Assembly (NCBI GenBank): GCA_965220965.1
Contig: OZ244852.1
Coordinates: 864,001 to 928,000, forward strand
Length of the DNA: 64,000 nt
Direction: 5' to 3'
From: Candidatus Marinacidobacterium sp.
GTDB taxonomy: Bacteria; Acidobacteriota; Vicinamibacteria; Marinacidobacterales; Marinacidobacteraceae
Part shown: positions 1-64,000 of the stretch, in pieces
How the letters are laid out: each line of letters opens with the position of its first letter
Numbering within the stretch: position 1 is the stretch's first letter
Notes under the pieces: generated by a model
Told to the model about the DNA's origin: nothing
What the model saw: the letters and a program-made list of their open reading frames with translations, nothing else
The model's database searches: none
Position numbers and translations under genes: made by a program

Positions 1-2148
1 CAGAGCTCGGGCCTCTTCCGCGACGCGCTTCGCGTCTTCGACGACGCGGCGGCGCTCGATCCCGACGACCCGGCCCCCCGCATCGCCGCCGGGGAGCTTC
101 TCCTGTCCAAGTTCAACAGCGCCGAGGCGCTCGAGAGCTTCCAGGCGGTCCTTTCCGGGAACCCCCGGCATCCGGAGGCGCTCTTCGGTGTGGCGCGGAT
201 CCCGGCGGCGATGCGCGGCCCCCAGATCCCCGGCGCCGCGCCCGACGGGGCCGGCGGCCCCCTGGAGCGGGCGCTCGAGGCGAACCCGGTCCACCCGCCG
301 GCGCGGGCGCTCGAGATCCACCGGCTCCTCGAGGCCGGACGCCTCGAAGAAGCCCGGGCCCGGGCGGAGGATGCGGCGGAGGCGCTGCCGAAGGCCTCCG
401 AAGTCCTGGTCGCGCTCGGCGCGGTTCGGTTCGTCGGTGACGACCAGGACGCGCTGCGGGACATCGAGGCGCGATTCGTCGCGGCGTGGCCGGGCGACCC
501 GGCGTTCCACATCGGGATGGCGGAGGCGGCGGAACGCCAGCGCCTCTACCGGGAGGCGGGGGAACGGGCGAGGGCGGCGCTCGCGCTGGCGCCCGCTTCG
601 GCGGGGGCGGCGCGGCTCCTCGGGCTGAACCAGCTTCGTCTCGGCGACATCGAGGACGGCCGGCAGACCCTCGCCGCCGCCTTCGAGCGGGATCCGTTCG
701 ACGCGCTGCTCAAGAACAACCTCGACCTGCTCGACGAGCTCGCCGGGTTCGAGGCGCTGGAGGCGCCGCCGTTCGACATCGCGCTGCCCGCCGACGAGGC
801 GGAGCTTCTCGGCCCCTACGTCGCCGAGGTCGCCGCCGAGGCGCTCGAGACGTTCCGGGACCGCTACGGATTCGAGCCGCAGGAGACGATCCGGATCGAG
901 ATGTACGACCGGTCGGCGGATTTCTCGGTGCGCACCGTCGGCATCCCGGGCATCGGGGCCCACGGGGTCTGTTTCGGAGTGGTGGTCGCGATGGAGTCGC
1001 CCTCGGCGCGCGAGGTGGGGAGCTACCACTGGGCATCCACGCTGTGGCACGAGCTGGCCCATGCGGTCCACATGGGCATGACCGGCAACCGGGTTCCGCG
1101 CTGGTTCACCGAGGGCCTCAGCGTCCTTGAGGAGCGTCGCCGCTTCGGCGACGGCGCTCCGTTCCTCTTCTACGCGGCGCTTCGCGACGACCGGCTGCTC
1201 GACCTGCCGCACCTCGACGAGGGCTTCATCCGTCCGACATGGCCGGGGCAGGTGGGCGTGTCCTACTTCCACGCCTCGCTGGTGCTCGAGACGATGGAGG
1301 ACCTCTACGGCTTCGGGTCGATTCTCGCGGCGCTCAAGGGCTTCCGCGAGGGGCGCGACTTTTCGGAGACGCTCCAGGAGACCGCCGGAGTGTCCGCCGA
1401 GGAGCTCGACGAGCTGGTGGACGCGGTGATCGAGGAGCGCTACGGCGCGGCGGCCCGGAACCTCTCGCAGCCTCCGGGCCCGCGCGGCGGGGTTGGGCCG
1501 CCGGCGCCGGCGGCTCCGGCGCAAGGGGCGGTTGGCGGTCCGGACGAGCTGCTGGCGGCGGCCGACGCCGCGCCGGAGGACTTCGTGCGCCAGTTGCGCG
1601 CCGGAGCGGCGCTCGCCGAGGCCGGGCGGGACGAGGAGGCGGAGGAGCGCCTGATGCGCGCGCTGGAGATCGCCCCCGGCTACGGGGGAGCGGACGGGCC
1701 CCGGCTCTTCCTGTCGCGGATCCACGAGCGCGCCGGGCGAACCCTCGAGGCGGAGCGGGCGCTCTCGGAACATCTGGCCCGGGCGCCGGCCGCTTACGAG
1801 GAGTGGGTCCGGCTCGCCGCCTTGCGCCGCGACGCCGGCAACCTCCGCGGGGCGGCGGCCGCGCTGACCGCCGCCGGGGGGGCGTACCCGTTCTTTCCCG
1901 AGTCCCACATCCAGCTCGCGGATCTGGCGGCCGAACTCGGTGAGACCGGTCTCGAGATCAGGGAGCGCGAGGCGGTTCTCGCCTCGGGCGCTCCCGACCG
2001 CGCCGAAGCCCTCTACCGCCTGGCGCTCGCCCACGCCCGCGCCGGGGAACCGGCGAGAGCTCGTCGCCGGGTTCTCGAGGCGCTCGAGATCGCGCCGACC
2101 TACGACCCGGCGCTGCGGCTGCTGGTGGATCTCCGGAGCGCGCGATGA
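1..2148 (+). CDS. TPR-repeat protein with peptidase MA-like (HExxH) domain, 5' end outside window
   Basis: Frame is open from base 1 (QSSGLFRDAL...). Ala/Leu-rich TPR-like helices flank WHELAHAVH...VPRWFTEG, a gluzincin-like motif. Stop overlaps the next ATG (ATGA). Confidence 0.8.
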   Translation, partial: QSSGLFRDALRVFDDAAALDPDDPAPRIAAGELLLSKFNSAEALESFQAVLSGNPRHPEALFGVARIPAAMRGPQIPGAAPDGAGGPLERALEANPVHPPARALEIHRLLEAGRLEEARARAEDAAEALPKASEVLVALGAVRFVGDDQDALRDIEARFVAAWPGDPAFHIGMAEAAERQRLYREAGERARAALALAPASAGAARLLGLNQLRLGDIEDGRQTLAAAFERDPFDALLKNNLDLLDELAGFEALEAPPFDIALPADEAELLGPYVAEVAAEALETFRDRYGFEPQETIRIEMYDRSADFSVRTVGIPGIGAHGVCFGVVVAMESPSAREVGSYHWASTLWHELAHAVHMGMTGNRVPRWFTEGLSVLEERRRFGDGAPFLFYAALRDDRLLDLPHLDEGFIRPTWPGQVGVSYFHASLVLETMEDLYGFGSILAALKGFREGRDFSETLQETAGVSAEELDELVDAVIEERYGAAARNLSQPPGPRGGVGPPAPAAPAQGAVGGPDELLAAADAAPEDFVRQLRAGAALAEAGRDEEAEERLMRALEIAPGYGGADGPRLFLSRIHERAGRTLEAERALSEHLARAPAAYEEWVRLAALRRDAGNLRGAAAALTAAGGAYPFFPESHIQLADLAAELGETGLEIREREAVLASGAPDRAEALYRLALAHARAGEPARARRRVLEALEIAPTYDPALRLLVDLRSAR

Positions 2149-3014
2149 GACCCCGGCTCGTCGTCGTCGCGGTGGTCGCCGCCCTGCTCGTCGGCGCCGG
2201 CGGTCTGGTCGCGGCGGGCTGGGCCACCGCCGGCTGGAGCGTGGCCGGGCTGCCCGGAATCGGGGTGGCCGGATCCGGCGCCGACGAGCTGACCGCGACC
2301 TTCCGCCCCGATCCGAACGCTGTAGAGCTGCCTCTCGACTACGAGAACCGGCGCTACGACGATGAGTTCACCTTCGCGCGCATCCGGTTCGAGCCGCCCG
2401 CCTACCGCCGGGGCCGGTTCTACTGGGGCCTCGACCTGAAGTGGAACCACGACTACCCCTGGGGCGAGGAGAACCTTGCGCTCATCCTCTCCGAGTACAC
2501 GTCGATCCAGGTGAAGCAGGGCGTGGGGGATATCTGGTCCCTCAACGAGCCCGAACTCTTCCGCCGTCCCTTCGCCTACCTCTGCGAGGTGGGGTTCTGG
2601 CATCCGAGCCCGCAGGAGGCCGAGAACCTGCGGGCCTGGCTCCTCAAGGGGGGCTTCCTCGTCGTGGACGACTTCTTCGAGCCGTTCGCGCTCGGGAACT
2701 TTCTCGAGCAGATGGAGCTGGTTCTGCCCGGCTACGATGCGGTGAGGCTGGACGTGACCCATCCGGTCTTCGACTCCTTCTTCCACATCGAGACCCTCGA
2801 TTTCGAGCACCCGGGGCTGCCCCACCTCGTTCCCGAGTACTACGGTTTCTTCGAGGACAACGATCCGACCCGGCGACTCATGCTGATCGCCAACTACAAC
2901 CACGACATCGGCGACTACTGGGAGCACTCGGGGAGCGACTTCTGGCCGGTCGCGCTGACGAACGAGGCGTTCAAGTTCGGTGTCAACTACGTCATCTACG
3001 GGATGACGCACTGA
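2145..3014 (+). CDS. DUF4159 domain protein, N-terminal signal/TM
   Basis: FTFARIRF, WNHDYP, LRAWLLKGGFLVVDDF, HPVFDSFF and FGVNYVIYGMTH motifs; usual position upstream of MoxR. Confidence 0.8.
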   Translation: MRPRLVVVAVVAALLVGAGGLVAAGWATAGWSVAGLPGIGVAGSGADELTATFRPDPNAVELPLDYENRRYDDEFTFARIRFEPPAYRRGRFYWGLDLKWNHDYPWGEENLALILSEYTSIQVKQGVGDIWSLNEPELFRRPFAYLCEVGFWHPSPQEAENLRAWLLKGGFLVVDDFFEPFALGNFLEQMELVLPGYDAVRLDVTHPVFDSFFHIETLDFEHPGLPHLVPEYYGFFEDNDPTRRLMLIANYNHDIGDYWEHSGSDFWPVALTNEAFKFGVNYVIYGMTH

Positions 3015-3044
3015 CGGGCCCTGAGCCCGGACAAGGAGATCTCC

Positions 3045-4136
3045 TTGACTGAAGACGCAAGGGAAGCCGGCGGCGCCGCGCTCGCCGCCGCCCCCGACGA
3101 GACCGCGATCGAGGCTCCCGCCGGGGGGGCCCTCACCGTGTCCGACGCCGATATCGCCGGACAACTGCGGGACGCCACCGAGCGGATCACCGCCGAGATC
3201 GGCAAGCGGATCATCGGCCAGGAGACAGCGCTCGAGCAGGTCCTCATCAGCCTCTTCGTCGGGGGCAACAGCATCATCACCGGCGTTCCCGGCCTCGCCA
3301 AGACGCTCATCGTGCAGACGCTCTCCGAGGTGCTGTCGCTCGATTTCCGGCGCATCCAGTTCACCCCGGACCTGATGCCCTCGGACATCACCGGCACCGA
3401 CATCATCCAGGAGAACCCCGAGACCGGGAAGCGGAACCTGGTCTTCGTGAAGGGCCCGGTCTTCTCGAACATCGTGCTGGCGGACGAAATCAACCGGACG
3501 CCTCCGAAGACGCAGTCGGCGCTCCTGGAGGCGATGCAGGAGCACCAGGTCACGGTGCAGGGCCGGACCTACCCGCTCCCCGAGCCCTACTTCGTCTTCG
3601 CCACGCAGAACCCCATCGAGCTCGAGGGGACCTACCCGCTCCCCGAGGCCCAGCTCGACCGTTTCCTGTTCAACATCATCATCGACTACCTGCCGGTGGA
3701 GCAGGAACGCGAGGTCGTGCGCGAGACGACCTCGGACGAGACCGCCGAGCTCCGGCAGGTCCTCTCCGGCGAGCAGATCGTCGAGTTCCAGCATCTGGTC
3801 CGCCGGGTGCCGGTGACCGATGCGGTGCTGGCCTACGCGGTGGATCTGGCGCGGCGCACCCGGCCCGGATCGTCGGCGGCGCCGGCGTTCATCCGCGAGC
3901 AGGTGGAGTACGGCGCGAGCGTCCGGGCGGCCCAGTTCGCCATCCTCGCCGGGAAGGCGCGCGCGCTCATGCGGGGCCGTCATCACGTGGCGGTCGAGGA
4001 CATCCGCGCGCTCGCCGCGCCCATCTTCCGCCACCGCATCCTGCCCAGCTTCCAGGCGCGGGCCGAGAAGATCGACTCCGAGGCGATCATCGCCCGCGTT
4101 CTCGAGGAGACGCCGCTCCCGGCGTCCCGGATGTAG
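3045..4136 (+). CDS. moxR: MoxR family AAA+ ATPase
   Basis: GVPGLAKT Walker A, RIQFTPDLMPSDITG, LADEINRTPPKTQSALLEAMQE, ATQNPIELEGTYPLPEAQLDRF. TTG start is uncertain. Confidence 0.92.
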   Translation: MTEDAREAGGAALAAAPDETAIEAPAGGALTVSDADIAGQLRDATERITAEIGKRIIGQETALEQVLISLFVGGNSIITGVPGLAKTLIVQTLSEVLSLDFRRIQFTPDLMPSDITGTDIIQENPETGKRNLVFVKGPVFSNIVLADEINRTPPKTQSALLEAMQEHQVTVQGRTYPLPEPYFVFATQNPIELEGTYPLPEAQLDRFLFNIIIDYLPVEQEREVVRETTSDETAELRQVLSGEQIVEFQHLVRRVPVTDAVLAYAVDLARRTRPGSSAAPAFIREQVEYGASVRAAQFAILAGKARALMRGRHHVAVEDIRALAAPIFRHRILPSFQARAEKIDSEAIIARVLEETPLPASRM

Positions 4137-4188
4137 GAATCGGGCTTGAACTCCAGCGCTCGTCGGCGCGCGGTATCCGCGAGGAACG

Positions 4189-5142
4189 ATGGATAGCGCC
4201 CGGTTCGTGGACCCGGTCGCGCTCGCGCGGATCGGCAACCTGTCGCTGGTGGCCCGGATGGTCGTCCAGGGGTTCATCAGCGGGCTTCACCGCTCCTCGG
4301 TTCTGGGCCGCTCGATCGACTTCGCCGAGCACCGGCCCTACATGCCGGGGGACGACATCCGCCGCCTCGACTGGCGGCTGTTCGCACGCTCCGACCGGTT
4401 CCACGTGAAGGAGTTCGAGGCGGACACCAACGCCAACTTCGTGGTGGCGCTCGACGCTTCGCGCTCGATGGACTACGGCCTCGCCGGCGCCAGAAAACTC
4501 GACTACGCCCGGATGCTGGCGGGCAGCCTGACGGCCTTCTCCCGCTCGCAGCGCGACCGGGTGGGCCTCGGGGTGTTCGACGACGACCTGCTCGAGTTCG
4601 TCCCGCCGTCGGCCCGCCATCTGGACACCGTGCTCGAGCATCTGGCGCGCGCGGAGCCTCCCCCGGGCGCCGCCTCGGGCGGGGAGGGGTCGCGGCTCTC
4701 CCGGCCGCTCCGGAGCCTGGGGGCCGCGCTCGGCCGGCGAGGCCTGGTGGCGGTCGTCTCTGACCTCTACGAGTCGCCGGAGGACATCCTCACCGCGTTC
4801 GACGCGCTGCGGGCCACCGGCCACGACCTTATGGTCTTCCACGTCCTCGACCCCTCCGAGCTGGACCTCGATCTGAGCGGAACCCCCGGCTTCGAGGAGT
4901 CGGGCGCGCGGTTCCAGGATCTGGAGTCCGGCGCGGTGCTCGACCTGTCCCCCTCGAAAGCGCGCGCCGCCTATCGGTCCGCGATGGAGGAGCACATCGC
5001 CGAGTTGCGCGCCGGCTTCGGCCGCGCCGGCGTGGACTACATCCTGACGGACACTTCGGTCCCGCTCGACTTCGTGCTGTTCCGCTATCTCGTCGAGCGC
5101 GAGAACCGGATCGGCGCCCGGAGAGGGGCCCAGCGGCAGTGA
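4189..5142 (+). CDS. DUF58 domain protein (MoxR-associated, VWA-like)
   Basis: GLHRS..G.SIDFAEHRPYMPGDDIRRLDW, DASRSM, VVSDLY. Confidence 0.9.
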   Translation: MDSARFVDPVALARIGNLSLVARMVVQGFISGLHRSSVLGRSIDFAEHRPYMPGDDIRRLDWRLFARSDRFHVKEFEADTNANFVVALDASRSMDYGLAGARKLDYARMLAGSLTAFSRSQRDRVGLGVFDDDLLEFVPPSARHLDTVLEHLARAEPPPGAASGGEGSRLSRPLRSLGAALGRRGLVAVVSDLYESPEDILTAFDALRATGHDLMVFHVLDPSELDLDLSGTPGFEESGARFQDLESGAVLDLSPSKARAAYRSAMEEHIAELRAGFGRAGVDYILTDTSVPLDFVLFRYLVERENRIGARRGAQRQ

Positions 5143-7214
5143 GTTTCCTCGCCCCCCTCTTCCTGCTCGGCGGCCTGCTCGTCGCGCTCCCCATCGTCCT
5201 GCATCTGACGCGGCGGCGCCGCGAGCCGATCCCGTTCCCGTCGTTCCTGCTGCTCCGCGCCACGGCGGCCACCGCCCGCTGGAAGCGCCGGCGGTTCCGC
5301 CACATCCCGCTCCTGATCCTGCGCTGCCTCGCGCTCGCGCTCATCGCCGCCGCCTTCGCCCGGCCGCTGATGGAGCGGGACGAGACGGATCCGGCCAGCG
5401 CCGCGGCGCCGCTGGACCTCGCAGTGCTGCTCGACCGCTCGGCGAGCATGGCGATCCCGGGGCGCATGGACGCGGCGCGGGCGGCCGCGCTCGAGGAGCT
5501 CGGCGCGCTCGGCCGCGGAGACCGCGCGCTCGTCGCCTCCTTCGCCGACCGGGCGGTGGGGCTCTCGGAACTCACCGAGGACATCGACGCGCTCCGCGCT
5601 GAAGTCGACCGGATCGTCCCCGGCGACGGCGCCACCCGGTTCTCGGCGGCGCTCGGCCTCGCCGGAAGACTGCTCCCCGCAACCCGCGGCCGGCGGCGGG
5701 AGGTCGTGTTGATTTCCGACCTGCAGCGCACCGGTTTCGAGGACGGGATCCCGTCCCCGAGCCTGCCGCCGGGCGTCGGGCTTCGCGTCCGCCGGGTCGG
5801 AGGCGAGCCGCCGCGCAACCTCGGGGTTCGCGAGGTCCAGGTCGCGGCCGACGGCGGAGATCGGATCGCGGTCACCGCCTCGCTCCAGGTCGCCGGCGTC
5901 GCACCGGAGGAGACGGTCGAGGCCACGGCGGAGCTTTGGGTCGCGGGCGAGGCGGTGGACCGGCAGACGGTTTCGCTCGCCGGGGACCGCGCCGCGAGCG
6001 TGCGGTTTGCCTCGACCCCCGCGCCCACCGAGGCGCGCGAGGCCGAGGTCCGGCTGCCCGAAGATGCGTTCGCCGCGGACAACCGGTTGCGGTTCGTGAT
6101 CCCGAGCGAGGCCGCGCTTCCGGTCACCGATCTCGGGGACGCGGACGCGCTCCACGTCCGTGAGGCGCTCGCGGTCGGGGTCGCTCCGGCCTTCGCGGTG
6201 TCCTCGGGACCGCTTCGGGGCGAGTCGGCGGTGGGCGCGGCGCTCGGCGGCGCCCGCGCGGCGCTCCTTCGGGATCCGGGTCGGCTGGACACCGGGGGCG
6301 CCCGCGCCGTGGCCGATTTCGTGCGCGGCGGCGGCGGAGTCGTGGCGGCGGTCGGATCCCGACGCATCCCGGATGCGGTGTGGGCGGAGCTCGAGGGGGT
6401 GTTTCCGGCGGCGGTCGGCGGCGTCGTGGACCGGGAGCCCGCCGGGCGCATCGGCGAGCTGAGCCGGCACCCGGTGTTCGCTCCGTTCACCGGGGAAGCG
6501 GCGTCTTCGCTGTCCCGCTCCGCGGTGTACCGCTACCGGGCGCTCTCCGAGCTGGCGGAAGGCGTCGAGACGCTGGCCCGCTTCGACGACGGCCGCCCGG
6601 CGCTTCTTTCGCGACGGACCGGAGAGGGGGTCGTCCTGCTGTTCGCCTCCTCGCTGGACGCCCGCTGGAACGATCTGCCGCGCCGACCGGCGTTCGTGCC
6701 GTTCCTGCACCGGATGGTGGAAGTGGCGGCCCGCCACGAGCGCCTCCCGGTGGCCTATCGGGTGGGCGACAGCGTCGAGCCGGTCCGGGCGTTCGGGTTG
6801 TCCGCGCCCGACGGCGACGCCGAGGTCCTCGTCGAGTCCCCCTCCGGCGAACGGGTCGTGATCCCGGACGCCGGCGCGCTGCGGATGGAGGAGGCCGGGT
6901 TCTTCCGCGGCCGGCGGACCGGCGCGGTGGGCGGAGCCCCGATTGCGGCGAACCCCGCTCCCGGGGAGGCCGACCTGCGGGTCTTCGACGTCGAGGAGGT
7001 TCGCCTCGGGGCGGCGGCGCGGGGGGTGGAGGCTGGTCCGGAGGGCGAGGCGGACGCCGCCGCGGACGCCGGATTCCTCCCGGGGACTCCGCTCTGGTGG
7101 GCGCTCCTCGTGGTCCTCGGCTTGCTCCTCGTGGTCGAGGTCATGACCGCGAACCGTTTCACGCCGTCGCGCGCCCGCGCCGGGCGCGATCCCGGCTCCT
7201 ATACTGTGGCCTGA
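5139..7214 (+). CDS. BatA-domain / VWA membrane protein
   Basis: N-terminal MSFLAPLFLLG..LPIVLHL...FPS..LL...LALIAAAFARP (BatA); MIDAS DRSASM; C-terminal TM (LWWALLVVLGLLLVVE). Confidence 0.85.
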   Translation: MSFLAPLFLLGGLLVALPIVLHLTRRRREPIPFPSFLLLRATAATARWKRRRFRHIPLLILRCLALALIAAAFARPLMERDETDPASAAAPLDLAVLLDRSASMAIPGRMDAARAAALEELGALGRGDRALVASFADRAVGLSELTEDIDALRAEVDRIVPGDGATRFSAALGLAGRLLPATRGRRREVVLISDLQRTGFEDGIPSPSLPPGVGLRVRRVGGEPPRNLGVREVQVAADGGDRIAVTASLQVAGVAPEETVEATAELWVAGEAVDRQTVSLAGDRAASVRFASTPAPTEAREAEVRLPEDAFAADNRLRFVIPSEAALPVTDLGDADALHVREALAVGVAPAFAVSSGPLRGESAVGAALGGARAALLRDPGRLDTGGARAVADFVRGGGGVVAAVGSRRIPDAVWAELEGVFPAAVGGVVDREPAGRIGELSRHPVFAPFTGEAASSLSRSAVYRYRALSELAEGVETLARFDDGRPALLSRRTGEGVVLLFASSLDARWNDLPRRPAFVPFLHRMVEVAARHERLPVAYRVGDSVEPVRAFGLSAPDGDAEVLVESPSGERVVIPDAGALRMEEAGFFRGRRTGAVGGAPIAANPAPGEADLRVFDVEEVRLGAAARGVEAGPEGEADAAADAGFLPGTPLWWALLVVLGLLLVVEVMTANRFTPSRARAGRDPGSYTVA

Positions 7215-7235
7215 CCGGCAAGGAGCGCCCCTTCC

Positions 7236-10200
7236 ATGGAGACCCTCGGGCTCGACCCCACTCCCCGCAGTCCTTTCGAACCGACGCCCGGGGAGCGGTA
7301 TGAGGAGCTGATCCGGGTCATCCGGCGCGTGCGCTCGCGCTGGCGCACCCGGCGGCTGCTCCTCGGCGGCGCGGCGCTCGCGGTGGCGGGGGTGGTGCTG
7401 GTCGGCGGTTCGTCGGCCATCCTCGAGGCGGCGCGCTATGCGCCGTGGGCGGTCCGGGGGCTCGCGGCGCTGACCTGGACGCTGCTCGCCATCGCGGTCT
7501 GGCGGTTCGTTGCGAGGCCGCTCCGCTCCCGGGTGAGCGACCGGCGGGTCGCGCTCTACGTCGAGGAGCACGACCCGACGCTTCGCGAGGCGGTCATCAG
7601 CGGCGTCGAGCTGGGGAAGGAGCTCGACCACAAGGGAGGGGCGAGGCCGGGGTTCTCCCCGGAGCTGACCCGGCTGGTCGTCGAGGAGGCGATCCGGCGC
7701 TGTGAGGAGATGGACGCCGGCCGGAACATCGAGACCGGCGGCCTCCGCCGCGCCGCGGGCGCGCTCGCCACCGCGGTGGGCGTGGCCTTCGTGGCCTCCA
7801 TCCTCGCGCCGTCCGACCTCTGGCGCGGGGTTTCGCTGCTGGTCGCTCCCTGGGGGGACATCGACGACCGGAACCCCTACCGGGTTCTCGTCGAGCCGGG
7901 CGATGCGGCGATCGCGCGGGGATCCGACATGTGGATCTCGGCGACCCTCGAGGGCTTCGACACCGAGAGGGTGGATCTCCACCTCCAGGCGGCGGACGGG
8001 GAAGGCTGGGAGGTCCTCGGGATGACTCCGGACCCCGAAGCGGGCGGGTTCCGCCATCTGCTGCTTGGCGTGCCGGAGGCCACCGATTACTTCGTCGACG
8101 CCGATGGCGTCCGGTCCCCGACCTTCCGGATCGAGGTTGAGGACGCGCCCTACGTGGCGCGCATCGGGGTGCGCTACGAGTATCCGGCGCACACCGGGCT
8201 GACGCCGCGCGAGGTCGAAGAGGGCGGCGACCTGGTCGCGGTCGGGGGCACCCGGGTCACGCTCCACGTGGAGTCGACGATCCCGGCGTCCAGCGGCGTG
8301 CTGCGGCTGGATCCGGGTGAAGAAGAGCTGCCGCTCGTTCCGGTGGCGCCCGACGAAGAGGCCGCGCCGGCCGGAAGCCGTCCGGCGATGACCGCCGAAC
8401 TCGTGCTGCGCGAGAGCGGCGCCTACCGGATCTCGCTCGCCGGCCCGGATGGCGCGCTCCGGACCGCCTCGCGCGACTACCGCATCGAGGTGCTGGAGGA
8501 TCTCCCCCCGATCGTCCGGTTCCTGCGGCCCGGAAGGGATCTGACCTCGAGTCCGGTGGAGGAGGTCTTCACCGAGGTCGCCGCCGAGGACGACTTCGCG
8601 CTGGACCGGGTCGAGATCCGGCTCTCGGTCAACGGGGGAGAGGAGAGCGGGTTCGTGCTGGCTTCGGGCGGCGCCCGTTCCGAAGTCCAGTCGGGGCACA
8701 CCATCTTCCTCGAGGAGCACGACCTCGTTCCCGGGGATCTCGTCTCGTATTACGCGCTGGCGCGCGACGGGGCCGGCGCCGAGTCCTCGACCGACATGTA
8801 TTTCGTGGCGGTGCGGCCGTTCGACCGGACCTACCGCCAGGCGGATGCGATGCCCGGCGGTGGGGGCGGCGCCGGTGGCGGGGAAGGGCTCGACGGGACG
8901 CTCACCCTGCGGCAGCGGCAGATCGTGGTGGCGACCTTCAAGGTGCTGCGCGACCGCGAGCGGATGACCGACGCGGCGGTTTCGGAGACGGTCGCCACGC
9001 TCGGGCTCGCCCAGGGCCGGCTCCGCGAGCAGGTCGGCACGCTGAACCGGCGGCTCCAGAACCGCGGCATCGGCCTCTCGCCGGAGTTCGGCGAGATCGT
9101 CCAGCACCTCGACGCCGGGCTCATCGAGATGACAGCCGCCGAGGAGTCCCTGGTCGGCGGCGACCCGGAGGCCGCGCTCCCGAGGGAACAGAAGGCCTTG
9201 ACCCACCTGCAGCGCGCCGACGCAGTGTTCCGGGATGTCCAGGTCGCCTTCAACCAGGGCGGCGGTGGAGGCGGTGGCGGCGGCGCTCCGCCCCAGGCGG
9301 AGGATCTGGCCGATCTCTTCGAGCTCGAGATGGACAAGCTCCGGAACCAGTACGAGACGGTGGAGCAGTCCCAGCGGGCTTCGTCCGACAACGAGGTGGA
9401 CGAGATCCTCGAACGGCTCGCGGAGCTGGCGCGCCGTCAGGAGCAGGAGAACGAGCGGCTCCGCCGGGGCATGCAGGCGCCTCCCGGCGCGGGCGGCGGC
9501 AACGGGCAGGATCAGCTCGCCGCCGAGACCGAGGACATGGCCCGCCGGCTGGAGCGCCTCGCCCGTGAGCGGTCCCGTCCGGACCTCGCGGCCGTCTCCC
9601 GGCGCCTGCGGGAAGCGGCCTCGGAGATGCGGGCGGCGAACAGCCGGAACCCCGGCGAGGGCCTCGAGAGCGGCATGTCGGCCGCCAGTTCGCTGCGCGG
9701 CGCGCGGCGCGATCTGGACCGCGGGCGGCGGGATCGTCTCGCTCGCGACGTGGAGTCCGCCGAGGAGGAGGCCAAGCGCCTCCGGTCGGCGCAGGACCGG
9801 ATCCGTTCGGCGGTGCAGGATCTCGAGGGCGAGCGGACCCGCCAGGCCGTCGACGCGATCTCGGAGCAGAAGGAAGAGCTTGTGGAGCGCGTCCAGGATC
9901 TGGAGCGGCGCCTCGACGAGGTCAGCCGCGACTGGAGCGGCGACGAGCCCGAGGCCGCGCGCGCGGTGGGCGCCGCCGCCGACGGCATCCGCGACCGGAA
10001 ACTGAAGGAGAAGATCCACTACTCCCGGGGGGTGGCCGCCCAGCGCTCGACCGACTACGCCGACCAGTTCGAGGAGATGATCGGCCGCGACCTCGAGGCG
10101 CTCGAGGAAGATCTCGCCTCCGCGCGCCGCGCGGTCGAGGGCTCGGACCGGGCGGAGCAGGATTCGGTGCTCGAGCGCGCCGAGTCGCTGGTGCGCGGTC

Positions 10201-10781
10201 TGGAGGCCATGCGGAACCGGCTCGCCGAACGCAAGGAGCCGGGACGCGAGAGCCGGGAGGGGCAGGAGGGCTCGTCCGGGCAGCAGGGTGAGGCGCAATC
10301 CGGAGAGGGCCAATCTGGCGAGGGGCAGTTCGGGGAAGGACAGGCCGGCGAGGGGCAGCCCGGGGAAGCGGCCTCCCGGCAGGCCGATGGGCGCGGTGGA
10401 GGCGGCGGCCCCGGCGGATCCCGCAACGAAGTCCGCCAGCTCCGGAGCGAACTGGACCGCCGGGTCCGCGACGCCGAGGCGCTCCGGCGCGAGATGACCG
10501 GCATCGGCGCCTCCGGGGAGTTCGGCGCCGAGCGGCTGGATCAGGTCGCCGCCGCGCTCAGGGGACTGAACCCGGAGCGGCTCATCGGCGACCCCCGGGG
10601 CATGGAGATCCTCGAGGCCGAAGTCCTCGACACCCTGCGCGAGCTCGAGTTCGACCTGAGGCGGGCGCTCACCGGCGGCGAGGTCGCCGATGTCCTCACC
10701 GGGGACGCCGGCCGCGCCCCCGAGGCCTACCGCGAGATGGTCGAGGAGTACTTCCGCAACCTGAGCCGCAACCCGGGGTAG
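7236..10781 (+). CDS. Large DUF4175-like membrane-anchored coiled-coil protein
   Basis: N-terminal TMs, Ig-like middle (D.PP.V.F.RPGRD, AEDDFAL), long coiled coils, Gly/Gln linker and C-terminal PEAYREMVEEYFRNL. AAGGAG RBS upstream. Confidence 0.75.
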   Translation: METLGLDPTPRSPFEPTPGERYEELIRVIRRVRSRWRTRRLLLGGAALAVAGVVLVGGSSAILEAARYAPWAVRGLAALTWTLLAIAVWRFVARPLRSRVSDRRVALYVEEHDPTLREAVISGVELGKELDHKGGARPGFSPELTRLVVEEAIRRCEEMDAGRNIETGGLRRAAGALATAVGVAFVASILAPSDLWRGVSLLVAPWGDIDDRNPYRVLVEPGDAAIARGSDMWISATLEGFDTERVDLHLQAADGEGWEVLGMTPDPEAGGFRHLLLGVPEATDYFVDADGVRSPTFRIEVEDAPYVARIGVRYEYPAHTGLTPREVEEGGDLVAVGGTRVTLHVESTIPASSGVLRLDPGEEELPLVPVAPDEEAAPAGSRPAMTAELVLRESGAYRISLAGPDGALRTASRDYRIEVLEDLPPIVRFLRPGRDLTSSPVEEVFTEVAAEDDFALDRVEIRLSVNGGEESGFVLASGGARSEVQSGHTIFLEEHDLVPGDLVSYYALARDGAGAESSTDMYFVAVRPFDRTYRQADAMPGGGGGAGGGEGLDGTLTLRQRQIVVATFKVLRDRERMTDAAVSETVATLGLAQGRLREQVGTLNRRLQNRGIGLSPEFGEIVQHLDAGLIEMTAAEESLVGGDPEAALPREQKALTHLQRADAVFRDVQVAFNQGGGGGGGGGAPPQAEDLADLFELEMDKLRNQYETVEQSQRASSDNEVDEILERLAELARRQEQENERLRRGMQAPPGAGGGNGQDQLAAETEDMARRLERLARERSRPDLAAVSRRLREAASEMRAANSRNPGEGLESGMSAASSLRGARRDLDRGRRDRLARDVESAEEEAKRLRSAQDRIRSAVQDLEGERTRQAVDAISEQKEELVERVQDLERRLDEVSRDWSGDEPEAARAVGAAADGIRDRKLKEKIHYSRGVAAQRSTDYADQFEEMIGRDLEALEEDLASARRAVEGSDRAEQDSVLERAESLVRGLEAMRNRLAERKEPGRESREGQEGSSGQQGEAQSGEGQSGEGQFGEGQAGEGQPGEAASRQADGRGGGGGPGGSRNEVRQLRSELDRRVRDAEALRREMTGIGASGEFGAERLDQVAAALRGLNPERLIGDPRGMEILEAEVLDTLRELEFDLRRALTGGEVADVLTGDAGRAPEAYREMVEEYFRNLSRNPG
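10285..10368 (+). repeat. Degenerate 15-nt tandem repeat encoding (GEGQx)n within the DUF4175-like protein
   Basis: Translates GEAQS-GEGQS-GEGQF-GEGQA-GEGQP-GE. Confidence 0.6.
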
Positions 10782-11060
10782 CCGGCCTGCCCGCGGTTAC
10801 AGTGCGAGTGCGGAACAAGACGGCGACATCGAGCGGCGAGGCGGCGGGAGTCCCACAGAGCCTCCCTTGGTGACGGGTTGGAGGGCGGAGCGCGACGCCA
10901 TCCAGTCGAACCAGGCTCAGCTTGCGGTGACTCGGCTCCGTTGTGAGCGACCATCGGACCTCCAGACACTGCGACGGCGTTCCTTTTGTGGTCGTGGGAT
11001 GCGGGCCGCCTTGGGACACGATCTTGACCTCGATGAGTCAGACGAAATGAACTCTCAGCC

Positions 11061-12752
11061 GTGATTCGCGGAGTGTGGAGCGACTTCGGTCGGTGGAAGG
11101 ATGGTTGGGATGAAATCCAGACAGTGGGCGGCGGTGGACAGGGGAACGGTTACCGTGCGCGTCGCCAGTCAGATGGCCGGGAGGCCTTCGTCAAGGTGAT
11201 CAAGTCCAAGCGCGACGCCGAGCGTCGGAGACGCTTCTTTCGCGAGGCGACAGCCTATGACACGGTTCGCAGCAGTGGCGTTCCGCGACTGATCGAGAGC
11301 AACGCCCATCTCCACGAAGCCGCAGAGATCGAGCCGTATATCGCGACAGAGTTCATCGAGGGGCCAACGTTGAGAATCTGGCGGGACGGACGGCATGAGG
11401 TTGAACTCGCCACCGCCCTAAGATTGGTCCGGTCTCTCCTCGCGGCGATCGGCGACTGTCACCACGGCGGTGTCGTTCACCGCGACATCAAGCCAGACAA
11501 CATCATCCTGAGAGGTGGGAATCCGTCCCAGCCTGTGCTTCTGGATTTTGGCCTGAGCTTCAAGGTGACGCAGACCAGTGAGGCCGTGACCGAAGACGGG
11601 CAGGAAATCGGCAATCGTTTTCTGCGCTTGCATGAGCTCTCCGCCGGTAGTCAACTTAAGCAGGATCCCCGGTCGGACTTGTCGTTTGCTGGTGGAATCC
11701 TGTTCTACTCCCTGACGGGCAGGAATCCCGACATCCCAGAGGATGCGGAGGGTCGTCTCCCTCACCAACGGAGGGATGTGCGTTCGCAGCTTCGACACAT
11801 CGCCGGTGAGCGGTTGGAGCGGTTGCTGTCCATATTCGACAGCGCCTTCGCACCAAGAATCCACGACCGGTTCGTGAACGTCGAGGCAATGGTTGCAAGT
11901 CTGGAGAACCTCACGGAATCGCGGCGTGTTGTGGTGGGCACGTTGGATCATGATCGAGACGCCATCCGTGAGGCGTTGAACACTGCGTCGGCACAGCGGT
12001 CATCAGAGAGTCTTGACAGACTCACGCACGCTCTCGAAGAGCTGCATCGAGTTGACGATGAAGCAGCGACGTGGTTGGACTGTCCTCTAACTCTGACACG
12101 AGGCGGACGGCACGTAGATGCCGACTTGGGAAGAAACACTGTGTCCTGGCGTAAGCGAGGAATGACCGACGATGTGTTACGAGTACAGCAGGAGGTCCGG
12201 GAGGTAGGCGGTGAACTCGTCATCAAGCTGTCGGGCGAAGCGGTCTGGCGGACGGCGGTGAACGCACCGACGTATGGAGAGTGCTTTGCCGAGAGAATTC
12301 GGAGATGGCTGGTCGGGAGACTCCGCGAGGCTATCGCGAATCCGGAGGCGCTGCCGCCCGAGGCCAGCTATTTCCAGGAAGAGCCGCCGCTCGGGTCGCT
12401 AACGGAAGCGCAGGAGCGAGCGCGCCGAGAGGACCGCCACGTTCTGGCGTTCGTGTATGACCCGGCGCAGAAGGAGCGCGGCGAACGCGGCAAATTGGAG
12501 TGGTGTCTGAGCAACTTCCTTGAGAACCGCAGGACGCGCGAAACGCTCCGCGCAGCGTTTGTTCTAGCGCTCGTGCCACTGTCTCAAGTAAGTGCGGTCA
12601 CAGACGAGCTCAGTGGCGAGTCGATGGAGACTTCACGCTGGGTCGTCTTTGATGCGGACCTCGCACCCAAGCGGCACGAAGTCATCTATGCGAACCCGCA
12701 GATGGCGGAGAGTCTCGCCGGTGAGCTGTCCGACGAGTTCGGTCGCCGATAG
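11061..12752 (+). CDS. Cytoplasmic Hanks-type Ser/Thr protein kinase with C-terminal putative thioredoxin-like domain
   Basis: GGGGQG loop, FVK, RFFRE, HRDIKPDNI, LLDFG, GNRFLRLHE, DPRSDL. No TM. More A/T-ending codons than neighbours. Confidence 0.85.
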   Translation: MIRGVWSDFGRWKDGWDEIQTVGGGGQGNGYRARRQSDGREAFVKVIKSKRDAERRRRFFREATAYDTVRSSGVPRLIESNAHLHEAAEIEPYIATEFIEGPTLRIWRDGRHEVELATALRLVRSLLAAIGDCHHGGVVHRDIKPDNIILRGGNPSQPVLLDFGLSFKVTQTSEAVTEDGQEIGNRFLRLHELSAGSQLKQDPRSDLSFAGGILFYSLTGRNPDIPEDAEGRLPHQRRDVRSQLRHIAGERLERLLSIFDSAFAPRIHDRFVNVEAMVASLENLTESRRVVVGTLDHDRDAIREALNTASAQRSSESLDRLTHALEELHRVDDEAATWLDCPLTLTRGGRHVDADLGRNTVSWRKRGMTDDVLRVQQEVREVGGELVIKLSGEAVWRTAVNAPTYGECFAERIRRWLVGRLREAIANPEALPPEASYFQEEPPLGSLTEAQERARREDRHVLAFVYDPAQKERGERGKLEWCLSNFLENRRTRETLRAAFVLALVPLSQVSAVTDELSGESMETSRWVVFDADLAPKRHEVIYANPQMAESLAGELSDEFGRR

Positions 12753-12969
12753 GTCGGTACCAACGGGCCTGGTCCGGCGTCTGCTCGCGATGCCGTCCGC
12801 TGCTGTTGGGGTACAGGCCTCGCTCGAACGATCCCCGACGCCGGGCGGCCCGTGCGATGCGGGGGCTCCATCTCCGTCCGACGCGCAGGCGCAAAGCGCC
12901 GCGGATGAGGCACCCGGTCACGGGATGTCCCAGACTCGCCTCGGCGGGCTGGCGGCGTCCCGGCCCCCG

Positions 12970-13461
12970 TCAGGACGACGTGTGGTCGTGGGCGATCCGG
13001 AGGCCCTCGGGGGTCTTCTCGAAGAGGAGCGTGAAGAGGCCGGTCGGGGCGTCGGCCTCGCGCTCCAGGTTGTAGCGCCCGAACACGAACACGAACTCCG
13101 GCGACAGCACCCGGATGTCGAGGTCGGAGAAGTGGAGCTGGCCCATGGCGGCCCGGTCGGGGTAGTTGGTCTGGTAGCGCTCGAGCAGATCCGCGGTTCC
13201 CATCCGCACCGTGTTGCCCGAGACGAACCGCATCCGGGGTGAGTCGAGGTAGTCGCTGACGAAGGTCGGCAGGTCCCCCTCGTTCCAGGCCCGGGTCTGG
13301 CGTTCGAGCACCTCGCGGACTTCGGCGGCGAGGGCGTCGCGCTCCTCGGTCGTGAGCGCGACCCGGGTCGGGGCGGCGGAGGTGGTCTCCGGCGGGGCCG
13401 CGCCCGGCCCGGCGCAGGCCAGCGAGAGCAGCAGGAGCGAGGCGGGAAGAACGTGTCGCAT
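12970..13461 (-). CDS. NTF2-like (DUF4440/YybH family) lipoprotein
   Basis: Lipobox-like LSLAC; Q..AWNEGDL..F...Y; GLFTLLFEK...GLRIAHDHTS. Confidence 0.85.
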   Translation of the reverse strand: MRHVLPASLLLLSLACAGPGAAPPETTSAAPTRVALTTEERDALAAEVREVLERQTRAWNEGDLPTFVSDYLDSPRMRFVSGNTVRMGTADLLERYQTNYPDRAAMGQLHFSDLDIRVLSPEFVFVFGRYNLEREADAPTGLFTLLFEKTPEGLRIAHDHTSS

Positions 13462-13467
13462 CTGGAG

Positions 13468-13473
13468 AGACTA
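13468..13473 (-). promoter_or_regulatory. -10 box TAGTCT, leaderless start
   Basis: 6 nt upstream of ATG 13461; no SD. Confidence 0.55.
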
Positions 13474-13521
13474 CAGAACCCCCGCGCTACGATTCGTTCC
13501 CGGTTCGGGGAGGAGTTTGCG

Positions 13522-14619
13522 ATGGCGCTTTATGGAAATTCGGGAGGCAACGGGCCGTGGGATCGGTCCGGCGGCTCCCGCCCGGAGGTCCCGGGGCTCC
13601 AGGATCTGGAGGCCCTGATCTCCCGGTTCGGCGGGATGCGCCGGGCGATCGGATGGGGGGCCGGCGGACTCGCCGCGCTCATCCTGTTCTTCGCCTCGGT
13701 CTACCAGATCCAGCCCGACGAGGCCGGGGTCGTCACCCGGTTCGGCCGCTACGTCCGGGTGAGCGATCCGGGGCTCCACTTCATCGTCCCCTTCGTGGAG
13801 AACGTCACGAAGGTCCCGGTGGAGCGGCAGCTCAAGGAGGAGTTCGGCTTCCGCACCGCGGAGGCGGGCGTCCGCACGGTCTACGACCAGCGGAACTTCC
13901 TCGAGGAGTCGCTCATGCTGACCGGCGACCTGAACGTCGCCGTCGTCGAGTGGATCGTCCAGTTCAAGGTGCAGGACCCCCGGGCCTACCTCTTCAACGT
14001 CCGGGACATCCAGTCCACCTTCCGCGACATGAGCGAGGCGGCGATGCGGGACGTCGTCGGCGACCACAGCGTGGATGAGGTCCTCACCGTCGGACGCGAG
14101 CGGATCGCGGCCCAGGCGAAGGACCTGCTCCAGGACATGAACGACCGCTACGAGACCGGGATCAGCGTCCAGCAGCTCGTGCTTCAGGACGTGAACCCGC
14201 CCGACCTCGTGAAGCCTTCCTTCAACGAAGTGAACGAGGCGATCCAGGAGAAGGAGCGGCTCACCAACGAGGCCCTCGCCGAATACAACCAGGCGATCCC
14301 GAGAGCCCGGGGTGACGCCCAGCGCGTCATCCAGGAGGCCGAGGGATACGCCGCCGAGCGGGTGAACCGCGCCCAGGGCGAGGCCACCCGGTTCGAGGCG
14401 ATCTACGCCGAGTACCGGAACGCGCCGAGGGTGACCCGGTCGCGGATGTACCTCGAGACGCTCTCCGAGGTCATGCCGAAGCTTGGCCAGAAGGTCATCC
14501 TCGACGAGAGCGGCGCGAACGTGCTCCCGCTCCTGAACCTGACGAACGGACAGTCGCCGGCCCGGCCCAGCGGCTCGTCCGGCGGACCGGGGAACGACCC
14601 CGGGGAGGACCGGCGATGA
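13522..14619 (+). CDS. hflK: FtsH modulator HflK
   Basis: AGGAG RBS at 13511 then ATG 13522; SPFH domain, GVVTRFG, MLTGDLN, AEGYAAERVNRAQGEA, VTRSRMYLETL. Confidence 0.93.
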   Translation: MALYGNSGGNGPWDRSGGSRPEVPGLQDLEALISRFGGMRRAIGWGAGGLAALILFFASVYQIQPDEAGVVTRFGRYVRVSDPGLHFIVPFVENVTKVPVERQLKEEFGFRTAEAGVRTVYDQRNFLEESLMLTGDLNVAVVEWIVQFKVQDPRAYLFNVRDIQSTFRDMSEAAMRDVVGDHSVDEVLTVGRERIAAQAKDLLQDMNDRYETGISVQQLVLQDVNPPDLVKPSFNEVNEAIQEKERLTNEALAEYNQAIPRARGDAQRVIQEAEGYAAERVNRAQGEATRFEAIYAEYRNAPRVTRSRMYLETLSEVMPKLGQKVILDESGANVLPLLNLTNGQSPARPSGSSGGPGNDPGEDRR

Positions 14620-15554
14620 AGACGCGCGGCATCACCCTCGCGGGATCGGTCCTCGGACTGGTCCTCCTCTTCGCATCCACCTACACGATCCGGGAGACCG
14701 AGCAGGCGATCATCACCCAGTTCGGCGAGCCGGTCGGCGGAGCGGTGACCGACCCCGGTCTCCACTTCAAGCTCCCCTTCATCCACACGGTGACCCGCTT
14801 CGACCAGCGCTGGCTGCCGTGGGACGGGGACGCGAACCAGATCACCACCCGCGACAAGAAGTTCATCTGGGTGGACACCTACGCCCGCTGGCGGATCTCG
14901 GACCCGCTGCTCTTCTTCCAGTCGGTGCGCGACGAACGCGGCGCGCAGAGCCGTCTCGACGACATCATCGACGGGGAGACCCGGAACGCGGTCGCGACCT
15001 ACGACCTGATCGAGATCGTCCGGATCACGAACCGGGACTTCGAGATCACCGAGGACCTGGTCTCGTTCGCGAGCGAGGGCGAGGAGCCGGTGGGCGAGAT
15101 TGAGTTCGGCAGGAACGCCATCACCCGCAGCATCCTCGAGAAGGCGTCCGAGGTGACGCCCAGCTTCGGGATCGAGCTGGTGGATGTGCGGATCAAGCGC
15201 GTGAACTACGTCGAGGAGGTCCGCGCCAAGGTCTACGAGCGGATGATCTCCGAGCGCCAGCGGATCGCCGAGCGGAGCCGTTCCGAAGGGCAGGGAAGGG
15301 CCGCCGAGATCCGGGGCCAGCGCGAGCGCGAGCTCAAGTCGATCGAGTCGGAGGCGTTCCGGCAGGCCGAGGAGGTCCGCGGCCGCGCCGACGCCGAGGC
15401 CTCCGCGATCTACGCCAGCGCCTACCAGCGGGACGCCGACTTCTACCGCTTCATGAAGTCGCTCGAGACCTACCGGTCGGCGCTCGATGAGGGCGTGACG
15501 CTCGTCATCGGCAGCGACAGCGAGTTCCTCGACTTCCTCCGGCGTTCCCGCTAA
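14616..15554 (+). CDS. hflC: FtsH modulator HflC
   Basis: EQAIITQFGEP, PGLHFKLPFI, DVRIKR, VYERMISER, FYRFMKSLETY. ATGA overlap with hflK. Confidence 0.93.
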   Translation: MKTRGITLAGSVLGLVLLFASTYTIRETEQAIITQFGEPVGGAVTDPGLHFKLPFIHTVTRFDQRWLPWDGDANQITTRDKKFIWVDTYARWRISDPLLFFQSVRDERGAQSRLDDIIDGETRNAVATYDLIEIVRITNRDFEITEDLVSFASEGEEPVGEIEFGRNAITRSILEKASEVTPSFGIELVDVRIKRVNYVEEVRAKVYERMISERQRIAERSRSEGQGRAAEIRGQRERELKSIESEAFRQAEEVRGRADAEASAIYASAYQRDADFYRFMKSLETYRSALDEGVTLVIGSDSEFLDFLRRSR

Positions 15555-15567
15555 GCGGGCCGGGGCG

Positions 15568-16407
15568 GTGAGCCGGGACGATCGGATCGTCCTGCTCACC
15601 GCTCCGGACGACCCGGAGTTCGAAGCCTGGGCCGAGGGGCTGCTCGGCCCCGCCGACCGCGCCCGCGCCGCAAGGCGGCGGCATCCGGTGGGGCGTCGCC
15701 GGACGGTGATCTCGAGGGGTCTTCTGCGCGTGCTGGCGGGGGAGCTTCTGGGGGTCGAACCTTCCGACGTCTGGACCGGGACGAGCCCGGGCGGGGCGCC
15801 CCAGGCGGGGGAGGCGGAGCCCGAAGGAGGGAGGCCCCCACGGCGCCTCGGCATCAGCATCGCCCACACCGTCTCCACCGTTGTGGTGGCGGCGAGCTTC
15901 TCGGAGCGCCGCCTGGGAGTGGATGTCGAGCTCCTCGACCGGCGCACCCGCCCCGAGGCGCTCGCCCGCCGCTACTACGCCCCGGGAGAGGCGGAAGAGC
16001 TCGAAGCGCTTCCCGCGCCGCGTCGTCCGGCGGCGTTCCTCCGCGCCTGGACGCTCAAGGAGGCGTGGGGGAAGGCGGCCGGCGTCGGGGTCCCGCGCGC
16101 CCTACCGCTCGTGGGGTTCTCGATGGGCGAGCTCGCCGGTTCGCGGGCGCTCACCGCGCGGAGGCTCCACTTCGTCGACCCGGCGGCGGCTTCGCGCGCG
16201 GGCGACGGGTGGCGGTTCTGGACGGTCGCGGCGGGGACCGCCTCCTTCGGCGTGGTGGCCGGTGAGATCTCCCGGGAGCCCACCGATGGGGAGCGGCCGT
16301 TGCCCCTTTTCGCCGGTTCCGCCATGATTGAACGGTTCGACAGCGGCTGGCCGGACCCCTCCGGCGCGCCGGTCGAAGTCTTCCGGATGGTTTCGCCTCC
16401 CCCCTGA
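15568..16407 (+). CDS. Sfp-type 4'-phosphopantetheinyl transferase
   Basis: ISRGLLR..A, ISIAHT, LGVDVE, WTLKEAWGKAAGVG. Confidence 0.82.
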   Translation: MSRDDRIVLLTAPDDPEFEAWAEGLLGPADRARAARRRHPVGRRRTVISRGLLRVLAGELLGVEPSDVWTGTSPGGAPQAGEAEPEGGRPPRRLGISIAHTVSTVVVAASFSERRLGVDVELLDRRTRPEALARRYYAPGEAEELEALPAPRRPAAFLRAWTLKEAWGKAAGVGVPRALPLVGFSMGELAGSRALTARRLHFVDPAAASRAGDGWRFWTVAAGTASFGVVAGEISREPTDGERPLPLFAGSAMIERFDSGWPDPSGAPVEVFRMVSPPP

Positions 16408-16436
16408 ACTCCCGCTACCGGGAAAGGACCCACTTC

Positions 16437-19028
16437 ATGTCGCAGCTTCGCCGTTTCCGGTTCCGGGTCGCGCTCCTCGCCGTCGCTTCTCTGCTGGTCG
16501 CCGGGTTGGCCGGCGCGCAGGACGCGCCGCCGGCCATCCCGTCGATCGCGGACAAGACCTCCGGCATGACAGCGATCGACGGCTTCGTCCCGCTCCACTG
16601 GGACGAACGCACCGGGAAGATCTACGCCGAGCTGGGTCCGATGGAGGAGGAGTTCCTCTACCAGGTCTCGGCCGGTTCGGGCCTCGGCAGCAACCCGGTC
16701 GGTCTGGACCGCGGCCAGTTGAGCATGACGGCGGTGCTCCGTCCGATGCGGATCGGGCCGCGGGTGCTCCTCATGGAGCCCAACTACCGGTTCCGCGCGA
16801 TCAGCGACAACCCCGACGAGGTCCGCGCCGTCCGCGATGCGTTCGCGCCCTCGGTGCACTGGGGATTCCAGGTGGAGGCCGAGACCGGAGACCGGGTCCT
16901 GGTGGACATGACCGACTTCTTCCTGCGCGACACCCACGGCGCCATCGCCCGGCTGGCCCGCGCCCGGCAGGGGACCTACCGGCTCGACCGCGACCGCAGC
17001 GCCTTCTACCTGGAGAACACCAAGGGCTTCCCCGACAACACCGAGGTCGAGACCCTGCTCACGTTCACTTCGGACAATCCGGGACCGCTCGTCCAGGCGA
17101 CGGCCGCCAGCGGGGAAGCGGTGACGCTGCGCCAGCACCACTCGCTCGTCCGCCTTCCCGGCCCCGGCTTCGAAATGCGCATCGCCGACCCGAGGATCGG
17201 CGTGAACGGCCCGCAGTACATGGACTACGCGACCGCGATCGACGAGCCGATGACCGTCCGGCTCACCGCCCGGCACCGCCTCGAGAAGCGCGATCCCTCG
17301 GCGGAGCGTTCCGAGGTGGTCGAGCCGATCGTCTACTACCTCGACCGGGGCGCTCCCGAGCCGATCCGGAGCGCGCTCCTCGAGGGGGCCCGCTGGTGGA
17401 ACGAGGCGTTCGAGGCGGCCGGCTTCATCGACGGCTACCGGGTCGAGGTCCTTCCGGAAGGCGCCGACGCCCAGGACGTCCGCTACAACATGATCCACTG
17501 GACGCACCGGCGAACTCGCGGCTGGTCCTATGGCGGTTCGGTCCAGGACCCGCGCACCGGGGAGATCATCAAGGGGAACGTGAACCTCGGGAGCCTGCGG
17601 CTGCGGCAGGACCACCTCCTCGGGGTCGGCATGGTCGCGCCGTATGTCGGGGGCTCGGGCGCCGCGCCGGCCGGCCACGACCACGGGATGCACGGCCTTC
17701 CGCCGGACCCCGGCGGCCCGCACTCCTGCGGCCTCTCCGCGACGCCGGGATTCGGGTATCTGGCGCAGATCAGCCCGGACGCCGACCCGGTGGAGCTGGC
17801 GCTGGCCCGCGTGCGGCAGCTCTCCGCCCATGAGGTGGGCCACACGCTGGGATTCCCGCACAACTACATGTCGTCCACCTACGACGGCCGCGCCAGTGTC
17901 ATGGACTATCCGGCGCCGCTGGCGACGCTGGAAGACGACGGGACGGTCTCGCTGAGCGACGCCTACGGCGTCGGCGTGGGCTCCTACGACATCCTCTCGG
18001 TCCGCTGGGCCTACGCCCACGTCCCGCCCGCCGAGACTGCGGCCACGCTCGACCGGATCATGCAGGAAGGGCTCATGGCGGAGACCCGGTTCATGGCCCA
18101 CACCGACAACTACATCGGGGCGGGCGCGCACCCGCTGGCCTCCGTCTGGGACAACGGCGGCGATCTGGTCCGCCACCTCGGCCGCGAGATCGACATCCGG
18201 CAGGCGGGTCTGGACGCCTTCGGCGAGCGCGTGATCCGGGTGGGCGAACCGATGTCACGGCTCGAGCCGGTTCTGATGCCGCTCTATCTCCACCACCGCT
18301 TCCAGATGAAGGCGGCGATGAACACCATCGGCGGGCAGGAGTACTACTACGCGGTCCGGGGCGACGGGCAACGCCCGGTGAACGCCGTCCCCGGCGACCG
18401 CCAGCGCGAAGCCCTTGACACCGTCCTGAGGACGCTCGACACGAGCTTCCTGGCCCTTCCGAGGCGCATCGTCGAGATGATCCCCCCGCCTGCCTACCGG
18501 GAGCGGGGAACGGAGACCTTCGACGGGCACACCGGCGTCGTCTTCGACCCGCTGGCGGCGGCGGACACTTCCGCCGACTACACCGTCGAGCTGCTGCTCC
18601 ACCCCGAGCGGATGGCGCGGCTGGTGAACAACCACGCGCTCGACCCGGACCAGCCCGGACTGAGCGAGGTCCTCGACCGGCTCACAGAGGCCACCTGGGG
18701 AGAGGACGAGCCGGATGACACCTACCACCGCGCCGTCCAGGACGCCGCCGAGCGCAGCGTGCTGAACGGGATGATGCGGGAAGCGCTGAACCCGGACAAC
18801 CCGGCGCGCGTTCGCGCCGTCATCGAGGACCGGCTCGTCGCCCTCGGAGAGAGCCTGGGCGAGATGGACGACCGCAGCCCGCACGAGGAGCTGGCGTGGA
18901 TGGACATCGACCGCTTCCTCGACCGGGACGACAGTCTCGACCCCAACGCCCGCCGTCCGGCCCTCCCGCCGGGCTCCCCCATCGGCGGCGCCTCGGCGTC
19001 AGGGGAGCGCATCCACCCGGGCCACTGA
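16437..19028 (+). CDS. Secreted zinc-dependent metalloprotease (DUF5117/DUF4953, EcxA-like)
   Basis: Signal peptide; EPIVYYLD, WNEAFEAAGF, DPRTGEIIKG, HEVGHTLGFPHN, Met-turn SVMDYP. Confidence 0.88.
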   Translation: MSQLRRFRFRVALLAVASLLVAGLAGAQDAPPAIPSIADKTSGMTAIDGFVPLHWDERTGKIYAELGPMEEEFLYQVSAGSGLGSNPVGLDRGQLSMTAVLRPMRIGPRVLLMEPNYRFRAISDNPDEVRAVRDAFAPSVHWGFQVEAETGDRVLVDMTDFFLRDTHGAIARLARARQGTYRLDRDRSAFYLENTKGFPDNTEVETLLTFTSDNPGPLVQATAASGEAVTLRQHHSLVRLPGPGFEMRIADPRIGVNGPQYMDYATAIDEPMTVRLTARHRLEKRDPSAERSEVVEPIVYYLDRGAPEPIRSALLEGARWWNEAFEAAGFIDGYRVEVLPEGADAQDVRYNMIHWTHRRTRGWSYGGSVQDPRTGEIIKGNVNLGSLRLRQDHLLGVGMVAPYVGGSGAAPAGHDHGMHGLPPDPGGPHSCGLSATPGFGYLAQISPDADPVELALARVRQLSAHEVGHTLGFPHNYMSSTYDGRASVMDYPAPLATLEDDGTVSLSDAYGVGVGSYDILSVRWAYAHVPPAETAATLDRIMQEGLMAETRFMAHTDNYIGAGAHPLASVWDNGGDLVRHLGREIDIRQAGLDAFGERVIRVGEPMSRLEPVLMPLYLHHRFQMKAAMNTIGGQEYYYAVRGDGQRPVNAVPGDRQREALDTVLRTLDTSFLALPRRIVEMIPPPAYRERGTETFDGHTGVVFDPLAAADTSADYTVELLLHPERMARLVNNHALDPDQPGLSEVLDRLTEATWGEDEPDDTYHRAVQDAAERSVLNGMMREALNPDNPARVRAVIEDRLVALGESLGEMDDRSPHEELAWMDIDRFLDRDDSLDPNARRPALPPGSPIGGASASGERIHPGH

Positions 19029-19038
19029 GCGGCTCACG

Positions 19039-19070
19039 GGACCTCCCGGAGCCAAGACTCCGGGAGTTCC
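19039..19070. terminator. GC hairpin between convergent genes, possible bidirectional terminator
   Basis: CTCCCGGAG (19043-51), loop CCAAGA, CTCCGGGAG (19058-66) is a perfect 9-bp inverted repeat, extendable by GGA/TCC. No long U tract. Confidence 0.45.
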
Positions 19071-19101
19071 GCTCCGCGGTCAGAGGTTCAGGTCCGCCCA
19101 C

Positions 19102-22100
19102 CTATCCGCGGGATAGCGCCTGTTCGATCTCATTCAGGGCGAATTTGCGGTTCAGGTGTGGGTGCAGCCACTGATTCCGATAACTCCTGAGGCACCCATA
19201 GCAGCTCGCGTCGCAACCGCAGTCGCCGCGCACACGCGTTCGCGCAAGTTCCAGCACGAGGCGGAAACTCTCCCTGTTGGTGAGTTGGCCTACGAGTCCA
19301 GCGCCGCCAGGAACATCGTCGTAGAGAACCACTCCGTCCACGGTAAGGGTGACGTTCAGGTCGCGTTCGGGGACGGCAACGGCATCGGCAGCTCCATGGA
19401 GAAGCGCGTACCCGAGCGAATACCGAACCCACTTCTGGCGCCCCGGCAGCTCAACCTTGACCACATCTGTGACAAGCTCGTGACCCAACGCGTAGCTGGA
19501 GAAGGTACCTCGGCAGGGACGCCCGTCCGCTGTCTTGTGGCCGCGCGCCCGTGGGTTCGCGTCGTGTAGTCCGCAGTCCTCGCACAGCAAGAAGTTGCGC
19601 TGACCCTGACCCTCACAGAGAACCACTAACCTGCCTGGCAGAGCCTCTGCGACATCGAGCCCGAAGAGTCTCTTCTTGTGGGCCTTGCGCGCCCCAGCGG
19701 AATACCCCTGGAAGAACGGCTTCGTCGTATACTGACGGCGCGGTCGGCGCACCGGAGGGCGTGGGTCGGTCTGGAGGTCGGTAGTAAAGCCCCAACGTGG
19801 GACGAGATAGCGACCTGAGTACTGTGCACCTTCCTCCTTCTCCGCGTCATTTGAGGATTCGAAGGCGCCCTCCTCGTTCCAGAAGTACCAGCGGACGGTG
19901 GGAGCCTGCCCCTCGACCCTCCGAATACCCACAGACTTCCACTCCAGCTTGTCGGCGACTACGCTGCTCCCAGGCGCGTATTCGGCAAGCGCGAGTGAGA
20001 GATCACGGTCGAGCTCTATGTTCTGGCCATTCTTGGTCGCTCCCGTTTGCAGCTCGACCACATCCACCGGAAATCCGTATTTTGGGATGATGGCGTGTCG
20101 CGCCAGAAACGAAATCGCCATCTCCCGCTCCATCGCGTTCAATCGGTCCTCCAACCGATAGCGCCTCCTTCGTTCAGTGCGAGTGGCATTCAGATCCGCC
20201 AGGATCCGTTCGATCTGAAGATACTCGGCGCACCGATCGGCGACGGCGCGGGCGAGTCTGCTCTCGCTCCCGGTAAGCCGTCGAACCCATTTCTGTCCAT
20301 CGACCCCGACGCTCTCCCGCAGCGTCGCCGGAACGACGTCGTGCAGGACTCGCGGCAGCGCGTCGTCGTTGCGGCAGAACTCGCCGAAAGCATCACACAC
20401 ATCGGGGTGTCGCCAGTCCTCGCCAATGAAATCCTTGACTCGTCCGGCGCGAATACGATGCGCCGGCTGCCGGAAGAAGTGTGATAGGGCGACCGCGGTC
20501 ATGTGCCTTTGGACGATCTGAGGATTTGTCAGGCGAAGGATCGGCGGTCGGACCCGACCAGAGATCATCTCCTGCTGATGTCGGAAGTAGTGGAGGTCAT
20601 GGGAGTTGCGGCGACAGTAGGTGACGGCAAGACCTGCCTTCCCCCGCCGGCCGGCGCGGCCGACTCGTTGTGTGTAGTTGAACGGTTCGGGTGGCACGTT
20701 ACGAAGAAACGTCAGGCGAAGATCACCGAGGTCGACACCGACTTCGAACGTAGTGGACGAACTGAGCAGGTGCACCCGATCCCGCTGAAAATCGCGCTGG
20801 ACGCTGCGCGCTTCCTCCGGAGTCAACTGCGCTGTGTGTTCGGCCGTTCTGAAGTCTGCTGGAAGGTCCGATGCGAGGTAGAGGCGTCGGTAGTGGTTGT
20901 CCTCGTGCGTGCTCTTCACCCGACCGAGTCGTCCCGTGCAGCGAGGACGGGGACAGAGGCCGCGAAGGGCTATGGCAGTGACCCGGTCGCACCTACGACA
21001 CCGCCAGAGGTCGGATGACGAGGCCGGACGGACACGGAGCCACTCGGCGCGCAGCCGGAAGCCGTTAGTCCTGCGATCGATGGACAGGAGAGCGGCGCTG
21101 GACGAGCGTCGCGACTGAGCGACGAGGTGATCCCAGACACGAACCATCACATCTTGGGCGGCGAACACGGGGTCCGTCTCACCATTGACTAGTTTGGGAA
21201 GATAGTCGCGAACAAGGCCGCCCTGCGGTGAGCCCCACTGGCGCAGATGACGGCGTCCGTGCGGACGATCTTGGCTGAAGGCGAGTTGGGGCCTCTCTGG
21301 CTTTATGACGGACCACGTGGGCAGATCCGGATCGGTGGAGGGCAGCTCCACCGCGTCGTTTCTGAGGAACTCGGCGAGCAGCAATTGCAGGAGCGCACTG
21401 GCCTCCGCCGGGTTCAACCGCCAGGGAGTCTCCTGGAACACTGGCGGGAGATTCATGCCCGGAGGCAGTGCGACATGCCAGCGGCAGAGGCCGACCCCCG
21501 CCAGCGACAGCCGCGTGTCATCGGTCACGGCTTCACGAAGCACTGCCGCATAGGCATCTCTGTAGCGCTGTGCTCCAGTCTCCGACGGTGCGTGAACCCC
21601 CAGCTCCGACCGGACTCTCTCGAGTCTCTGCGCGAGATCGGCCACGGACAACTCGCAGTGACTCGCGCCACGCGGTGAAGCCTTCTGTCGAAGGGCGCGG
21701 AGCAACAGGTTGCGCGTGAGCAGAGTCCGGTAGGAGTCCTCCGCATACCAAGCAAAGAAAGCTGCGTCCTGTCGGCTATCCGCGAAGGCAAGGATCTTCT
21801 TCTCATCCTCGGGAAGAAACCGGTGCATGGCCGTAGCCAGAACGGCGTTGGGGGCGTCGGCGCCGTGGACGATCGCCTGAACGGGATCGCCAACGCCACC
21901 TCGGCTGTAGCTACAGACCGCGCACCTCTTCAGTTGATCCCGGTACTCCGGTTGCTGTCGGTTCTCACTCCGTTCAACACGGATCGCCGCTCCACAGCGG
22001 CACGTCAGCTCGTCGCTCAGCGCACCGCAGATACGGCAGAGCAGAAGGGAACCCTCCTCGGCGGGCAGGTAGAACTCGACCCCGAACTCCTCGCGCGACG

Positions 22101-23358
22101 GATCCCGGCAGGCTTCCAGGAGGAACCCTCCGGTACGGCGGCCAACGTAGTAGTGCTGGCCACACTCGCGGCACAGCGCTATCTCGATATAGGCCGACTT
22201 GCCAGCCTCATCCCCGACATGACCGCGGTTCAGCGTGACCCGGTCCTGCCCATGATGGTGATGCAGGAAAGCGCCTTCAAGCGCCCTTGCAAACACGTGG
22301 TAGCGACGTACGTGCGCACTCGTCCTGGCCCGTGTAGTGTCCTCCTGACCGAAGATCACGCACTCGGGAGCGAAGGGCTCACCGAACAGGGCACTCGCAA
22401 ATCGAGCCACGGATGCCCGAGCATCGGCATCGTGTGTCGACGCGATGGTGGCGCTCGTGGCGACGCATCGAAATGACCCCGACCGGCCGCCTCGCCGCAG
22501 TCGATTCGTGAGACGGCGCAGCAGCATCGCCATCTCGATCCCCCTTGCACCGCGATACATGTGCGCCTCGTCGAGGACCAGAAACCGCCAGTGAGCGGCC
22601 CGGCCGGCATCGAACAAAGGGCTGTCATCCGGCCGGAGGAGCAGATGCTCGAGCATCGAGTAGTTGGTAAACAGAAGGTGCGGCGGCCGCGCCCGCATAT
22701 CCTCGCGGAATACTGTTTCGCCGGGGAGCGCGCTCTCAGCGCGCGCGCGACCGTGCCGGCGTCGGTCTCTGATGTTCTCCGGTGTCTGCCCGATGTACTG
22801 TCCAAAGGAGAATCGGAAGTCGGAGCGGTCCGCAGCGAGGTTGCCGCAGAGCGCGCCGATCCGCTCGCGCTGGTCGTTGACCAGGGCGTTCATGGGATAG
22901 AGAACGAGGGCGCGGACGCCGGGGTCGCCCAGCGTGCCGGCCAGGTGTTCTCCGTAGAGGGAGAACAGAATGGGATAAAGGAAGCACTCGGTCTTCCCGC
23001 TGGCTGTGCCGCTCGCCACGGCGATGTTGGACTGTGCGAACGCGCTCTGTCGAATGGCCTCCTCCTGATGTGCATAGAGCGCGCCGGAGTGCAGAGCAGG
23101 TAAGAGCGCGCCTGCCCGGCCAGGAAACGCCGCCTCGGCGAGAGCGGGAGCCTCGACCCCGAGCCGAAAATACCGGCCGTATTCCGGAACAGGTTCGGTG
23201 ACCAGTGTGCCCTCGGCTTCGAGCGCGGTGCGGAAGGACTCGCGTAGTTGGGGATCTCGGAAATGGAAAGATGTTGTGAGGTACCTGAGGTAGCTCGAAC
23301 GCAGACGTCGGACCCACCCGGCGATCTCCGCGTCGGAATGGGGTTGGGTGACGCTCAT
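19102..23358 (-). CDS. DEAD/DEAH-box SF2 helicase with multiple Zn fingers and C-terminal DUF1998 (Druantia DruE / MrfA-like)
   Basis: LYAHQEEAI, GTASGKTE, LYPMNALVNDQ, TNYSMLE, LVLDEAH, ATSAT, AFADSRQDAA, EHTAQL, TTFEVGVDLG, QRVGRAGRR, LYDDVPGGAG and CGCDASCYGCL. Start placed at ATG 23358 (MSVTQPHSD) because the longer ORF overlaps the upstream gene. Confidence 0.9.
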   Translation of the reverse strand: MSVTQPHSDAEIAGWVRRLRSSYLRYLTTSFHFRDPQLRESFRTALEAEGTLVTEPVPEYGRYFRLGVEAPALAEAAFPGRAGALLPALHSGALYAHQEEAIRQSAFAQSNIAVASGTASGKTECFLYPILFSLYGEHLAGTLGDPGVRALVLYPMNALVNDQRERIGALCGNLAADRSDFRFSFGQYIGQTPENIRDRRRHGRARAESALPGETVFREDMRARPPHLLFTNYSMLEHLLLRPDDSPLFDAGRAAHWRFLVLDEAHMYRGARGIEMAMLLRRLTNRLRRGGRSGSFRCVATSATIASTHDADARASVARFASALFGEPFAPECVIFGQEDTTRARTSAHVRRYHVFARALEGAFLHHHHGQDRVTLNRGHVGDEAGKSAYIEIALCRECGQHYYVGRRTGGFLLEACRDPSREEFGVEFYLPAEEGSLLLCRICGALSDELTCRCGAAIRVERSENRQQPEYRDQLKRCAVCSYSRGGVGDPVQAIVHGADAPNAVLATAMHRFLPEDEKKILAFADSRQDAAFFAWYAEDSYRTLLTRNLLLRALRQKASPRGASHCELSVADLAQRLERVRSELGVHAPSETGAQRYRDAYAAVLREAVTDDTRLSLAGVGLCRWHVALPPGMNLPPVFQETPWRLNPAEASALLQLLLAEFLRNDAVELPSTDPDLPTWSVIKPERPQLAFSQDRPHGRRHLRQWGSPQGGLVRDYLPKLVNGETDPVFAAQDVMVRVWDHLVAQSRRSSSAALLSIDRRTNGFRLRAEWLRVRPASSSDLWRCRRCDRVTAIALRGLCPRPRCTGRLGRVKSTHEDNHYRRLYLASDLPADFRTAEHTAQLTPEEARSVQRDFQRDRVHLLSSSTTFEVGVDLGDLRLTFLRNVPPEPFNYTQRVGRAGRRGKAGLAVTYCRRNSHDLHYFRHQQEMISGRVRPPILRLTNPQIVQRHMTAVALSHFFRQPAHRIRAGRVKDFIGEDWRHPDVCDAFGEFCRNDDALPRVLHDVVPATLRESVGVDGQKWVRRLTGSESRLARAVADRCAEYLQIERILADLNATRTERRRRYRLEDRLNAMEREMAISFLARHAIIPKYGFPVDVVELQTGATKNGQNIELDRDLSLALAEYAPGSSVVADKLEWKSVGIRRVEGQAPTVRWYFWNEEGAFESSNDAEKEEGAQYSGRYLVPRWGFTTDLQTDPRPPVRRPRRQYTTKPFFQGYSAGARKAHKKRLFGLDVAEALPGRLVVLCEGQGQRNFLLCEDCGLHDANPRARGHKTADGRPCRGTFSSYALGHELVTDVVKVELPGRQKWVRYSLGYALLHGAADAVAVPERDLNVTLTVDGVVLYDDVPGGAGLVGQLTNRESFRLVLELARTRVRGDCGCDASCYGCLRSYRNQWLHPHLNRKFALNEIEQALSRG

Positions 23359-23407
23359 CGATCCGTGGCGCGGAGCATCCGATCGCAGACCCGGGTCCAG
23401 GCGTGCC

Positions 23408-25957
23408 TCATCGGGACGTGAGGGCCCGAAGGGCCGCGACGGCGGCGTTGACGACGTGGGCGCGGGACCCGATGGAACGAACGCGAATGCTTCGGATGCC
23501 TGCGGTCTCCAAGAGCGCCCGTAGACGGCCACGGGCGTGAACGCCCGAGTCGGCGCTCGCGGGCCGCAGCAGAAGGCGCGAGGAGCCATAGGCGCCAACC
23601 GTGGCGCGCGGAATGGTGTTGTGGGAGATCGGGACGACGAACAGGGCGCGTCGAGCCCGATGCTCGGCCCGGGCACATGCTCTTCGAGGTGTGCTCTCGC
23701 ATGCGCGTCCGACGCCGAGTCGGCCGTTGCGATCACCCACGGCTACGAGCGCCACGAATCGTCGGTGTCGAGGCGCTACGGCCCGCCGTGAGAGCGGTCG
23801 GAGCGTGAGAAGGCGAGGGGTCAGCGCCGGTGGAGATTGGGAGGGGGACGGGTGGGAAGGAAGTTCGAGGAGGAGTGCCGGCAGAGTGTGCGAGCCAGCC
23901 CGTAGCCTGAGTTCCCCGGACGCTGGCTCGGATTGGACAGAGAGGAGGTCGGCGAAAGAGCCCAGCGGAATCGAGACGGCCGTCTTGTGCGGAAACTGGG
24001 CAGCAAGGCCACTGTCGGCCTCGTGGCGGTAGCGTCCGGGCTGACCGTCAGCGAAGGCCGCCTCGATCGTCCGCTCCGTGGGTGGCGCCAGAACCTCCAG
24101 TGCGGCGTGTCGCCGATAGGTTCGGCGAAGCGGTCGTCGCTCCCAGCAGGAGTCACCCGCCATCCGCCACCAGAGGCGCGGCAGATCCAGGACAATCGGG
24201 AGGCTGTCGTCGCCGTCGCGCAGTTCAAGGCGCACCCGATCGGTCTTGGGGGAGTACGGCACCCGCGCCTCTCGAGTGCGAACGGCCACATCGCGCGTGC
24301 CGGTGTTGAGCTGCAGCGACCGACCATGGCTGTCTTCGATCGTGATGTAGTCCTCGTCGCGGTCGTCTGGCAAGAGGAGTCGGAGACCCTCGAATGGCAG
24401 TCCGTTCACCAGAATCCTCTTGAGGCCTGGCCAGTAGCGGAACGTGGTCGTGTCGGCGAGATGAGTGTGGCCGCTCTGATACGTGCGAAGAAAGAACTCG
24501 CCGCGCCTGTTCCCAATGCGCACGGGTGTTGGCTGCTCTGTGAGTTCGAAGTTCTTGCCCTTCCACGGTTCGTCGGCTGGCCCCGCGTGGCGCCCGGCGG
24601 CGCGGGGGTGCTCCTCTCCGACGCGAGCCCAGACTATCCCGGGCGCGGGCCAGAGTCTGGGAGGATCCCCGACGAAGAGCTCATCGTCATCGCTGTCGAG
24701 GACCGTGGTCCCCTCGAGGCGCGCACTCTTGTCGGAGCCGACGGGATAGTCCCCAAGTGTGCCCAGGGAGTCGGCGTCGTCCGAGGGCCGGATTTCGTAG
24801 TGATGACAATGTAGGCTCGGATCCGTGCAGAGCTCCGACGCTCGGAACTTCTGTTGACTGCGCTTCCAATTCGGCGGCGCAAAGGCGAGGAAACGGCCAC
24901 GACGGAGGGTCCGTGAGAGCTCCCCGCGCAGGTCGGGCTCGGTTCCGGAGAGCCTGAAGAAGAGCGGTCTCTGGTTGTCGAACAGCGGAATGTCAAGCGG
25001 ATCTCCGTTCGATGGGAAAAGACGCACGGGCTGCCGCAACCGGGAGAGAAACAGGCGACCGTCCACCAGGTCCATTTCCTCGTTGCCCTGGGTCGCCCTC
25101 TCTATGTTGCGCTCGCGCGGAATCTCGATCACGACGCGCCATCGATTCCTGTGGCGCGTGCACTTCACGCGTACCGGAGGGAGACGCGGCCCGGTATCGC
25201 CGGTGGGGTTGGGGCGGCGCCGGGGACCGATGCGCCGAGGTTCCCCTGGCTGGCGCGGAAGTTCGTAGTCGAGCCGTGCGCGTGAGCGCCTGATTTCTGT
25301 CGCGTGTAGGGTGACTTGTCCAGGGGATTCCCGCCGCTCGTCGGCAGACTCCGCGCCGTCGTTCGACATTGGATCGGGAGGCGAAGAGTGGTCTCGATCT
25401 TCGTCCGCGCGGGCCGTGGACATACTGGCGTCGACGGCCAACCCGGCGCCTCTGGCCGGTCCTGGAGGGGGATGTTGATCGTGATGGCTGTGCGTGCTGT
25501 CCGGAGGACGTCGGAGTGCTTCGCTGGCGTCTGGCTCCGGAGAGTCGGGGGTGCTCTCCGGGAAGTGCTCATGGGCCGGCTCGTCGGTGTCCCCCTCGAC
25601 CAGGGGTGGCTCCTGGACTGAAGAGGCCACTGTACGGACGATGTCTGATGGTGCGTCAGGCGTCGCGCGTTCCAGATCGGGTGGCCGATTGGTCGATTTG
25701 GGCGGCGTCTCGAGGGTCGGCGAGTGGGGGCCGTCAGACACGGAGAGCTGCGGTGCGACGTGCGGCGCCGACGAGGTCTCGGCTTCGGATGAGGAAGGCG
25801 CCGGTGTCTTCTGGTCATGTGGGATCGTCCGGTGCGAGGCGCCCTTCAACGCGCCGTGGGTCCGAACCGCCGGCTCCCGCTCCACGGGAGGTCGCGGCTT
25901 GATCCGCACCCACGCCAACAGGCGCTGAAGCGGCGCGATGAGCCACCGGAAGGCCAT
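23408..25957 (-). CDS. 849-aa helicase partner protein with C-terminal ribosomal protein uS5-like domain
   Basis: AAGGAG upstream of ATG 25957. Amphipathic N-terminus, ~240-aa Pro/Ser/Asp-rich linker, beta-rich middle, PSHPSPSQSPP linker, then FVALVAVGDRNGRLGVG...TIP...G.YGSSRLLLRPAS..SGV.A.G.LRALLETAGI......IGS matching uS5. Confidence 0.8.
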   Translation of the reverse strand: MAFRWLIAPLQRLLAWVRIKPRPPVEREPAVRTHGALKGASHRTIPHDQKTPAPSSSEAETSSAPHVAPQLSVSDGPHSPTLETPPKSTNRPPDLERATPDAPSDIVRTVASSVQEPPLVEGDTDEPAHEHFPESTPDSPEPDASEALRRPPDSTHSHHDQHPPPGPARGAGLAVDASMSTARADEDRDHSSPPDPMSNDGAESADERRESPGQVTLHATEIRRSRARLDYELPRQPGEPRRIGPRRRPNPTGDTGPRLPPVRVKCTRHRNRWRVVIEIPRERNIERATQGNEEMDLVDGRLFLSRLRQPVRLFPSNGDPLDIPLFDNQRPLFFRLSGTEPDLRGELSRTLRRGRFLAFAPPNWKRSQQKFRASELCTDPSLHCHHYEIRPSDDADSLGTLGDYPVGSDKSARLEGTTVLDSDDDELFVGDPPRLWPAPGIVWARVGEEHPRAAGRHAGPADEPWKGKNFELTEQPTPVRIGNRRGEFFLRTYQSGHTHLADTTTFRYWPGLKRILVNGLPFEGLRLLLPDDRDEDYITIEDSHGRSLQLNTGTRDVAVRTREARVPYSPKTDRVRLELRDGDDSLPIVLDLPRLWWRMAGDSCWERRPLRRTYRRHAALEVLAPPTERTIEAAFADGQPGRYRHEADSGLAAQFPHKTAVSIPLGSFADLLSVQSEPASGELRLRAGSHTLPALLLELPSHPSPSQSPPALTPRLLTLRPLSRRAVAPRHRRFVALVAVGDRNGRLGVGRACESTPRRACARAEHRARRALFVVPISHNTIPRATVGAYGSSRLLLRPASADSGVHARGRLRALLETAGIRSIRVRSIGSRAHVVNAAVAALRALTSR

Positions 25958-26273
25958 GCTCAGCCGAGGTCTCCTTGGGTGTGAGTTGGACCCAGCGCCG
26001 CGCGCGCTCCGGCGGCCGAGGCTCTCTTGAAGGGTGTGATCGGTGCGCGCGCCTGTCGTGCGAGATGCGAACCAGCCTCGGCGAAGAGGGACACGGCCCG
26101 ATTATGCGGCAGTCCCTCGTCTGCCGGTCGGCGGTCTGGGCTCCGGCCGGTCAGCCTGATGGACGCACGCGTCCGATCTCCGCCAGCCGCTCAGAGAAGG
26201 CGAAAACTTCGGACCCGACGCCTGCTCCAAATCGGCGCTCACCGCGCGGGGGCGGGCACACAGATGGAGCGCT

Positions 26274-26330
26274 ATGTTCCGCTTGGACGATGGCGAGGCC
26301 ACTGACGTGGACCTGATCAACCAACATTGA
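26274..26330 (+). pseudogene. higB: C-terminal remnant of a HigB/RelE-family toxin
   Basis: MFRLDDGEATDVDLINQH* resembles the HigB ending (F.F.DG.A.DVDL.DYH). The frame is closed upstream at TGA 26157-59 with no HigB-like N-terminus. It lies directly before the higA RBS. Confidence 0.7.
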
Positions 26331-26344
26331 CAGGAGCGGTGACC

Positions 26345-26656
26345 ATGAACCACGCGAGCACCCGGATCGGTCCGATGCGGAACCCGCCGCACCTCGGCGA
26401 GCTCATCTGCGAGAGCATGGACGATCTGGGCTTGAGCGTGACCGAGACGGCGACGCGCTTGGGCTGCGAGCGCGCAACCCTGTCCCGCCTTCTGAACGGC
26501 AAGGCGGCGATGTCGGCCCGCATGGCGCTGGCGCTGGAAGCGATCGGCTGGGGGACCGCCGAACACTGGATGCGGATGCAGGCGAGCTACGAGCTCGCGC
26601 AGGCGCGTCGGACCCGGAGCGCCGCCGGGGGAAGTCCGGCGCCACCTCGGTGCTGA
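26345..26656 (+). CDS. higA: HigA family addiction-module antitoxin (HTH)
   Basis: AGGAG RBS at 26332; MRNPPHLGELI, LSVTETATRLG..RATLSRLLNGKAAMS..MALALE, WMRMQASYEL. Confidence 0.9.
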   Translation: MNHASTRIGPMRNPPHLGELICESMDDLGLSVTETATRLGCERATLSRLLNGKAAMSARMALALEAIGWGTAEHWMRMQASYELAQARRTRSAAGGSPAPPRC

Positions 26657-26725
26657 TCGGGCGGAGCACGCTGATCAGGTGGAGATGCGCGGCGCAATCA
26701 CGCTGAGGCGCTGTGCGCCGGGTCC

Positions 26726-29140
26726 TCAGAAGTTCAGGTCGAGTTCGATTCCGAGCGTCCTCGGGGCGCCGGCTCTCCCGAGGCGGCCGAAGCCAGGGAT
26801 CTCGGACTGCCAGGTCTGGAGCAGGTAGGGCTCGTCCAGCAGGTTCCGCGCGAAGGCGAAGAGTCCCCACGAACCGAACTGGTAGCCCAGCCGGGCGTTG
26901 ACGAGGGTGCGGCCTTCCGCGAGGAACCGGGGGTCGTTGGCCGCGGTGGCGAATGCTTCCGGCTGGGCGGTGAGTTCGGCTCTTCCGGTCCAGACGCCGC
27001 CGAAGCGGTCCTGGCTGGGCGCGCGGTAGAAGGCGCCCGCCGTTGCGGACCACGACGGGGCAAAGGGGAACTCGTTGCCGGTGAGGTCGCGCTCGCTGTC
27101 GGCGAAGGAATCGAACCGGGTCTCGAGCAGGCCCGCGGAGGCGTAGAGCTCGAGGCCTCGGACCGGGTGGTAGCCGGCTTCCAGCTCGGCCCCGGACAGC
27201 GTTGACTCCCCGGCGTTTACGGTGACGTTGTCGACCGGGAGCCCGAGCTGGGTCAGCACCCGGACCTGCTGGTCGGTCCAGTCGGTCCGGAACACGTTCG
27301 CGGCGAGCCGCCAGCGCCGGTCCGGGGCGCTGGCGCGGAGGGCGAACTCCAGGTTGTTCGTGAACTCGGGGTCGAAGTCGCTCGTCTGCGCCGAGAGCAC
27401 GGCGACCGAGCGCCCACCGGCGCGGTAGCCGCGCTGCCAGGAGACGGATGTCGAGAACGTGTCGCTCCACCGCCGGGTGAGGGCGGTCTTCGGCAGGAAC
27501 GCGCCGTAGCTCGCCGAAACGATGTCTTCGGGGCTCGTCTCGCCGGAGAGGCCGGGCAGGACCGGGTCGGAGAGCAGACCCTGGCTGTTCCTCGTCTCGC
27601 GGGTCTCGCGGTCGTAGCGGCCGCCGAGCGTCAGGATCCAGTCCCGCGCCTCGCCGAGGTTGAAGTCGAATTCGCTGTAGACGGCGTTGTTCGTCGTGGT
27701 CTCGCCGGTCAGGAAGAACGCCGTCAGGCTGAATCCCGGCGGGAGGCCGGCGAGCTCGCCAGGCCCGGCGGCGTCGGCGCGAAGGCTGTCTTCGAGATCG
27801 GCGGTGTAGACGCCGATGACGCCCCGCGTCCGTCCGCCCGGATCGACTCGCAGCCGGAGCTCGCCGGTGGTCCACCGGTCGTCGGTCTCGTAATCGAGAA
27901 CGCCTGCCGGGACCGGGGTCTGGTCCAGGTCCTCGCTCTGTCGGAACTCGTGGAAGTAGATGGTTCCGGTGGACTCGAGCGACAGCGAATCCGTCAGTTG
28001 GTAACCCAGATCGATCACGGCCGTCCGGTGCAGTGAGCCGTCCTGCGGTTCGTGATCCGAAAGGTTGAGGCGCTGTTCCGGGAAGAGATCCGCGCTGACC
28101 GTGCTGTCGCCGCCGCGGCTGTCCGACTGCGACAGCGTCACCATCCCCCGGAAGCGGGCCGTGGGATCGAAGCGCAGCTTGGCCCGCAGGTGGAGCGCCT
28201 CGCGGAAGTCGTGCGCCTCGCCGCGGGTCGGGTTCGTGACGAAGCCGTCGCTCACCTGCCGGTCCACCGAGAGGCGCAGCGCCGCGCGGTTCGTGACCAG
28301 CGGGACGTTGACCGCCGCCGCGAGCTGCTGCGAGGCGTAGTCGCCCAGACGGGCGCGCCCCCGGAACTCGGTCCGGTAGGTGGGGTCGCGGCTCGAGAGC
28401 ACGACCGCGCCGGCGAGGGCGTTCCGCCCCTGCTGGGTGGACTGCGGGCCCCGGAACACTTCCACCCGGTCGAGGTCCCAGGTGCTGTAGGGCCCGAAGA
28501 AGGTGCCCTGGTAGCCCTGGACCGCGGCCCCGTCCACCATGGTGGTGACGAGCAGGCCGCTCCCCGCGCCGAAGCCGCCCTGGCTGATGCCCCGGATCGA
28601 GAAGCCGCGACGGTCCGAGGAGGTCGTCAGGTTCGGGACGGTGGCGACGAGGTCGTAGAGGTCGGTGTCGGTCGCGGTGGCGAGGCGGTCGCGGTCGAGC
28701 ACCGCGACGCTTCCCGGCTCGTCACGCAGCGGCCGCTCCTGGATCTGCCCGGTCACCGAGATCTCCTCGGAGAACGCGAGCGACAGGGGAATGCGGATCC
28801 GGACTTCGCCGCCGGCGCCGACGTCGATCTCCACCGTGCGCTCGGCGAAGCCCTCGCGGCGAACCGTGAGCCGGTGTTCGCCCTCGGGGAGGGTGTCGAA
28901 CCGGAAGAGGCCGGCGGCTTCGCTCGTCGTCAGTCGGGTCGTGCCGTCGGCGAGGGTGAGCATGACCTCGGCCCCGGCGACCGCGCCGCCCTCGGGACCC
29001 ACGACCTCGCCGATGATCTCGTTGATCGCGAGGGGAGGCGCCGCCGCCACGCTCCACGGCAGGAGCAGACACGCGGCGGCGGCGAGGATCCGCCGGCGGA
29101 ACCGGGGTTGCGGGGCGAGGGAAGTCGTCGGCTCGGCCAT
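26726..29140 (-). CDS. TonB-dependent receptor with N-terminal carboxypeptidase-regulatory-like domain
   Basis: Start MAEPTT at 29140 with signal peptide; plug motifs FSIRGI and DLDRVEVFRGPQST..GRNALAGAV; RNLLDE.Y; terminal Phe (ELDLNF). Confidence 0.9.
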   Translation of the reverse strand: MAEPTTSLAPQPRFRRRILAAAACLLLPWSVAAAPPLAINEIIGEVVGPEGGAVAGAEVMLTLADGTTRLTTSEAAGLFRFDTLPEGEHRLTVRREGFAERTVEIDVGAGGEVRIRIPLSLAFSEEISVTGQIQERPLRDEPGSVAVLDRDRLATATDTDLYDLVATVPNLTTSSDRRGFSIRGISQGGFGAGSGLLVTTMVDGAAVQGYQGTFFGPYSTWDLDRVEVFRGPQSTQQGRNALAGAVVLSSRDPTYRTEFRGRARLGDYASQQLAAAVNVPLVTNRAALRLSVDRQVSDGFVTNPTRGEAHDFREALHLRAKLRFDPTARFRGMVTLSQSDSRGGDSTVSADLFPEQRLNLSDHEPQDGSLHRTAVIDLGYQLTDSLSLESTGTIYFHEFRQSEDLDQTPVPAGVLDYETDDRWTTGELRLRVDPGGRTRGVIGVYTADLEDSLRADAAGPGELAGLPPGFSLTAFFLTGETTTNNAVYSEFDFNLGEARDWILTLGGRYDRETRETRNSQGLLSDPVLPGLSGETSPEDIVSASYGAFLPKTALTRRWSDTFSTSVSWQRGYRAGGRSVAVLSAQTSDFDPEFTNNLEFALRASAPDRRWRLAANVFRTDWTDQQVRVLTQLGLPVDNVTVNAGESTLSGAELEAGYHPVRGLELYASAGLLETRFDSFADSERDLTGNEFPFAPSWSATAGAFYRAPSQDRFGGVWTGRAELTAQPEAFATAANDPRFLAEGRTLVNARLGYQFGSWGLFAFARNLLDEPYLLQTWQSEIPGFGRLGRAGAPRTLGIELDLNF

Positions 29141-29148
29141 GAACGGGA

Positions 29149-29180
29149 ACGATAAACGGCCGGAACCGGCCCGGTAGAAT
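29149..29180. promoter_or_regulatory. Divergent -10 boxes for the TonB receptor (TATCGT, minus) and coxG (TAGAAT, plus)
   Basis: 8 nt before ATG 29140 and 6 nt before GTG 29187, within a 46-nt intergenic gap. Confidence 0.6.
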
Positions 29181-29186
29181 CGCGCC

Positions 29187-29642
29187 GTGGAAATCAGTGG
29201 CACAGAGATCATCCGGCTCCCCCGGGCCGACGTGTGGAAGAGCATCACCGACGCCGATCTGGTGGCGTCCTGCATGCCGGGCGTCGAGTCCATGAAGACG
29301 CTGGAGCCGAACAAGCGGTTCGAGGTCGTCGGCGGGGTCAAGCTGGGGGCCGCGGGGGTGAAGGCGAAGACCCGGCTGGAGTGGGTCGAGCTGGTCGAGC
29401 CCGAAATGGCCCGGATGTCGCTCCACGGGGCCGGTCCGGGCGTCACCATCGACGGGAGCACGGATCTTCGGCTCCGCGACGTGGACGAGGGCACCGCCCT
29501 CGACTGGACGGCGAACGTCACGGTGCGCGGCACGGTGGCGATGCTCGCCGGGCGACTCATGAAGCCGGTCATGGAGAAGATGAACCGGGAGTTCTTCGCC
29601 CGCATCAAGGAAAAGATCGAACCCGACGGCGCAGCCTCCTGA
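29187..29642 (+). CDS. coxG: CoxG/SRPBCC family protein
   Basis: VWKSITD...VASCMPGVES, V.VRGTVAMLAGRLM, FF. A cox cluster lies 3.6 kb downstream. Confidence 0.82.
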   Translation: MEISGTEIIRLPRADVWKSITDADLVASCMPGVESMKTLEPNKRFEVVGGVKLGAAGVKAKTRLEWVELVEPEMARMSLHGAGPGVTIDGSTDLRLRDVDEGTALDWTANVTVRGTVAMLAGRLMKPVMEKMNREFFARIKEKIEPDGAAS

Positions 29643-29704
29643 GGCCGCCCCTTCGGGCTGACACGGGGCCGCGGGCTTTCGCCCGGCGGCCGGGAGGAAA
29701 CGGG

Positions 29705-30919
29705 ATGAACCTGAAGATCTGGCGCACCGCCGCCCTGGCGGCGCTTTGCGGGCTCGTCGCCGCGCTCGCGTGGGCGCAGCCCACCTACTTTCCCGAGCGC
29801 CACGAATGGGGGACGCAGACCCCCGAGGAGGCGGGCTTCGACGCCGCGGCGCTCCAGGAGGCCGTCGACTTCGCGGTGGCGTCCGAATCGGGCGCCCCGA
29901 GGGATCTCGCGCTGAACCACGAACTCACCTTCGGGAGCGAGCCCTTCGGCAGCCGGGTCGGCCCGACGACGGTCCGCGGCGCGCTCAGCGGGATGGTCGT
30001 TCGCGACGGCTACATCGTTCAGGAATGGGGTCCGGTCCACAAGGTGGACATGACGTTCAGCGTCTCGAAGACCTTCCTGTCGACCGCGGTGGGGCTGCTC
30101 TACGACGACGGCCTGATCGCCTCGGTGGACGACCGGGTCGGCCCCTACATGCCCGATGACGAACTCTTCGGCTCGGACCACAACGCCCCGATCACCTGGG
30201 ACCACCTGCTCCGGCAGACCAGCGACTGGCAGGGGACGCTGTGGGGGAAGCCCGACTGGGCCGACCGGCCGGTCGGAGACCACCCCTTCGAGTATCCCGA
30301 CCGGCCGATGCACCCGCCCGGAACCTTCTACAAGTACAACGATGTTCGGGTGAACCTGCTGGCGCTGGCCGCCCTCCACGTCGTGCGGGATCCGCTTCCG
30401 GTCCTGCTCCGGGAGCGCATCATGAACCCGATCGGGGCCTCGAGCCGGTGGCGCTGGCACGGCTACGAGAACTCGTGGATCATGATCGACGGCCGCAACG
30501 TCCAGTCGGTGAGCGGCGGCGGCCACTGGGGCGGGGGCATGCACATCAGCGCCCGCGACCTCGCGCGCTTCGGGCTTCTCTTCCTGCGGAACGGAAGCTG
30601 GAACGGCGAGCAACTCCTCTCCGAGGACTGGATCGCGATGGCCCGGACGCCGGGCGACGTGAACCCGTCCTACGGCTACATGAACTGGTTCCTGAACGGT
30701 CCGGTGGAGCGGAACGGCGAGATGGTCAAGTCCATCCCGGCGGCGCCGGACACCGCGGTGACCTTCCGCGGCGCCGGGAGCAACATCGTCTACGTGGACT
30801 GGGAGAACGACCTCGTGGTCGTGGTGCGCTGGATCCAGGGGGGCGCGGTCTCCGAGTTCATCGGGAAGGTCCTCGCGGCGCTCGATGACGCGCAGCCGAC
30901 GGACTCCGCCGGACGATGA
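29705..30919 (+). CDS. Secreted serine hydrolase (beta-lactamase class C-like / NylB family)
   Basis: GGGAGG RBS then ATG 29705; signal peptide; SxxK (FSVSKT), ITWDHLL, PGTFYKYND, ARDLARFG. Confidence 0.85.
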   Translation: MNLKIWRTAALAALCGLVAALAWAQPTYFPERHEWGTQTPEEAGFDAAALQEAVDFAVASESGAPRDLALNHELTFGSEPFGSRVGPTTVRGALSGMVVRDGYIVQEWGPVHKVDMTFSVSKTFLSTAVGLLYDDGLIASVDDRVGPYMPDDELFGSDHNAPITWDHLLRQTSDWQGTLWGKPDWADRPVGDHPFEYPDRPMHPPGTFYKYNDVRVNLLALAALHVVRDPLPVLLRERIMNPIGASSRWRWHGYENSWIMIDGRNVQSVSGGGHWGGGMHISARDLARFGLLFLRNGSWNGEQLLSEDWIAMARTPGDVNPSYGYMNWFLNGPVERNGEMVKSIPAAPDTAVTFRGAGSNIVYVDWENDLVVVVRWIQGGAVSEFIGKVLAALDDAQPTDSAGR

Positions 30920-30951
30920 GCCTTCACCCTGCTCGCAGGAAGGACTCCCTG

Positions 30952-31986
30952 ATGACCCGCGTTCCGGTCACCGTCGCCATCGCCGCGCTCGCGCTGGCCG
31001 CCCTCGCCGGTTGCGGCGCGCCGCCCGCCGAAGCGCCACCGCCGGCGCCGGCCGAACCGGCCCTCCCGACGCCCGACTTCACGCTCCCGGCGGACAACAC
31101 CCATAACCGCTGGAGCGCGACGATCCCACCGGTCCTGACCGTGCCGTCGGGGGCGGTCGTCGAGATCCACACCAAGGAAGCCTCCGACGGGCAGATCACG
31201 CCGGAGACGACCGCCGACGACCTGGCGTCCGTCGACTTCGACCTGATCCACGCGCTCACCGGCCCGATCCGGGTCGAGGGCGCCCAGCCGGGTGACCTGC
31301 TGGCGGTCACGATCCACGAGGTCGAGGTCACCGGCTGGGGCTGGGCCACGATCCTGCCCGGGTTCGGGTTCCTCGCCGACGAGTTCACTGAGCCCTGGAT
31401 CCGCGGCTTCGAGCTCGGTCCGGGATCCACCGAAGCGGCCTTCAACGACCAGATCAGCATCCCGCTCTCGCCGTTCCCGGGCGTGCTCGGTGTCGCGCCG
31501 GCGACCGACGAGATGCTCGTCACGATCCCGCCCCGTGAGAACGGCGGCAACATGGACAACCGCTACATGAAGGCGGGGACCACGGTCTACCTGCCGGTCC
31601 AGGTCGAGGGGGCGAATTTCTCCGTCGGGGACGCCCACGCGATGCAGGGCGACGGCGAGGTCTCCGGGACCGCGATCGAGGTCCCGACCCGCATCCTGCT
31701 GACCCTCGAAGTGATGGAGAACCCTCGGGGGATCACCGAGGCCGAATACGAGACCGACGAGTACTACGGGACGACCGGGTTCGCGACGACGATCGACGAG
31801 GCGGCCAGGAAGGCCACCCGGGCGATGATCGGCTACCTGGTGGCGGAGCGCGGCGTCACGCCGGAGGAGGCCTACGTGCTCGCCTCGCTCGCCGGGGACC
31901 TGAAGATCTCCGAGACAGTCGACGTGCCCCACATGCTCGTCAGCATGCACATGCCCAAGTCGATCTTCGGGGCTGGCGGGGAGTAG
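30952..31986 (+). CDS. Acetamidase/formamidase family lipoprotein
   Basis: Lipobox LAGC; HNRWS..IPPVL.V.SG, HALTGPI.VEGAQPGD, NGGNMD, GDAHAMQGDGEVSGTAIE. Alternative start at 30916. Confidence 0.87.
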   Translation: MTRVPVTVAIAALALAALAGCGAPPAEAPPPAPAEPALPTPDFTLPADNTHNRWSATIPPVLTVPSGAVVEIHTKEASDGQITPETTADDLASVDFDLIHALTGPIRVEGAQPGDLLAVTIHEVEVTGWGWATILPGFGFLADEFTEPWIRGFELGPGSTEAAFNDQISIPLSPFPGVLGVAPATDEMLVTIPPRENGGNMDNRYMKAGTTVYLPVQVEGANFSVGDAHAMQGDGEVSGTAIEVPTRILLTLEVMENPRGITEAEYETDEYYGTTGFATTIDEAARKATRAMIGYLVAERGVTPEEAYVLASLAGDLKISETVDVPHMLVSMHMPKSIFGAGGE

Positions 31987-32070
31987 GACGGGGAGACGGG
32001 CCGGCCGGCCCGGCGGGCCGACTCCCGATCCATCGGGCGCGGCCCGCGGGCCGCTCCCCGGTCGGTCGCC

Positions 32071-33054
32071 CTACCGGCCGCCCTCGTCGCTCGTCTCGTC
32101 GGGGGCGGCATAGTAGCCCTTGCGGGTGCGGGCGATGAGGTCGTCGCGGTCCCGGATCCGGACCTCGATGGAGCGCCAGCCGCCTTCCTTGCGGTCGCGC
32201 GAGGGGAGGTACGCGAGCTGGTACTGCCGGTGGAGCTCGTGCTGGATCTGCCGGAAGTGGCGGGAGAGATCCTCGATCTCCTCGGGATAGAACGACCGCC
32301 CGCCGCTCTGCTCCGCCACCGCGTCGAGGAACGGCCGGTTCAGCTTCCCGCCGCCCTCCGGACTCCAGCCGGTGTAGCCGACGGTGTAGATGGCGCCTTC
32401 CGAGAGCCGCGCGCCTTCGAGCGCCTGCTCGCGGGTGCTGACGCTGCCCTTGGCGTCGGGCCCCGAGTCCTCGCCGTCGGACACCAGGATCAGCGCCTTG
32501 CGCTCCTCGACCCGGGAGAGCTCCTGCAGCCCGGTCAGGATCGCGTCGTAGAGCGCGGTCCGGCCGAAGGGCCGCATGGCCCGGATCATGGACACCTGGT
32601 CCCAGATCTCCTGGTCGTAGGGCGGGCCGAAGCGGACGCCCTCGCTGAACGTGGCGACCCGGCCCTTGTCGTCGCTGGCCATGTTCCGCAGGAAGAGGTA
32701 GGCGGCGGTCTGGATCGCCGAGAGGCTGGAGCGCACCGAGGCCGAGGAGTCGAGCAGCAGCAGGCTGGTCACCGGCGTCAGCTCGGCGGTGAAGTAGCGG
32801 ATGTCCTGCTCGACGCCGTCCTCGAGGATCTGGAAGTCGGCCTGCTCGAGCCCGGTCACGAAGCGGCCCCGGCGGTCCTCGACGACGACGTCCAGCGTGA
32901 CGCTCGGGACCCGCACCATGAAACTGAACCGGTCGCCCAGGGTGGCTTCCCGGGCGGTCTGGCCCTCGGGGGGCTGCGGCGGCTGCGCGGCGAGGGCGGT
33001 CTTCGCCCACACTCCGGGCGGGACGAGGAACAGGAGGAGAAGGGCGAAACGCAT
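32071..33054 (-). CDS. VWA domain protein, acidobacterial VWFA-related type
   Basis: Signal peptide from ATG 33054; V.V.DRRGRFVTGL...DFQILEDGVEQ.I..F, LLLDSSASV, TALYDAI, SDGED, QYQLAY.P, RTRKGYY. Confidence 0.87.
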   Translation of the reverse strand: MRFALLLLFLVPPGVWAKTALAAQPPQPPEGQTAREATLGDRFSFMVRVPSVTLDVVVEDRRGRFVTGLEQADFQILEDGVEQDIRYFTAELTPVTSLLLLDSSASVRSSLSAIQTAAYLFLRNMASDDKGRVATFSEGVRFGPPYDQEIWDQVSMIRAMRPFGRTALYDAILTGLQELSRVEERKALILVSDGEDSGPDAKGSVSTREQALEGARLSEGAIYTVGYTGWSPEGGGKLNRPFLDAVAEQSGGRSFYPEEIEDLSRHFRQIQHELHRQYQLAYLPSRDRKEGGWRSIEVRIRDRDDLIARTRKGYYAAPDETSDEGGR

Positions 33055-33231
33055 GGAGAACCGCTGTTCCGGGAGTCTAGGTTTCCGCGGCGCGCTCCGT
33101 CGAACGCGTTTCCCTCGTTCGGGGATGCGCCTCGACCGCCCCGGGTGTTCGGCGGCCGGGCAATGCGTTACGCTCGCCTCTCCGGGGTCGGGCCCCTTCG
33201 GGTGGCGTCCGCCCCGCCAGGAGGTTGTCCC

Positions 33232-33702
33232 ATGAGCCACCGCGTCCGTCTCAAGGTGAACGGCGAGACCCGGGAAGTCGATGCCGAACCCCGGCTGCTG
33301 CTCTGTCACGTGCTGCGCGACGAGCTGGGCCTCACGGGCACGAACATCGGCTGCGACACGTCGCAGTGCGGGTCCTGCACGGTCCTGCTCGACGGCAAGG
33401 CGGTGAAGTCGTGCACCGTGCTCGGGGTCCAGGCGGACGGCTGCGAGGTGACGACGATCGAGGGCCTCGCCGGCGATAACGGCCTCCATCCGATCCAGCA
33501 GGCCTTCTGGGACAACCACGGCCTCCAGTGCGGGTTCTGCACGCCGGGGATGATCCTGACCGCGGTGGAGATCCTCGACCGGAATCCGGAGGCCAGTGAC
33601 GCCGAGGTCCGCCACGGCCTCGAGGGGAACATGTGCCGGTGCACCGGCTACGAGAACATCGTGAAGTCGATCGTCGCGGCGGGGGCCCGCGAGGGGGCCT
33701 GA
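33232..33702 (+). CDS. coxS: Molybdo-hydroxylase small [2Fe-2S] subunit (CoxS/CutS)
   Basis: AGGAGG RBS; GCDTSQCGSCTV, KSC, QCGFCTPG, NMCRCTGY. Confidence 0.92.
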   Translation: MSHRVRLKVNGETREVDAEPRLLLCHVLRDELGLTGTNIGCDTSQCGSCTVLLDGKAVKSCTVLGVQADGCEVTTIEGLAGDNGLHPIQQAFWDNHGLQCGFCTPGMILTAVEILDRNPEASDAEVRHGLEGNMCRCTGYENIVKSIVAAGAREGA

Positions 33703-33772
33703 CCCGCCGGGCGAGGCCGCAGAACGGGGAGCATCCGGACCGGGATTACGAGGGAGCACGAGGAGAACGAAG

Positions 33773-36136
33773 ATGGGCCGTTATGTAGGGAACTCGGTGA
33801 AGCGGCGGGAGGACCCCCGCTTCATCCAGGGCAAGGGCCGCTACGTGGCCAACCTCCAGATGCCGGGCATGGTTCACGTCGCGGTGAAGCGGAGCCCGCA
33901 CCCGCACGCCCGGATCACCGGGATCGATGCTTCGGCGGCGCTCGCGATGCACGGGGTGCTCGCCGTCTTCACCGGAGCGGACTTCAAGGAAGGCGGCTGT
34001 GGGGCGCTGCCCTGCGGCTGGCAGGTGCCGGGCACGAAGGTTCCCGAGCGCCTGGTGGTCGTCACCGACCGCGTGATGCACGTGGGCGACTCGGTGGCGG
34101 TCGTCGTGGCCGAGGACCCCTACGTGGCGACCGATGCGGTCGAGGCGATCGAGGTGGGCTACGAGCCGCTCCCGGCGGTCGTGGACGCCCGCGGAACGAC
34201 CGCTGCCGATGCGCCCCGGCTCTTCGGGGAGATCGACGCGAACACCTCGTACGACTGGGAGCTCGGCGACCGCGAAGCCTGTGACCAGGCGTTCGCCGAG
34301 GCCGACGAGACCGTCGAGCTCGAACTGGTGAACCAGCGGCTCATCCCGACGGCGATGGAGCCGCGCGCGGCCGCCGCGCAGTGGGACGCCGCCTCGGAAG
34401 AGATGACGGTCTGGACGACGAGCCAGAACCCGCACCCGATCCGCCTGCTGCTCTCCGCCTTCACGCTCGGCATCCCCGAGAGCAAGCTCCGGGTCATCTC
34501 TCCGGACGTGGGCGGCGGCTTCGGGAGCAAGATCTTCCACTACCCGGAAGAGGTCATCGTCCCCTGGGTCGCCCGGAAGCTCGGGCGTCCGGCGAAGTGG
34601 GTCGCGACGCGCACCGAGAGCCAGATGACCGACTCGCACGGGCGCGACCACGTGACCGTGGCCCGGCTGGCGATGAAGAGCGACGGGACCTTCACCGGGC
34701 TGGATGTCGAGACCTGGGCCAACCAGGGCGCTTACCTCTCGACCTTCGCGCCGCTCATCCCGACGGCGCTCTACATCACCTTGCTCGCCGGCAACTACCG
34801 CGCGAAGGGGGTCTACGGCAAGGTCCACGGCACGCTCACCAACACCGTCCCGGTGGACGCCTACCGGGGGGCCGGACGGCCGGAGGCCGCCTACCTGATC
34901 GAGCGGCTGGTGGATCTGGCCGCCGCCCGGCTGGGGCGCGATCCGCTCGACCTGCGCCGCCAGAACGCCATCCGCAAGGAGGAGTTCCCGTACCAGACGC
35001 CGGTGGCGTTCTGCTACGACAGCGGCGACTACGAGCGGCTCATGGCGAAGGCGGCCGACAACGCCGGATACGACGCGATGCGGAAGGCGCAGGCGGAAGC
35101 CCGCGCCGAGGGCCGGCTCCGCGGCGTCGGGGTCGTGTGCTGCATCGAGGCGAGCGGCCCCGCGCCCTCCGCGGTCGCCGGCTCGCTAGGCTCGGCCGTC
35201 GGGTTCTGGGAGAGCGGCGAGGTCCGCGTCCATCCGAGCGGGCAGGTGAGCGTCTTCACCGGGTCCCACACCCACGGGCAGGGGCACGAGACGACCCTCG
35301 CGCAGGTGGTGGCCGATGAACTCGGGGTCCCGCTGGAGAGCGTCGAGGTCGTCCACGGCGACACCGGCCGCATCAACTTCGGGATGGGCACCTACGGCAG
35401 CCGGAGCGCCTGCGTCGGCGGTTCGGCGCTCGTCCGGAGCGCCGAGAAGGTCCGCGCCAAGGTCCTGAAGATCGGCGCCCATCTCCTCGAGGCGGCGGAA
35501 GAGGATGTGGTCTACGACCGGGACACCGGCCGCGTCCACGTCCGCGGTTCGGAGGAGCGGGGCAAGGACTTCGGGGAGATCGCGTTCGCGGCCTACACCG
35601 CGCACAACATGCCGGAGGGCGTCGAGCCGGGGCTCGACTTCACGAGCTTCTATGACCCGTCCAACTTCACCTTCCCGGCGAGCTCGCACATCTGCGAGGT
35701 CGAGGTCTGCCCCGACACCTGGGAGGTGAAGATCCTCCGCTACGTGGCGGTGGACGATGTGGGCAAGGTGATCAACCCGATGATCGTCGAGGGCCAGATC
35801 CAAGGCGGCGTCGTCCAGGGCGTGGGCCAGGCGCTCACCGAAACCGGGGTCTACTCCGACGACGGAGGTCTCCTGTCCGGGACGCTTCTCGAATACGCCG
35901 TGCCGCGGGCCGACCTGCTGCCCGGCATCGAGGTCGACCGGATCGAGACCCCCTCGCCGCACAACCCGCTCGGCGTCAAGGGCGCCGGCGAGATGGGCAC
36001 GATCGCGGCCACCCCGGTGGTCGCGAACGCCGTCATGGACGCGCTGCGGCCCCTCGGAGTGGACCATCTGGAGCTGCCGCTGACGCCGGAGCGCATCTGG
36101 CGCGCGGTGCGGGAGGCGAGAGCCCGGGCCGCCTGA
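33773..36136 (+). CDS. coxL: Xanthine dehydrogenase family Mo-binding large subunit, form II CoxL-like
   Basis: KRREDPRF..G.G.YV, GGGFGSK, AYRGAGRPEA (form II signature, not form I AYxCSFR), HGQGHETT, GTYGSRS, KGAGEMG. Confidence 0.92.
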   Translation: MGRYVGNSVKRREDPRFIQGKGRYVANLQMPGMVHVAVKRSPHPHARITGIDASAALAMHGVLAVFTGADFKEGGCGALPCGWQVPGTKVPERLVVVTDRVMHVGDSVAVVVAEDPYVATDAVEAIEVGYEPLPAVVDARGTTAADAPRLFGEIDANTSYDWELGDREACDQAFAEADETVELELVNQRLIPTAMEPRAAAAQWDAASEEMTVWTTSQNPHPIRLLLSAFTLGIPESKLRVISPDVGGGFGSKIFHYPEEVIVPWVARKLGRPAKWVATRTESQMTDSHGRDHVTVARLAMKSDGTFTGLDVETWANQGAYLSTFAPLIPTALYITLLAGNYRAKGVYGKVHGTLTNTVPVDAYRGAGRPEAAYLIERLVDLAAARLGRDPLDLRRQNAIRKEEFPYQTPVAFCYDSGDYERLMAKAADNAGYDAMRKAQAEARAEGRLRGVGVVCCIEASGPAPSAVAGSLGSAVGFWESGEVRVHPSGQVSVFTGSHTHGQGHETTLAQVVADELGVPLESVEVVHGDTGRINFGMGTYGSRSACVGGSALVRSAEKVRAKVLKIGAHLLEAAEEDVVYDRDTGRVHVRGSEERGKDFGEIAFAAYTAHNMPEGVEPGLDFTSFYDPSNFTFPASSHICEVEVCPDTWEVKILRYVAVDDVGKVINPMIVEGQIQGGVVQGVGQALTETGVYSDDGGLLSGTLLEYAVPRADLLPGIEVDRIETPSPHNPLGVKGAGEMGTIAATPVVANAVMDALRPLGVDHLELPLTPERIWRAVREARARAA

Positions 36137-36185
36137 GCCGGAGACCGGAGCAACACGAGCCAGAGACGAGACCAGGGAGAACCCG

Positions 36186-37040
36186 ATGTATCCGAGCCGA
36201 TTCGATTACCACCGCGCCGCCACCCTCGAGGAAGCCATCGAGCTCCTCGGCTCGATCGACGGCGCGAAGCTCGTGTCCGGCGGGCACAGCCTGATCCCGG
36301 CGATGAAGCTCCGGGTGGCGCAGCCGGCGGCGCTCGTGGACATCGGGCGGATCGCGGGCCTGTCGGGCATCCGCTCCGGCGATGGACAGCTCGTCATCGG
36401 CGCGCTGACCACCCACAGCGAAGTCGCGGGCTCTCAGGCGGTGCGCGATGCCTGTCCCGGTCTCGCGGAGGCGGCGGGCGCCATCGGCGATATCCAGGTG
36501 CGGAACCGCGGGACCATCGGCGGCAGCCTCGCCCACAACGACCCGGGCGCCGACTACCCGGCGACCATGCTCGCGCTCGGCGCCGAGGTCACCGCCGTCG
36601 GGAAGAACGGATCCCGCACGATCGCGGCGTCGGACCTGTTCGTGGATCTGTTCACGACATCGCTCGACGATTCGGAAGTCCTCACCGAGGTCCGGATCCC
36701 GGCCGCTGCGGGCTCGGCCTACGAGAAGCACCGTCATCCGGCGTCCAGCTACGCGGTGGTCGGAGTCGCCGCCCGCGTCGCCACCGCAGGCGGCCAGGTC
36801 ACCGATTGCGCGGTGGGCGTGAACGGCGTGACCGGCTGCGCGGTGCTGGCCGGCGGGGTGTCCGGGGCGCTGATGGGCGGCCCGGCTTCGGAAGAGCGGA
36901 TCCGCGCGGCCGCGGCCCGGGTCGGAGAGAGCCTCGGGGGCGCGGTCGGCGACCTCTACGCCTCGGCCGAGTTCCGGGTCCATCTCGCCGAGGTCCACGT
37001 GCGCCGCGCGCTCGCGCGGGCGGCGGGACGCGCCGGCTGA
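36186..37040 (+). CDS. coxM: FAD-binding medium subunit (CoxM/CutM)
   Basis: MYPSRFDYHRA, SGGHSLIP.MKLR, IGD.QVRNRGTIGGSLAHNDP.AD.P. Confidence 0.92.
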   Translation: MYPSRFDYHRAATLEEAIELLGSIDGAKLVSGGHSLIPAMKLRVAQPAALVDIGRIAGLSGIRSGDGQLVIGALTTHSEVAGSQAVRDACPGLAEAAGAIGDIQVRNRGTIGGSLAHNDPGADYPATMLALGAEVTAVGKNGSRTIAASDLFVDLFTTSLDDSEVLTEVRIPAAAGSAYEKHRHPASSYAVVGVAARVATAGGQVTDCAVGVNGVTGCAVLAGGVSGALMGGPASEERIRAAAARVGESLGGAVGDLYASAEFRVHLAEVHVRRALARAAGRAG

Positions 37041-37079
37041 TCCTGCCGACTGTCCGCATCGTCCCTGTCTGACGCCGTC

Positions 37080-38000
37080 TTGACCGCTCCGGGCCGTCGG
37101 TCCGGGGTCGGGCCCGCCTCCGCGCCGGAGCTTGCCGAGGCGCTCGCCCGCCACGGGTACATCGCCGACGCCGGGCTGGCGACCTCGCTCTTTCTGGCGC
37201 TGCGGCTCGAGCGGCCGCTCTTTCTCGAAGGCGAGGCCGGGGTGGGGAAGACCGAGCTCGCCAAGACCGTCGCCGCGGCGCTCGACGCCCCGCTCATCCG
37301 GCTGCAGTGCTACGAGGGCATCGACATCGCCCAGGCCGCCTACGACTGGAACTATGCGCGGCAGATGCTCGCCATCCGGCTCGCGGAGAGCCGCGGCGAG
37401 GCGCTCGGCGAGCGGGATCTCTTCGGACCGGAGTTCCTGCTGCGCCGGCCGCTGCTCGAGGCGCTCGAGGGGTCGTCGGCGGAGTCCCGTCCGGTCCTCC
37501 TGCTCGACGAGGTGGACCGCAGCGACGAGGAGTTTGAGGCCTACCTTTTGGAGGTGCTCTCCGAGTTCCAGATCACGATCCCCGAGATCGGGCCGATCCG
37601 CGCCGCCGCGCCGCCGGTGGTCGTGCTCACCTCGAACCGGACCCGCGAGGTGCACGACGCGCTGAAGCGGCGCTGCCTCTACCACTGGATCCCCTATCCC
37701 GACTACGAGCGCGAGCTCGAGATCGTGCGCGAGCGGGTTCCCGATGCGGCTGCCGGGCTCGCCGCCGAGGCGACGCGGTTCGCGCAGGAGCTGCGGCGGA
37801 TGGACCTCTTCAAGCGTCCCGGGGTCTCGGAGACGCTCGACTGGACGACGGCGCTGGCCGCGCTCGGCCGCACGGCGCTCGATGAAGCGGTCGTGGACCG
37901 GACGCTGGGGGTGCTGCTCAAGTACCGCGACGATCTGGAGAACGTGCGGGGCGAGCGCGCGCAGTCGGTCCTCGCCCGGGTCGCGGCGTCGACGCCGTGA
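37080..38000 (+). CDS. coxD: CoxD-like MoxR AAA+ ATPase
   Basis: LEGEAGVGKTE, RLQCYEGID, LLLDEVDR.DEEFEA, TSNRTRE.HDALKRRC. Confidence 0.88.
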   Translation: MTAPGRRSGVGPASAPELAEALARHGYIADAGLATSLFLALRLERPLFLEGEAGVGKTELAKTVAAALDAPLIRLQCYEGIDIAQAAYDWNYARQMLAIRLAESRGEALGERDLFGPEFLLRRPLLEALEGSSAESRPVLLLDEVDRSDEEFEAYLLEVLSEFQITIPEIGPIRAAAPPVVVLTSNRTREVHDALKRRCLYHWIPYPDYERELEIVRERVPDAAAGLAAEATRFAQELRRMDLFKRPGVSETLDWTTALAALGRTALDEAVVDRTLGVLLKYRDDLENVRGERAQSVLARVAASTP

Positions 38001-39253
38001 GTCCGGCGCCCCGGTCGGCGCCGGATGCGCGTTCGACGGTTCCGCCGCTGCTGCGGAACCTGACCCTCTTCGGACGCCTTCTCCGGGGCCTCGGCCTTCC
38101 GGTGTCGCACGCCCGGATGCTGGACCTCGCGGAGGCGCTCACCCTCGTGGACATCTTCCGGCGCGAGCAGTTCCACGCCGCGGCGCGCGCGCTGCTCGTC
38201 CACCGGCGGGAGGACCTGGCGCTCTTCGACGCCGCCTTCGCGCTGTTCTGGGAGACGCCGCCCGAGCGCTGGTCGCGGGCGCGGCTGCCGGGCATGGTCC
38301 TGCGGCGCCGGGTTCCGAAGGTGACGCCGGCGACGTTCCGGCCGCTCTCGGGATCGCCCGACGCCGGAAAGGAAGACACCCCGCCGCGTCCGCTGGCGCG
38401 CCGGGTGTGGAGCGACCGCGAGGCGCTCGCCCGGCGCGACTTCTCCGACCTCGACGAGGACGAGCTCCGCGAGGTCCAGGCGCTGATCCGGGAGGCTGGC
38501 TGGGAGGCGGCCCGCCGGCGGGTCGTGCGCTACCGGCCGGGAGGAAGGAAATCGCTCGACTTCCGCCGGACGCTGCGGCGGGGGGTGCGCACCGGCGGAG
38601 AGTGGCTTCGGCTCGAACGCCGCCGCCGGCGCGAAAAGCCCCGCCCGATCATCGTGCTCGCCGACGTGAGCGGTTCGATGGAACAGACCGCGCGCGTGCT
38701 GCTCCACTTCCTCTACGGCCTCTCCCACGGCGCGCCCGGGCGGGTGGAGGCGTTCGCGTTCGCGACGAGGCTGACGCGGCTCACCCGGAAGCTGGCCGAT
38801 CGCCGGGTGGACCGGGCGCTGGCCGAGGCCTCGGAAGCGGTGCGCGACTGGTCCGGCGGCACCCGGATCGGCGACGCGCTCCGCCGGTTCAATCGCGACT
38901 GGGCGCGCCGGCTCCCGACCTCCTCGGCGGTGTTCCTGCTGGTCAGCGACGGGTGGGACCGCGGCGATCCGGCGCTCGTCGCCGCCGAGATGGAGCGGCT
39001 CCGGGGGCTGGCGTGGCGGATCGTCTGGCTGAACCCGCTGCTCGCGGACCCGGGCTACGAGCCGCTGACGCGGGGGATGACCGCGGCGTTGCCCCACGTC
39101 CACGACTTCCTGCCGGTGAACAATCTCGAGAGCGTTCACAGCCTCGCCGAGCATCTCCGGCTGCTGAACCCGGTGCGGAGCCGTTCCGGTCGGCTCCCGG
39201 CGCCAAGCTGGACGCCGGCAACCGAAGCGGCGGAGGCCCACGTCCATGCATGA
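37997..39253 (+). CDS. coxE: CoxE-like VWA domain protein
   Basis: LDFRRTLR, DVSGSM, FAFATRLTR, WSGGTRIG, SDGWDRG, WLNPL. Confidence 0.88.
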   Translation: MSPAPRSAPDARSTVPPLLRNLTLFGRLLRGLGLPVSHARMLDLAEALTLVDIFRREQFHAAARALLVHRREDLALFDAAFALFWETPPERWSRARLPGMVLRRRVPKVTPATFRPLSGSPDAGKEDTPPRPLARRVWSDREALARRDFSDLDEDELREVQALIREAGWEAARRRVVRYRPGGRKSLDFRRTLRRGVRTGGEWLRLERRRRREKPRPIIVLADVSGSMEQTARVLLHFLYGLSHGAPGRVEAFAFATRLTRLTRKLADRRVDRALAEASEAVRDWSGGTRIGDALRRFNRDWARRLPTSSAVFLLVSDGWDRGDPALVAAEMERLRGLAWRIVWLNPLLADPGYEPLTRGMTAALPHVHDFLPVNNLESVHSLAEHLRLLNPVRSRSGRLPAPSWTPATEAAEAHVHA

Positions 39254-40265
39254 CATCGCGCCTGTCCTCGACCGGTGGCTCGCCGGCGGAGGACCGCTCG
39301 CGCTCTCCACGGTCGTCGAGACCTGGGGCTCGGGGCCGCGTCGGCCGGGGGCGCGGATGACAGTGGACCCGGAGGGAGCGATCGCCGGGTCGGTCAGCGG
39401 GGGGTGCGTCGAGGGGGCGGTGGTCCGGACCGCGCGCGAGGTGATCCGCACCGGAGAGCCGCAGTTGCTCCGGTTCGCGGTGGCCGACGAGACCGCCTGG
39501 GAGGTCGGGCTCTCCTGCGGCGGCGCGATCTCGGTGTTCGTGGAGCGACCCGACGATGCGTCGATGCGCGCCGTTCGCGAAGCGATGGCGGCGCGGATTC
39601 CGGTGAGCCTCGCGGTTGTCGTCGAGGGTTCCGGCCTCGGGGAGCGCGCGGTCGTGACCGGGGAGGCGGCGAGCGGGGAGGAGTCGCTGGTGGCCGTCGG
39701 CCGCGAGGCGCTCGCGGCCGGGCGCCCCCAGGTCCGGGAGACGCCAGGCGGCCGGGTGTTCGCCGACCTGATCCTTCCGCCGGACTCGCTCGTCATCGTG
39801 GGCGGGGTCCACATCGCCCAGACGCTCTCGCTGCTGGCGCGCGCGGTGGGCTACCGGGTGGCGATCTGCGATCCGCGTCCGGTGTTCGGTTCGCCGGAGA
39901 GGTTCCCGGGGGTGGAGCTCGTCAACGACTGGCCGGAAGAGGGGTTCCGGCGGATCGGGCTCGACGCCGGGACCGCGGTCGCGACGCTGACCCACGATCC
40001 GAAGCTGGATGACCCGGCGCTCGCCGCGGCGCTCGCCAGCCCGGCGTTCTACGTGGGGGCGCTGGGGAGCCGCCGGACGCACGCCCGCCGGCTCGAGCGG
40101 CTCCGTCGGCGGGGGGTCGCGGAGGCCGATCTGGCGCGCATCGCCGCGCCCATCGGTCTGCCGATCGGGGCCCGCACGCCCGACCAGATCGCGCTGGCCG
40201 TCCTCGCGCAGGTGGTGGCCGCCCGCAACCAGGCGGGCGGTTCCACTGCGCCGGGCGCCGGATAA
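39246..40265 (+). CDS. XdhC/CoxF-CoxI family Moco insertion protein
   Basis: TWGSGPR..GA.M, GSVSGGCVE, GLSCGG, THDPKLDD, YVGALGSRRT, APIGLPIGA.TP..IA. Confidence 0.9.
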   Translation: MHDIAPVLDRWLAGGGPLALSTVVETWGSGPRRPGARMTVDPEGAIAGSVSGGCVEGAVVRTAREVIRTGEPQLLRFAVADETAWEVGLSCGGAISVFVERPDDASMRAVREAMAARIPVSLAVVVEGSGLGERAVVTGEAASGEESLVAVGREALAAGRPQVRETPGGRVFADLILPPDSLVIVGGVHIAQTLSLLARAVGYRVAICDPRPVFGSPERFPGVELVNDWPEEGFRRIGLDAGTAVATLTHDPKLDDPALAAALASPAFYVGALGSRRTHARRLERLRRRGVAEADLARIAAPIGLPIGARTPDQIALAVLAQVVAARNQAGGSTAPGAG

Positions 40266-40311
40266 AATCGGCGTCCGCTTCGATCACGCTCCGTCAGGAG
40301 GAGAAACGCCG

Positions 40312-41103
40312 ATGCAGGGAATCATGGACGGCCTCCAGTTCATCATCCGCTGGCTCCACGTCTTCGTGGGGATCCTGTGGATCGGCCATCTCTATTTCTT
40401 CAACTTCGTGAACGGCCAGACGATGGCCCAACTCACCGGCGGAGCGCGGCGGGAGGTCGTCCCCGAGCTCATGCCGCGGGCGCTCTACTGGTTCCGGTGG
40501 GGTGCCGCCTGGACCTGGATCTCCGGCGTGGTGCTGCTCCTCCTGATCTTCTACCACGGCGGCCTGACGCTCGACCTCGGCATGAGCTGGGGGCTCGGCG
40601 CGATCCTCATGATCGCGGTCACCTTCTTCGGCGTCTTCGTCTACGACGCGCTCTGGAGCAGCGGCCTGAAGTCGAACATGCGCGCGGCGACGATCGTCTC
40701 GTTCCTGCTCCTCGCGGTGGTCGTCTGGGCGTTCGTGAACATCGGCGGGTTCCAGCCGCGGGCCGTCCTGATCCACACCGGCGCGCTCTTCGGGACGATG
40801 ATGGCCTTCAACGTCTGGTTCCGGATCTGGCCCGCCCAGCAGCGGATCATCGCGGCGGTGAAGGCCGGACAGGCGCCCGCCGCCGCCGATCCTGCGCTCG
40901 CCGGGCTCCGTTCGAAGCACAACACCTACATGTCGCTTCCGCTGCTGTGGGCGATGGCGAACGAGCACGCCACCCCCTTCTTCGGCGGCAACTTCGGGAT
41001 CCCCGGCGACTACTACTGGGTGGCCTGGCTCGTCGTGATCGCGATCGCCTGGCACGTCGTGTTCCAGTGCTACCGGATCGCCGGCCGCCTGAAGGGGATG
41101 TAG
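40312..41103 (+). CDS. Urate hydroxylase PuuD-like membrane protein (Urate_ox_N) without cytochrome c domain
   Basis: AGGAGG RBS; RWLHV..GILWIG.LYFFNF, WFRWGAAWTWISG, GTMMAFNVWF.IWPAQ, RSKHNTY. No CxxCH. Confidence 0.8.
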   Translation: MQGIMDGLQFIIRWLHVFVGILWIGHLYFFNFVNGQTMAQLTGGARREVVPELMPRALYWFRWGAAWTWISGVVLLLLIFYHGGLTLDLGMSWGLGAILMIAVTFFGVFVYDALWSSGLKSNMRAATIVSFLLLAVVVWAFVNIGGFQPRAVLIHTGALFGTMMAFNVWFRIWPAQQRIIAAVKAGQAPAAADPALAGLRSKHNTYMSLPLLWAMANEHATPFFGGNFGIPGDYYWVAWLVVIAIAWHVVFQCYRIAGRLKGM

Positions 41104-41167
41104 AAGGCGCGACGCGCCAACCGGGACGGTCGGGGCGGCGTCCGATCGGCGCCGCCTCGGCCGGGAG

Positions 41168-42631
41168 TTAACCCGGTGTCCGCCGGCCCCGGTTCCCGAG
41201 CAGCGAGCCGCCGACCGCCACTGCGGCGTTCAGCAGCGCGCCCAGCAGGCCGGCGTGAAGACCGGCGATCCGGCCCATCCCGGCGAGGGTGAGGCCTCCG
41301 GCGAGGAGCGTTCCGAGGACGACGCCGGCCAGCGCCGCCCGGGAGTTCAGGCCGCGCCACGCGATGCCGAGCACGAAGACCGGGGCCGCCTGCGCCAGCA
41401 GCTCCATCTTGAGTTCCAGCAGGCCCCAGAGGCTGATCCGGGGCGTCACCGCGATGGCGACCAGCACCGCCATGATGGCCAGCGAGATGCGTTTCCCGAT
41501 CCGGGTCACGCGCTCTTCGGGCACGGCCGCTGACGCCCGTCGCCGCAGCGCCGGGGCGACGAAGTCCTTCGCCACCATCGAGGAGAGCGTCAGGAGCACC
41601 GAGTCCGCTGTCGACATGATCGCCGCGACCACGCCCACCACGGTGATGACCGAGAGCCCGAACATCCACGCCGATTCGTCGGCCCAGCCCCGCACCAGCG
41701 CCGGCAGCACCTGGTCGGCGGCGATCCCTTCGAGGCCGGCGAGCCGGGGCAGGGCGAGGATGCCGACCAGAAGCACCGGGAGCGTGGTGAGAAACGGCAG
41801 GAACGCCATGACCGACAGCGCCCGCCGCAGCGAGCGGGTCGAGCGCGCCGCGAAGATCCGCTGGATCGCGTGCGGGTAGACGGCCCCGGCGAACCCGATC
41901 AGGAGCACGGTGCTGGCCCAGCCGGCCTGCACCTCGCCGGACGGCCGGAGGGCCTTGGCCGGTTCGTTCTCGAGGATCCACCGGGTGGCGGCGCCGAGGT
42001 CGTCGCCGGTGAGGAAGGTGGCGGCCAGCAGGCCGATCAGCCCGACCGCGAGGAGGCCGCCCTGAAGGCAGTCCGTCCACGCCACCGCCCGCAGGCCGCC
42101 GAGGAGCTCATAGGCGAGGATGGCGGCGGCGAGGACGAGCACGCCGGCGGCGTAGGGGACCGCGCCCTCGGAGAGCCCGGAGACCACGTGGCCCATCGCC
42201 ATGAGCTGCGCGAGCAGGTAGTTCGCGATGGCCGCCGCCATGATGACGTTCGTGACCCGCGTCAGCCACGGATCCCCGAAGCGGTAATCCAGCCAGTCGG
42301 CCGGCGTCACGAAACCGCGCCGGTTCGCGTCGCGCCGCAGTCCGGGCGCGATCAGCAGGTAGACGACGACCACCGCGAGCATGAAGCCCACGCTCATGAC
42401 CCACGGGAAGCCCACCCGGTAGGCCTCCCCCGGATAGCCGACGAGCGTGTTCCCGCTGTACTGGGTCGCGTAGAGCGTGAACAGCAGGACGACCCCGCCG
42501 AGGCCGCGCCCCGCCAGATAGAAGTCGGCGAGCGACCCCGAAGCGCGCGCGGCGCGGGCGCGGAACCCGAGGAAGGCGAGGACGCCGATGTAGGCGGCGA
42601 GGCCGGCGATGACGGCGGCCGGGAAGCTCAT
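41168..42631 (-). CDS. Sodium:solute symporter family transporter
   Basis: DFYLAGRGLG, ATQYSGNT..GYPG, GGLRAVAWTD, AAIMSTADS; about 13 TMs. Confidence 0.9.
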   Translation of the reverse strand: MSFPAAVIAGLAAYIGVLAFLGFRARAARASGSLADFYLAGRGLGGVVLLFTLYATQYSGNTLVGYPGEAYRVGFPWVMSVGFMLAVVVVYLLIAPGLRRDANRRGFVTPADWLDYRFGDPWLTRVTNVIMAAAIANYLLAQLMAMGHVVSGLSEGAVPYAAGVLVLAAAILAYELLGGLRAVAWTDCLQGGLLAVGLIGLLAATFLTGDDLGAATRWILENEPAKALRPSGEVQAGWASTVLLIGFAGAVYPHAIQRIFAARSTRSLRRALSVMAFLPFLTTLPVLLVGILALPRLAGLEGIAADQVLPALVRGWADESAWMFGLSVITVVGVVAAIMSTADSVLLTLSSMVAKDFVAPALRRRASAAVPEERVTRIGKRISLAIMAVLVAIAVTPRISLWGLLELKMELLAQAAPVFVLGIAWRGLNSRAALAGVVLGTLLAGGLTLAGMGRIAGLHAGLLGALLNAAVAVGGSLLGNRGRRTPG

Positions 42632-42879
42632 CGCGAGTCCGGGGACGACGGGTCGACGTCGTCCTCCAGGTCGTCATCGTCCCAGCGATGGAGGACGGCG
42701 AACGCGGTGAGGCAGCTCACGCCGAGGGTGGCGGCGAGGGCGATCACCGCCCACAGCGGCATCCCGAGGACGATGTCCGGACGTCCCGAACCCGCCCACC
42801 ACGGAATCGAGACGATGTAGAGCCCCGCTATGGCAAGAAGCAGCCACGGGTGGTCGAGTGGTTGGCGGCCGCCGGGCAC
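42628..42879 (-). CDS. Small 2-TM SSS-associated protein (DUF3311/DUF997-like)
   Basis: LYIVSIPWW...P..VLGMPLW. Stop overlaps the symporter ATG. GTG 42879 is preceded by a TATTGT box. Confidence 0.7.
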   Translation of the reverse strand: MPGGRQPLDHPWLLLAIAGLYIVSIPWWAGSGRPDIVLGMPLWAVIALAATLGVSCLTAFAVLHRWDDDDLEDDVDPSSPDSR

Positions 42880-42969
42880 CCGGCGACAATATGCGAACCG
42901 GGCGCATCGCGGTCCGGGAGCGCCGCGCCCCGCGCGGCTTCGACGACGATCCGGGAGGTGACGCTCGCC

Positions 42970-44244
42970 ATGGGACATGACGACAGTCTGAGAGAGACAG
43001 GGAAACCGGCCGCTTCGCCGCGGATCGGGGCGCTCGTTCTGGCGGTCGCGGCGTCCGGCGCGGGAGTCGGAGCGGCCGCCGCCCAGGAAGTCGAGCTGGC
43101 GCTCACCGGCGGCTCGGTTCTGGATGTGCGCGCCGGGACGTTCTCCGAGGCGAATGTCCTCGTGGGCGGAGGACGGATCCTCGCGGTGGGATCCGACCCG
43201 GCGCCGGCGGGCGCCGAGGTCGTGGATGTGAGCGGGAAGTTCGTTCTCCCGGGCTTCATCGACGCCCACACCCACGCCGACGAACTCTCCCAGGTCCGCC
43301 GTGCGCTCGAGTCCGGGGTCACCACGATGCGAAGCGCGAGTGTGGGCTCCTACCGCGACGTGGCGATCGGGCGCATGGTGAGCGAAGGACACCTCGCCGG
43401 CCCGGACTATCTGGGGGCCGGGATCTTCGTGACGCCGAACATCGGGGAGGGACGCCTCGCCTCAGAGAGCCTGTTCGGGATGACCGGAGATCTCGCCAGC
43501 GAGGAGGACCTCCGGATGCTGGTGCGGGTGAACGCCGAGAACGGGGTCCGGGCGGTGAAGACCCGGGCCACCGAGCGGGCGGGGCTGCCCGACACCGATC
43601 CGAGGAAGCAGGTCTTCACCGAAGGCCAGTTGCGCGCCATCGTCGAGGAAGCGGCGGCGCTCGGCCTTCCGGTGCTGTGCCACGCGCACGGCGACGAAGG
43701 GGCCCGGGCCGCGGTTCTGGCCGGGGTCGCGAGCATCGAGCACGGGACGTTCCTGACCCGCGAGACGCTCCAGCTAATGGCCGAGCGGGGGACGGCGCTC
43801 GTTCCCACCTACACCACGCTGATCGACCTCGACGAGCCGGGGGGCGACTACGACCATCCGGTGCTGACGCTGCGCGCCGACTTCATGGTCCCGAGGATGG
43901 AGGAGACGATCCGCATGGCGCTCGAGCTCGGAGTCCGCATCATCGCCGGCAGCGACACGAGTTACGGGCCCGAGAGCGTGAGCCGGGTCGGCGTCGAGGT
44001 GGCCAACTTCGTGAAGCTGGGGATGTCCGCGGAGGAGGCGATCCGGGGAGGCACGGTCTACACGGCGGAGCTGCTGCGGGTGGAGGACGAGACCGGAACG
44101 ATCGAGGTCGGCAAGGAGGCCGATCTCATGGTCCTGGCGGAGAACCCGCTCGAGAGCATCGACGCGATCCAGGATGTCGTCGCGGTCGTGAGCAACGGGA
44201 TCCTCGCGGTCAACCGGCTGCCCTTCGCGATCCCGGAGGAGTGA
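42970..44244 (+). CDS. Secreted amidohydrolase (Xaa-Pro dipeptidase-like)
   Basis: GGGAGG RBS then ATG 42970; PGFIDAHTH, GVTTMR, CHAHG, SIEHG, AGSDT, G.IEVGKEADL. Confidence 0.88.
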   Translation: MGHDDSLRETGKPAASPRIGALVLAVAASGAGVGAAAAQEVELALTGGSVLDVRAGTFSEANVLVGGGRILAVGSDPAPAGAEVVDVSGKFVLPGFIDAHTHADELSQVRRALESGVTTMRSASVGSYRDVAIGRMVSEGHLAGPDYLGAGIFVTPNIGEGRLASESLFGMTGDLASEEDLRMLVRVNAENGVRAVKTRATERAGLPDTDPRKQVFTEGQLRAIVEEAAALGLPVLCHAHGDEGARAAVLAGVASIEHGTFLTRETLQLMAERGTALVPTYTTLIDLDEPGGDYDHPVLTLRADFMVPRMEETIRMALELGVRIIAGSDTSYGPESVSRVGVEVANFVKLGMSAEEAIRGGTVYTAELLRVEDETGTIEVGKEADLMVLAENPLESIDAIQDVVAVVSNGILAVNRLPFAIPEE

Positions 44245-44273
44245 TCCGCCAGGCTCGTCCGGTCCGCGAAAAC

Positions 44274-44279
44274 TAGAAT
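44274..44279 (+). promoter_or_regulatory. -10 box TAGAAT, leaderless start
   Basis: 7 nt upstream of TTG 44287. Confidence 0.55.
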
Positions 44280-44286
44280 CGCGGCG

Positions 44287-45453
44287 TTGTCCGAAAACGG
44301 TTCCATTCCGGCGCGGGACACCGGCGCCCAGGCCGAGATCCGCCGCGCCATCCGCGAATTCGCCGCCACCGAGGTTCTCCCTCACGCCGCGCGCTGGGAC
44401 GAGGAGGAGAGCTTTCCCCGGGACGCCGTCCGGCAGTTGGGCGAGCTGGGCTTCCTCGGGCCGATCTTCCCCAAGCGCTACGGCGGCGCCGGGCTCCGCT
44501 ATGCGGAATACGCCGTCCTGATCGAGGAGCTCGCCCGCGCCGACGCCTCGCTCGCCATCACCGTCGCCGCGCACGTATCGCTCGCCGCGAACCACATCTA
44601 CGAGCAGGGGACCGAGGCGCAGCGCCAGAAGTTCCTGGTTCCGCTCGCCCGGGGAACCGCGCTCGGCGCGTGGAGCCTGACCGAGCCGGGGGCCGGCAGC
44701 GACGCCGGCGGAACCCGGACGACCGCGGTGCGCGACGGGGACTCGTGGGTCCTGAACGGGAGCAAGACGTTCACCACGAACGGTTCCGAGGCCGACATCG
44801 CGATCTGCATGGCCTCCACCGACCCGGAGGCGCGGACCCGGGGGATTTCGGCGTTCATCGTCGAGCGGGGGACCCCGGGGTTCCGTCCCGGCCGCAAGGA
44901 GAAAAAGCTCGGACATCGCGCTTCCGACACCTCGGAAATGGTGTTCGAGGACTGCCGGGTGCCGGCGGACAACCTTCTCGGCGAGTTGGGCGCGGGTTTC
45001 CCCGGCGCCATGAAGATCCTCGACGGGGGCCGGATCAGCATCGCGGCGCTCTCGCTCGGGATCGCCGAGGCCGCCTTCGAGTGCGCGGTGGACTACGCCG
45101 GGAAGCGGCGCCAGTTCAACCGCCCGATCGGCGACTTCCAGGGCGTGAGCTTCCCGATCGCCGACTCGAAAGTCGAGATCGAGGCCTCCCGGCTGCTGAT
45201 CCAGCGCGCCGCCGCGCTCAAGGACGGGGGGCGGACCACGACGTCGGAGTCGGCGATGGCCAAGCTCTACGCCAGCGAGACCGCGGTGCGGGTCACCGAC
45301 CGGGCGCTCCAGGTCCTGGGCGGCTACGGATACACCCGGTCCTACCCGGTCGAGCGGTACTTCCGGGACGCCCGGCTCATGCCCATCGGGGAGGGCACCT
45401 CGGAGGTCCAGCGACTCATCATCGGCCGGGCGCTCCTCGGTGGGAACGGCTGA
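44287..45453 (+). CDS. Acyl-CoA dehydrogenase
   Basis: [49 protein letters not shown]...[20 protein letters not shown]. Confidence 0.93.
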
Positions 45454-46774
45454 CCCTGCCGGACCGGCGGGGGGTGGCGTGACTCGGTCTCCGGGTTCCG
45501 CCGGTGGCGAAGCGGGACTTCCCGACGGCGTTCGCGCCGGCGACCCGCGGGCGCTCGCACGGGCCATCACCGCGGTGGAGCGCGGCGAGCCCGGGATCCT
45601 CGAGGCGCTGCGCCGGGAAGCGTGGCCGGAGGCGGCCCGGGTCGTGGCGCTCACCGGGCCTCCCGGCGTCGGCAAGAGCGTCCTCGCGAACGCGCTGGGA
45701 CGCGAGCTGGCGGCGGGGGCGGATCCCGGGGCCGTCGGCATCGTGGCGGTCGACCCGACGAGTCCGCGCAGCGGGGGCGCCCTTCTCGGCGACCGGGTAC
45801 GGGTCCTTGGCGACGACGGAAGCCTGTTCTTCCGCAGTATGGCGGCCCGCGGGGCCGACGGCGGCCTCGCCCCCGGCCTCGAGGCGGTGCTCCACCTGGT
45901 GGCGCTCTCCGGTCGGAAGCGGATCCTGGTCGAGACGGTGGGCGCGGGGCAGGGAGAGCACGCGGTGACCCGGCTCGCGGATCTGACGGTGGCGGTGCTG
46001 GCGCCGGGGCTGGGGGACGCCGTTCAGGCGGCGAAAGCGGGGCTCTTCGAGGTCTCCGACCTCGTCGTGGTGAACCAGGCGGACCGGCCCGGCGCCGAGG
46101 CCACGGCGGCGCTGTGGCGGGCGACCCGCGGGGCCGGGGAGGGGCCGGTTCTCCTGGTGTCCGGGAAAGAGGGGACCGGGGTGGCGGACCTGGCGGCGGA
46201 GATCGACCGCGGTCTTGCCGACCGAAGCGGGGCGGACCGGAGTCGGGCCGACCGCGACCGGCCGGGTGGTCCTCAGGGTGCTCCTTCGGACGAGGATCGA
46301 TCCCGGCTGGATCGCCTCCGTGAGGCGCTGGGCGCGACCCGGCTCGACCACGTCGGGATCGCGGTGCGCGACGGCGACGCCTCGGCCGAGCTCTGGCGTT
46401 CGCTTCTCGGTCTCAGGGAGGTCTCGCGTCACCGCGTCGACGAGTTCGGCGTCCTCGCGCTCTTCCTGCGCCCGGGCGGTCCTGCCGGGGCGCCCGCCAG
46501 CGGTCTCCTCGAGCTCGTGCAGCCCACCGCGCCGGGGACCGTCACCCGCTTCCTCGAGCGGCGGGGAGAAGGGCTCCATCACGTCTGTTTCGAGGTTCCG
46601 GATATCCACGCAGCGCTCGCCGGCCTCGCCGCCGCCGGAGTCCGGCTGGTGGACGAGACGCCGCGACGGGGCGCCGGGGACCATCTGGTGGCCTTCGTCC
46701 ATCCGGCCTCCACCGGGGGCGTGCTGCTCGAGCTGAAACAGGCCGAGCCGGTCGCCGCCCCGAATGGGGGGTAG
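45440..46774 (+). CDS. MeaB/ArgK GTPase fused to methylmalonyl-CoA epimerase (VOC)
   Basis: N: [36 protein letters not shown]: [46 protein letters not shown]. Start may be GTG 45479. Confidence 0.85.
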
Positions 46775-46784
46775 TCTCACTGCG

Positions 46785-47507
46785 ATGACGGTTCGGGTTC
46801 TGGTCGCCTCGGTGGCGGGCGGCTACGGCGTCGGGCTGGGGCTGGCCGCGCTCGGCGCGCCGGGCGCGATGGGGATCCTCCCGGCGCTGCTGGTCGTTCC
46901 GGCGGTGTGGCTGCTGTGGACCCGACTCGCGGCCGGCGACCGGACGGGGGCGGTTCGCTGGATGCTCGGCTGGGCGGCGTCGCTCGCCGCGCTCGGCCCG
47001 GTGGCGATGGCGCTCGCGCCCGAGGCCGCCGCGGCCGCGGTGTTTCAGGGGGTCGAGTACCGGGACGCGATGCTGGCGTGGATTGCGACCGGGGAGGGAG
47101 CGGAAGGCGACATTCGCCAGTTCCTCCCGGTGCATCTCCAGCGGGTGGCGCTCTTCATCCCGCTCTCGCTGGCGAGCGGCGGCGCGCTGGGTCTGCTCAT
47201 GGGCGCGGTCCTGCTGAACTTCATGGACTTCTTCGTGGCGTCCTTCGCCATGGCGTCCTCCGGCGTCCCGGCGGCGCTCGCGTGGTTCCCGTGGTCGCTG
47301 CTCCGGGTGGCGGCCTTTGCGATCCTCGGGGTGGTCACCGCGGAACCGCTGGCGCGCCGGCTGATGAAGGCGTCGGGCCCGGTTCCGCCGGGACGCGGAC
47401 GCCTGATCGGCATCGCCGCCGGACTGCTCGCCGCCGATGTGGCGCTCAAGGCCGCGCTGGCCCCGATGTGGGGGCGCTTTCTGGCCGGCTATCTCATTCC
47501 GGCCTGA
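46785..47507 (+). CDS. Integral membrane protein (possibly SpoIIM-like)
   Basis: Six to seven hydrophobic segments; ATG 46785 lies 7 nt after TAGTCT. Confidence 0.6.
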   Translation: MTVRVLVASVAGGYGVGLGLAALGAPGAMGILPALLVVPAVWLLWTRLAAGDRTGAVRWMLGWAASLAALGPVAMALAPEAAAAAVFQGVEYRDAMLAWIATGEGAEGDIRQFLPVHLQRVALFIPLSLASGGALGLLMGAVLLNFMDFFVASFAMASSGVPAALAWFPWSLLRVAAFAILGVVTAEPLARRLMKASGPVPPGRGRLIGIAAGLLAADVALKAALAPMWGRFLAGYLIPA

Positions 47508-47527
47508 GGGCTGCGAACCCGGCGCGG

Positions 47528-47602
47528 TGGTGGGCGATGCAGGATTTGAACCTGCGACTTCTACCGTGTGAAGGTAGCACTCTGCCGCTGAGTTAATCGC
47601 CC
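47528..47602 (-). tRNA. tRNA-Val(CAC)
   Basis: Reverse complement GGGCGATTAACTCAGCGGCAGAGTGCTACCTT-CAC-ACGGTAGAAGTCGCAGGTTCAAATCCTGCATCGCCCACCA: full cloverleaf, TTC loop and encoded CCA. TAGAAT upstream at 47619-24. Confidence 0.96.
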
Positions 47603-47685
47603 GTTCGCCGGGCGGCGGATTCTATCGGCGCGCCCGGGACATCGCGCCAGACAGCGCAGGCTTCGCCGGTGGGCGCCCGTCCGGT

Positions 47686-49101
47686 TCAGGCGACCTCGAT
47701 CTTCATCATGTTCGTGGCGCCGCTGAGCTGCACCGTCCCGCACACCAGGACGACGCGGTCGCCAGCCTGGATCCGGCCTTCCTTCCGGAGCGTGTCGAGC
47801 GAGGCGCTCAGCATGGCGTCCGTAGTCCGGAATCGCCGGCCGCGCATGGGTCGAACGCCCCACCGCAGCGCGAGGCGCCGGTAGACCGCGTCCGAAGGGG
47901 TGAACCCGAAGATCCCGCAGGGCGGGCGGAGGCGGCTCACCTGGCGGACGGTGGCGCCCGAGTCGGTGAACGCGACGATGTGGGAGGCCTGGATCGTGGC
48001 CGCCGCCTGCCGGGCGGCCGCCGCCACCGCGTGCTCCACCCGGCTGGTGTCGATGAGCGCCTCCATCCCGGTCGGGTCCGGGAAGGCGGCGTTCCGTTCG
48101 GTGAAGGAGACGATCCTCTCCATCGTCTGCACCGCTTCCATCGGGTAACTCCCCACCGAGGTCTCGCCGGACAGCATCACCGCGTCGCTGCCGTCGAGCA
48201 CCGCGTTCGCCACATCGGACGCCTCGGCGCGGGTGGGGAGCGGATGGTGGATCATCGACTCGAGCATCTGCGTCGCGGTGATCGCGATCCGGCCCCGCTG
48301 GTTCGCCTCCCGGATCACCTGCTTCTGGATGACCGGGACCCGCTCGGCGGAGGTCTCGACTCCCAGATCCCCGCGGGCCACCATGACGCCGTCGGCGGTC
48401 TGCAGGATGCCGGTCAGATCGTCGAGCGCCTCGGGCCGCTCCAGTTTGGCGATGACCGGAAGGTCGCCGCGGCCAAGCTCGCGCAGGACGGTCCGCACCC
48501 GTTCGATGTCCTTCCGGTCGCGCACGAACGAGACGGCCAGGAAGTCCACGCCGGCCGCCACCGAGGCCTCCAGGTCGGCGCGGTCCTTGTCGGTGAAGGA
48601 AGGGCCCGAAAGCGGCACGCCGGGAAGGTTGAGTCCCTTGCGCGACTTGAGAAGCCCCCCGACTACGACTTCGGTCTCGACGTCCTCGCCACGGAGTCCG
48701 ACGACGCGCAGCCCGAGCAGGCCGTCGTCGATGAGGATCGAGTCGCCCGGGCGAACGTCCTGCGCCAGCCGGGCGTAGGTCGTGGAAACCCGCCCGGGAC
48801 CGCCTTCGATCTCCTCCGGGGTCAGGACGAGGGTCTGCCCTGGCGTCAGCTCGACGCCCTCTCCCGGCACGATCCCGGTGCGCATCTTGGGACCGGCCAG
48901 ATCGGCCACGGTGGCGACGGCCCGGCCCTGCTTGCGGGAGGCGCGGCGCACCGCGCGGACCCGGGCCGCCAGCGAGGCGGCGCTCTCGTGGGCGCAGTTC
49001 AGCCGGGCGGCGTCCATTCCGGCGGCGACCAGATGTTCGACCCGCTCCGCGGTCCGGGTGGCGGGACCGAGGGTGGCGATGATCTTGGCCCGGCGCGTCA
49101 T
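47686..49101 (-). CDS. pyk: Pyruvate kinase
   Basis: RRAKIIATLGPA, ARLNCAH, DLAGPKMR, IAKLE, MVARGDLGVE, ATQMLESMI, PTRAEASDVANA, MLSGET. Start ATG 49101. Confidence 0.95.
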   Translation of the reverse strand: MTRRAKIIATLGPATRTAERVEHLVAAGMDAARLNCAHESAASLAARVRAVRRASRKQGRAVATVADLAGPKMRTGIVPGEGVELTPGQTLVLTPEEIEGGPGRVSTTYARLAQDVRPGDSILIDDGLLGLRVVGLRGEDVETEVVVGGLLKSRKGLNLPGVPLSGPSFTDKDRADLEASVAAGVDFLAVSFVRDRKDIERVRTVLRELGRGDLPVIAKLERPEALDDLTGILQTADGVMVARGDLGVETSAERVPVIQKQVIREANQRGRIAITATQMLESMIHHPLPTRAEASDVANAVLDGSDAVMLSGETSVGSYPMEAVQTMERIVSFTERNAAFPDPTGMEALIDTSRVEHAVAAAARQAAATIQASHIVAFTDSGATVRQVSRLRPPCGIFGFTPSDAVYRRLALRWGVRPMRGRRFRTTDAMLSASLDTLRKEGRIQAGDRVVLVCGTVQLSGATNMMKIEVA

Positions 49102-49886
49102 GCGGCCTCTCCGGCGCCAGCGGGACCGTCTCCAGCCTTCCGCGCGCGTGCGGGCAGCGCCGGATGGAACACCGTCGCGAGGATCTTCACGCTGGCCAGG
49201 AACGACCCCGCGAACGTGCCGGAGACCTTCGAGCGTCCCTCGACCCGCTTCCGGCAGGTGACCGCCACCTCGGCGGACCGAACGCCCTGCGAGGCGGCCC
49301 GGACCTGCATCTCGGCGGTCCAGCCGAAGTCCGGATCCCGCATCCCCAGCGCGCCGAGCGTGTCCCACCGGACCGCGCGGAACGGTCCGAGGTCGGTGAA
49401 GCGGTATCCGCTCCGCACACGGATGACGAAGGCGGCGAACCGGCTCCCGAGGCGCGCGTGGAGCGGCCAGGCGCCCGGCTCGGCGCGGCCGCGGACCCGG
49501 GAGCCGATGGACAGGTCCGCGTCCCCGGCCCGGATCGGCGCGAGCAGGCGGGGCAGCTCCGCCGGGTCCGAACTGCCATCGGCGTCGAGGAAAACGACGG
49601 CGTCGGGGGCATCGTCCGCGGGCCGCCGGGTCAGATGGGCGATGCCCGCGAGACAGGCGCGCCCATAGCCGCGGCGCGGCTCGGCGACCACGGTGGCGCC
49701 ATGGTCCCGGGCGACATCCGCAGTCCCGTCGCGCGAGCCGTTGTCCACGACGACGACTTCGTGGATGGCGCCGGCGGACGAACCGGCGAGCGAGGAGAGA
49801 ACGGCGCCGATCGCGCCTTCCTCATCCCGAGCCGGCAGGACCGCGGCCGCGGTGAACCGCTCCGCGCCTTCGGGTTCCCCGCGCAC
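49098..49886 (-). CDS. Glycosyltransferase family 2 (DPM1-like)
   Basis: VLPARDEE, VVVDNGSRDGT, RGYGRAC, FLDADGS, TDLGPFRA, GWTAEMQ. Confidence 0.88.
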   Translation of the reverse strand: MRGEPEGAERFTAAAVLPARDEEGAIGAVLSSLAGSSAGAIHEVVVVDNGSRDGTADVARDHGATVVAEPRRGYGRACLAGIAHLTRRPADDAPDAVVFLDADGSSDPAELPRLLAPIRAGDADLSIGSRVRGRAEPGAWPLHARLGSRFAAFVIRVRSGYRFTDLGPFRAVRWDTLGALGMRDPDFGWTAEMQVRAASQGVRSAEVAVTCRKRVEGRSKVSGTFAGSFLASVKILATVFHPALPARARKAGDGPAGAGEAA

Positions 49887-49894
49887 GGGAAAGC

Positions 49895-49900
49895 AGTATA
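49895..49900 (-). promoter_or_regulatory. -10 box TATACT for the GT2-pyk operon
   Basis: 8 nt upstream of GTG 49886. Confidence 0.6.
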
Positions 49901-49975
49901 GGCCCCCCGCGGGATGCCCCGGGTCGCGGGCGATAATGGAGGCTGCGCGGCCGCGACCGGCGGCCCCTCACCATC

Positions 49976-51544
49976 GTGACTGCGGAACCAGCGAACGCCG
50001 GGCGGCGGAGGCTGCCGATCGGCATCCAGACCTTCCGCGAGATCCGCGAAGACGGGCACTATTACGTTGACAAGACCCCGTTCATCGAACGGCTGGTCGG
50101 TGGCGGGAAGCACTACTTCCTCTCGCGTCCCCGCCGTTTCGGCAAGAGCCTGCTCCTCGACACGATCAAGGAGCTGTTCGAGGGGAACGAACCGCTCTTC
50201 CGGGGGCTGGCCATCCACGACCGTTGGGACTGGTCCACGCCGTATCCGGTGGTCCGGCTGAGCTTCGGAGCCGGTCACTTCCGGGTTCCTGAACGACTTG
50301 AGGCCAGGACCGGGGAGCAACTCGCGGCGCTCCAGGCCGCCTGGGGCGTCTCGTTCTCGGGCGCCACCGCTGAGGGCGCTCTAACTCACCTCCTGGAGTC
50401 GCTGCATTCGGCGACCGGCCGGAGGGTCGTCGTGCTGGTGGACGAGTACGACAAGCCGATCCTCGATGCGCTTCGGGATCCGGAGGTTGCGCGGGCGAAC
50501 CGGGACTTCCTGCGGGGGCTCTATGGAGTCATCAAGGATTCGGACGCCCACATCCGCTTCACCCTGCTCACCGGGGTGAGCAAGTTCTCGAAGGTGAACC
50601 TGTTCTCCGGACTGAACAACCTGCTGGACATCACGCTCGAGCCGGAGTTCTCGTCGATCTGCGGCTACACCGAGGCCGATCTGGACGCCGTGTTCGCCCC
50701 GGAGCTGCCGGGGCTCGGCCGCGAAGCGATCCGGGACTGGTACAACGGCTACAACTGGCTCGGCCACGAGAGCGTGTACAACCCGTTTGGCGTGCTGCTG
50801 CTGTTCCGGCGACGCAGGTTCGCGGCGTACTGGTTCGAGACCGCGACGCCGAGGTTTCTGGTGGACACGCTGATGGAGCGCGGGGCGCCGGCCTTCCGGC
50901 TCGACGGGCTGGTGGCGAGCGAGGCGCTCCTTTCATCGTTCGAGGTGGAGGACATCGCCCCGGAGGCGCTGCTCTTCCAGGCCGGGTACCTGACGATCCG
51001 CGAAGCGGAGGACCTCGAGGGGGAGATGTCCTACCGGCTGGGATTCCCCAACCGGGAGGTGCGGCAGAGTCTGAACCGCTGGCTGCTGGGCCGGCTGGCG
51101 AGCGATTCCGCGGGGTGGCCGAAGCGGCGCCCGAGGCTGATGGAGTCGCTCCGGAAGGGCGACTTCGCCGGCCTGGAGCGCGAGTTCCGGTCGCTCTTCG
51201 CGGGCATACCGACCGAGTGGCATACCCGGAACGAGATCGCCCGCTATGAGGGGTATTACGCCAGTGTCTTCTACGCGTGTCTGGCGGCGCTCGGGATGGA
51301 TGTCCGGGTGGAGGACAGCTCGGCGGCGGGCCGGCTGGACCTGGCGCTGCTCCACGGCGGCCAGGTCGTCCTGTTCGAGTTCAAGGTCGTCGAACGCGCC
51401 GGCGACGGCGCCGCGCTTCGTCAGCTTCAGGAGCGGGGGTATGCGGAGAAGTACCGGGCGCGGGGAGAGCCGATCCACCTCGTGGGGGTGGAGTTCAGCG
51501 AGAAGACGCGGAACCTGAGCGGGTTCGACGTGGCGACCGGCTGA
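49976..51544 (+). CDS. AAA-ATPase-like protein with C-terminal PD-(D/E)xK nuclease (DUF1703-type)
   Basis: LPIGIQTF.EIR...YYVDKT, LSRPRRFGKSL, LVDEYDKP, TGVSKFSK, FPNREV, GRLDL...LFEFK, Q...Y.EKY. Confidence 0.9.
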   Translation: MTAEPANAGRRRLPIGIQTFREIREDGHYYVDKTPFIERLVGGGKHYFLSRPRRFGKSLLLDTIKELFEGNEPLFRGLAIHDRWDWSTPYPVVRLSFGAGHFRVPERLEARTGEQLAALQAAWGVSFSGATAEGALTHLLESLHSATGRRVVVLVDEYDKPILDALRDPEVARANRDFLRGLYGVIKDSDAHIRFTLLTGVSKFSKVNLFSGLNNLLDITLEPEFSSICGYTEADLDAVFAPELPGLGREAIRDWYNGYNWLGHESVYNPFGVLLLFRRRRFAAYWFETATPRFLVDTLMERGAPAFRLDGLVASEALLSSFEVEDIAPEALLFQAGYLTIREAEDLEGEMSYRLGFPNREVRQSLNRWLLGRLASDSAGWPKRRPRLMESLRKGDFAGLEREFRSLFAGIPTEWHTRNEIARYEGYYASVFYACLAALGMDVRVEDSSAAGRLDLALLHGGQVVLFEFKVVERAGDGAALRQLQERGYAEKYRARGEPIHLVGVEFSEKTRNLSGFDVATG

Positions 51545-51638
51545 GCCGGATCTCGGTAGCCGGTTCTCCATAACGGGCGGCGGGGGCCGCCCGCCGACTG
51601 CCTGAGGCGCAGGGAGCCCCCGGTATGCTTCCGCCCGC

Positions 51639-53309
51639 ATGGAGTCCGCGGGAGTCGGCCGGCCGCGGCGCTCGGGAGACGCCGCGCTCTGGTGGGCGGC
51701 GTTGGCGCTGCTCGCCGTCGGGGGCTGCTCGGAGGTTCCTTCTCCGTCCGGCGAAACGGACGCCGCGGTGTTCTTCCGCGGGGGCCAGGTTCTCGACGGT
51801 ACCGGCAACCCCTGGTACGCGGCCGATGTGCTCGTGATCGGGGACCGGATCGAGCGCGTCGGAGTCGTGCCCGCCGAGGCCGTTCCCCAGGCCGCCCGGG
51901 AGGTGGATGTAACCGGGCTCACGGTGATGCCCGGCTTCATCGATCCCCATTCCCATGCGGGGCCGGGGCTCGCGAACCCCGAACTTCGGGCCGGCGTTCC
52001 CATCGTCCACCAGGGGATCACGACGGTCCTCGTGAACCCCGACGGCGGCGGCGAAGTGGACCTCGCGGCGCAGCGGGCGGCGCTCGAGAGCGGCGGGATC
52101 GGCGTCAACGTGGCGCTCATGATCGGCCACGGATCGGTTCGTCGCGAGGTCATGGGAATGGAGGACCGCCCGCCCACCGAGGAGGAGATGGACCTGATGG
52201 CGGGGCTCGTCCGCGCCGGGATGGAGGCCGGGGCCTTCGGGATGAGCGGGGGGCTCTACTACGCGCCCGGCAGCTACGCCGCGAACGACGAAGTCGTACG
52301 ACTGGCGGCCGAGATCGCCCCCTGGGGCTCGTTCGTCAGCCACATCCGCGACGAGAGCGACTACAACATCGGGCTGGTCGCCGCGGTGGAGGAGGTCATC
52401 GAGGTCGCGGAGGCGCAGCGGATCCGGGGTGTGGTGACCCACTTCAAGGCGCTGGGGCCGACGGTCTGGGGCCTCAGCCGCGAGGCCACGGCGGCGATCG
52501 ACCGGGCCCGCGCCCGGGGCGTCGAGGTCTTCGCCGACCAGTACCCCTACGAGGCCTCCGGCACCAGCATCGTCGGCGCGCTCGTGCCGCGATGGGCGCT
52601 CGCCGGCGAGGCCATGCCGGGGATGCCCTCCCCGCTCCAGGAGCGGCTCGGGAACCCCGCGGAGCGCGCGCGGCTGCGGGCCGACATGCTCGTGGCCCTC
52701 GAGCGCCGCGGCGGCGCGGAGACCCTCCTGCTGTCCCGGCATCAGGCCGACACCTCGCTCGAGGGGCGCTATCTGAGCGATCTCGCCCGGGAGTGGGAGC
52801 TCGAACCGATCGACGCCGCGCTCCGGCTGCTCGAGGACGGGGGAGCGGGCCTCGTCTCCTTCAACATGGCGGAGGACGACATCGCCCACATCATGACCCG
52901 CGAATGGACCATGGCCTCGTCCGACGGCGGTCTCGTTCCGTCGGATCAGGGCAGGCCGCATCCGCGCTTCTACGGGGCGTTCCCCCGGCGGATCTCGCGC
53001 TACGTGCGGGAGCGCGGCGTGCTGACCCTGGCGCAGTCGGTCCGGGGCATGACGAGCCTGCCCGCGACCGTGCTGCGCATGCCCGATCGGGGCCTGCTGG
53101 CGGCGGGCCGCATCGCCGACCTGATCGTGGTGGACGCCGAGCGATTCGGGGACGCCGCGACCTATCAGGAGCCCCACGCGCTGGCCGAGGGGATCGAGTA
53201 CGTCCTGGTGAACGGCGTCTTCGCGCTCGATGGCGGCGAGGCCACCGGCGCGCTCGCCGGCCGGGTGCTCACGCCCCACTGGCTGGACCAGGACGGCGAA
53301 GCGCGGTGA
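51639..53309 (+). CDS. N-acyl-D-amino-acid deacylase family amidohydrolase (probable lipoprotein)
   Basis: DGTGNPWY.ADV, PGFIDPHSH, QGITT, SHIRDE, ADQYPY, SSDGG, HPRFYGAFPR. Confidence 0.88.
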   Translation: MESAGVGRPRRSGDAALWWAALALLAVGGCSEVPSPSGETDAAVFFRGGQVLDGTGNPWYAADVLVIGDRIERVGVVPAEAVPQAAREVDVTGLTVMPGFIDPHSHAGPGLANPELRAGVPIVHQGITTVLVNPDGGGEVDLAAQRAALESGGIGVNVALMIGHGSVRREVMGMEDRPPTEEEMDLMAGLVRAGMEAGAFGMSGGLYYAPGSYAANDEVVRLAAEIAPWGSFVSHIRDESDYNIGLVAAVEEVIEVAEAQRIRGVVTHFKALGPTVWGLSREATAAIDRARARGVEVFADQYPYEASGTSIVGALVPRWALAGEAMPGMPSPLQERLGNPAERARLRADMLVALERRGGAETLLLSRHQADTSLEGRYLSDLAREWELEPIDAALRLLEDGGAGLVSFNMAEDDIAHIMTREWTMASSDGGLVPSDQGRPHPRFYGAFPRRISRYVRERGVLTLAQSVRGMTSLPATVLRMPDRGLLAAGRIADLIVVDAERFGDAATYQEPHALAEGIEYVLVNGVFALDGGEATGALAGRVLTPHWLDQDGEAR

Positions 53310-54706
53310 CCGAGGTCCGGCCCGACAGCCGCGGCGCGATCGCCGCGACGATCCTGGAGACGGTCGGCGACACCCCCCTCGTCGGGCTCCGCCGGATCGG
53401 TCGGGGACTCCCCGGCCGGGTGGCCGTCAAGATGGAGTCGTTCAATCCGGGAGGCTCGGTCAAGGACCGGATCGCGATCTCGATCATCGAGGACGCGGAG
53501 CGCCGCGGCGAGCTTCAGCCGGGCGGCACGATCGTCGAGGCCACCTCGGGGAACACCGGGATGGGGCTGGCGCTCGTCGCCGCCGTCCGGGGCTATCGCT
53601 CGATCTTCGTCATGCCCGACAAGATGAGCGACGAGAAGATCCGGGCGCTCCGGGCGCTCGGCGCGGAGGTCGTGGTCACTCCGACCGCGGTCGAACCCGA
53701 AGACCCGCGCAGCTACTACATGGTCGCGCGCCGCCTCGTCGAGGAGACCGGGGCCTTCTACGCGAACCAGTACCACAATCCGGTGAACCCCGAGACCCAC
53801 TACCGCTTGACCGGGCCCGAGCTCTGGGGGCAGGTGGGACCCGAACTGCACACCCTGGTGTGCGGTCTGGGAACCGGGGGCACGATCTCGGGGACCGGCC
53901 GTTACCTCAAGGAGCGCAATCCGGCGATCCGGATCGTAGGGGCGGACCCCTTCGGCTCGCTCTACGACGAGTACTTCCGGACCGGGAAGCTGGGCGAAGC
54001 CACCAGCTACAAGGTCGAGGGCATCGGCGAGGACTTCATCCCGTCCACGATCGACTTCAGCGTGGTGGACGAGGTCATCCAGGTGAGCGACCGGGACTCG
54101 TTTCTCATGACCCGGCGCCTCGCCCGCGAAGAGGGCCTGTTCGTCGGGGGTTCCGCGGGAACGGCGATGGTGGCCGGCCTGCAGGTCGCCGGACAGGTCC
54201 CTGAGGGGGCGCTGGTGGTCGTGCTCGCGCCGGATTCCGGCAGCCGCTACCTCTCGAAGATCTTCAGCGACGACTGGATGCGCCAGAACGGCTTCCTCGA
54301 CACCGGCTTCGAGGGGGCCCGGGTGGCTGACGTGCTCGCCGCCAAGGGCGGGGAGGAAGTGCTCAGCCTCCCCGAGACCGCCGGAGTGCGCGATGCGGTG
54401 GCGCTCATGCGGGACCACGATGTCTCCCAGCTTCCGGTGCGGAGCGGCGACGGCTTCATCGGGGTGGTGACCGAGGCCTCGCTGCTCGAGGGGATGCTGG
54501 CGGGGGGGCCGGCGAGGGGCGACGACCCGGTCCGCTCGTTCGTGCGGGCCGACTCGGTCGCGACGGTGGAGGCGGATCGCCCGCTCGAGGACCTGGCGCT
54601 GATCTTCGCCCGCGGCCGGATTGCGGTGGTGACCGACGAGGGTCGGGTGGTGGGCCTGCTCACCCCAATCGACCTGCTCGACTACCTCTCGCGCGAGAGG
54701 TCCTGA
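53306..54706 (+). CDS. Cystathionine beta-synthase with C-terminal CBS domains
   Basis: GTG 53306 overlaps the previous stop; FNPGGSVKDR, EATSGNTG, NQY.NP.NP..HY..TGPE, GTGGT, YKVEGIGED, PDSGSRYLSKIF; CBS pair (DVSQLPV). Confidence 0.88.
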   Translation: MTEVRPDSRGAIAATILETVGDTPLVGLRRIGRGLPGRVAVKMESFNPGGSVKDRIAISIIEDAERRGELQPGGTIVEATSGNTGMGLALVAAVRGYRSIFVMPDKMSDEKIRALRALGAEVVVTPTAVEPEDPRSYYMVARRLVEETGAFYANQYHNPVNPETHYRLTGPELWGQVGPELHTLVCGLGTGGTISGTGRYLKERNPAIRIVGADPFGSLYDEYFRTGKLGEATSYKVEGIGEDFIPSTIDFSVVDEVIQVSDRDSFLMTRRLAREEGLFVGGSAGTAMVAGLQVAGQVPEGALVVVLAPDSGSRYLSKIFSDDWMRQNGFLDTGFEGARVADVLAAKGGEEVLSLPETAGVRDAVALMRDHDVSQLPVRSGDGFIGVVTEASLLEGMLAGGPARGDDPVRSFVRADSVATVEADRPLEDLALIFARGRIAVVTDEGRVVGLLTPIDLLDYLSRERS

Positions 54707-54734
54707 GCGGCGTCGGGCGCGAAGTCCCAGCGAG

Positions 54735-56345
54735 CTACATCCGGCGGTAGCGGGGGCCCGCGCCTCCCTCCCGGGGGGTCCAGCGGGGGCCGAAGACATC
54801 GGCGGCCCGGCAGTCCACGCAGTTCGACTGGTTCACGGTGACCGTCTCGCCGCGAACCTCGTAGACCCCGGCCGGGCAGATCCGCTCCCAGAGGCGCGCC
54901 GCATCGGCGGGGACCGGGTCGGGAAGCTTCAGGTGGGGCGGATGGTCGTCGCGGGTGTTGTTTCCGGAGAGGAAGACGCCGTCGAGCTTGGTGAACGGCG
55001 GAGGCTCCGGCGGCGGTCCCGCAGGAGCCCGGAGGTGATCGGCGTCATCCACCACCGGAAGATCGCCCCGGGGGAGGGCGCCGCCGGTCAGGGTGGCCAG
55101 TCCGGACACCAGAGCGCCCCGCCAGAACCCCCGGGCGAAGGCGGGCCGGAAGTTTCGGGTGCGGCGCAGATCCCGAAGGATCGCGCTGTCCTCAAGCGAG
55201 GCGTCGTAGAACGAGAGCGGCACGCCCGCCCGCAAGTGGCTCACGACCGCGTCGGCGGCGAGGATCCCGGACAGCATCGCGTAGTGGATCCCCTTGAGCG
55301 AGGGGACATCCACGAACCCGGCGGCGTCGCCCAGCACGACCACACCGTCGCCCGAGAGCCGCCCGGGCAGGGCCGCCGGCCCCCCCTCGGGGATCAGCCG
55401 CGCGCCCCACTCGAGGCATTCGCCTCCGTCGAGGTGCGGCCGTACGAGAGGGTGCTCCTTGAGCCGCTGGAGCGCGGCGTGGGCGTCGAGCGCCGGGGTG
55501 GGCGCGTCGAGGCCCACGACGATCCCGAGCGCGGCGAGTCCCTCTCCCATGGGATAGAAGAAGCTGCCGCCGAACGCGTCCCGCGGCAGGGGGTAACCGA
55601 GCGTGTGGATCACCCGTTCCGGAGGCCGCTCCGAGCGCCAGAGCTCCTTCACGCCGAGCGCATACACCGCCGGAGACGAGGCGCGGACCCCCGAGCGCTC
55701 CATCCACGCCGCAGTCAGCGGGCCCCGGGCGCCCTCGGCGAGAACGACGACGCGGGCTGCGATGTCGGTCGGCGGCTCGTAGCCGGCGCCGGGGGAGCCG
55801 TCGCGGCTCAGCCCGGAAGGCGTGGTCTCTACGCCGACGACCCGCCCCTCGCGCCGGAGCAGGCGACCCACCGGGAATCCGGGGAACACCTCGACGCCGA
55901 GCCCCTCGGCGCGCGCCGCCAGCCACCGGACCATCTCGGAGAGCGAGGCGGTGTAGAAGCCTCGGTTCCGCATCGTCGGCGGCGTCGGGAGCCGGAAGGA
56001 GCGCTCTTCGGTGAGGAAGAAGACGCTCTCCCCGGTGACCGGGAGGCGGAAAGGAAACTCCGCCTCCGGCGTGTCCGGGAAGAGCTCGCGGAAGGCGACC
56101 GGATTCACCACCGCGCCCGAGAGCGAGTGTCCGCCCGGCTCGGCCGCCTTCTCGAACACCGCGACCGAGATCTCCTCCCCCGCGGCCCTCGCGGTCTGCG
56201 CGATCCGGATCGCCGCCGCGAGCCCGGCGGGACCGCCGCCCACGACCGCGACGTCGAAGGGCAGGGCGTCGCCCGCCGGCGCCCGCTCGGCCACCAGCCG
56301 GTCGACCGGCAGCGGCGGGCGGTGATCGGCGAGGCGGATGCTCAT
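54735..56345 (-). CDS. Electron transfer flavoprotein-quinone oxidoreductase (FixC+FixX-like)
   Basis: ATG 56345; VGGGPAGL, HSLSGAV, LAEG.RG, GVKELW, IPEGG, LKGIH.AMLSG; C-terminal CPAGVYE...NCVDCRAAD...EGGAGP.Y. Confidence 0.88.
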   Translation of the reverse strand: MSIRLADHRPPLPVDRLVAERAPAGDALPFDVAVVGGGPAGLAAAIRIAQTARAAGEEISVAVFEKAAEPGGHSLSGAVVNPVAFRELFPDTPEAEFPFRLPVTGESVFFLTEERSFRLPTPPTMRNRGFYTASLSEMVRWLAARAEGLGVEVFPGFPVGRLLRREGRVVGVETTPSGLSRDGSPGAGYEPPTDIAARVVVLAEGARGPLTAAWMERSGVRASSPAVYALGVKELWRSERPPERVIHTLGYPLPRDAFGGSFFYPMGEGLAALGIVVGLDAPTPALDAHAALQRLKEHPLVRPHLDGGECLEWGARLIPEGGPAALPGRLSGDGVVVLGDAAGFVDVPSLKGIHYAMLSGILAADAVVSHLRAGVPLSFYDASLEDSAILRDLRRTRNFRPAFARGFWRGALVSGLATLTGGALPRGDLPVVDDADHLRAPAGPPPEPPPFTKLDGVFLSGNNTRDDHPPHLKLPDPVPADAARLWERICPAGVYEVRGETVTVNQSNCVDCRAADVFGPRWTPREGGAGPRYRRM

Positions 56346-58360
56346 CCGCCGAAGCGCTCCGGATCCCAGACGAGACCGAGTTCGGAAGGGGGGCCGATGT
56401 ACCCGAGGAGCGCCGAGGAGGCCACCACCGCCGGGCTCGCGAGGAAGCCCTCGCCGCCCCGTCCCATCCGGTTCGCCCAGTTCCGGTTGAACGAGGTGAT
56501 CGCGCGCATGCCCGGCTGGAGCGCGTCTTCGCCCTGGCCGAAACAGGGGCCGCACCAGGACTTGCGAATCGCCCCGCCCACGGAACGGAACACATCGGCG
56601 ATCGGCTCGCCGCCCAGCCGCGGCTCGGCTTCCTCGATCCGGTTCCGGACGCCCCCCGAGCCCGGAAAGATGACGAACTTGCGCCGGGCCTCGGCGGCGG
56701 CGCCGTCGCGCGCCGCCTGCACCACGCGCGCGGCGGAGAGCAGATCCTCGTAGCTGCCGTTCGTGCAGGAGCCGATGTAGGCGCAGTCGAACCGGATCCG
56801 TTCCTTCGCCACGTCGCGCGCCGGATGGGTGTTTCCCGGCGACGGGGGGAACGCGACGAGCGGCTCGACCTCCGCCAGATCGAAGACCTCCTCCGCCTCG
56901 AAGCGGGCCGCCGGTCCGGCGGCGGTCGGGGCGTAGGGAAGATCCCGGAAGCCCTGCTCCCGGTACCAGCCAGCGGTCACCTCGTCGAACGGGAAGATGC
57001 CGTTCCAGGCCTCGGCCTCCGCCATCATGTTCGCAACGGTGTTCCGCCAGGTCATCGGAAGGACGCCCCCGGGGTCCGAGAACTCCACGGACATCCCGGC
57101 GGCCGCCCCGTTCCACCGGGTGATGAGCTGGAGCACCACGTCCTTGCCCGAGGACCACTCGGGAAGCGCCCCGGTGAACACCACCCGCCGCGCCGCCGCC
57201 GGCGTCAGGAACACCGCGCCGGTCGCCCAGCCGAAGCCCAGCGCGGTCGAGCCAACGCCGACCCCGAGCGCTCCATAGGCGCCGTAGGCGCGACTGTGGC
57301 TGTCGGCGCCCGGGACGACGGCGCCGGGGACGACCAGCCCCTGTTCGGGGAAATAGAAGTGGAAGATCCCGTCGCCCGGAGCGGCGAACCACGGGGGCCG
57401 CAGGTCCTCGGCGGCGGCGAACGCCCGGCTGATGCCGGTCTGCCGGTCGTCGCGCTCGCGGCCGGTGAACACGAAGTGGTCGGCGGCGATGGCGGCCTGG
57501 CGCGGGTGGATCGCGCCGCCGGTGATCTCGCGGAAGGTGTGGATGGCGAACGGGGCGGTGCCGTCCGAGGCCGGGAGCAGGTCGGCCGCCACCAGCAGCG
57601 TCTCGCCGGGGACCACCCGGGTCTTCCGGTCCACCCGGTGGGCGTGGAGGATCTGCTCGGTTGCGGTGAGGCGGGCGGCGGTCTTCCGGCCGGGGAAACG
57701 CACCTCGAGCTCCCGGTCGAGCGAGGCGTGGAATTCGCGGCGGCCGGCGGTGACGATGCCCCCGGCGCGCCGCAACTGCTCCTCGCGCGCCGTCAGCGGC
57801 TTGGGTTCGTAGTCGCGGCCCAGGGTGAGGTTCGTGAGCCGGCGGGTTCGCGGCTCGAAGGAGAAACGGTGCCCGTCATCGGCGTCGGCGACCGCCGCCG
57901 GGCACTCGAGCACGTGAAGGCCCAGGTTCAGCGCGTTTCGCCGGAAGATGTCCCCCACGGCTTCGCCGAGGACCAGCACGAGGGTCAGTCCCGCATCGTT
58001 CGCGACGCCGAGAAGGCCCGCCGGGCTCATCTCGCGGGAGGACCCCACCGCGAACCGGTCGCCGGCCACCAGGAAGTTCTGTCCGGCGCGCACCCGGGCC
58101 GCGAAGTCGGGCATCAGGTAGCGGAAGGCCCCCTCCTTCCAGCGCCGGTCGAGCGAGTCGAGGCTCTCGGAGACGCACCAGGCCGAGGGCGTGATCTGGT
58201 CGGTGTCGATCGCGTCCCGTTTGCGCTCGGGGCGCTCCGGGTCCCGGAAGATCAGCGCCTCGCCGGTGACCGGGGCGTCGTCCGCCGGGGATGCTTCGGG
58301 CCCCGCCTCGAGCGGCGGCAACGGGACGCCCGGTTTGCGGCGGGGCGGCGGGAGAGGCAC
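56342..58360 (-). CDS. Aconitase-family hydro-lyase with fused LeuD-like (N) and LeuC-like (C) domains
   Basis: N: IDTDQITP, FAVGSSRE, IFRRNALNLGL. C: ADH, GDGIFH, GADSHS, GSCTNGS, SWCGPCFG, FNRNW.NRMG, LASPAVVASSA. Start moved to GTG 58360, 7 nt after TATACT. Confidence 0.85.
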   Translation of the reverse strand: MPLPPPRRKPGVPLPPLEAGPEASPADDAPVTGEALIFRDPERPERKRDAIDTDQITPSAWCVSESLDSLDRRWKEGAFRYLMPDFAARVRAGQNFLVAGDRFAVGSSREMSPAGLLGVANDAGLTLVLVLGEAVGDIFRRNALNLGLHVLECPAAVADADDGHRFSFEPRTRRLTNLTLGRDYEPKPLTAREEQLRRAGGIVTAGRREFHASLDRELEVRFPGRKTAARLTATEQILHAHRVDRKTRVVPGETLLVAADLLPASDGTAPFAIHTFREITGGAIHPRQAAIAADHFVFTGRERDDRQTGISRAFAAAEDLRPPWFAAPGDGIFHFYFPEQGLVVPGAVVPGADSHSRAYGAYGALGVGVGSTALGFGWATGAVFLTPAAARRVVFTGALPEWSSGKDVVLQLITRWNGAAAGMSVEFSDPGGVLPMTWRNTVANMMAEAEAWNGIFPFDEVTAGWYREQGFRDLPYAPTAAGPAARFEAEEVFDLAEVEPLVAFPPSPGNTHPARDVAKERIRFDCAYIGSCTNGSYEDLLSAARVVQAARDGAAAEARRKFVIFPGSGGVRNRIEEAEPRLGGEPIADVFRSVGGAIRKSWCGPCFGQGEDALQPGMRAITSFNRNWANRMGRGGEGFLASPAVVASSALLGYIGPPSELGLVWDPERFGG

Positions 58361-58367
58361 CGGCCGG

Positions 58368-58373
58368 AGTATA
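58368..58373 (-). promoter_or_regulatory. -10 box TATACT for the aconitase-like/ETF-QO operon
   Basis: 7 nt upstream of in-frame GTG 58360. Confidence 0.6.
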
Positions 58374-58463
58374 GAGAGCGGTCGGGCGCCCTCCTCGTCG
58401 CCTGGCGGGCCGGCGAGACATCCGGCCTTCACTAGAATTCCCGCTCTGCCCGGCCCGAGTTTC

Positions 58464-59666
58464 TTGCGTTTCGTCTCTTCCGCGGTGCTCGTGGCGTTCG
58501 TCGCCGGTACGGGAACCGCCGAAGCGGCCGGCCAGTTTCCGACGCCGCCGGCGTGGGAGATCGAGGCCCCCGCCGCGGCCGACCCGATCTTCCTGCTGAC
58601 GATGGGCCCGGATCACGACGAGGTGTTCCGGGAGTGGGGCCACGCGGCGCTGTGCGTTGGCGAGCGCTGCTTCAACTACGGCGTCACCGATTTCTCGCGG
58701 CCGGTGGGGCTGCTGGTCGACGTGTTGCGCGGGGACGCGCTGTTCTGGGTCGCGGTCACTCCCTACGAGAGGACGGTCGCCACCTACTTCGGCCACGACC
58801 GCAGCGTCTTTCGCCAGGACCTCGACCTGACGCCGGAAGCCCGCTCCGCGCTGCTGGGGAAGCTCGCGGCTGATCTGGTGCCCGGGGCGAGCGAGTACCT
58901 CTACAACCACTTCGAGGACAACTGCACGACGCGGATCCGCGACTACCTCGACGAGGCGTCCGGAGGGGCGCTGCGCGACGCCGCCGCGGGTTTCCCGCCG
59001 TCGGTGGGGCGGGGGGGCGGCCCCGGGAGTTTTCGCACCCAGATCCGGCGCGGCCTGACCGAGCGGCCGCTCTTCCTGTGGGCCTCCGATGTCGGGGTGG
59101 GATCCGCCGTGGACCAGCCGATCAGCGGCTTCCAGACGATGTTCCTCCCCGAGGCGCTCCGCGCCGGAGTCGAGGCCGCCTTCGACGCGCCGCCCCGGCA
59201 ACTTCGCTCCGGCCGCGATGGCGACACACTGCCCGGCGACCCGGGAAGCGGCGGCTACGTGCCGGCGCTGCTGCTGGTGGCGGGTGGCCTCGCGTTGCTC
59301 GTCCTCCGGGGAGGACGGCTCCGCCGGCTGGCGACGGGCGTGAGCGTCGCCGCCCTCACGCTGCTCGGGACGATCGGTCTCTTCCTGGTTGTCGTGAGCC
59401 CGCTTCCCGAGTTCCATTCGAGCCTGCTGTTCGCCGCGGTTCCGGTCACCGACGCGCTCCTCGGAACCCGGCTGCGGCGCTGGTACGCTCCGCTGCGGCT
59501 CGCGTTCGGACTGGGCTTCCTGGCGGCGCTCCTGATCGGGTTCTTCCCGCAGCCGCTCGAGTGGATGCTGTTCGCCGCCCTCCTGCCGGTCGCGGCGATC
59601 TGGTGGCGGGACCGGCGGCCGCGCGACCCGGGCGCTGAGGGCGGGTCGCGGACGGACCGGCCGTGA
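58464..59666 (+). CDS. DUF4105 / Lnb-like membrane protein
   Basis: LLTMGP...VF..WGHAAL, FNYG..DF, Y.YNHFEDNCTTRIRD, MFLP; C-terminal TMs. Start uncertain (CTG 58446 or TTG 58464). Confidence 0.78.
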   Translation: MRFVSSAVLVAFVAGTGTAEAAGQFPTPPAWEIEAPAAADPIFLLTMGPDHDEVFREWGHAALCVGERCFNYGVTDFSRPVGLLVDVLRGDALFWVAVTPYERTVATYFGHDRSVFRQDLDLTPEARSALLGKLAADLVPGASEYLYNHFEDNCTTRIRDYLDEASGGALRDAAAGFPPSVGRGGGPGSFRTQIRRGLTERPLFLWASDVGVGSAVDQPISGFQTMFLPEALRAGVEAAFDAPPRQLRSGRDGDTLPGDPGSGGYVPALLLVAGGLALLVLRGGRLRRLATGVSVAALTLLGTIGLFLVVVSPLPEFHSSLLFAAVPVTDALLGTRLRRWYAPLRLAFGLGFLAALLIGFFPQPLEWMLFAALLPVAAIWWRDRRPRDPGAEGGSRTDRP

Positions 59667-61057
59667 CCGGGCCCGGTCCGGCGCCCTCTCCGGGCGAGGA
59701 AGGGGCCGCGGTCTCCGAACGGATCGGGTCGCTGCTTCGCCGGCGGTCCATGCCGGAGGAGTTCATCCGGGCGTTCCTCGCCGCCCGGGACTCGGCGATT
59801 CGCGGTTCCTGCTGGCTGCGCGAGGAGGAGATCGAGCCCGTCGAGGATCTCGCCCGCCTTCCCGAGGACGGCCTCGAGGCCACCCCGGAGGAGCGCGCCC
59901 GCACCGTCGCGATCACGCTGAATGGCGGGCTGGGGACCACGATGGGCATGAAGGCGCCCAAGGGCCTGCTTCAGGCCGCCGCCGGCATGACGTTCCTGGA
60001 GCTGACCCTCCGGCAGTCCGAGGGGGTGGCAGTCCGTCCGCTCCTGATGAACAGCTTCGCCACCGACGAGTCGGTGCGGGAGGCGCTCTCCCGAAGGAAC
60101 GGGCGAGGTCGGGTGGAGAGTTTCCGGCAGCACCTCGCTCCCAAGCTGAGCCCTGGCCGGCTCGAGCCCGTCCGGTCCCGGGACCGTCCCGAACTGGACT
60201 GGTGTCCGCCAGGGCACGGGGACGTCTACACCGCGCTGGGATCGAGAGGCGCGCTCCGCCGGCTCCTCGAGGACGGTTACCGGTACGCCTTCATCTCGAA
60301 CGTGGACAACCTCGGTGGCTGGCCGGATCCGGCGCTTCTGGCGTTCTTCGTCCGCTCGGGCGCTCCGTTCCTGATGGAGGTGGTGCGGCGGACCGAAGCG
60401 GACTGGAAGGGCGGACACCTCGCGCGGAGGCGCCGCGACGGACAGCTCGTGCTGCGCGAGACCGCCCAGTGCGCCCCGGAAGACCGGGAAGCCTTCGGTG
60501 ACGCGAACCGCTACCGGTACTTCAACGCCAACAACCTGTGGGTGCGCCTCGACGCGCTCCAGGAAGAGCTGGCTCGCCGCGGCGGGTTCCTGCCGCTGCC
60601 GGTGATCGTGAACCCAAAGACCCTGGATCCCCGGGATCCGGAGTCCACGCCCTGCGTTCACCTCGAGCAGGCGGCGGGATCGGCGATTTCGGTGCTCCCC
60701 GGGGCGATGGCGGTCGAAGCGCCCCGCCGCCGCTTCGCCCCGGTCAAGACGACCGAGAACCTGCTCCTCCTGCGCTCCGACATCTACCAGGTCCGAAGCG
60801 ACGGCCGGGTCGAGCCGCGCCGGGATCCGCCGCTGGTCGAGCTCGACGCGAGCCGCTACCGCTTCGTCAGCGACTTCGAGGAGCGGTTTCCCCACGGACC
60901 CCCCTCGCTCCTCGGGTGCGACCGGCTCCGGGTGGAGGGCGATGTCCGCTTCGGCAAGGGAGTCGTCTGCGAGGGGGCCGTCACCGTCGCCGCCGCGCCC
61001 GGCTGTCCCGCCGCCGTTCCGGACGGCGCGCGCCTCGCCGGAGTCGTCCGCGTCTGA
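59663..61057 (+). CDS. UTP--glucose-1-phosphate uridylyltransferase, eukaryote-type (UDPGP family)
   Basis: LNGGLGTTMG...PK, LMNSFAT, WCPPGHGD.Y, FISNVDNLG, D.KGGHL, FNANNLW, RFAPVKTT.NLLLLRSD.Y; beta-helix tail. Confidence 0.88.
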   Translation: MTGPGPAPSPGEEGAAVSERIGSLLRRRSMPEEFIRAFLAARDSAIRGSCWLREEEIEPVEDLARLPEDGLEATPEERARTVAITLNGGLGTTMGMKAPKGLLQAAAGMTFLELTLRQSEGVAVRPLLMNSFATDESVREALSRRNGRGRVESFRQHLAPKLSPGRLEPVRSRDRPELDWCPPGHGDVYTALGSRGALRRLLEDGYRYAFISNVDNLGGWPDPALLAFFVRSGAPFLMEVVRRTEADWKGGHLARRRRDGQLVLRETAQCAPEDREAFGDANRYRYFNANNLWVRLDALQEELARRGGFLPLPVIVNPKTLDPRDPESTPCVHLEQAAGSAISVLPGAMAVEAPRRRFAPVKTTENLLLLRSDIYQVRSDGRVEPRRDPPLVELDASRYRFVSDFEERFPHGPPSLLGCDRLRVEGDVRFGKGVVCEGAVTVAAAPGCPAAVPDGARLAGVVRV

Positions 61058-61096
61058 GACGAATGCCGCCGGCGCCTCCACCGGCCCGGAACGGAC

Positions 61097-61780
61097 TCAG
61101 AGCAGGCCGAAGCGTGCGAGCGCGGCGGCGGTCCGGGGGGGACGGGCCTCGCCGGGGAGCTGATCCAGGGTTCGGGCGAGGAGCCTCAGATCCGCGGCGC
61201 GGTCCACGTCGCGGTGTGCGGGCAGGGTGATCAGTCTCAGTCCGGCGGCGGAGGCGGCGCTCCGGGTAGCGGCGGCGACCGCTTCGGAGCCCCACGGGAT
61301 GGAGGCGAAGAGCGGGTCATGGCGTCCGGTGAGCGACGGGGCGGTGGCGAGCGCGAGCAGAACGTAACCTCCATCCGCCGCCGGCGAGAGGGCGCAGTCG
61401 GCGCGCCCGAGCGCGGCGAACGCCGACTCGATGAGGCTGGCGGGAAGCAGCGGAGCGTCGGCGCCGATCAGGGCGAGCCGCGGGACCCGGTCCCGGCCGG
61501 CGTCCCGCGTCGCCCGGCGGAGGCGGGCGCCGAGATCCCCCGGCCCCTGAGCGACGATCCGCCACGGACGCGGAACCTCGAGGGGAGAACGCTCTCCGGA
61601 CTCCGGGTCGTCGGTGAGGCGGAGTTCGAGGTCGGTCGTGGAAGCGAACTCCACCGCCAGGCGCTCGAGAAGGTCTTCCGCCATGGCGCGCTGCAGCGAG
61701 GCGGCCTGCTCGTGGGAGAGCGGAGGCACGAGGCGCGTCTTCGTCGCGCCCGGGACCGGTCGGCGGGTGAAGAGCGCCAT
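61097..61780 (-). CDS. TIGR04282/DUF2064 family glycosyltransferase-like (CofC-like) protein
   Basis: FTRRPVPG.TKTRL, QGPGDLGARL, IGADAP, PAADGGYVL, IPWGS, RDVD...DL. Confidence 0.82.
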   Translation of the reverse strand: MALFTRRPVPGATKTRLVPPLSHEQAASLQRAMAEDLLERLAVEFASTTDLELRLTDDPESGERSPLEVPRPWRIVAQGPGDLGARLRRATRDAGRDRVPRLALIGADAPLLPASLIESAFAALGRADCALSPAADGGYVLLALATAPSLTGRHDPLFASIPWGSEAVAAATRSAASAAGLRLITLPAHRDVDRAADLRLLARTLDQLPGEARPPRTAAALARFGLL

Positions 61781-61809
61781 GCGGCGCTCCGGAGGGGAGT
61801 CCGGCGGAA

Positions 61810-64000
61810 TCAGCTTCCGACCGGGGCCTCGAGGGTCGAGGTGTTGCCCTGGTCGTCCTCCACCGCCACCACGACCGACCTGACGCCGGAAACTCCGGGG
61901 AGGGTCGTGTCGAAGTCCTCGCTGACCGAGTCGTTCATCCCGTCCACCGGGAGAACCACGATCGCTTCGCCGCCGTCGAGGCTCGCGGTGGCGCGCTGGA
62001 GGGGGCTGCTTGCGTCACTGGCGCGAAAGCGGATCCGTCCGTCGGCGGTCACCGTCAGATCGGAGATCGTGGGGGGCGTGTTGTCCACCGTGAACGGGCG
62101 ACTGACCCGCTCGCCGCTCAGCGCGCCGTCGGGAGGGTTGTCCGGCGTGTCCCGCGCCTCGACGCGGAGCTCGTACCGCCCGTCGGGCATGGTCCGCGTG
62201 TCCCAGGCGACGATCGGCTCGCGGAGGTCGTCCCGAAGCGTCCGCCAGGTGACATCCGCGACCCTCCTCCAGGAGACCCGGTAGCGGAGCCGATCCCGGT
62301 TCGGATCCTGCGCCTGGAACGTCGCGGTGCGGATTCCCTGGCGGTAGAGCTGGCGGCCGGTCCCCACCGGAAAGCTCCCGCGCGATGCGCCGTTTCGGGC
62401 CGCCTGGGTGGTCTCCGGCCGGTGCGGCATCCCCTGGAGCTGGGGGCTCTGCGGCGAGAGCATCTCCTCGTAGGCCACGCCCGGCGGGTGGAGGGTGATC
62501 CCGGTCACCCGGGGGGCGAGATTCCCCGGCCGGTAGGCCGCTTCGAGGGAGATCAGTTCGGGGGACGAGCCGCCGTCGGAGCGCAGCACCGCGCGCCACT
62601 GCAGGAACCGGGCGCCCGGGCTCGGAATCGCCGCCCCGGACTCGGCGGCGCGCCAGTCGCTCCAGGTGTCGTCCGGCTCCGTCGTGTTTCCGCTGCGGGT
62701 CTCCACCGTGAGAGCGGCGCCGGGCGGGACGCGGGCGTCCCAGGCGATGCGGCCGAAGGCGGCGGCGCCCCCAGCGTCGAGCGCGGGGGAGACGTAGGCG
62801 CCCTCGGTGCGGGGAGCGTCCGCCAGCCGAAGCACCCGGCCGGGGTTCGAGGCGCCGAGGAGGACGCCGTCTTCGCCGCGCGCCGCGGCGGTGACCTGTT
62901 CCGAATCCACCTGAAGCAGGAGCGTGACCCGGCCGTCGCGGGTGAGGCGAAGCACGCGGCCGCGATCTCCGGTCCCGAGGAGCAGCCGCTCGTCCCGTAA
63001 CAGCGTCAGCGCGAGCGGCCGCTCCTCCGCGGACTCCCAGATGGCTTCCGCCGCCCCGTTGGGTCCGATCCGGTAGAGCGCGTTCGTGACGCCTCCGGCG
63101 CTCGCCCCCGAAGGCGTCGGGGTGGTGGCGACGGTCGTAACCGCGCGGAACGTGGCGGTGGCCGAGACGGAGGCGACCGGCGTCTGGCCGGCGCCGGGAG
63201 ACGGCGACGCAACCGCCGTCGGGGCTGATTCGACCGCGGCGGAAGCGGTTGCGGCGACGGCGGCGGCGAAGACCTCTCCGGCGGTGGTGACCGCCAGCGC
63301 GCGGATCTCCTGCTGCGGACTGTCGTAGAGCGCCATCGCGTCGCCGTCCGCGGCGATCCGGAACACGATGCCCGAAGGCGATGTCCCCACATGGATCGTC
63401 CCGTCCGCTCCCCGGTGGAGCGCGGTGATGTTCTCGTCCCGGGCGGTGAAGAGCGTCTCGCTGCCGCCCGCGGGCTGGATCCGGAGGAGCTGCGCCGGCA
63501 TGCCGGTCGCGGCGAGCACGCTTCCCCCCGGCTCCGCGATCAGCGACCAGACGTAACGGGCGCCGGTATCGCCGAGGACGCCGCGCTCACCACCCGGCGC
63601 GATCCGGTGGACCACGCCCCCCGGCGAACTGGCGTAGTAGACCGTCCCGTCGCTTCCGACGGCCACCGCCTGGACGCCGGCGTCCCCGGTCTCGACCAGG
63701 GCCTCCGGCTCTCCGGGTCCGATCCGGGTGAGGGCGCCGGGCGCGCCTCCGGCCGAGATCGTCGCCCCGGAGGCTCCGGTGGCGAGGGCCCAGACGAAGG
63801 GATGCCCGGCCTCGTGCAGGCTCTGCAGAACCGGCGAAAGCCGCACCTGCCCGTCGGGGCCGATGCTGACCCCCTCGCTCTCTCCGGGAAAGAAGTCGGA
63901 CGCGGTCTCGAAGCGGAAGAAGTCGCGGGTGCTCGCGCCGGCGAGCGAGATCACGAGGAGGCCCGCTCCCGCCGCCAGGAGCAGGAGGCGCGGGGATCGC
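61810..64000 (-). CDS. Secreted beta-propeller + Ig-like protein, start just outside window
   Basis: Signal-like RLLLLAAGAGLLVISL; repeated blades (YVWSL..., ITAL..G.DG.I.VGT); WDT..MPDGRY.LRV.A.D, FTVDN.PP. Confidence 0.75.
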   Translation of the reverse strand, partial: RSPRLLLLAAGAGLLVISLAGASTRDFFRFETASDFFPGESEGVSIGPDGQVRLSPVLQSLHEAGHPFVWALATGASGATISAGGAPGALTRIGPGEPEALVETGDAGVQAVAVGSDGTVYYASSPGGVVHRIAPGGERGVLGDTGARYVWSLIAEPGGSVLAATGMPAQLLRIQPAGGSETLFTARDENITALHRGADGTIHVGTSPSGIVFRIAADGDAMALYDSPQQEIRALAVTTAGEVFAAAVAATASAAVESAPTAVASPSPGAGQTPVASVSATATFRAVTTVATTPTPSGASAGGVTNALYRIGPNGAAEAIWESAEERPLALTLLRDERLLLGTGDRGRVLRLTRDGRVTLLLQVDSEQVTAAARGEDGVLLGASNPGRVLRLADAPRTEGAYVSPALDAGGAAAFGRIAWDARVPPGAALTVETRSGNTTEPDDTWSDWRAAESGAAIPSPGARFLQWRAVLRSDGGSSPELISLEAAYRPGNLAPRVTGITLHPPGVAYEEMLSPQSPQLQGMPHRPETTQAARNGASRGSFPVGTGRQLYRQGIRTATFQAQDPNRDRLRYRVSWRRVADVTWRTLRDDLREPIVAWDTRTMPDGRYELRVEARDTPDNPPDGALSGERVSRPFTVDNTPPTISDLTVTADGRIRFRASDASSPLQRATASLDGGEAIVVLPVDGMNDSVSEDFDTTLPGVSGVRSVVVAVEDDQGNTSTLEAPVGS

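Follow-up and report, generated by a model that had tools for sequence, protein, structure and literature searches.

Layout and genomic context of the cassette

The window, i.e., the whole 64-kb stretch of DNA analyzed here, contains a pair of genes on the minus strand, in which a partner gene is followed by a helicase gene (Table 1). Both reading frames are intact, and the ORF coordinates agree with the co-orientation and the 49-nt gap that had been described in a sequence-only reading of this DNA. The atypical codon usage claimed there is borne out by a GC3 of 0.72 in the helicase and 0.74 in the partner gene versus 0.93 and 0.86 in the genes of the flanking Met-zincin and TonB-dependent receptor, respectively. 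Pfam analysis of the window neighbors detected no methylase, nuclease, or PLD genes, in line with the same reading, and no MrfB-like exonuclease adjoining the helicase. A HigB-like C-terminal remnant (...MFRLDDGEATDVDLINQH, followed by the stop) ends just before the gene of the HTH protein, and the frames upstream of this remnant are broken; read from the sequence and given no family assignment, it fits the "broken higBA" that had been suggested for this flank. No integrase was seen in the window, no direct repeats were found flanking the cassette, and no tRNA is located near it. Among the listed sequencing runs that contain this DNA, none is recorded as RNA, a result that is neutral as to expression.

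Table 1. Features of the cassette and its neighbors, in positions of the window
Feature	Position	Strand	Basis and remarks
Met-zincin gene	16437-19028		Neighbor; Pfam
Terminator-like GC-rich hairpin CTCCCGGAG-TCTTGG-CTCCGGGAG	19043..19066	-	Past the helicase stop, between convergent genes; read from sequence
Gene of the compact YprA-family helicase (DruE type), 1418 aa + stop	19102..23358	-	ORF, Pfam, PADLOC, motifs
MZB/DUF1998 zinc motif CGCDASCYGCL, residues 1380-1390	19189..19221	-	Cys invariant in 33 homologs
DEAH box (motif II), residues 263-266	22561..22572	-	Invariant in 33 homologs
Walker A (motif I) GTASGKT, residues 117-123	22990..23010	-	Invariant in 33 homologs
Spacer, partner stop to helicase ATG	23359..23407	-	49 nt, read from sequence
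Partner gene, 849 aa + stop, in a large family without a name	23408..25957	-	ORF, HMMER family
Copy of uS5 C-terminal domain, residues 788-847	23417..23596	-	Pfam Ribosomal_S5_C, 41.8 and 46.9 bits (cut-off 21.5)
Copy of uS5 N-terminal (dsRBD-like) domain, residues 715-776	23630..23815	-	Pfam Ribosomal_S5, 36.5 bits (cut-off 27.1)
Conserved all-beta core, several Ig-like sandwiches, residues 262-700	23858..25174	-	Alignment and AlphaFold2 model
Low-complexity tether, probably disordered, residues 25-260	25178..25885	-	88% polar/small residues
Basic, amphipathic, Trp-bearing N-terminal helix, residues 1-24	25886..25957	-	Sequence; similar N-termini in family
AAGGAG ribosome-binding site	25958..25985	-	~13 nt 5' of partner ATG; read from sequence
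HTH protein gene	26327-26656		Neighbor; Pfam
TonB-dependent receptor gene	26726-30613		Neighbor; Pfam

The helicase and its partner protein

The longest reading frame of the helicase gene spans positions 19102-23736, and the ATG at 23358 yields a product of 1418 aa. It had been read as a DEAH helicase of about this length with intact motifs, CxxC pairs, and a DUF1998 domain, and all residues concerned could be located: SAT at residue 302 and QRVGRAGRR at residue 897 complete the motif set, and the Cys pairs are CREC (396), CRIC (441), CRC (453), CAVC (479), CRRC (787), CPRPRC (802), and CEDC (1259). The Pfam models DEAD, Helicase_C, and MZB (PF09369) each score over their cut-offs. Among the PADLOC models, DruE1 matches with E = 1.3e-143, DruE3 with 7e-135, DruE2 with 4e-124, and DruE4 with 7.6e-111, and in total six DruE models besides DruE1 reach 1e-100 or better, compared to matches of 1e-20 or weaker only for models outside DruE (DpdJ, DrmA, and others). 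In a search against PDB sequences, 9tu7_Y (2108 aa; E = 2.7e-65) and 9wae_A (1.2e-49) scored better than MrfA/YprA (6znp; 1.4e-18). As the alignment with E. coli DruE reaches only residue 1729 of 2114, the C-terminal ~385 aa of the latter have no counterpart here, and since the chain ends 28 residues past the MZB/DUF1998 motif the helicase contains no nuclease domain. The product of this gene is confidently predicted to be a DruE-type YprA helicase in compact form. Of the DruE, DruH, and DrmB model check that had been suggested, the first part gave a DruE-like helicase; for the partner, neither the protein in the window nor any of 53 relatives matched a PADLOC model.

Each of the parts previously ascribed to the partner (amphipathic helix, disordered linker, beta-rich region, and uS5-like domain) was recovered from the sequence, Pfam, or an AlphaFold2 model. 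Its first 24 residues read MAFRWLIAPLQRLLAWVRIKPRPP, and a similar N-terminus with a Trp at residues 6-32 is present in 62 of 89 family representatives. Within residues 25-260, 88% of the positions are P, S, T, G, E, D, K, Q, N, R, A, or H, and across the family the stretch ahead of the core has a median length of 203 aa. AlphaFold2 modeled residues 235-849 as all-beta, with a pLDDT of ~90 across residues 262-700 of the protein. Foldseek against the PDB and a wide VIA-align search retrieved only generic Ig/Fn3 arrays for this model (TM ≤ 0.16; best Z 8.1 at an rmsd of 20 Å), a result that is silent on kinship to DruH, as the libraries of both programs may not contain that protein. A protein atlas search with the core gave no usable match, and the family profile found only eL13 chains among PDB sequences. 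An identity of the partner with DruH (YjiT family) was rejected after hhalign of the family profile against E. coli DruH gave a probability of 0.5% (E = 0.12).

With both domains over their curated cut-offs, the tail of the partner in the window is predicted with confidence to be a full uS5 module. It is not the cell's own uS5, which was excluded because the host has a stand-alone gene of 187 aa elsewhere (G000:C1:2658615) to whose product the tail is only about 34% identical (33% over 120 aa; E = 8e-16). Canonical uS5 copies within the taxonomic family of the window are 86-97% identical to one another, and the fused module is best classified as an old, strongly diverged copy.

Distribution of the cassette and exchange of the tail

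A word-index search with residues 260-849 returned only the query, and the partner family was retrieved by a full HMMER search. In the representative library, the partner profile has 2472 matches at E ≤ 0.001, ordinary uS5 proteins included, and 637 at E ≤ 1e-10; all eight family proteins that were looked up had no name. Genomic loci were surveyed with an alignment (A3) consisting of one uS5-type member (P0010), one member of unassigned tail type (P0038), and seven members with the eL13 motif, using the single pattern [QNE]G[RH]FF[LIV]RVY, which misses some members including the partner in the window. Owing to this composition and pattern, the resulting 53 loci, all from metagenome-assembled genomes, and the tally of their tails are an uneven sample of tail types. 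A helicase match lies downstream on the same strand in 49 of the 53 loci, spanning many phyla, and is near full length in 46 (45-57% identity); the same gene order occurs at a further locus (L003 in G069) and in all five loci checked in the window's taxonomic family. Thus, the two-gene cassette that had been postulated from a single genome recurs as a strict module across phyla, the partner co-occurs with the helicase elsewhere, and the two form a fixed pair.

Rather than being vertically conserved in a core context, the cassette is patchy and non-syntenic among relatives. A full-length helicase was found in six of 24 other genomes of the taxonomic family (51-57% identity) and in neither of the two genomes of the same genus, and the cassette occupies differing genomic positions; the identity of the neighboring Met-zincin, by comparison, is 77-88%. 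A phylum-wide search with the profile A1 gave matches to the partner core in only two of 401 genomes. The other 133 of the 135 matching genomes were hit solely at profile positions ~640-810, and were set aside as not belonging to the family because the match is confined to an Ig-like repeat; G049 is one of these and enters the results only through the count of 401 genomes. Mean column identity amounts to 68% among 33 helicases versus 17-20% among partners. Decayed copies exist as well, comprising a mere fragment (L061), an in-frame stop (L050), and broken partner frames (L039, L054). On mobile elements, a tblastn search of plasmids and phages with the partner retrieved rpsE genes only, plasmids carried only distant YprA relatives of which none spanned 80% of the helicase, and a scan of viral contigs found no cassette.

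The neighborhood survey that had been recommended for detecting defense-island enrichment did not reveal a clear island. In the 121 ORFs sampled from the flanks of 18 loci, no PADLOC family was represented in more than two and no third gene was conserved; the scattered defense matches were PsyrT (two) and one each of a type I REase, a type II MTase, DruA (model DruA1), and PDC-S01, and many flank genes are housekeeping genes.

Within the partner family the end module varies. Pfam assigned an L13e tail to 30 of 53 partners, S5_C to six, the S5 N-terminal domain to four, and KH_5 to three; in a second set, 31 of 48 carried L13e, one S2 (E = 3e-93), and one S17 (4.6e-28). S18 and S6 tails were also found, two partners contain sigma-70 regions 2-4 at the N-terminus, and a NusG-like module matched weakly. 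At least three further tail types exist; those of alignments A9, A10, and A11 had no PDB sequence match at E ≤ 1, and ten proteins with such tails no Pfam match at E ≤ 0.05. As judged from these assignments, the tail is exchanged among eL13-like (the commonest), uS2, uS5, bS6, uS17, bS18, and NusA-KH modules. Being just one state of this swappable tail, uS5 is not what defines the system. Several genomes (G401, G408, and G412) illustrate the source of the modules. The fused uS2 of G401 is 93-94% identical at the amino acid level (96.5% at the nucleotide level) to the other uS2 genes of this genome, in which a second, unrelated protein bears the same host-derived uS2. Fused uS5 modules share 90% (G408), 87% (G412), 55, 37, 33, and, in the window, 34% identity with the uS5 of the same genome. 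For the G408 pair, dS is 0.40 and dN/dS 0.15, compared to a dS of 0.78-1.27 and a dN/dS of 0.04-0.075 for canonical pairs. Judging by such identities, some tails arose recently from the corresponding gene of the host itself.

Relation to Druantia and possible function

The cassette shares its order, with the partner first and a DruE-type helicase second, with Druantia type III-A (DruH-DruE of E. coli and P. aeruginosa; PDB 9tu7), and both helicases combine an SF2 core, several zinc modules, and MZB/DUF1998. According to the available parts of the DruH literature, type III-A DruH and the partner in the window also are both rich in Ig-like domains and far more variable than the helicase, a pattern of conserved helicase and variable partner that the accessible text of a preprint describes for DruE and DruH themselves (10.64898/2026.05.12.724681). 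However, the helicase in the window has 1418 aa compared to ~2100 in III-A DruE, whose two C-terminal PLD-like domains it lacks, and the tether and swappable tail of its partner are absent from the available descriptions of DruH. The proposal of a Druantia-III-like variant stands with respect to the DruE-like helicase and the two-gene order; the partner is not DruH. The likewise proposed sensing of infection through a uS5 mimic and activation of the helicase by the partner are candidate roles, and the uS5 copy in the window is only 34% identical to the host protein. The components of types I, II, and IV (DruA-D, DruM/F/G, or DruF/L) are absent beside the helicase in the window according to Pfam analysis of its neighbors. 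In the available part of the respective report, a M. smegmatis pair consists of a DruH of 1132 aa and a DruE of 1667 aa (PMC13316683). Bell et al. (2025; PMC12458937) describe, in the text accessible to us, a "Type III-like" or III-B branch of compact, mostly nuclease-free helicases, represented by GIH50614.1. Like the cassette, this branch pairs a compact DruE-like helicase with one accessory gene, as far as the available text of this paper and of a later preprint goes (PMC12458937; 10.64898/2026.05.13.724758); the accessory protein is called DruH there with no domains given, and going by these descriptions the cassette may belong within III-B, next to it, or apart from it. Within the reach of the searches, the designation "undescribed" stands, and the partner lies outside PADLOC's 2023 models; a branch of compact III-like/III-B helicases is already recognized (PMC12458937, available text). 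The accessible text of Bell et al. contains neither words beginning with "ribosom" nor "L13e" or "uS5", and its supplementary tables may still list the clade. Literature searches retrieved nothing joining L13e and DUF1998, or integrated decoy, phage defense, and ribosomal protein.

We consider it the best explanation, and with moderate confidence a correct one as a whole, that the two genes of the cassette make up a self-contained anti-phage module of Druantia type. As a Druantia-like variant, it would use a novel subunit as its sensor or adaptor, and its patchy, non-syntenic spread and low GC3 suggest that it was acquired horizontally. The helicase would serve as conserved motor and effector and, by homology with DruE and MrfA, would load onto DNA that is single-stranded or carries a 3' tail, using ATP for unwinding. 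The 849-aa partner might take DruH's place as the variable specificity subunit, a sensor or adaptor built from an amphipathic helix, a flexible tether of ~235 aa, an Ig-like array, and an exchangeable end module. For this module we tentatively prefer a role as a bait or docking piece copied from a host gene-expression protein, through which the system could read phage action on that machinery, although this appears possible rather than probable. In a more specific form, which we regard as doubtful, the partner would be a bacterial "integrated-bait" sensor, in which phage factors hijacking or modifying the host machinery hit the copy and thereby switch on the DruE-type helicase; uS2, uS5, bS6, uS17, bS18, NusA-KH, and sigma-70 modules would then be captures repeatedly joined to an Ig-like scaffold. 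The bait reading is at odds with the eL13-like nature of the commonest tail, as eL13 is not known as a ribosomal protein of bacteria, with the identity of only 33-37% between several uS5 tails and their host counterparts, and with the existence of at least three tail types lacking PDB and Pfam matches.

The same defense module could instead use its end module as a generic nucleic-acid-binding handle, with which the partner, like DruH, would hold the ssDNA or RNA/R-loop arising from unwinding of phage DNA by the helicase; ribosomal proteins, KH, and HTH domains would lend themselves to such binding of RNA or ssDNA. In the available text of one preprint, type III-A DruH is reported to bind ssDNA (10.64898/2026.05.12.722862), so that the tail, too, may be no more than a nucleic-acid binder; the accessible parts of the 2026 preprints are at odds over whether DruH is an ssDNA binder, scaffold, sensor, or nuclease. 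Every identified tail is a nucleic-acid-binding fold, eL13-like tails dominate in bacteria, and the old uS5 tails have remained open frames that still score over the Pfam cut-offs, which fits a constraint at the level of the fold rather than of mimicry. On the other hand, nearly all identified modules belong to the machinery of translation and transcription, among them the RNA polymerase-binding sigma-70 regions 2-4, host genes were freshly copied repeatedly and kept under purifying selection, and in G401 a second, unrelated protein carries the same uS2. We judge such a handle to be conceivable but rather improbable. Alternatively, the end module might dock the partner to the ribosome's small subunit or to a coupled RNA polymerase-ribosome complex, so that the system would directly monitor translation or transcription and recruit the helicase to DNA being expressed. 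All five bacterial ribosomal-protein modules found (uS2, uS5, bS6, uS17, and bS18) belong to the small subunit, the others are NusA-KH, sigma-70, and weakly NusG-like, and the fresh copies span nearly the entire host protein and hardly differ from it. Yet the small-subunit pattern was noticed post hoc in few cases, the uS5 copy in the window and several others are probably too diverged for assembly into ribosomes to be expected, and the eL13-like segment has, to our knowledge, no site in the bacterial ribosome. Such docking appears unlikely.

A function outside defense, either as a DNA-repair or housekeeping pair of the MrfA/MrfB kind or as a functionless remnant decaying in the host genome, appears very improbable. 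The helicase does belong to the YprA/MrfA family, as also indicated by Pfam MZB, and shares the OB-CON-MZB canopy and the Cys4 zinc site with MrfA/YprA (PDB 6znp), the helicase that acts with MrfB; in addition, the surveyed flanks are not enriched in defense genes and some copies are decayed. MrfA, however, is only ~750 aa long and has no inserted zinc modules; its companion is an exonuclease, of which none adjoins the 1418-aa helicase. An MrfAB repair pair was rejected because the match to DruE models surpasses that to MrfA-like sequences by ~120 orders of magnitude (1e-143 versus 1.4e-18 for 6znp), no MrfB is present, and the context is neither core nor syntenic. The patchy distribution and foreign GC3 also argue against this option, as do the two intact frames in the window with all catalytic and zinc motifs in place.

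Druantia ranks among the most common systems against phages. In the present cassette, the conserved DruE motor is combined with another, modular-looking partner, whose tail is exchanged between lineages and in part copied recently from the host genome, and this may offer an experimental handle on phage range. In plants, NLR integrated decoys are copies of host proteins that an immune sensor carries at its end and that vary between alleles or lineages. They have no homology and no common architecture with the partner described here, and any likeness would be a functional one, which is only possible; if true, the integrated-bait sensor would be their prokaryotic counterpart, and the tail types would list the host proteins that local phages attack.

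A DruE-like helicase and its partner

The sequence-only reading had described two co-oriented genes on the minus strand, and inspection of the ORFs bore this out, including the 49 nt spacer between them; both genes are intact (see table). From the ATG at 23358, the helicase gene yields a product that matches its homologues over the whole length. By sequence reading, AAGGAG lies ~13 nt upstream of the partner ATG and a GC-rich hairpin 3' of the helicase stop.

Coordinates of features in the window and at related loci
Feature	Location	Strand	Product or content
Kinase gene	window 11061-12752	+	lone 563-aa protein, Ser/Thr kinase domain (Pkinase E=8e-20)
Helicase gene	ATG at 23358, frame open from 23736	minus	1418 aa
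Partner gene	25957 to 23408	minus	849 aa, intact frame
HigB-like frame and HTH gene	within window 25958-26656	+	preceding frame ends '...MFRLDDGEATDVDLINQH*'
HTH gene	window 26327-26656	+	HTH_31/HTH_3 protein, HigA-like
L078 partner	6705-11954		1750 aa
L081 partner	5439-9485		~1300 aa
L083 partner	5850-9791		~1300 aa
L086 frame	G401:C1:1941323-1944970, frame 1345-3504		720 aa

The helicase possesses the Pfam domains DEAD, Helicase_C and the MrfA zinc-binding domain; every motif named earlier was found in its sequence, and its zinc cysteines are invariant across 33 homologues. The expected kinship with DruE was upheld by PADLOC, in which seven DruE models rank first (E=1.3e-143 to 2.8e-100), followed by DpdJ, SngC, DrmA and BrxH, all at 1e-20 or weaker. 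Its best PDB sequence match is 9tu7_Y ('DEAD/DEAH box helicase', 2108 aa; 2.7e-65), ahead of 9wae_A (a 1970-aa helicase; 1.2e-49) and MrfA/YprA 6znp (1.4e-18). Reference DruH and DruE were taken from an E. coli record, where they adjoin mdtM. Identity to this DruE is 40% across RecA1 (237 aa) and 25% across the C-terminal half (676 aa). Since the alignment stops at DruE residue 1729 of 2114, the PLD-like region of E. coli DruE is missing in the window helicase.

The partner has no PADLOC match, and Pfam recognises in it solely the N- and C-terminal halves of ribosomal protein S5, located at its extreme end and both above curated cut-offs, which confirms the uS5-like domain suspected from the sequence. 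The host's own uS5 is encoded by a separate 187-aa gene elsewhere in the genome and shares 33% identity with the partner copy over 120 residues. A full HMMER search against 1.84 billion representatives yielded 2472 matches at E<=0.001 (ordinary uS5 proteins counted in), 637 at 1e-10 and 50 at 1e-30, and the region common to the relatives spans residues ~235-700, excluding the tail. AlphaFold2 modelling of residues 235-849 from 89 sequences gave an all-beta structure, with pLDDT ~90 at residues 262-700 and low confidence in the thinly aligned tail; Foldseek and VIA-align retrieved generic tandem Ig/Fn3 arrays and nothing more specific. The N-terminus is a basic, amphipathic helix with Trp, which gives way to a 236-residue stretch in which polar and small residues make up 88%. 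Among 89 family representatives with complete N-termini, a Trp falls within residues 6-32 in 62, and the median length ahead of the core is 203 aa. In one representative (P0005, 1173 aa; alignment A2), the Ig core occurs twice in tandem before an eL13-like tail.

According to Bell et al. (2025; PMC12458937), DruE, ARMADA, BRIGADE and TALON form one YprA lineage with inserted zinc modules as its hallmark, and a separate 'Type III-like' (III-B) branch is described, with mostly nuclease-free helicases. III-B consists of a compact DruE and 'DruH' in a 2026 preprint (10.64898/2026.05.13.724758), and type IV Druantia in PADLOC of DruE, DruF and DruL. Two 2026 preprints assign Ig-like/Fn3-like domains to DruH; one (10.64898/2026.05.12.724681) finds greater variability in it than in DruE and proposes a sensor role, the other a role as scaffold. 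Further papers report ssDNA binding by DruH (10.64898/2026.05.12.722862) and a necessary DruH-DruE contact in M. smegmatis (PMC13316683). The partner resembles DruH in gene position, Ig-rich make-up and variability, but no homology between them was detected (PADLOC, 0/53 relatives; hhalign probability 0.5%). The suggested likeness to Druantia III is partly supported, through the DruE-type helicase. Therefore, we file the cassette as a putative Druantia-like variant with a new partner and not as type III.

Exchangeable tails and captured host genes

The tail of the partner is exchangeable. Pfam matches in the 53 top relatives included L13e (30), S5_C (6), S5 N (4) and a NusA-like KH domain (3), and in 48 locus partners the C-terminal 300 residues matched L13e in 31 cases and S2 (E=3e-93), S17 (4.6e-28) and an SNF2 helicase once each. 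Single proteins carry S18 (4.3e-13), S6 (6.6e-25), a TrcR-like HTH or MacB_PCD; Pfam recognised nothing in ten further proteins with different tails, and three tail types had no PDB match. A simple motif assigns the eL13-like tail to 107 of 150 representatives, and eL13 chains (best 9e6q_AH, 2.7e-9) were the sole notable PDB hits of the family profile. In two Thermoanaerobaculia partners (loci L081 and L083), sigma-70 regions 2, 3, 4 and 1.2 occupy the N-terminal part, preceding the Ig core, and an eL13-like tail is present as well. The L078 partner ends in an SNF2 module (SNF2-related helicase plus Helicase_C) with a weak NusG-like match (0.0033) ahead of it; the DruE-like helicase gene still lies downstream.

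Some tails are recent copies of host genes. In genome G401 (locus L080), the partner's uS2 shares 93-94% protein and 96.5% DNA identity with the two other uS2 genes, one of which carries a fused acidic linker and Cys/His-rich end. The L086 frame of this genome shows such a fusion: a uS2 nearly identical to the host's is joined to a long acidic linker and an end rich in Cys and His (CQICG...H...CGWHH). It is a second, distinct protein with a captured uS2, and a paralogous Cys/His-rich domain forms the end of the ORF upstream of it.

The uS5 tails form a series from fresh and constrained to old and strongly diverged, with the window copy at the old end. S5 matches number exactly two in each of five relatives from the window's family, the canonical protein and a fused copy. 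Fused and own uS5 are 90% identical in G408, 87% in G412, 55% in G407, 37% in G424, 33% in G427 and 34% in the window, and the canonical copies are mutually 86-97% identical. Nei-Gojobori estimates for fused versus own uS5 are dS 0.40 and dN/dS 0.15 in G408 (~165 codons) and dN/dS 0.27 in G407 (short alignment); canonical pairs between genera have dS 0.78-1.27 and dN/dS 0.04-0.075 (short alignments, dS > 1 saturated).

Pairing, distribution and acquisition

The two genes constitute a module. Scanning one genome per species identified 53 partner loci, all within metagenome-assembled genomes and, by record titles, none in a cultured organism; eight family proteins looked up had no name in any source. 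The titles include Terriglobia, Vicinamibacteraceae, Thermoanaerobaculia, Thermodesulfobacteriota, Latescibacterota, Limisphaerales, Binatia, Alpha- and Gammaproteobacteria, Rhodothermales, Oligoflexales, Spirochaetia, Dehalococcoidia/SAR202 and Gemmatimonadota, among others. By tblastn, the helicase lies immediately downstream on the same strand at 49/53 loci and is near full-length at 46 of these (45-57% identity); the others are ended by the contig edge (L037), broken (L054) or a fragment (L061, ~100 aa). No helicase match was found on a 2.4-kb contig (L052), beside two truncated partners (L074, L085) and at L036, where 5 kb downstream are present. An in-frame stop interrupts the L050 helicase, and partner frames are short or broken in the decayed or truncated copies L039, L050, L054, L061, L074 and L085. 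The 121 flank ORFs examined at 18 loci include no conserved third gene (maximum three per Pfam and two per PADLOC family). These flanks contain scattered defence genes (two PsyrT-like, a type I REase, a type II MTase, DruA, PDC-S01), two DDE transposases and many housekeeping genes.

The cassette was acquired, not inherited. Of 401 genomes in a phylum-wide search, the window's genome and G069 alone matched the partner core; the remaining matches were rejected as family members, as only an Ig-like repeat matched. Positions ~640-810 of alignment A1, an Ig-like domain preceding eL13-type tails, match such repeats in 133 genomes, where they belong to large proteins unrelated to the partner. A full-length helicase occurs in 6/24 other genomes of the window's family and in neither of two same-genus genomes. 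The family helicases are 51-57% identical, versus 77-88% for the Met-zincin adjacent to the window cassette, and their cassettes are located well away from the Met-zincin gene. RimK, a spermidine-synthase/TPR protein and a further receptor occupy the interval between the Met-zincin and TonB-receptor orthologues in G404, a genome of the same genus. GC3 is 0.72 and 0.74 in the cassette genes versus 0.93 in Met-zincin and 0.86 in the TonB receptor, and GC drops to 0.62-0.68 over 19-26 kb (1-kb windows) of this 3.25 Mb, two-contig assembly. The cassette borders contain no integrase, repeat or tRNA, and the partner core had no match on plasmids, phages or viral contigs; a plasmid search with the helicase found distant YprA relatives, nothing closer.

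The kinase gene, 6 kb from the cassette, lies on another low-GC stretch (0.60-0.64). The frame preceding the HTH gene resembles a HigB/RelE toxin C-terminus and the frames upstream of it are broken, which would fit a decayed higB next to an intact antitoxin gene.

Possible role of the tail

The module origin and the repeated captures from the host favour two readings. The tail might act as bait or as a mimic of the host's expression machinery, which we tentatively consider the likeliest reading, although at a low probability, or it might dock on the ribosome or RNA polymerase, which appears quite improbable. The eL13-like majority among the tails and the fact that old copies have drifted strongly argue for a plain nucleic-acid handle, an explanation that we regard as only slightly less likely than the bait. 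As for the module itself, its architecture, pairing, mobility and tail behaviour are shown by the data above; homology to DruE and MrfA suggests that the helicase would load on ssDNA-containing DNA and unwind it, and the position and variability of the partner suggest that it may determine specificity.

Follow-up and report, generated by a model that had tools for sequence, protein, structure and literature searches.

Organisation of the locus

The window analysed here is a stretch of 64,000 nucleotides from a Candidatus Marinacidobacterium sp. (contig OZ244852.1, positions 864,001 to 928,000). On its minus strand it carries the gene of a compact DruE helicase and, upstream of it, a partner gene whose product ends in a diverged copy of ribosomal protein uS5. 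The features, in positions of the window, are:

19102..23358, minus strand: compact DruE helicase with its ATG at 23358 (1418 aa), with DEAD, Helicase_C and MZB domains and without a PLD nuclease (Pfam)
23408..25957, minus strand: gene for the 849-aa partner of the DruE helicase, stop codon included
25898..25957, minus strand: Trp/Arg-rich amphipathic N-terminal segment of about 20 residues, apparently a family-wide motif, as similar N-termini are readable in family members and relatives
25256..25897, minus strand: low-complexity spacer rich in Pro, Ser, Glu and Asp, residues 21-234, without conservation in the alignment
23891..25255, minus strand: all-beta core conserved in the alignment, residues 235-689, a predicted array of Ig/Fn3-like domains
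23819..23890, minus strand: linker including PSHPSPSQSPP, residues 690-713 (translation)
23630..23815, minus strand: uS5 N-terminal (dsRBD-like) domain, strongly diverged (Pfam PF00333, 36.5 bits)
23417..23596, minus strand: uS5 C-terminal domain, kept better than the N-terminal one (Pfam PF03719, 41.8 bits; fold match)

The 849-aa frame, the linker and the C-terminal sequence quoted in the initial annotation were all found as described. That annotation had also read the tail as a domesticated uS5 joined to a helicase-partner protein, which agrees with our results; the helicase is DruE. It matched the PADLOC models DruE1 (1.3e-143) and DruE3 (7e-135), and its BLASTP alignment with the 2114-aa DruE of E. 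coli stops at residue 1729 of the E. coli protein. The two genes are separated by 49 nt, and the GC content of the locus is 63-67%, versus 70-75% in the flanks. Pairs of partner and DruE, with the partner upstream, were present in 6 of the 40 relatives searched. Across 16 genome loci DruE lay directly downstream of the partner in all except one (15/16), and no recurrent third gene was found.

Across the family, the N-terminal region is 169 aa long at the median, with Pro, Ser, Glu and Asp accounting for 44% of it. The core was modelled by AlphaFold2 with a pLDDT of mostly 80-95, and Foldseek matched it to multi-Ig proteins; among PDB structures these were generic, of low TM, and did not include a DruH-like fold. 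A profile of the core gave no match to PDB sequences below E=0.9, and Pfam recognised only the S5 domains in the whole partner ORF. PADLOC gave no match at E<=1 on the window's partner, on P0001 or on eight family members, while the DruH of E. coli matches 12 of the DruH models, and hhalign of the partner against E. coli DruH returned a probability of 0.4%. Judged by these comparisons, the partner family is distinct from DruH/YjiT and not recognisable as DruH.

A ribosomal protein paralogue at the C-terminus

Residues 714-849 are a genuine two-domain uS5 module, a paralogue of the real rpsE product. As the initial annotation had it, both domains are present: with the whole ORF as query, Pfam placed Ribosomal_S5 (PF00333) at residues 715-776 (E=4.8e-9, 36.5 bits for a cut-off of 27.1) and Ribosomal_S5_C (PF03719) at residues 788-847 (E=7.2e-11, 41.8 bits for a cut-off of 21.5). 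At a threshold of E<=0.001, a phmmer search of PDB chains yielded 153 distinct sequences, with 2.2e-22 as the best value, and every one of the 60 listed was named uS5 or S5. The tail was modelled by AlphaFold2 at a pLDDT of 91.1 and a pTM of 0.84 from a uS5-only alignment, versus a pLDDT below 50 in a model whose alignment was dominated by other tail types. The best 50 Foldseek matches of the tail model were all ribosome or ribosomal-protein-S5 entries; its superposition on uS5 chains gave query TM values of 0.85-0.90 and an rmsd mostly of 2.1-2.6 Å (range 1.6-3.2). The HMM and structural matches are both significant.

The tail is 33% identical to the uS5 of its own genome. The figure of about one third given earlier had been estimated against E. 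coli uS5; the accompanying claim of a gap-free alignment did not hold, as there is one 2-residue indel near the C-terminus. The loss of the KGG and GKA motifs and the gain of arginine described there were borne out by the alignment: both motifs, invariant in the aligned host uS5 copies, are changed, and the tail holds 28 Arg, no Lys and a net charge of +23, versus +11 for host uS5. Residues that are invariant in host uS5 were kept at 12 of 51 positions in the N-terminal domain and at 22 of 42 in the C-terminal domain; two other diverged copies, from G014 and G017, kept only 6 and 5 of the 51. Since KGG and GKA are lost, specific binding of rRNA by the window's tail is doubtful, and because of these changes and of the few invariant residues left in the N-terminal domain, incorporation of this copy into the 30S subunit appears unlikely.

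As had been stated, this gene is not the rpsE of the organism. The canonical copy lies elsewhere in the genome (215 bits), in the spc operon order uS8-uL6-uL18-uS5-uL30-uL15-SecY, whereas the fused copy sits outside this operon, upstream of DruE and not between rplR and rpmD. The NCBIfam model rpsE_bact (TIGR01021) gave the fused copy 84.2 bits, under its equivalog cut-off of 164.05.

A core family with interchangeable tails

The core defines a family of 861 cluster representatives in a profile search, and we took a census of the tails in 150 of them. A C-terminal module of some kind was present in 141, and homologues of the middle region exchange tails, which is what the initial annotation had suggested looking for: uS5, bS6, bS18, the KH domains of NusA and an eL13-like motif all occur in this place. 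The eL13-like motif is by far the commonest (110/150, local HMM); uS5 was found in five representatives, bS6 in three, NusA KH1-KH2 in three and bS18 in one. The bS6 tails scored 87.6 and 80.8 bits and also exceeded the NCBIfam cut-off. In P0012 and L031 the eL13-like motif scored above its Pfam cut-off, and a profile of these tails matched eL13 chains of the PDB at 3e-13. The ribosomal, NusA and eL13-like tails all come from RNA-binding proteins.

Other tails were also met. One is a MacB periplasmic-core-like domain, and 17 of the 23 tails classed as 'other' received no tail-domain assignment in domain and sequence searches; a further 'other' tail, that of P0112, gave a weak HHH_5 match under the cut-off of that model. 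A HARE-HTH fold guessed for the tails of P0015, P0030 and P0071 was abandoned, as Pfam was blank for all three and the Atlas and PDB searches were blank for P0015, the one tail submitted to them. The tail of G009 aligns with the eL13-like tails, and Pfam gave no match at E<=1 on this protein.

The fusion to uS5 itself is conserved: of the six partner-bearing relatives five have it, as do two metagenome contigs with one identical partner sequence. A phylum-wide search found the core in at least 1 of 400 other genomes, a lower bound obtained with four candidates scored per genome. A word-indexed homologue search with residues 250-849 returned only the partner protein itself; with a 125-row alignment it returned six proteins, and two of these are annotated with PF01294.

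Origin and evolution of the fused uS5

Identity between a fused uS5 and the uS5 of its own host spans 89% to 29%. Near-canonical copies occur in three lineages, G006 (89%), G010 (86%) and L041/L042; these retain either 89 of the 93 host-invariant residues or a sequence that is nearly the same. The fused uS5 derives from a Vicinamibacteria rpsE. Its sister copies within the window's clade, at 86-89% identity to host uS5, also have the C-terminal extension of the host protein. The widespread tail on the core tree is the eL13-like one. uS5 was gained at least twice, in P0057 and in a 14-member clade (support 1.0), and near-canonical and diverged tails are intermixed on the tree.

The fused copy of G006 differs from the rpsE of its own genome by a dS of 0.41, from six other host copies of the family by 0.75-1.18 and from the order-level G034 by 1.31. 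Judging from these synonymous sites, this copy was recently recaptured from its own host gene. The core evolves fast, with 49% identity inside one genus, whereas the diverged tails of G014 and G017 are 66% identical at a dN/dS of 0.36; these two tails are under purifying selection and are better conserved than their core. Low dN/dS values of fused copies against host rpsE partly reflect the time before capture, spent as real rpsE.

Proposed role and alternatives

The reading that we favour, tentatively, is that the tail may be an exchangeable nucleic-acid-binding module of a two-gene Druantia-like system, a module whose binding activity and link to defence we infer. The partner would be the non-helicase subunit of this anti-phage system, with the compact DruE as the other. 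It would begin with a short amphipathic helix and continue through a long disordered spacer and an Ig-like array, likely the sensing or scaffold part, to the exchangeable module at the C-terminus. In most family members the module would be the eL13-like RNA-binding motif; in the window's clade a full copy of Vicinamibacteria rpsE would have taken its place, which would later have diverged in the window genome (33% identity, net charge +23) with its C-terminal domain better kept. The module would bind RNA or single strands made by DruE and tether the sensor to its substrate or to machinery rich in RNA, as the C-terminal domain of E. coli DruH reportedly does through ssDNA. One report places ssDNA binding by E. 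coli DruH at the interface of Ig5 and the C-terminal domain (10.64898/2026.05.12.722862), and another describes BREX-related ATPases with a hypervariable C-terminal RRM and FnIII repeats (PMC12839542).

The commonest tail is eL13-like and we know of no eL13 in bacteria, which speaks against a pure host decoy family-wide and favours nucleic-acid binding. Several observations count against nucleic-acid binding: a near-canonical uS5, found in three lineages, is not obviously needed for it, recapture from host rpsE is not explained by it in its simple form, 17 'other' tails are without a domain match, and one tail is a MacB periplasmic-core-like domain, which is not known as a nucleic-acid binder.

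Repeated recapture from host rpsE is what keeps alive the idea of an integrated bait, in which the module would mimic a host protein targeted by phage factors, whether for binding or for modification (uS5 here; in relatives bS6, bS18 or NusA); we consider this idea unlikely. By analogy with the integrated decoys of plant NLR receptors, a phage factor engaging the bait might, at similarly modest likelihood, switch on the DruE system. Extended to the whole family, the proposal, which we hold to be doubtful to the same degree, is that host translation and transcription proteins (uS5, bS6, bS18, NusA), captured and at times recaptured from the host gene, are displayed on an Ig-like scaffold and that phage factors directed at the ribosome or NusA trip the helicase defence, which would make the family a bacterial equivalent of the plant NLR decoys. 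The module was indeed found to be host-derived and swapped among family members, as a decoy should be. The identified ribosomal (non-eL13) and NusA modules are whole domains of host housekeeping proteins, the G006 copy has its lowest synonymous divergence from its own host rpsE, and the core evolves fast. The intermixing of near-canonical and diverged tails fits a module that is refreshed repeatedly and turns over rapidly where host and phage meet. Against a bait stand the predominance of a tail that would have no known bacterial eL13 to mimic, the low identity of the window's tail to host uS5, the share of low dN/dS against host rpsE that predates capture, and our literature search, in which no phage factor targeting uS5 was found.

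uS5, bS6 and bS18 are small-subunit proteins and NusA binds nascent RNA, which would suit another role, anchoring to ribosomes: near-canonical fused uS5, bS6 or bS18 would replace the free protein in the 30S subunit or on 16S rRNA, and the Ig-like sensor would thereby be placed on ribosomes, where phage proteins first appear. The degree to which G006, G010 and L041/L042 preserve host-invariant residues agrees with such a role, and DruH-type sensors are reported to respond to phage structural proteins (10.64898/2026.05.12.724681; PMC13316683). The copies of the window, G014 and G017 have, however, lost most N-domain residues, so that their assembly into a subunit is hardly possible. The eL13-like motif, too, has no site on the bacterial ribosome that we know of, and we judge both the anchoring and the sensor placement that would follow from it to be distinctly improbable. 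That the fusion is an accident in decay, its tail functionless in the window genome, is very improbable. The low identity, an Arg-rich tail in a GC-rich genome and the saturation of dN/dS comparisons of the window's tail with G006 and G014, there being no close relative of this exact copy, would agree with decay; the open frame, the two Pfam domains over their cut-offs, the confidently predicted tail fold and the presence of some C-terminal module in nearly all representatives argue against it. So do the purifying selection on the equally diverged G014 and G017 tails (dN/dS 0.36), which are better conserved than the core, and the presence of the fusion in relatives. An assembly chimera or a frameshift uniting two genes is scarcely credible: the linker showed no chimera signal, positions 23200-24400 being intact and bridged with zero differences in contigs of two public runs from two studies (one possibly the source assembly), and the same architecture recurs in five other genomes and the two metagenome contigs. 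No evidence for such an artefact was found.

Comparison with known systems

A compact Druantia subtype, III-B, has been described (10.64898/2026.05.13.724758), as has a 'Type III-like' branch (PMC12458937). The locus resembles Druantia type III (DruH-DruE) in its two-gene layout, where the upstream gene encodes the partner and the downstream one a DruE with DEAD, Helicase_C and MZB domains; this DruE, compact and without a PLD nuclease, recalls subtype III-B. The partner also resembles DruH as cryo-EM descriptions present it, a large protein with a predicted Ig-like array and a separate C-terminal domain. It departs from type III in lacking any PADLOC or hhalign resemblance to DruH, with Pfam matches to S5 only, and in the ribosomal-protein origin of its C-terminal domain. 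The word 'ribosomal' does not occur in the Druantia/YprA papers searched, and no description of a DruE partner with a ribosomal tail was found in the papers searched; the supplementary III-B domain tables of PMC12458937 may list the partner family. Our literature search found no report of an anti-phage test of a system of the kind seen here.

Compared with rpsE, the fused copy shares both Pfam domains and the fold, and differs in lying behind 713 other residues, outside the spc operon, and in scoring below the equivalog cut-off. Plant NLR immune receptors carry integrated decoy domains on a STAND NTPase scaffold; the partner family is like them in combining a sensor scaffold with a variable terminal host-derived domain acquired repeatedly and independently, and unlike them in that its scaffold consists of an Ig-like array and has a helicase as its partner, and in that its commonest module, the eL13-like one, has no known bacterial counterpart. 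Host translation proteins serve as machine parts elsewhere: PMC13581612 names EF-Tu for Avs7 and uS15 for type V-K CRISPR transposons. The likeness is that a translation protein abundant in the host contributes structure or nucleic-acid binding; in those systems the free host protein is recruited, whereas here a fused copy evolves independently.

What the non-helicase subunit of Druantia type III does is a question left by four recent studies, and the partner family offers a natural experiment on it, in which the same helicase is combined with a different Ig-like partner whose C-terminal slot is filled by an eL13-like, uS5, bS6, bS18 or NusA KH module. Under any reading the module points to a class of ligand, namely RNA, the ribosome or the phage factors attacking them. 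Genes of essential ribosomal proteins can evidently be copied into immune genes and then refreshed from the host copy. Should the decoy reading be true, this would be the first integrated-decoy architecture known to us in bacterial immunity. The conservation of an eL13-like motif in bacterial proteins is unexpected in itself.

The uS5-like tail of the partner protein

The window bears a two-gene DruE system, whose partner protein comprises an N-terminal amphipathic segment, a spacer, a predicted array of Ig-like domains and, at the C-terminus, a module that is exchanged within the family; these modules are drawn mainly from RNA-binding proteins. The following features were located.

25957 to 23408, minus strand: partner ORF, 849 aa
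25898-25957, minus strand: Trp/Arg-rich amphipathic segment of the partner, about 20 residues
Partner residues 715-776: Ribosomal_S5 domain (Pfam 36.5 bits, gathering cut-off 27.1)
Partner residues 788-847: Ribosomal_S5_C domain (Pfam 41.8 bits, gathering cut-off 21.5)
23358 (ATG) to 19102, minus strand: DruE helicase, 1418 aa, directly downstream of the partner
26327-26656, plus strand: small HTH protein (HTH_31/HTH_3), divergent, just upstream of the partner gene
11061-12752, plus strand: protein of 563 aa, Ser/Thr protein kinase domain at its N-terminus (Pfam 8.3e-20)

The initial annotation had read the last 136 residues of the partner, quoted there in agreement with our sequence, as a diverged uS5 that is not rpsE itself. 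Both Pfam uS5 domains scored above their gathering cut-offs, and the bacterial rpsE model of NCBIfam gave 84 bits, far under its equivalog cut-off of 164. A phmmer search of PDB chains returned 153 distinct sequences at E ≤ 0.001 (best E = 2.2e-22), and the best 60 of these are all named uS5 or S5. The AlphaFold2 model of the tail, obtained from a 12-row uS5 alignment, had a mean pLDDT of 91.1; its best 50 Foldseek matches were ribosome or ribosomal-protein-S5 entries throughout, with a query TM of 0.85-0.90 over about 135 columns and an rmsd mostly of 2.1-2.6 Å (range 1.6-3.2). In view of these PDB and Foldseek matches, the likeness of the tail to uS5 is far beyond chance. The real rpsE (215 bits) was found 1.77 Mb away, in the gene order uS8-uL6-uL18-uS5-uL30-uL15-SecY. 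The tail is 33% identical to the uS5 of its own genome, and the arginine gain was borne out (28 Arg, no Lys, net charge +23 versus +11 in the host uS5). The alignment is not gap-free as had been claimed, since it contains one 2-residue indel.

The DruE helicase and its locus

The partner stop codon and the DruE ATG are separated by 49 nt. The helicase carries DEAD, Helicase_C and MrfA Zn-binding domains (Pfam), and matched DruE1 (1.3e-143) and DruE3 (7e-135) in PADLOC. The C-terminal stretch of DruE is assigned to PLD nucleases in the Druantia literature; this stretch is absent from the window's DruE, because the BLASTP alignment with the 2114-aa E. coli DruE stops at E. coli residue 1729. The compact helicase thus matches subtype III-B with its 'compact DruE lacking the PLDs' (10.64898/2026.05.13.724758) and the 'Type III-like' Druantia branch (PMC12458937).

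GC content is 63-67% across the locus (18001-26000) but 70-75% on either side of it, as would be expected of horizontally acquired DNA. The flanks hold unrelated genes on the opposite strand, namely a large ORF with no firm identity (16437-19028) and the HTH protein, for which a regulatory or antitoxin-like role is conceivable. The kinase gene, within another lower-GC stretch (66-67%), may likewise serve in defence or in signalling; the C-terminal half of its product (about 300 residues) has no Pfam match.

Distribution of the partner family

With the window's partner as query, homologues of 31-35% identity were found in 6 of 40 related genomes, all six Acidobacteriota of the class Vicinamibacteria (6 of 24 genomes of the same family, 0 of 16 of two sister families). 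In every case the next gene downstream is a DruE of 1403-1448 aa. The core profile (residues 235-689, alignment A2, 7 rows) retrieved 861 of 1.84 billion cluster representatives at E ≤ 0.001, including 448 at E ≤ 1e-30. In genome contigs 16 loci were detected, the 6 known relatives and 10 new ones from Latescibacterota, Dehalococcoidia, Bryobacterales, Alphaproteobacteria, Pseudomonadales and unclassified bacteria. DruE directly follows the partner in 15 of them, and none was found downstream in the sixteenth. No other neighbour gene recurs outside three syntenic loci. In genomes G006, G014 and G017 the partner copy lies in a common neighbourhood, different from that of the window.

Comparison of the partner with DruH

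Full-length E. coli DruH (YjiT) matches 12 DruH models in PADLOC, versus no match at E ≤ 1 for the window's partner and eight further family members. Profile comparison of the partner core with E. coli DruH gave a probability of 0.4%, and Pfam found nothing in the partner apart from S5. The predicted structure of the core is all-beta (pLDDT mostly 80-95) and resembles multi-Ig/Fn3-domain proteins at low TM only. E. coli DruH is described as a string of Ig/Fn3-like domains followed by a C-terminal domain (10.64898/2026.05.12.722862; 10.64898/2026.05.12.724681; 10.64898/2026.05.13.724758). The partner is not recognisable as a DruH, and we therefore treat it as an architectural analogue, outside the DruH family.

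An exchangeable C-terminal module

The initial annotation had proposed tabulating the C-terminal domains of core homologues. Among the best 150 of the 861 representatives, window's partner included, local HMMs assigned 110 tails to an eL13-like class, 5 to uS5, 3 to NusA-KH and 23 to other types, 9 being short or truncated; swapping among ribosomal and NusA modules was thus seen in this set. All 23 'other' proteins were run against Pfam. Full-length bS6 matches (90 model positions) were obtained for P0078 (87.6 bits) and P0118 (80.8 bits), a bS6 match below the cut-off for P0143 (19.9 bits), a bS18 match for P0147 (49.6 bits), a MacB periplasmic-core-like match for P0082 (3.6e-10) and a weak HHH_5 match under the cut-off for P0112. 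The sole match in two proteins was an N-terminal DUF4389, and fifteen had no Pfam match anywhere. The bS6 and bS18 tails also exceed the NCBIfam equivalog cut-offs.

The NusA-type tail corresponds to positions 203-335 of the 340-position NCBIfam NusA model, i.e. the KH1-KH2 region, and that of P0007 is 47% identical to NusA of the window's genome (G000:C1:1592669-1593106). The eL13-like motif, about 50 residues (GFS..E...D.RR..H..N), ends most family members (e.g. L031:8450-8659 and L030:8642-8851). P0012 (26.9 bits) and locus L031 (31.6 bits) exceed the Pfam threshold for it, and P0003 (19.9 bits) falls short; a 9-row profile of the motif matched eL13 chains of solved archaeal or eukaryotic ribosomes (3.1e-13; yeast eL13 6e-8). 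We know of no eL13 in bacteria. A tail of about 95 residues recurs in two alphaproteobacterial loci (L036:6470-8923 and L038) and in the cluster representatives P0084 and P0105; it has no Pfam match, and that of P0105 matched nothing in PDB or the Atlas.

A tree of 162 cores was built with FastTree (LG+gamma, midpoint root), leaving out incomplete cores; P0006/L027, P0004/L028 and L041/L042 are near-duplicate or same-protein rows. The eL13-like tail is found across the whole tree. A single clade of 14 (support 1.0) takes in all Vicinamibacteria-type uS5 tails, the window's among them, and the three NusA-KH tails are nested within it (0.975). P0057, with a uS5 tail, stands apart; its neighbour is an eL13-type protein (0.865). 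The three bS6 tails group in a single clade (1.0), and the bS18 protein has an eL13-type protein as its sister (0.90). The C-terminal slot has therefore been refilled many times, with at least two entries of uS5. In P0007, P0008 and P0011, within the uS5 clade, NusA KH1-KH2 stands in place of uS5.

Evolution of the fused uS5

Identity between the fused copy and the host's own uS5 is 89% in G006, 86% in G010, 52% in G005, 33% in the window's genome and in G014, and 29% in G017; a further near-canonical copy occurs on two metagenome contigs with one identical partner sequence. The C-terminal domain is the better preserved in diverged copies: the window tail keeps 22 of 42 host-invariant residues there versus 12 of 51 in the N-domain, half of which is gone in G014 and G017.

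Judged by synonymous sites, the nearest host gene to the G006 copy is its own rpsE (dS 0.41, versus 0.75-1.18 to six family hosts and 1.31 to G034; G006 rpsE versus other family hosts, 0.86-1.37), so the copy was captured from, or converted by, host rpsE after the genera split. The flanking genes common to G006, G014 and G017 and the intermixing of canonical and diverged tails on the core tree suggest that the fused uS5 was refreshed instead of undergoing one slow decay. For the G010 copy dS is close to 1 against every host, with a dN of 0.11; this low ratio is no proof of post-fusion constraint, because it may reflect an earlier period as a genuine rpsE in a donor outside the sample. The G014 and G017 tails, of the same derived form, differ by a dS of 0.69 with a dN/dS of 0.36, not near 1, and are 66% identical versus 49% for the cores, from which purifying selection on this diverged type is deduced; the window copy has no relative close enough for such an estimate.

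Possible role of the module

RNA binding is the trait common to the eL13-like motif, uS5, bS6, bS18 and KH, which favours nucleic-acid binding; parsimony is the strongest argument for it, with the eL13-like motif as the ancestral and commonest module. By this comparison, the module may quite possibly act as a tether: it would bind nucleic acid and keep the partner on RNA, or on single strands made by DruE. Such a role would resemble that of the DruH C-terminal domain, where ssDNA binding is reported to compete with ATP (10.64898/2026.05.12.722862).

The decoy also put forward in the initial annotation, an integrated bait for phage factors, is the main rival. It accounts better for whole-domain capture, host-gene recapture and rapid turnover but leaves the eL13-like majority unaccounted for, and we hold it to be rather unlikely. 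Assembly of the canonical tails into 30S subunits, placing a sensor on ribosomes, is improbable; the window's copy looks too diverged for it. Decay of the tail, against a dN/dS that is not near 1 in the diverged G014 and G017 tails, is very improbable, and the chance of an artefact is negligible: in two separate studies, with one public run each, contigs hold 23200-24400, across the fusion, unbroken and without differences, although one of the two runs may be the assembly source.

No DruE partner carrying a module derived from a ribosomal protein was found described in the main texts searched on Druantia, YprA or DruE, nor in those on ribosomal-protein fusions or integrated decoys in anti-phage defence. 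The word 'ribosomal' does not occur in the Druantia and YprA papers searched, L13e has no mention in the searched literature on phage defense, helicase and DUF1998, and the matches listed for DruE with ribosomal protein were unrelated papers. The partner family and its exchangeable ribosomal-protein-derived module are probably undescribed parts of a Druantia-like system.

N-terminal segment and spacer

Many members (e.g. P0004-P0051) start with a stretch similar to the window's Trp/Arg-rich segment; an acidic spacer rich in Pro and Ser comes next (family median 169 aa). The segment is replaced by a membrane-like hydrophobic stretch in 5 of 121 members, and by the N-terminal DUF4389 in two.
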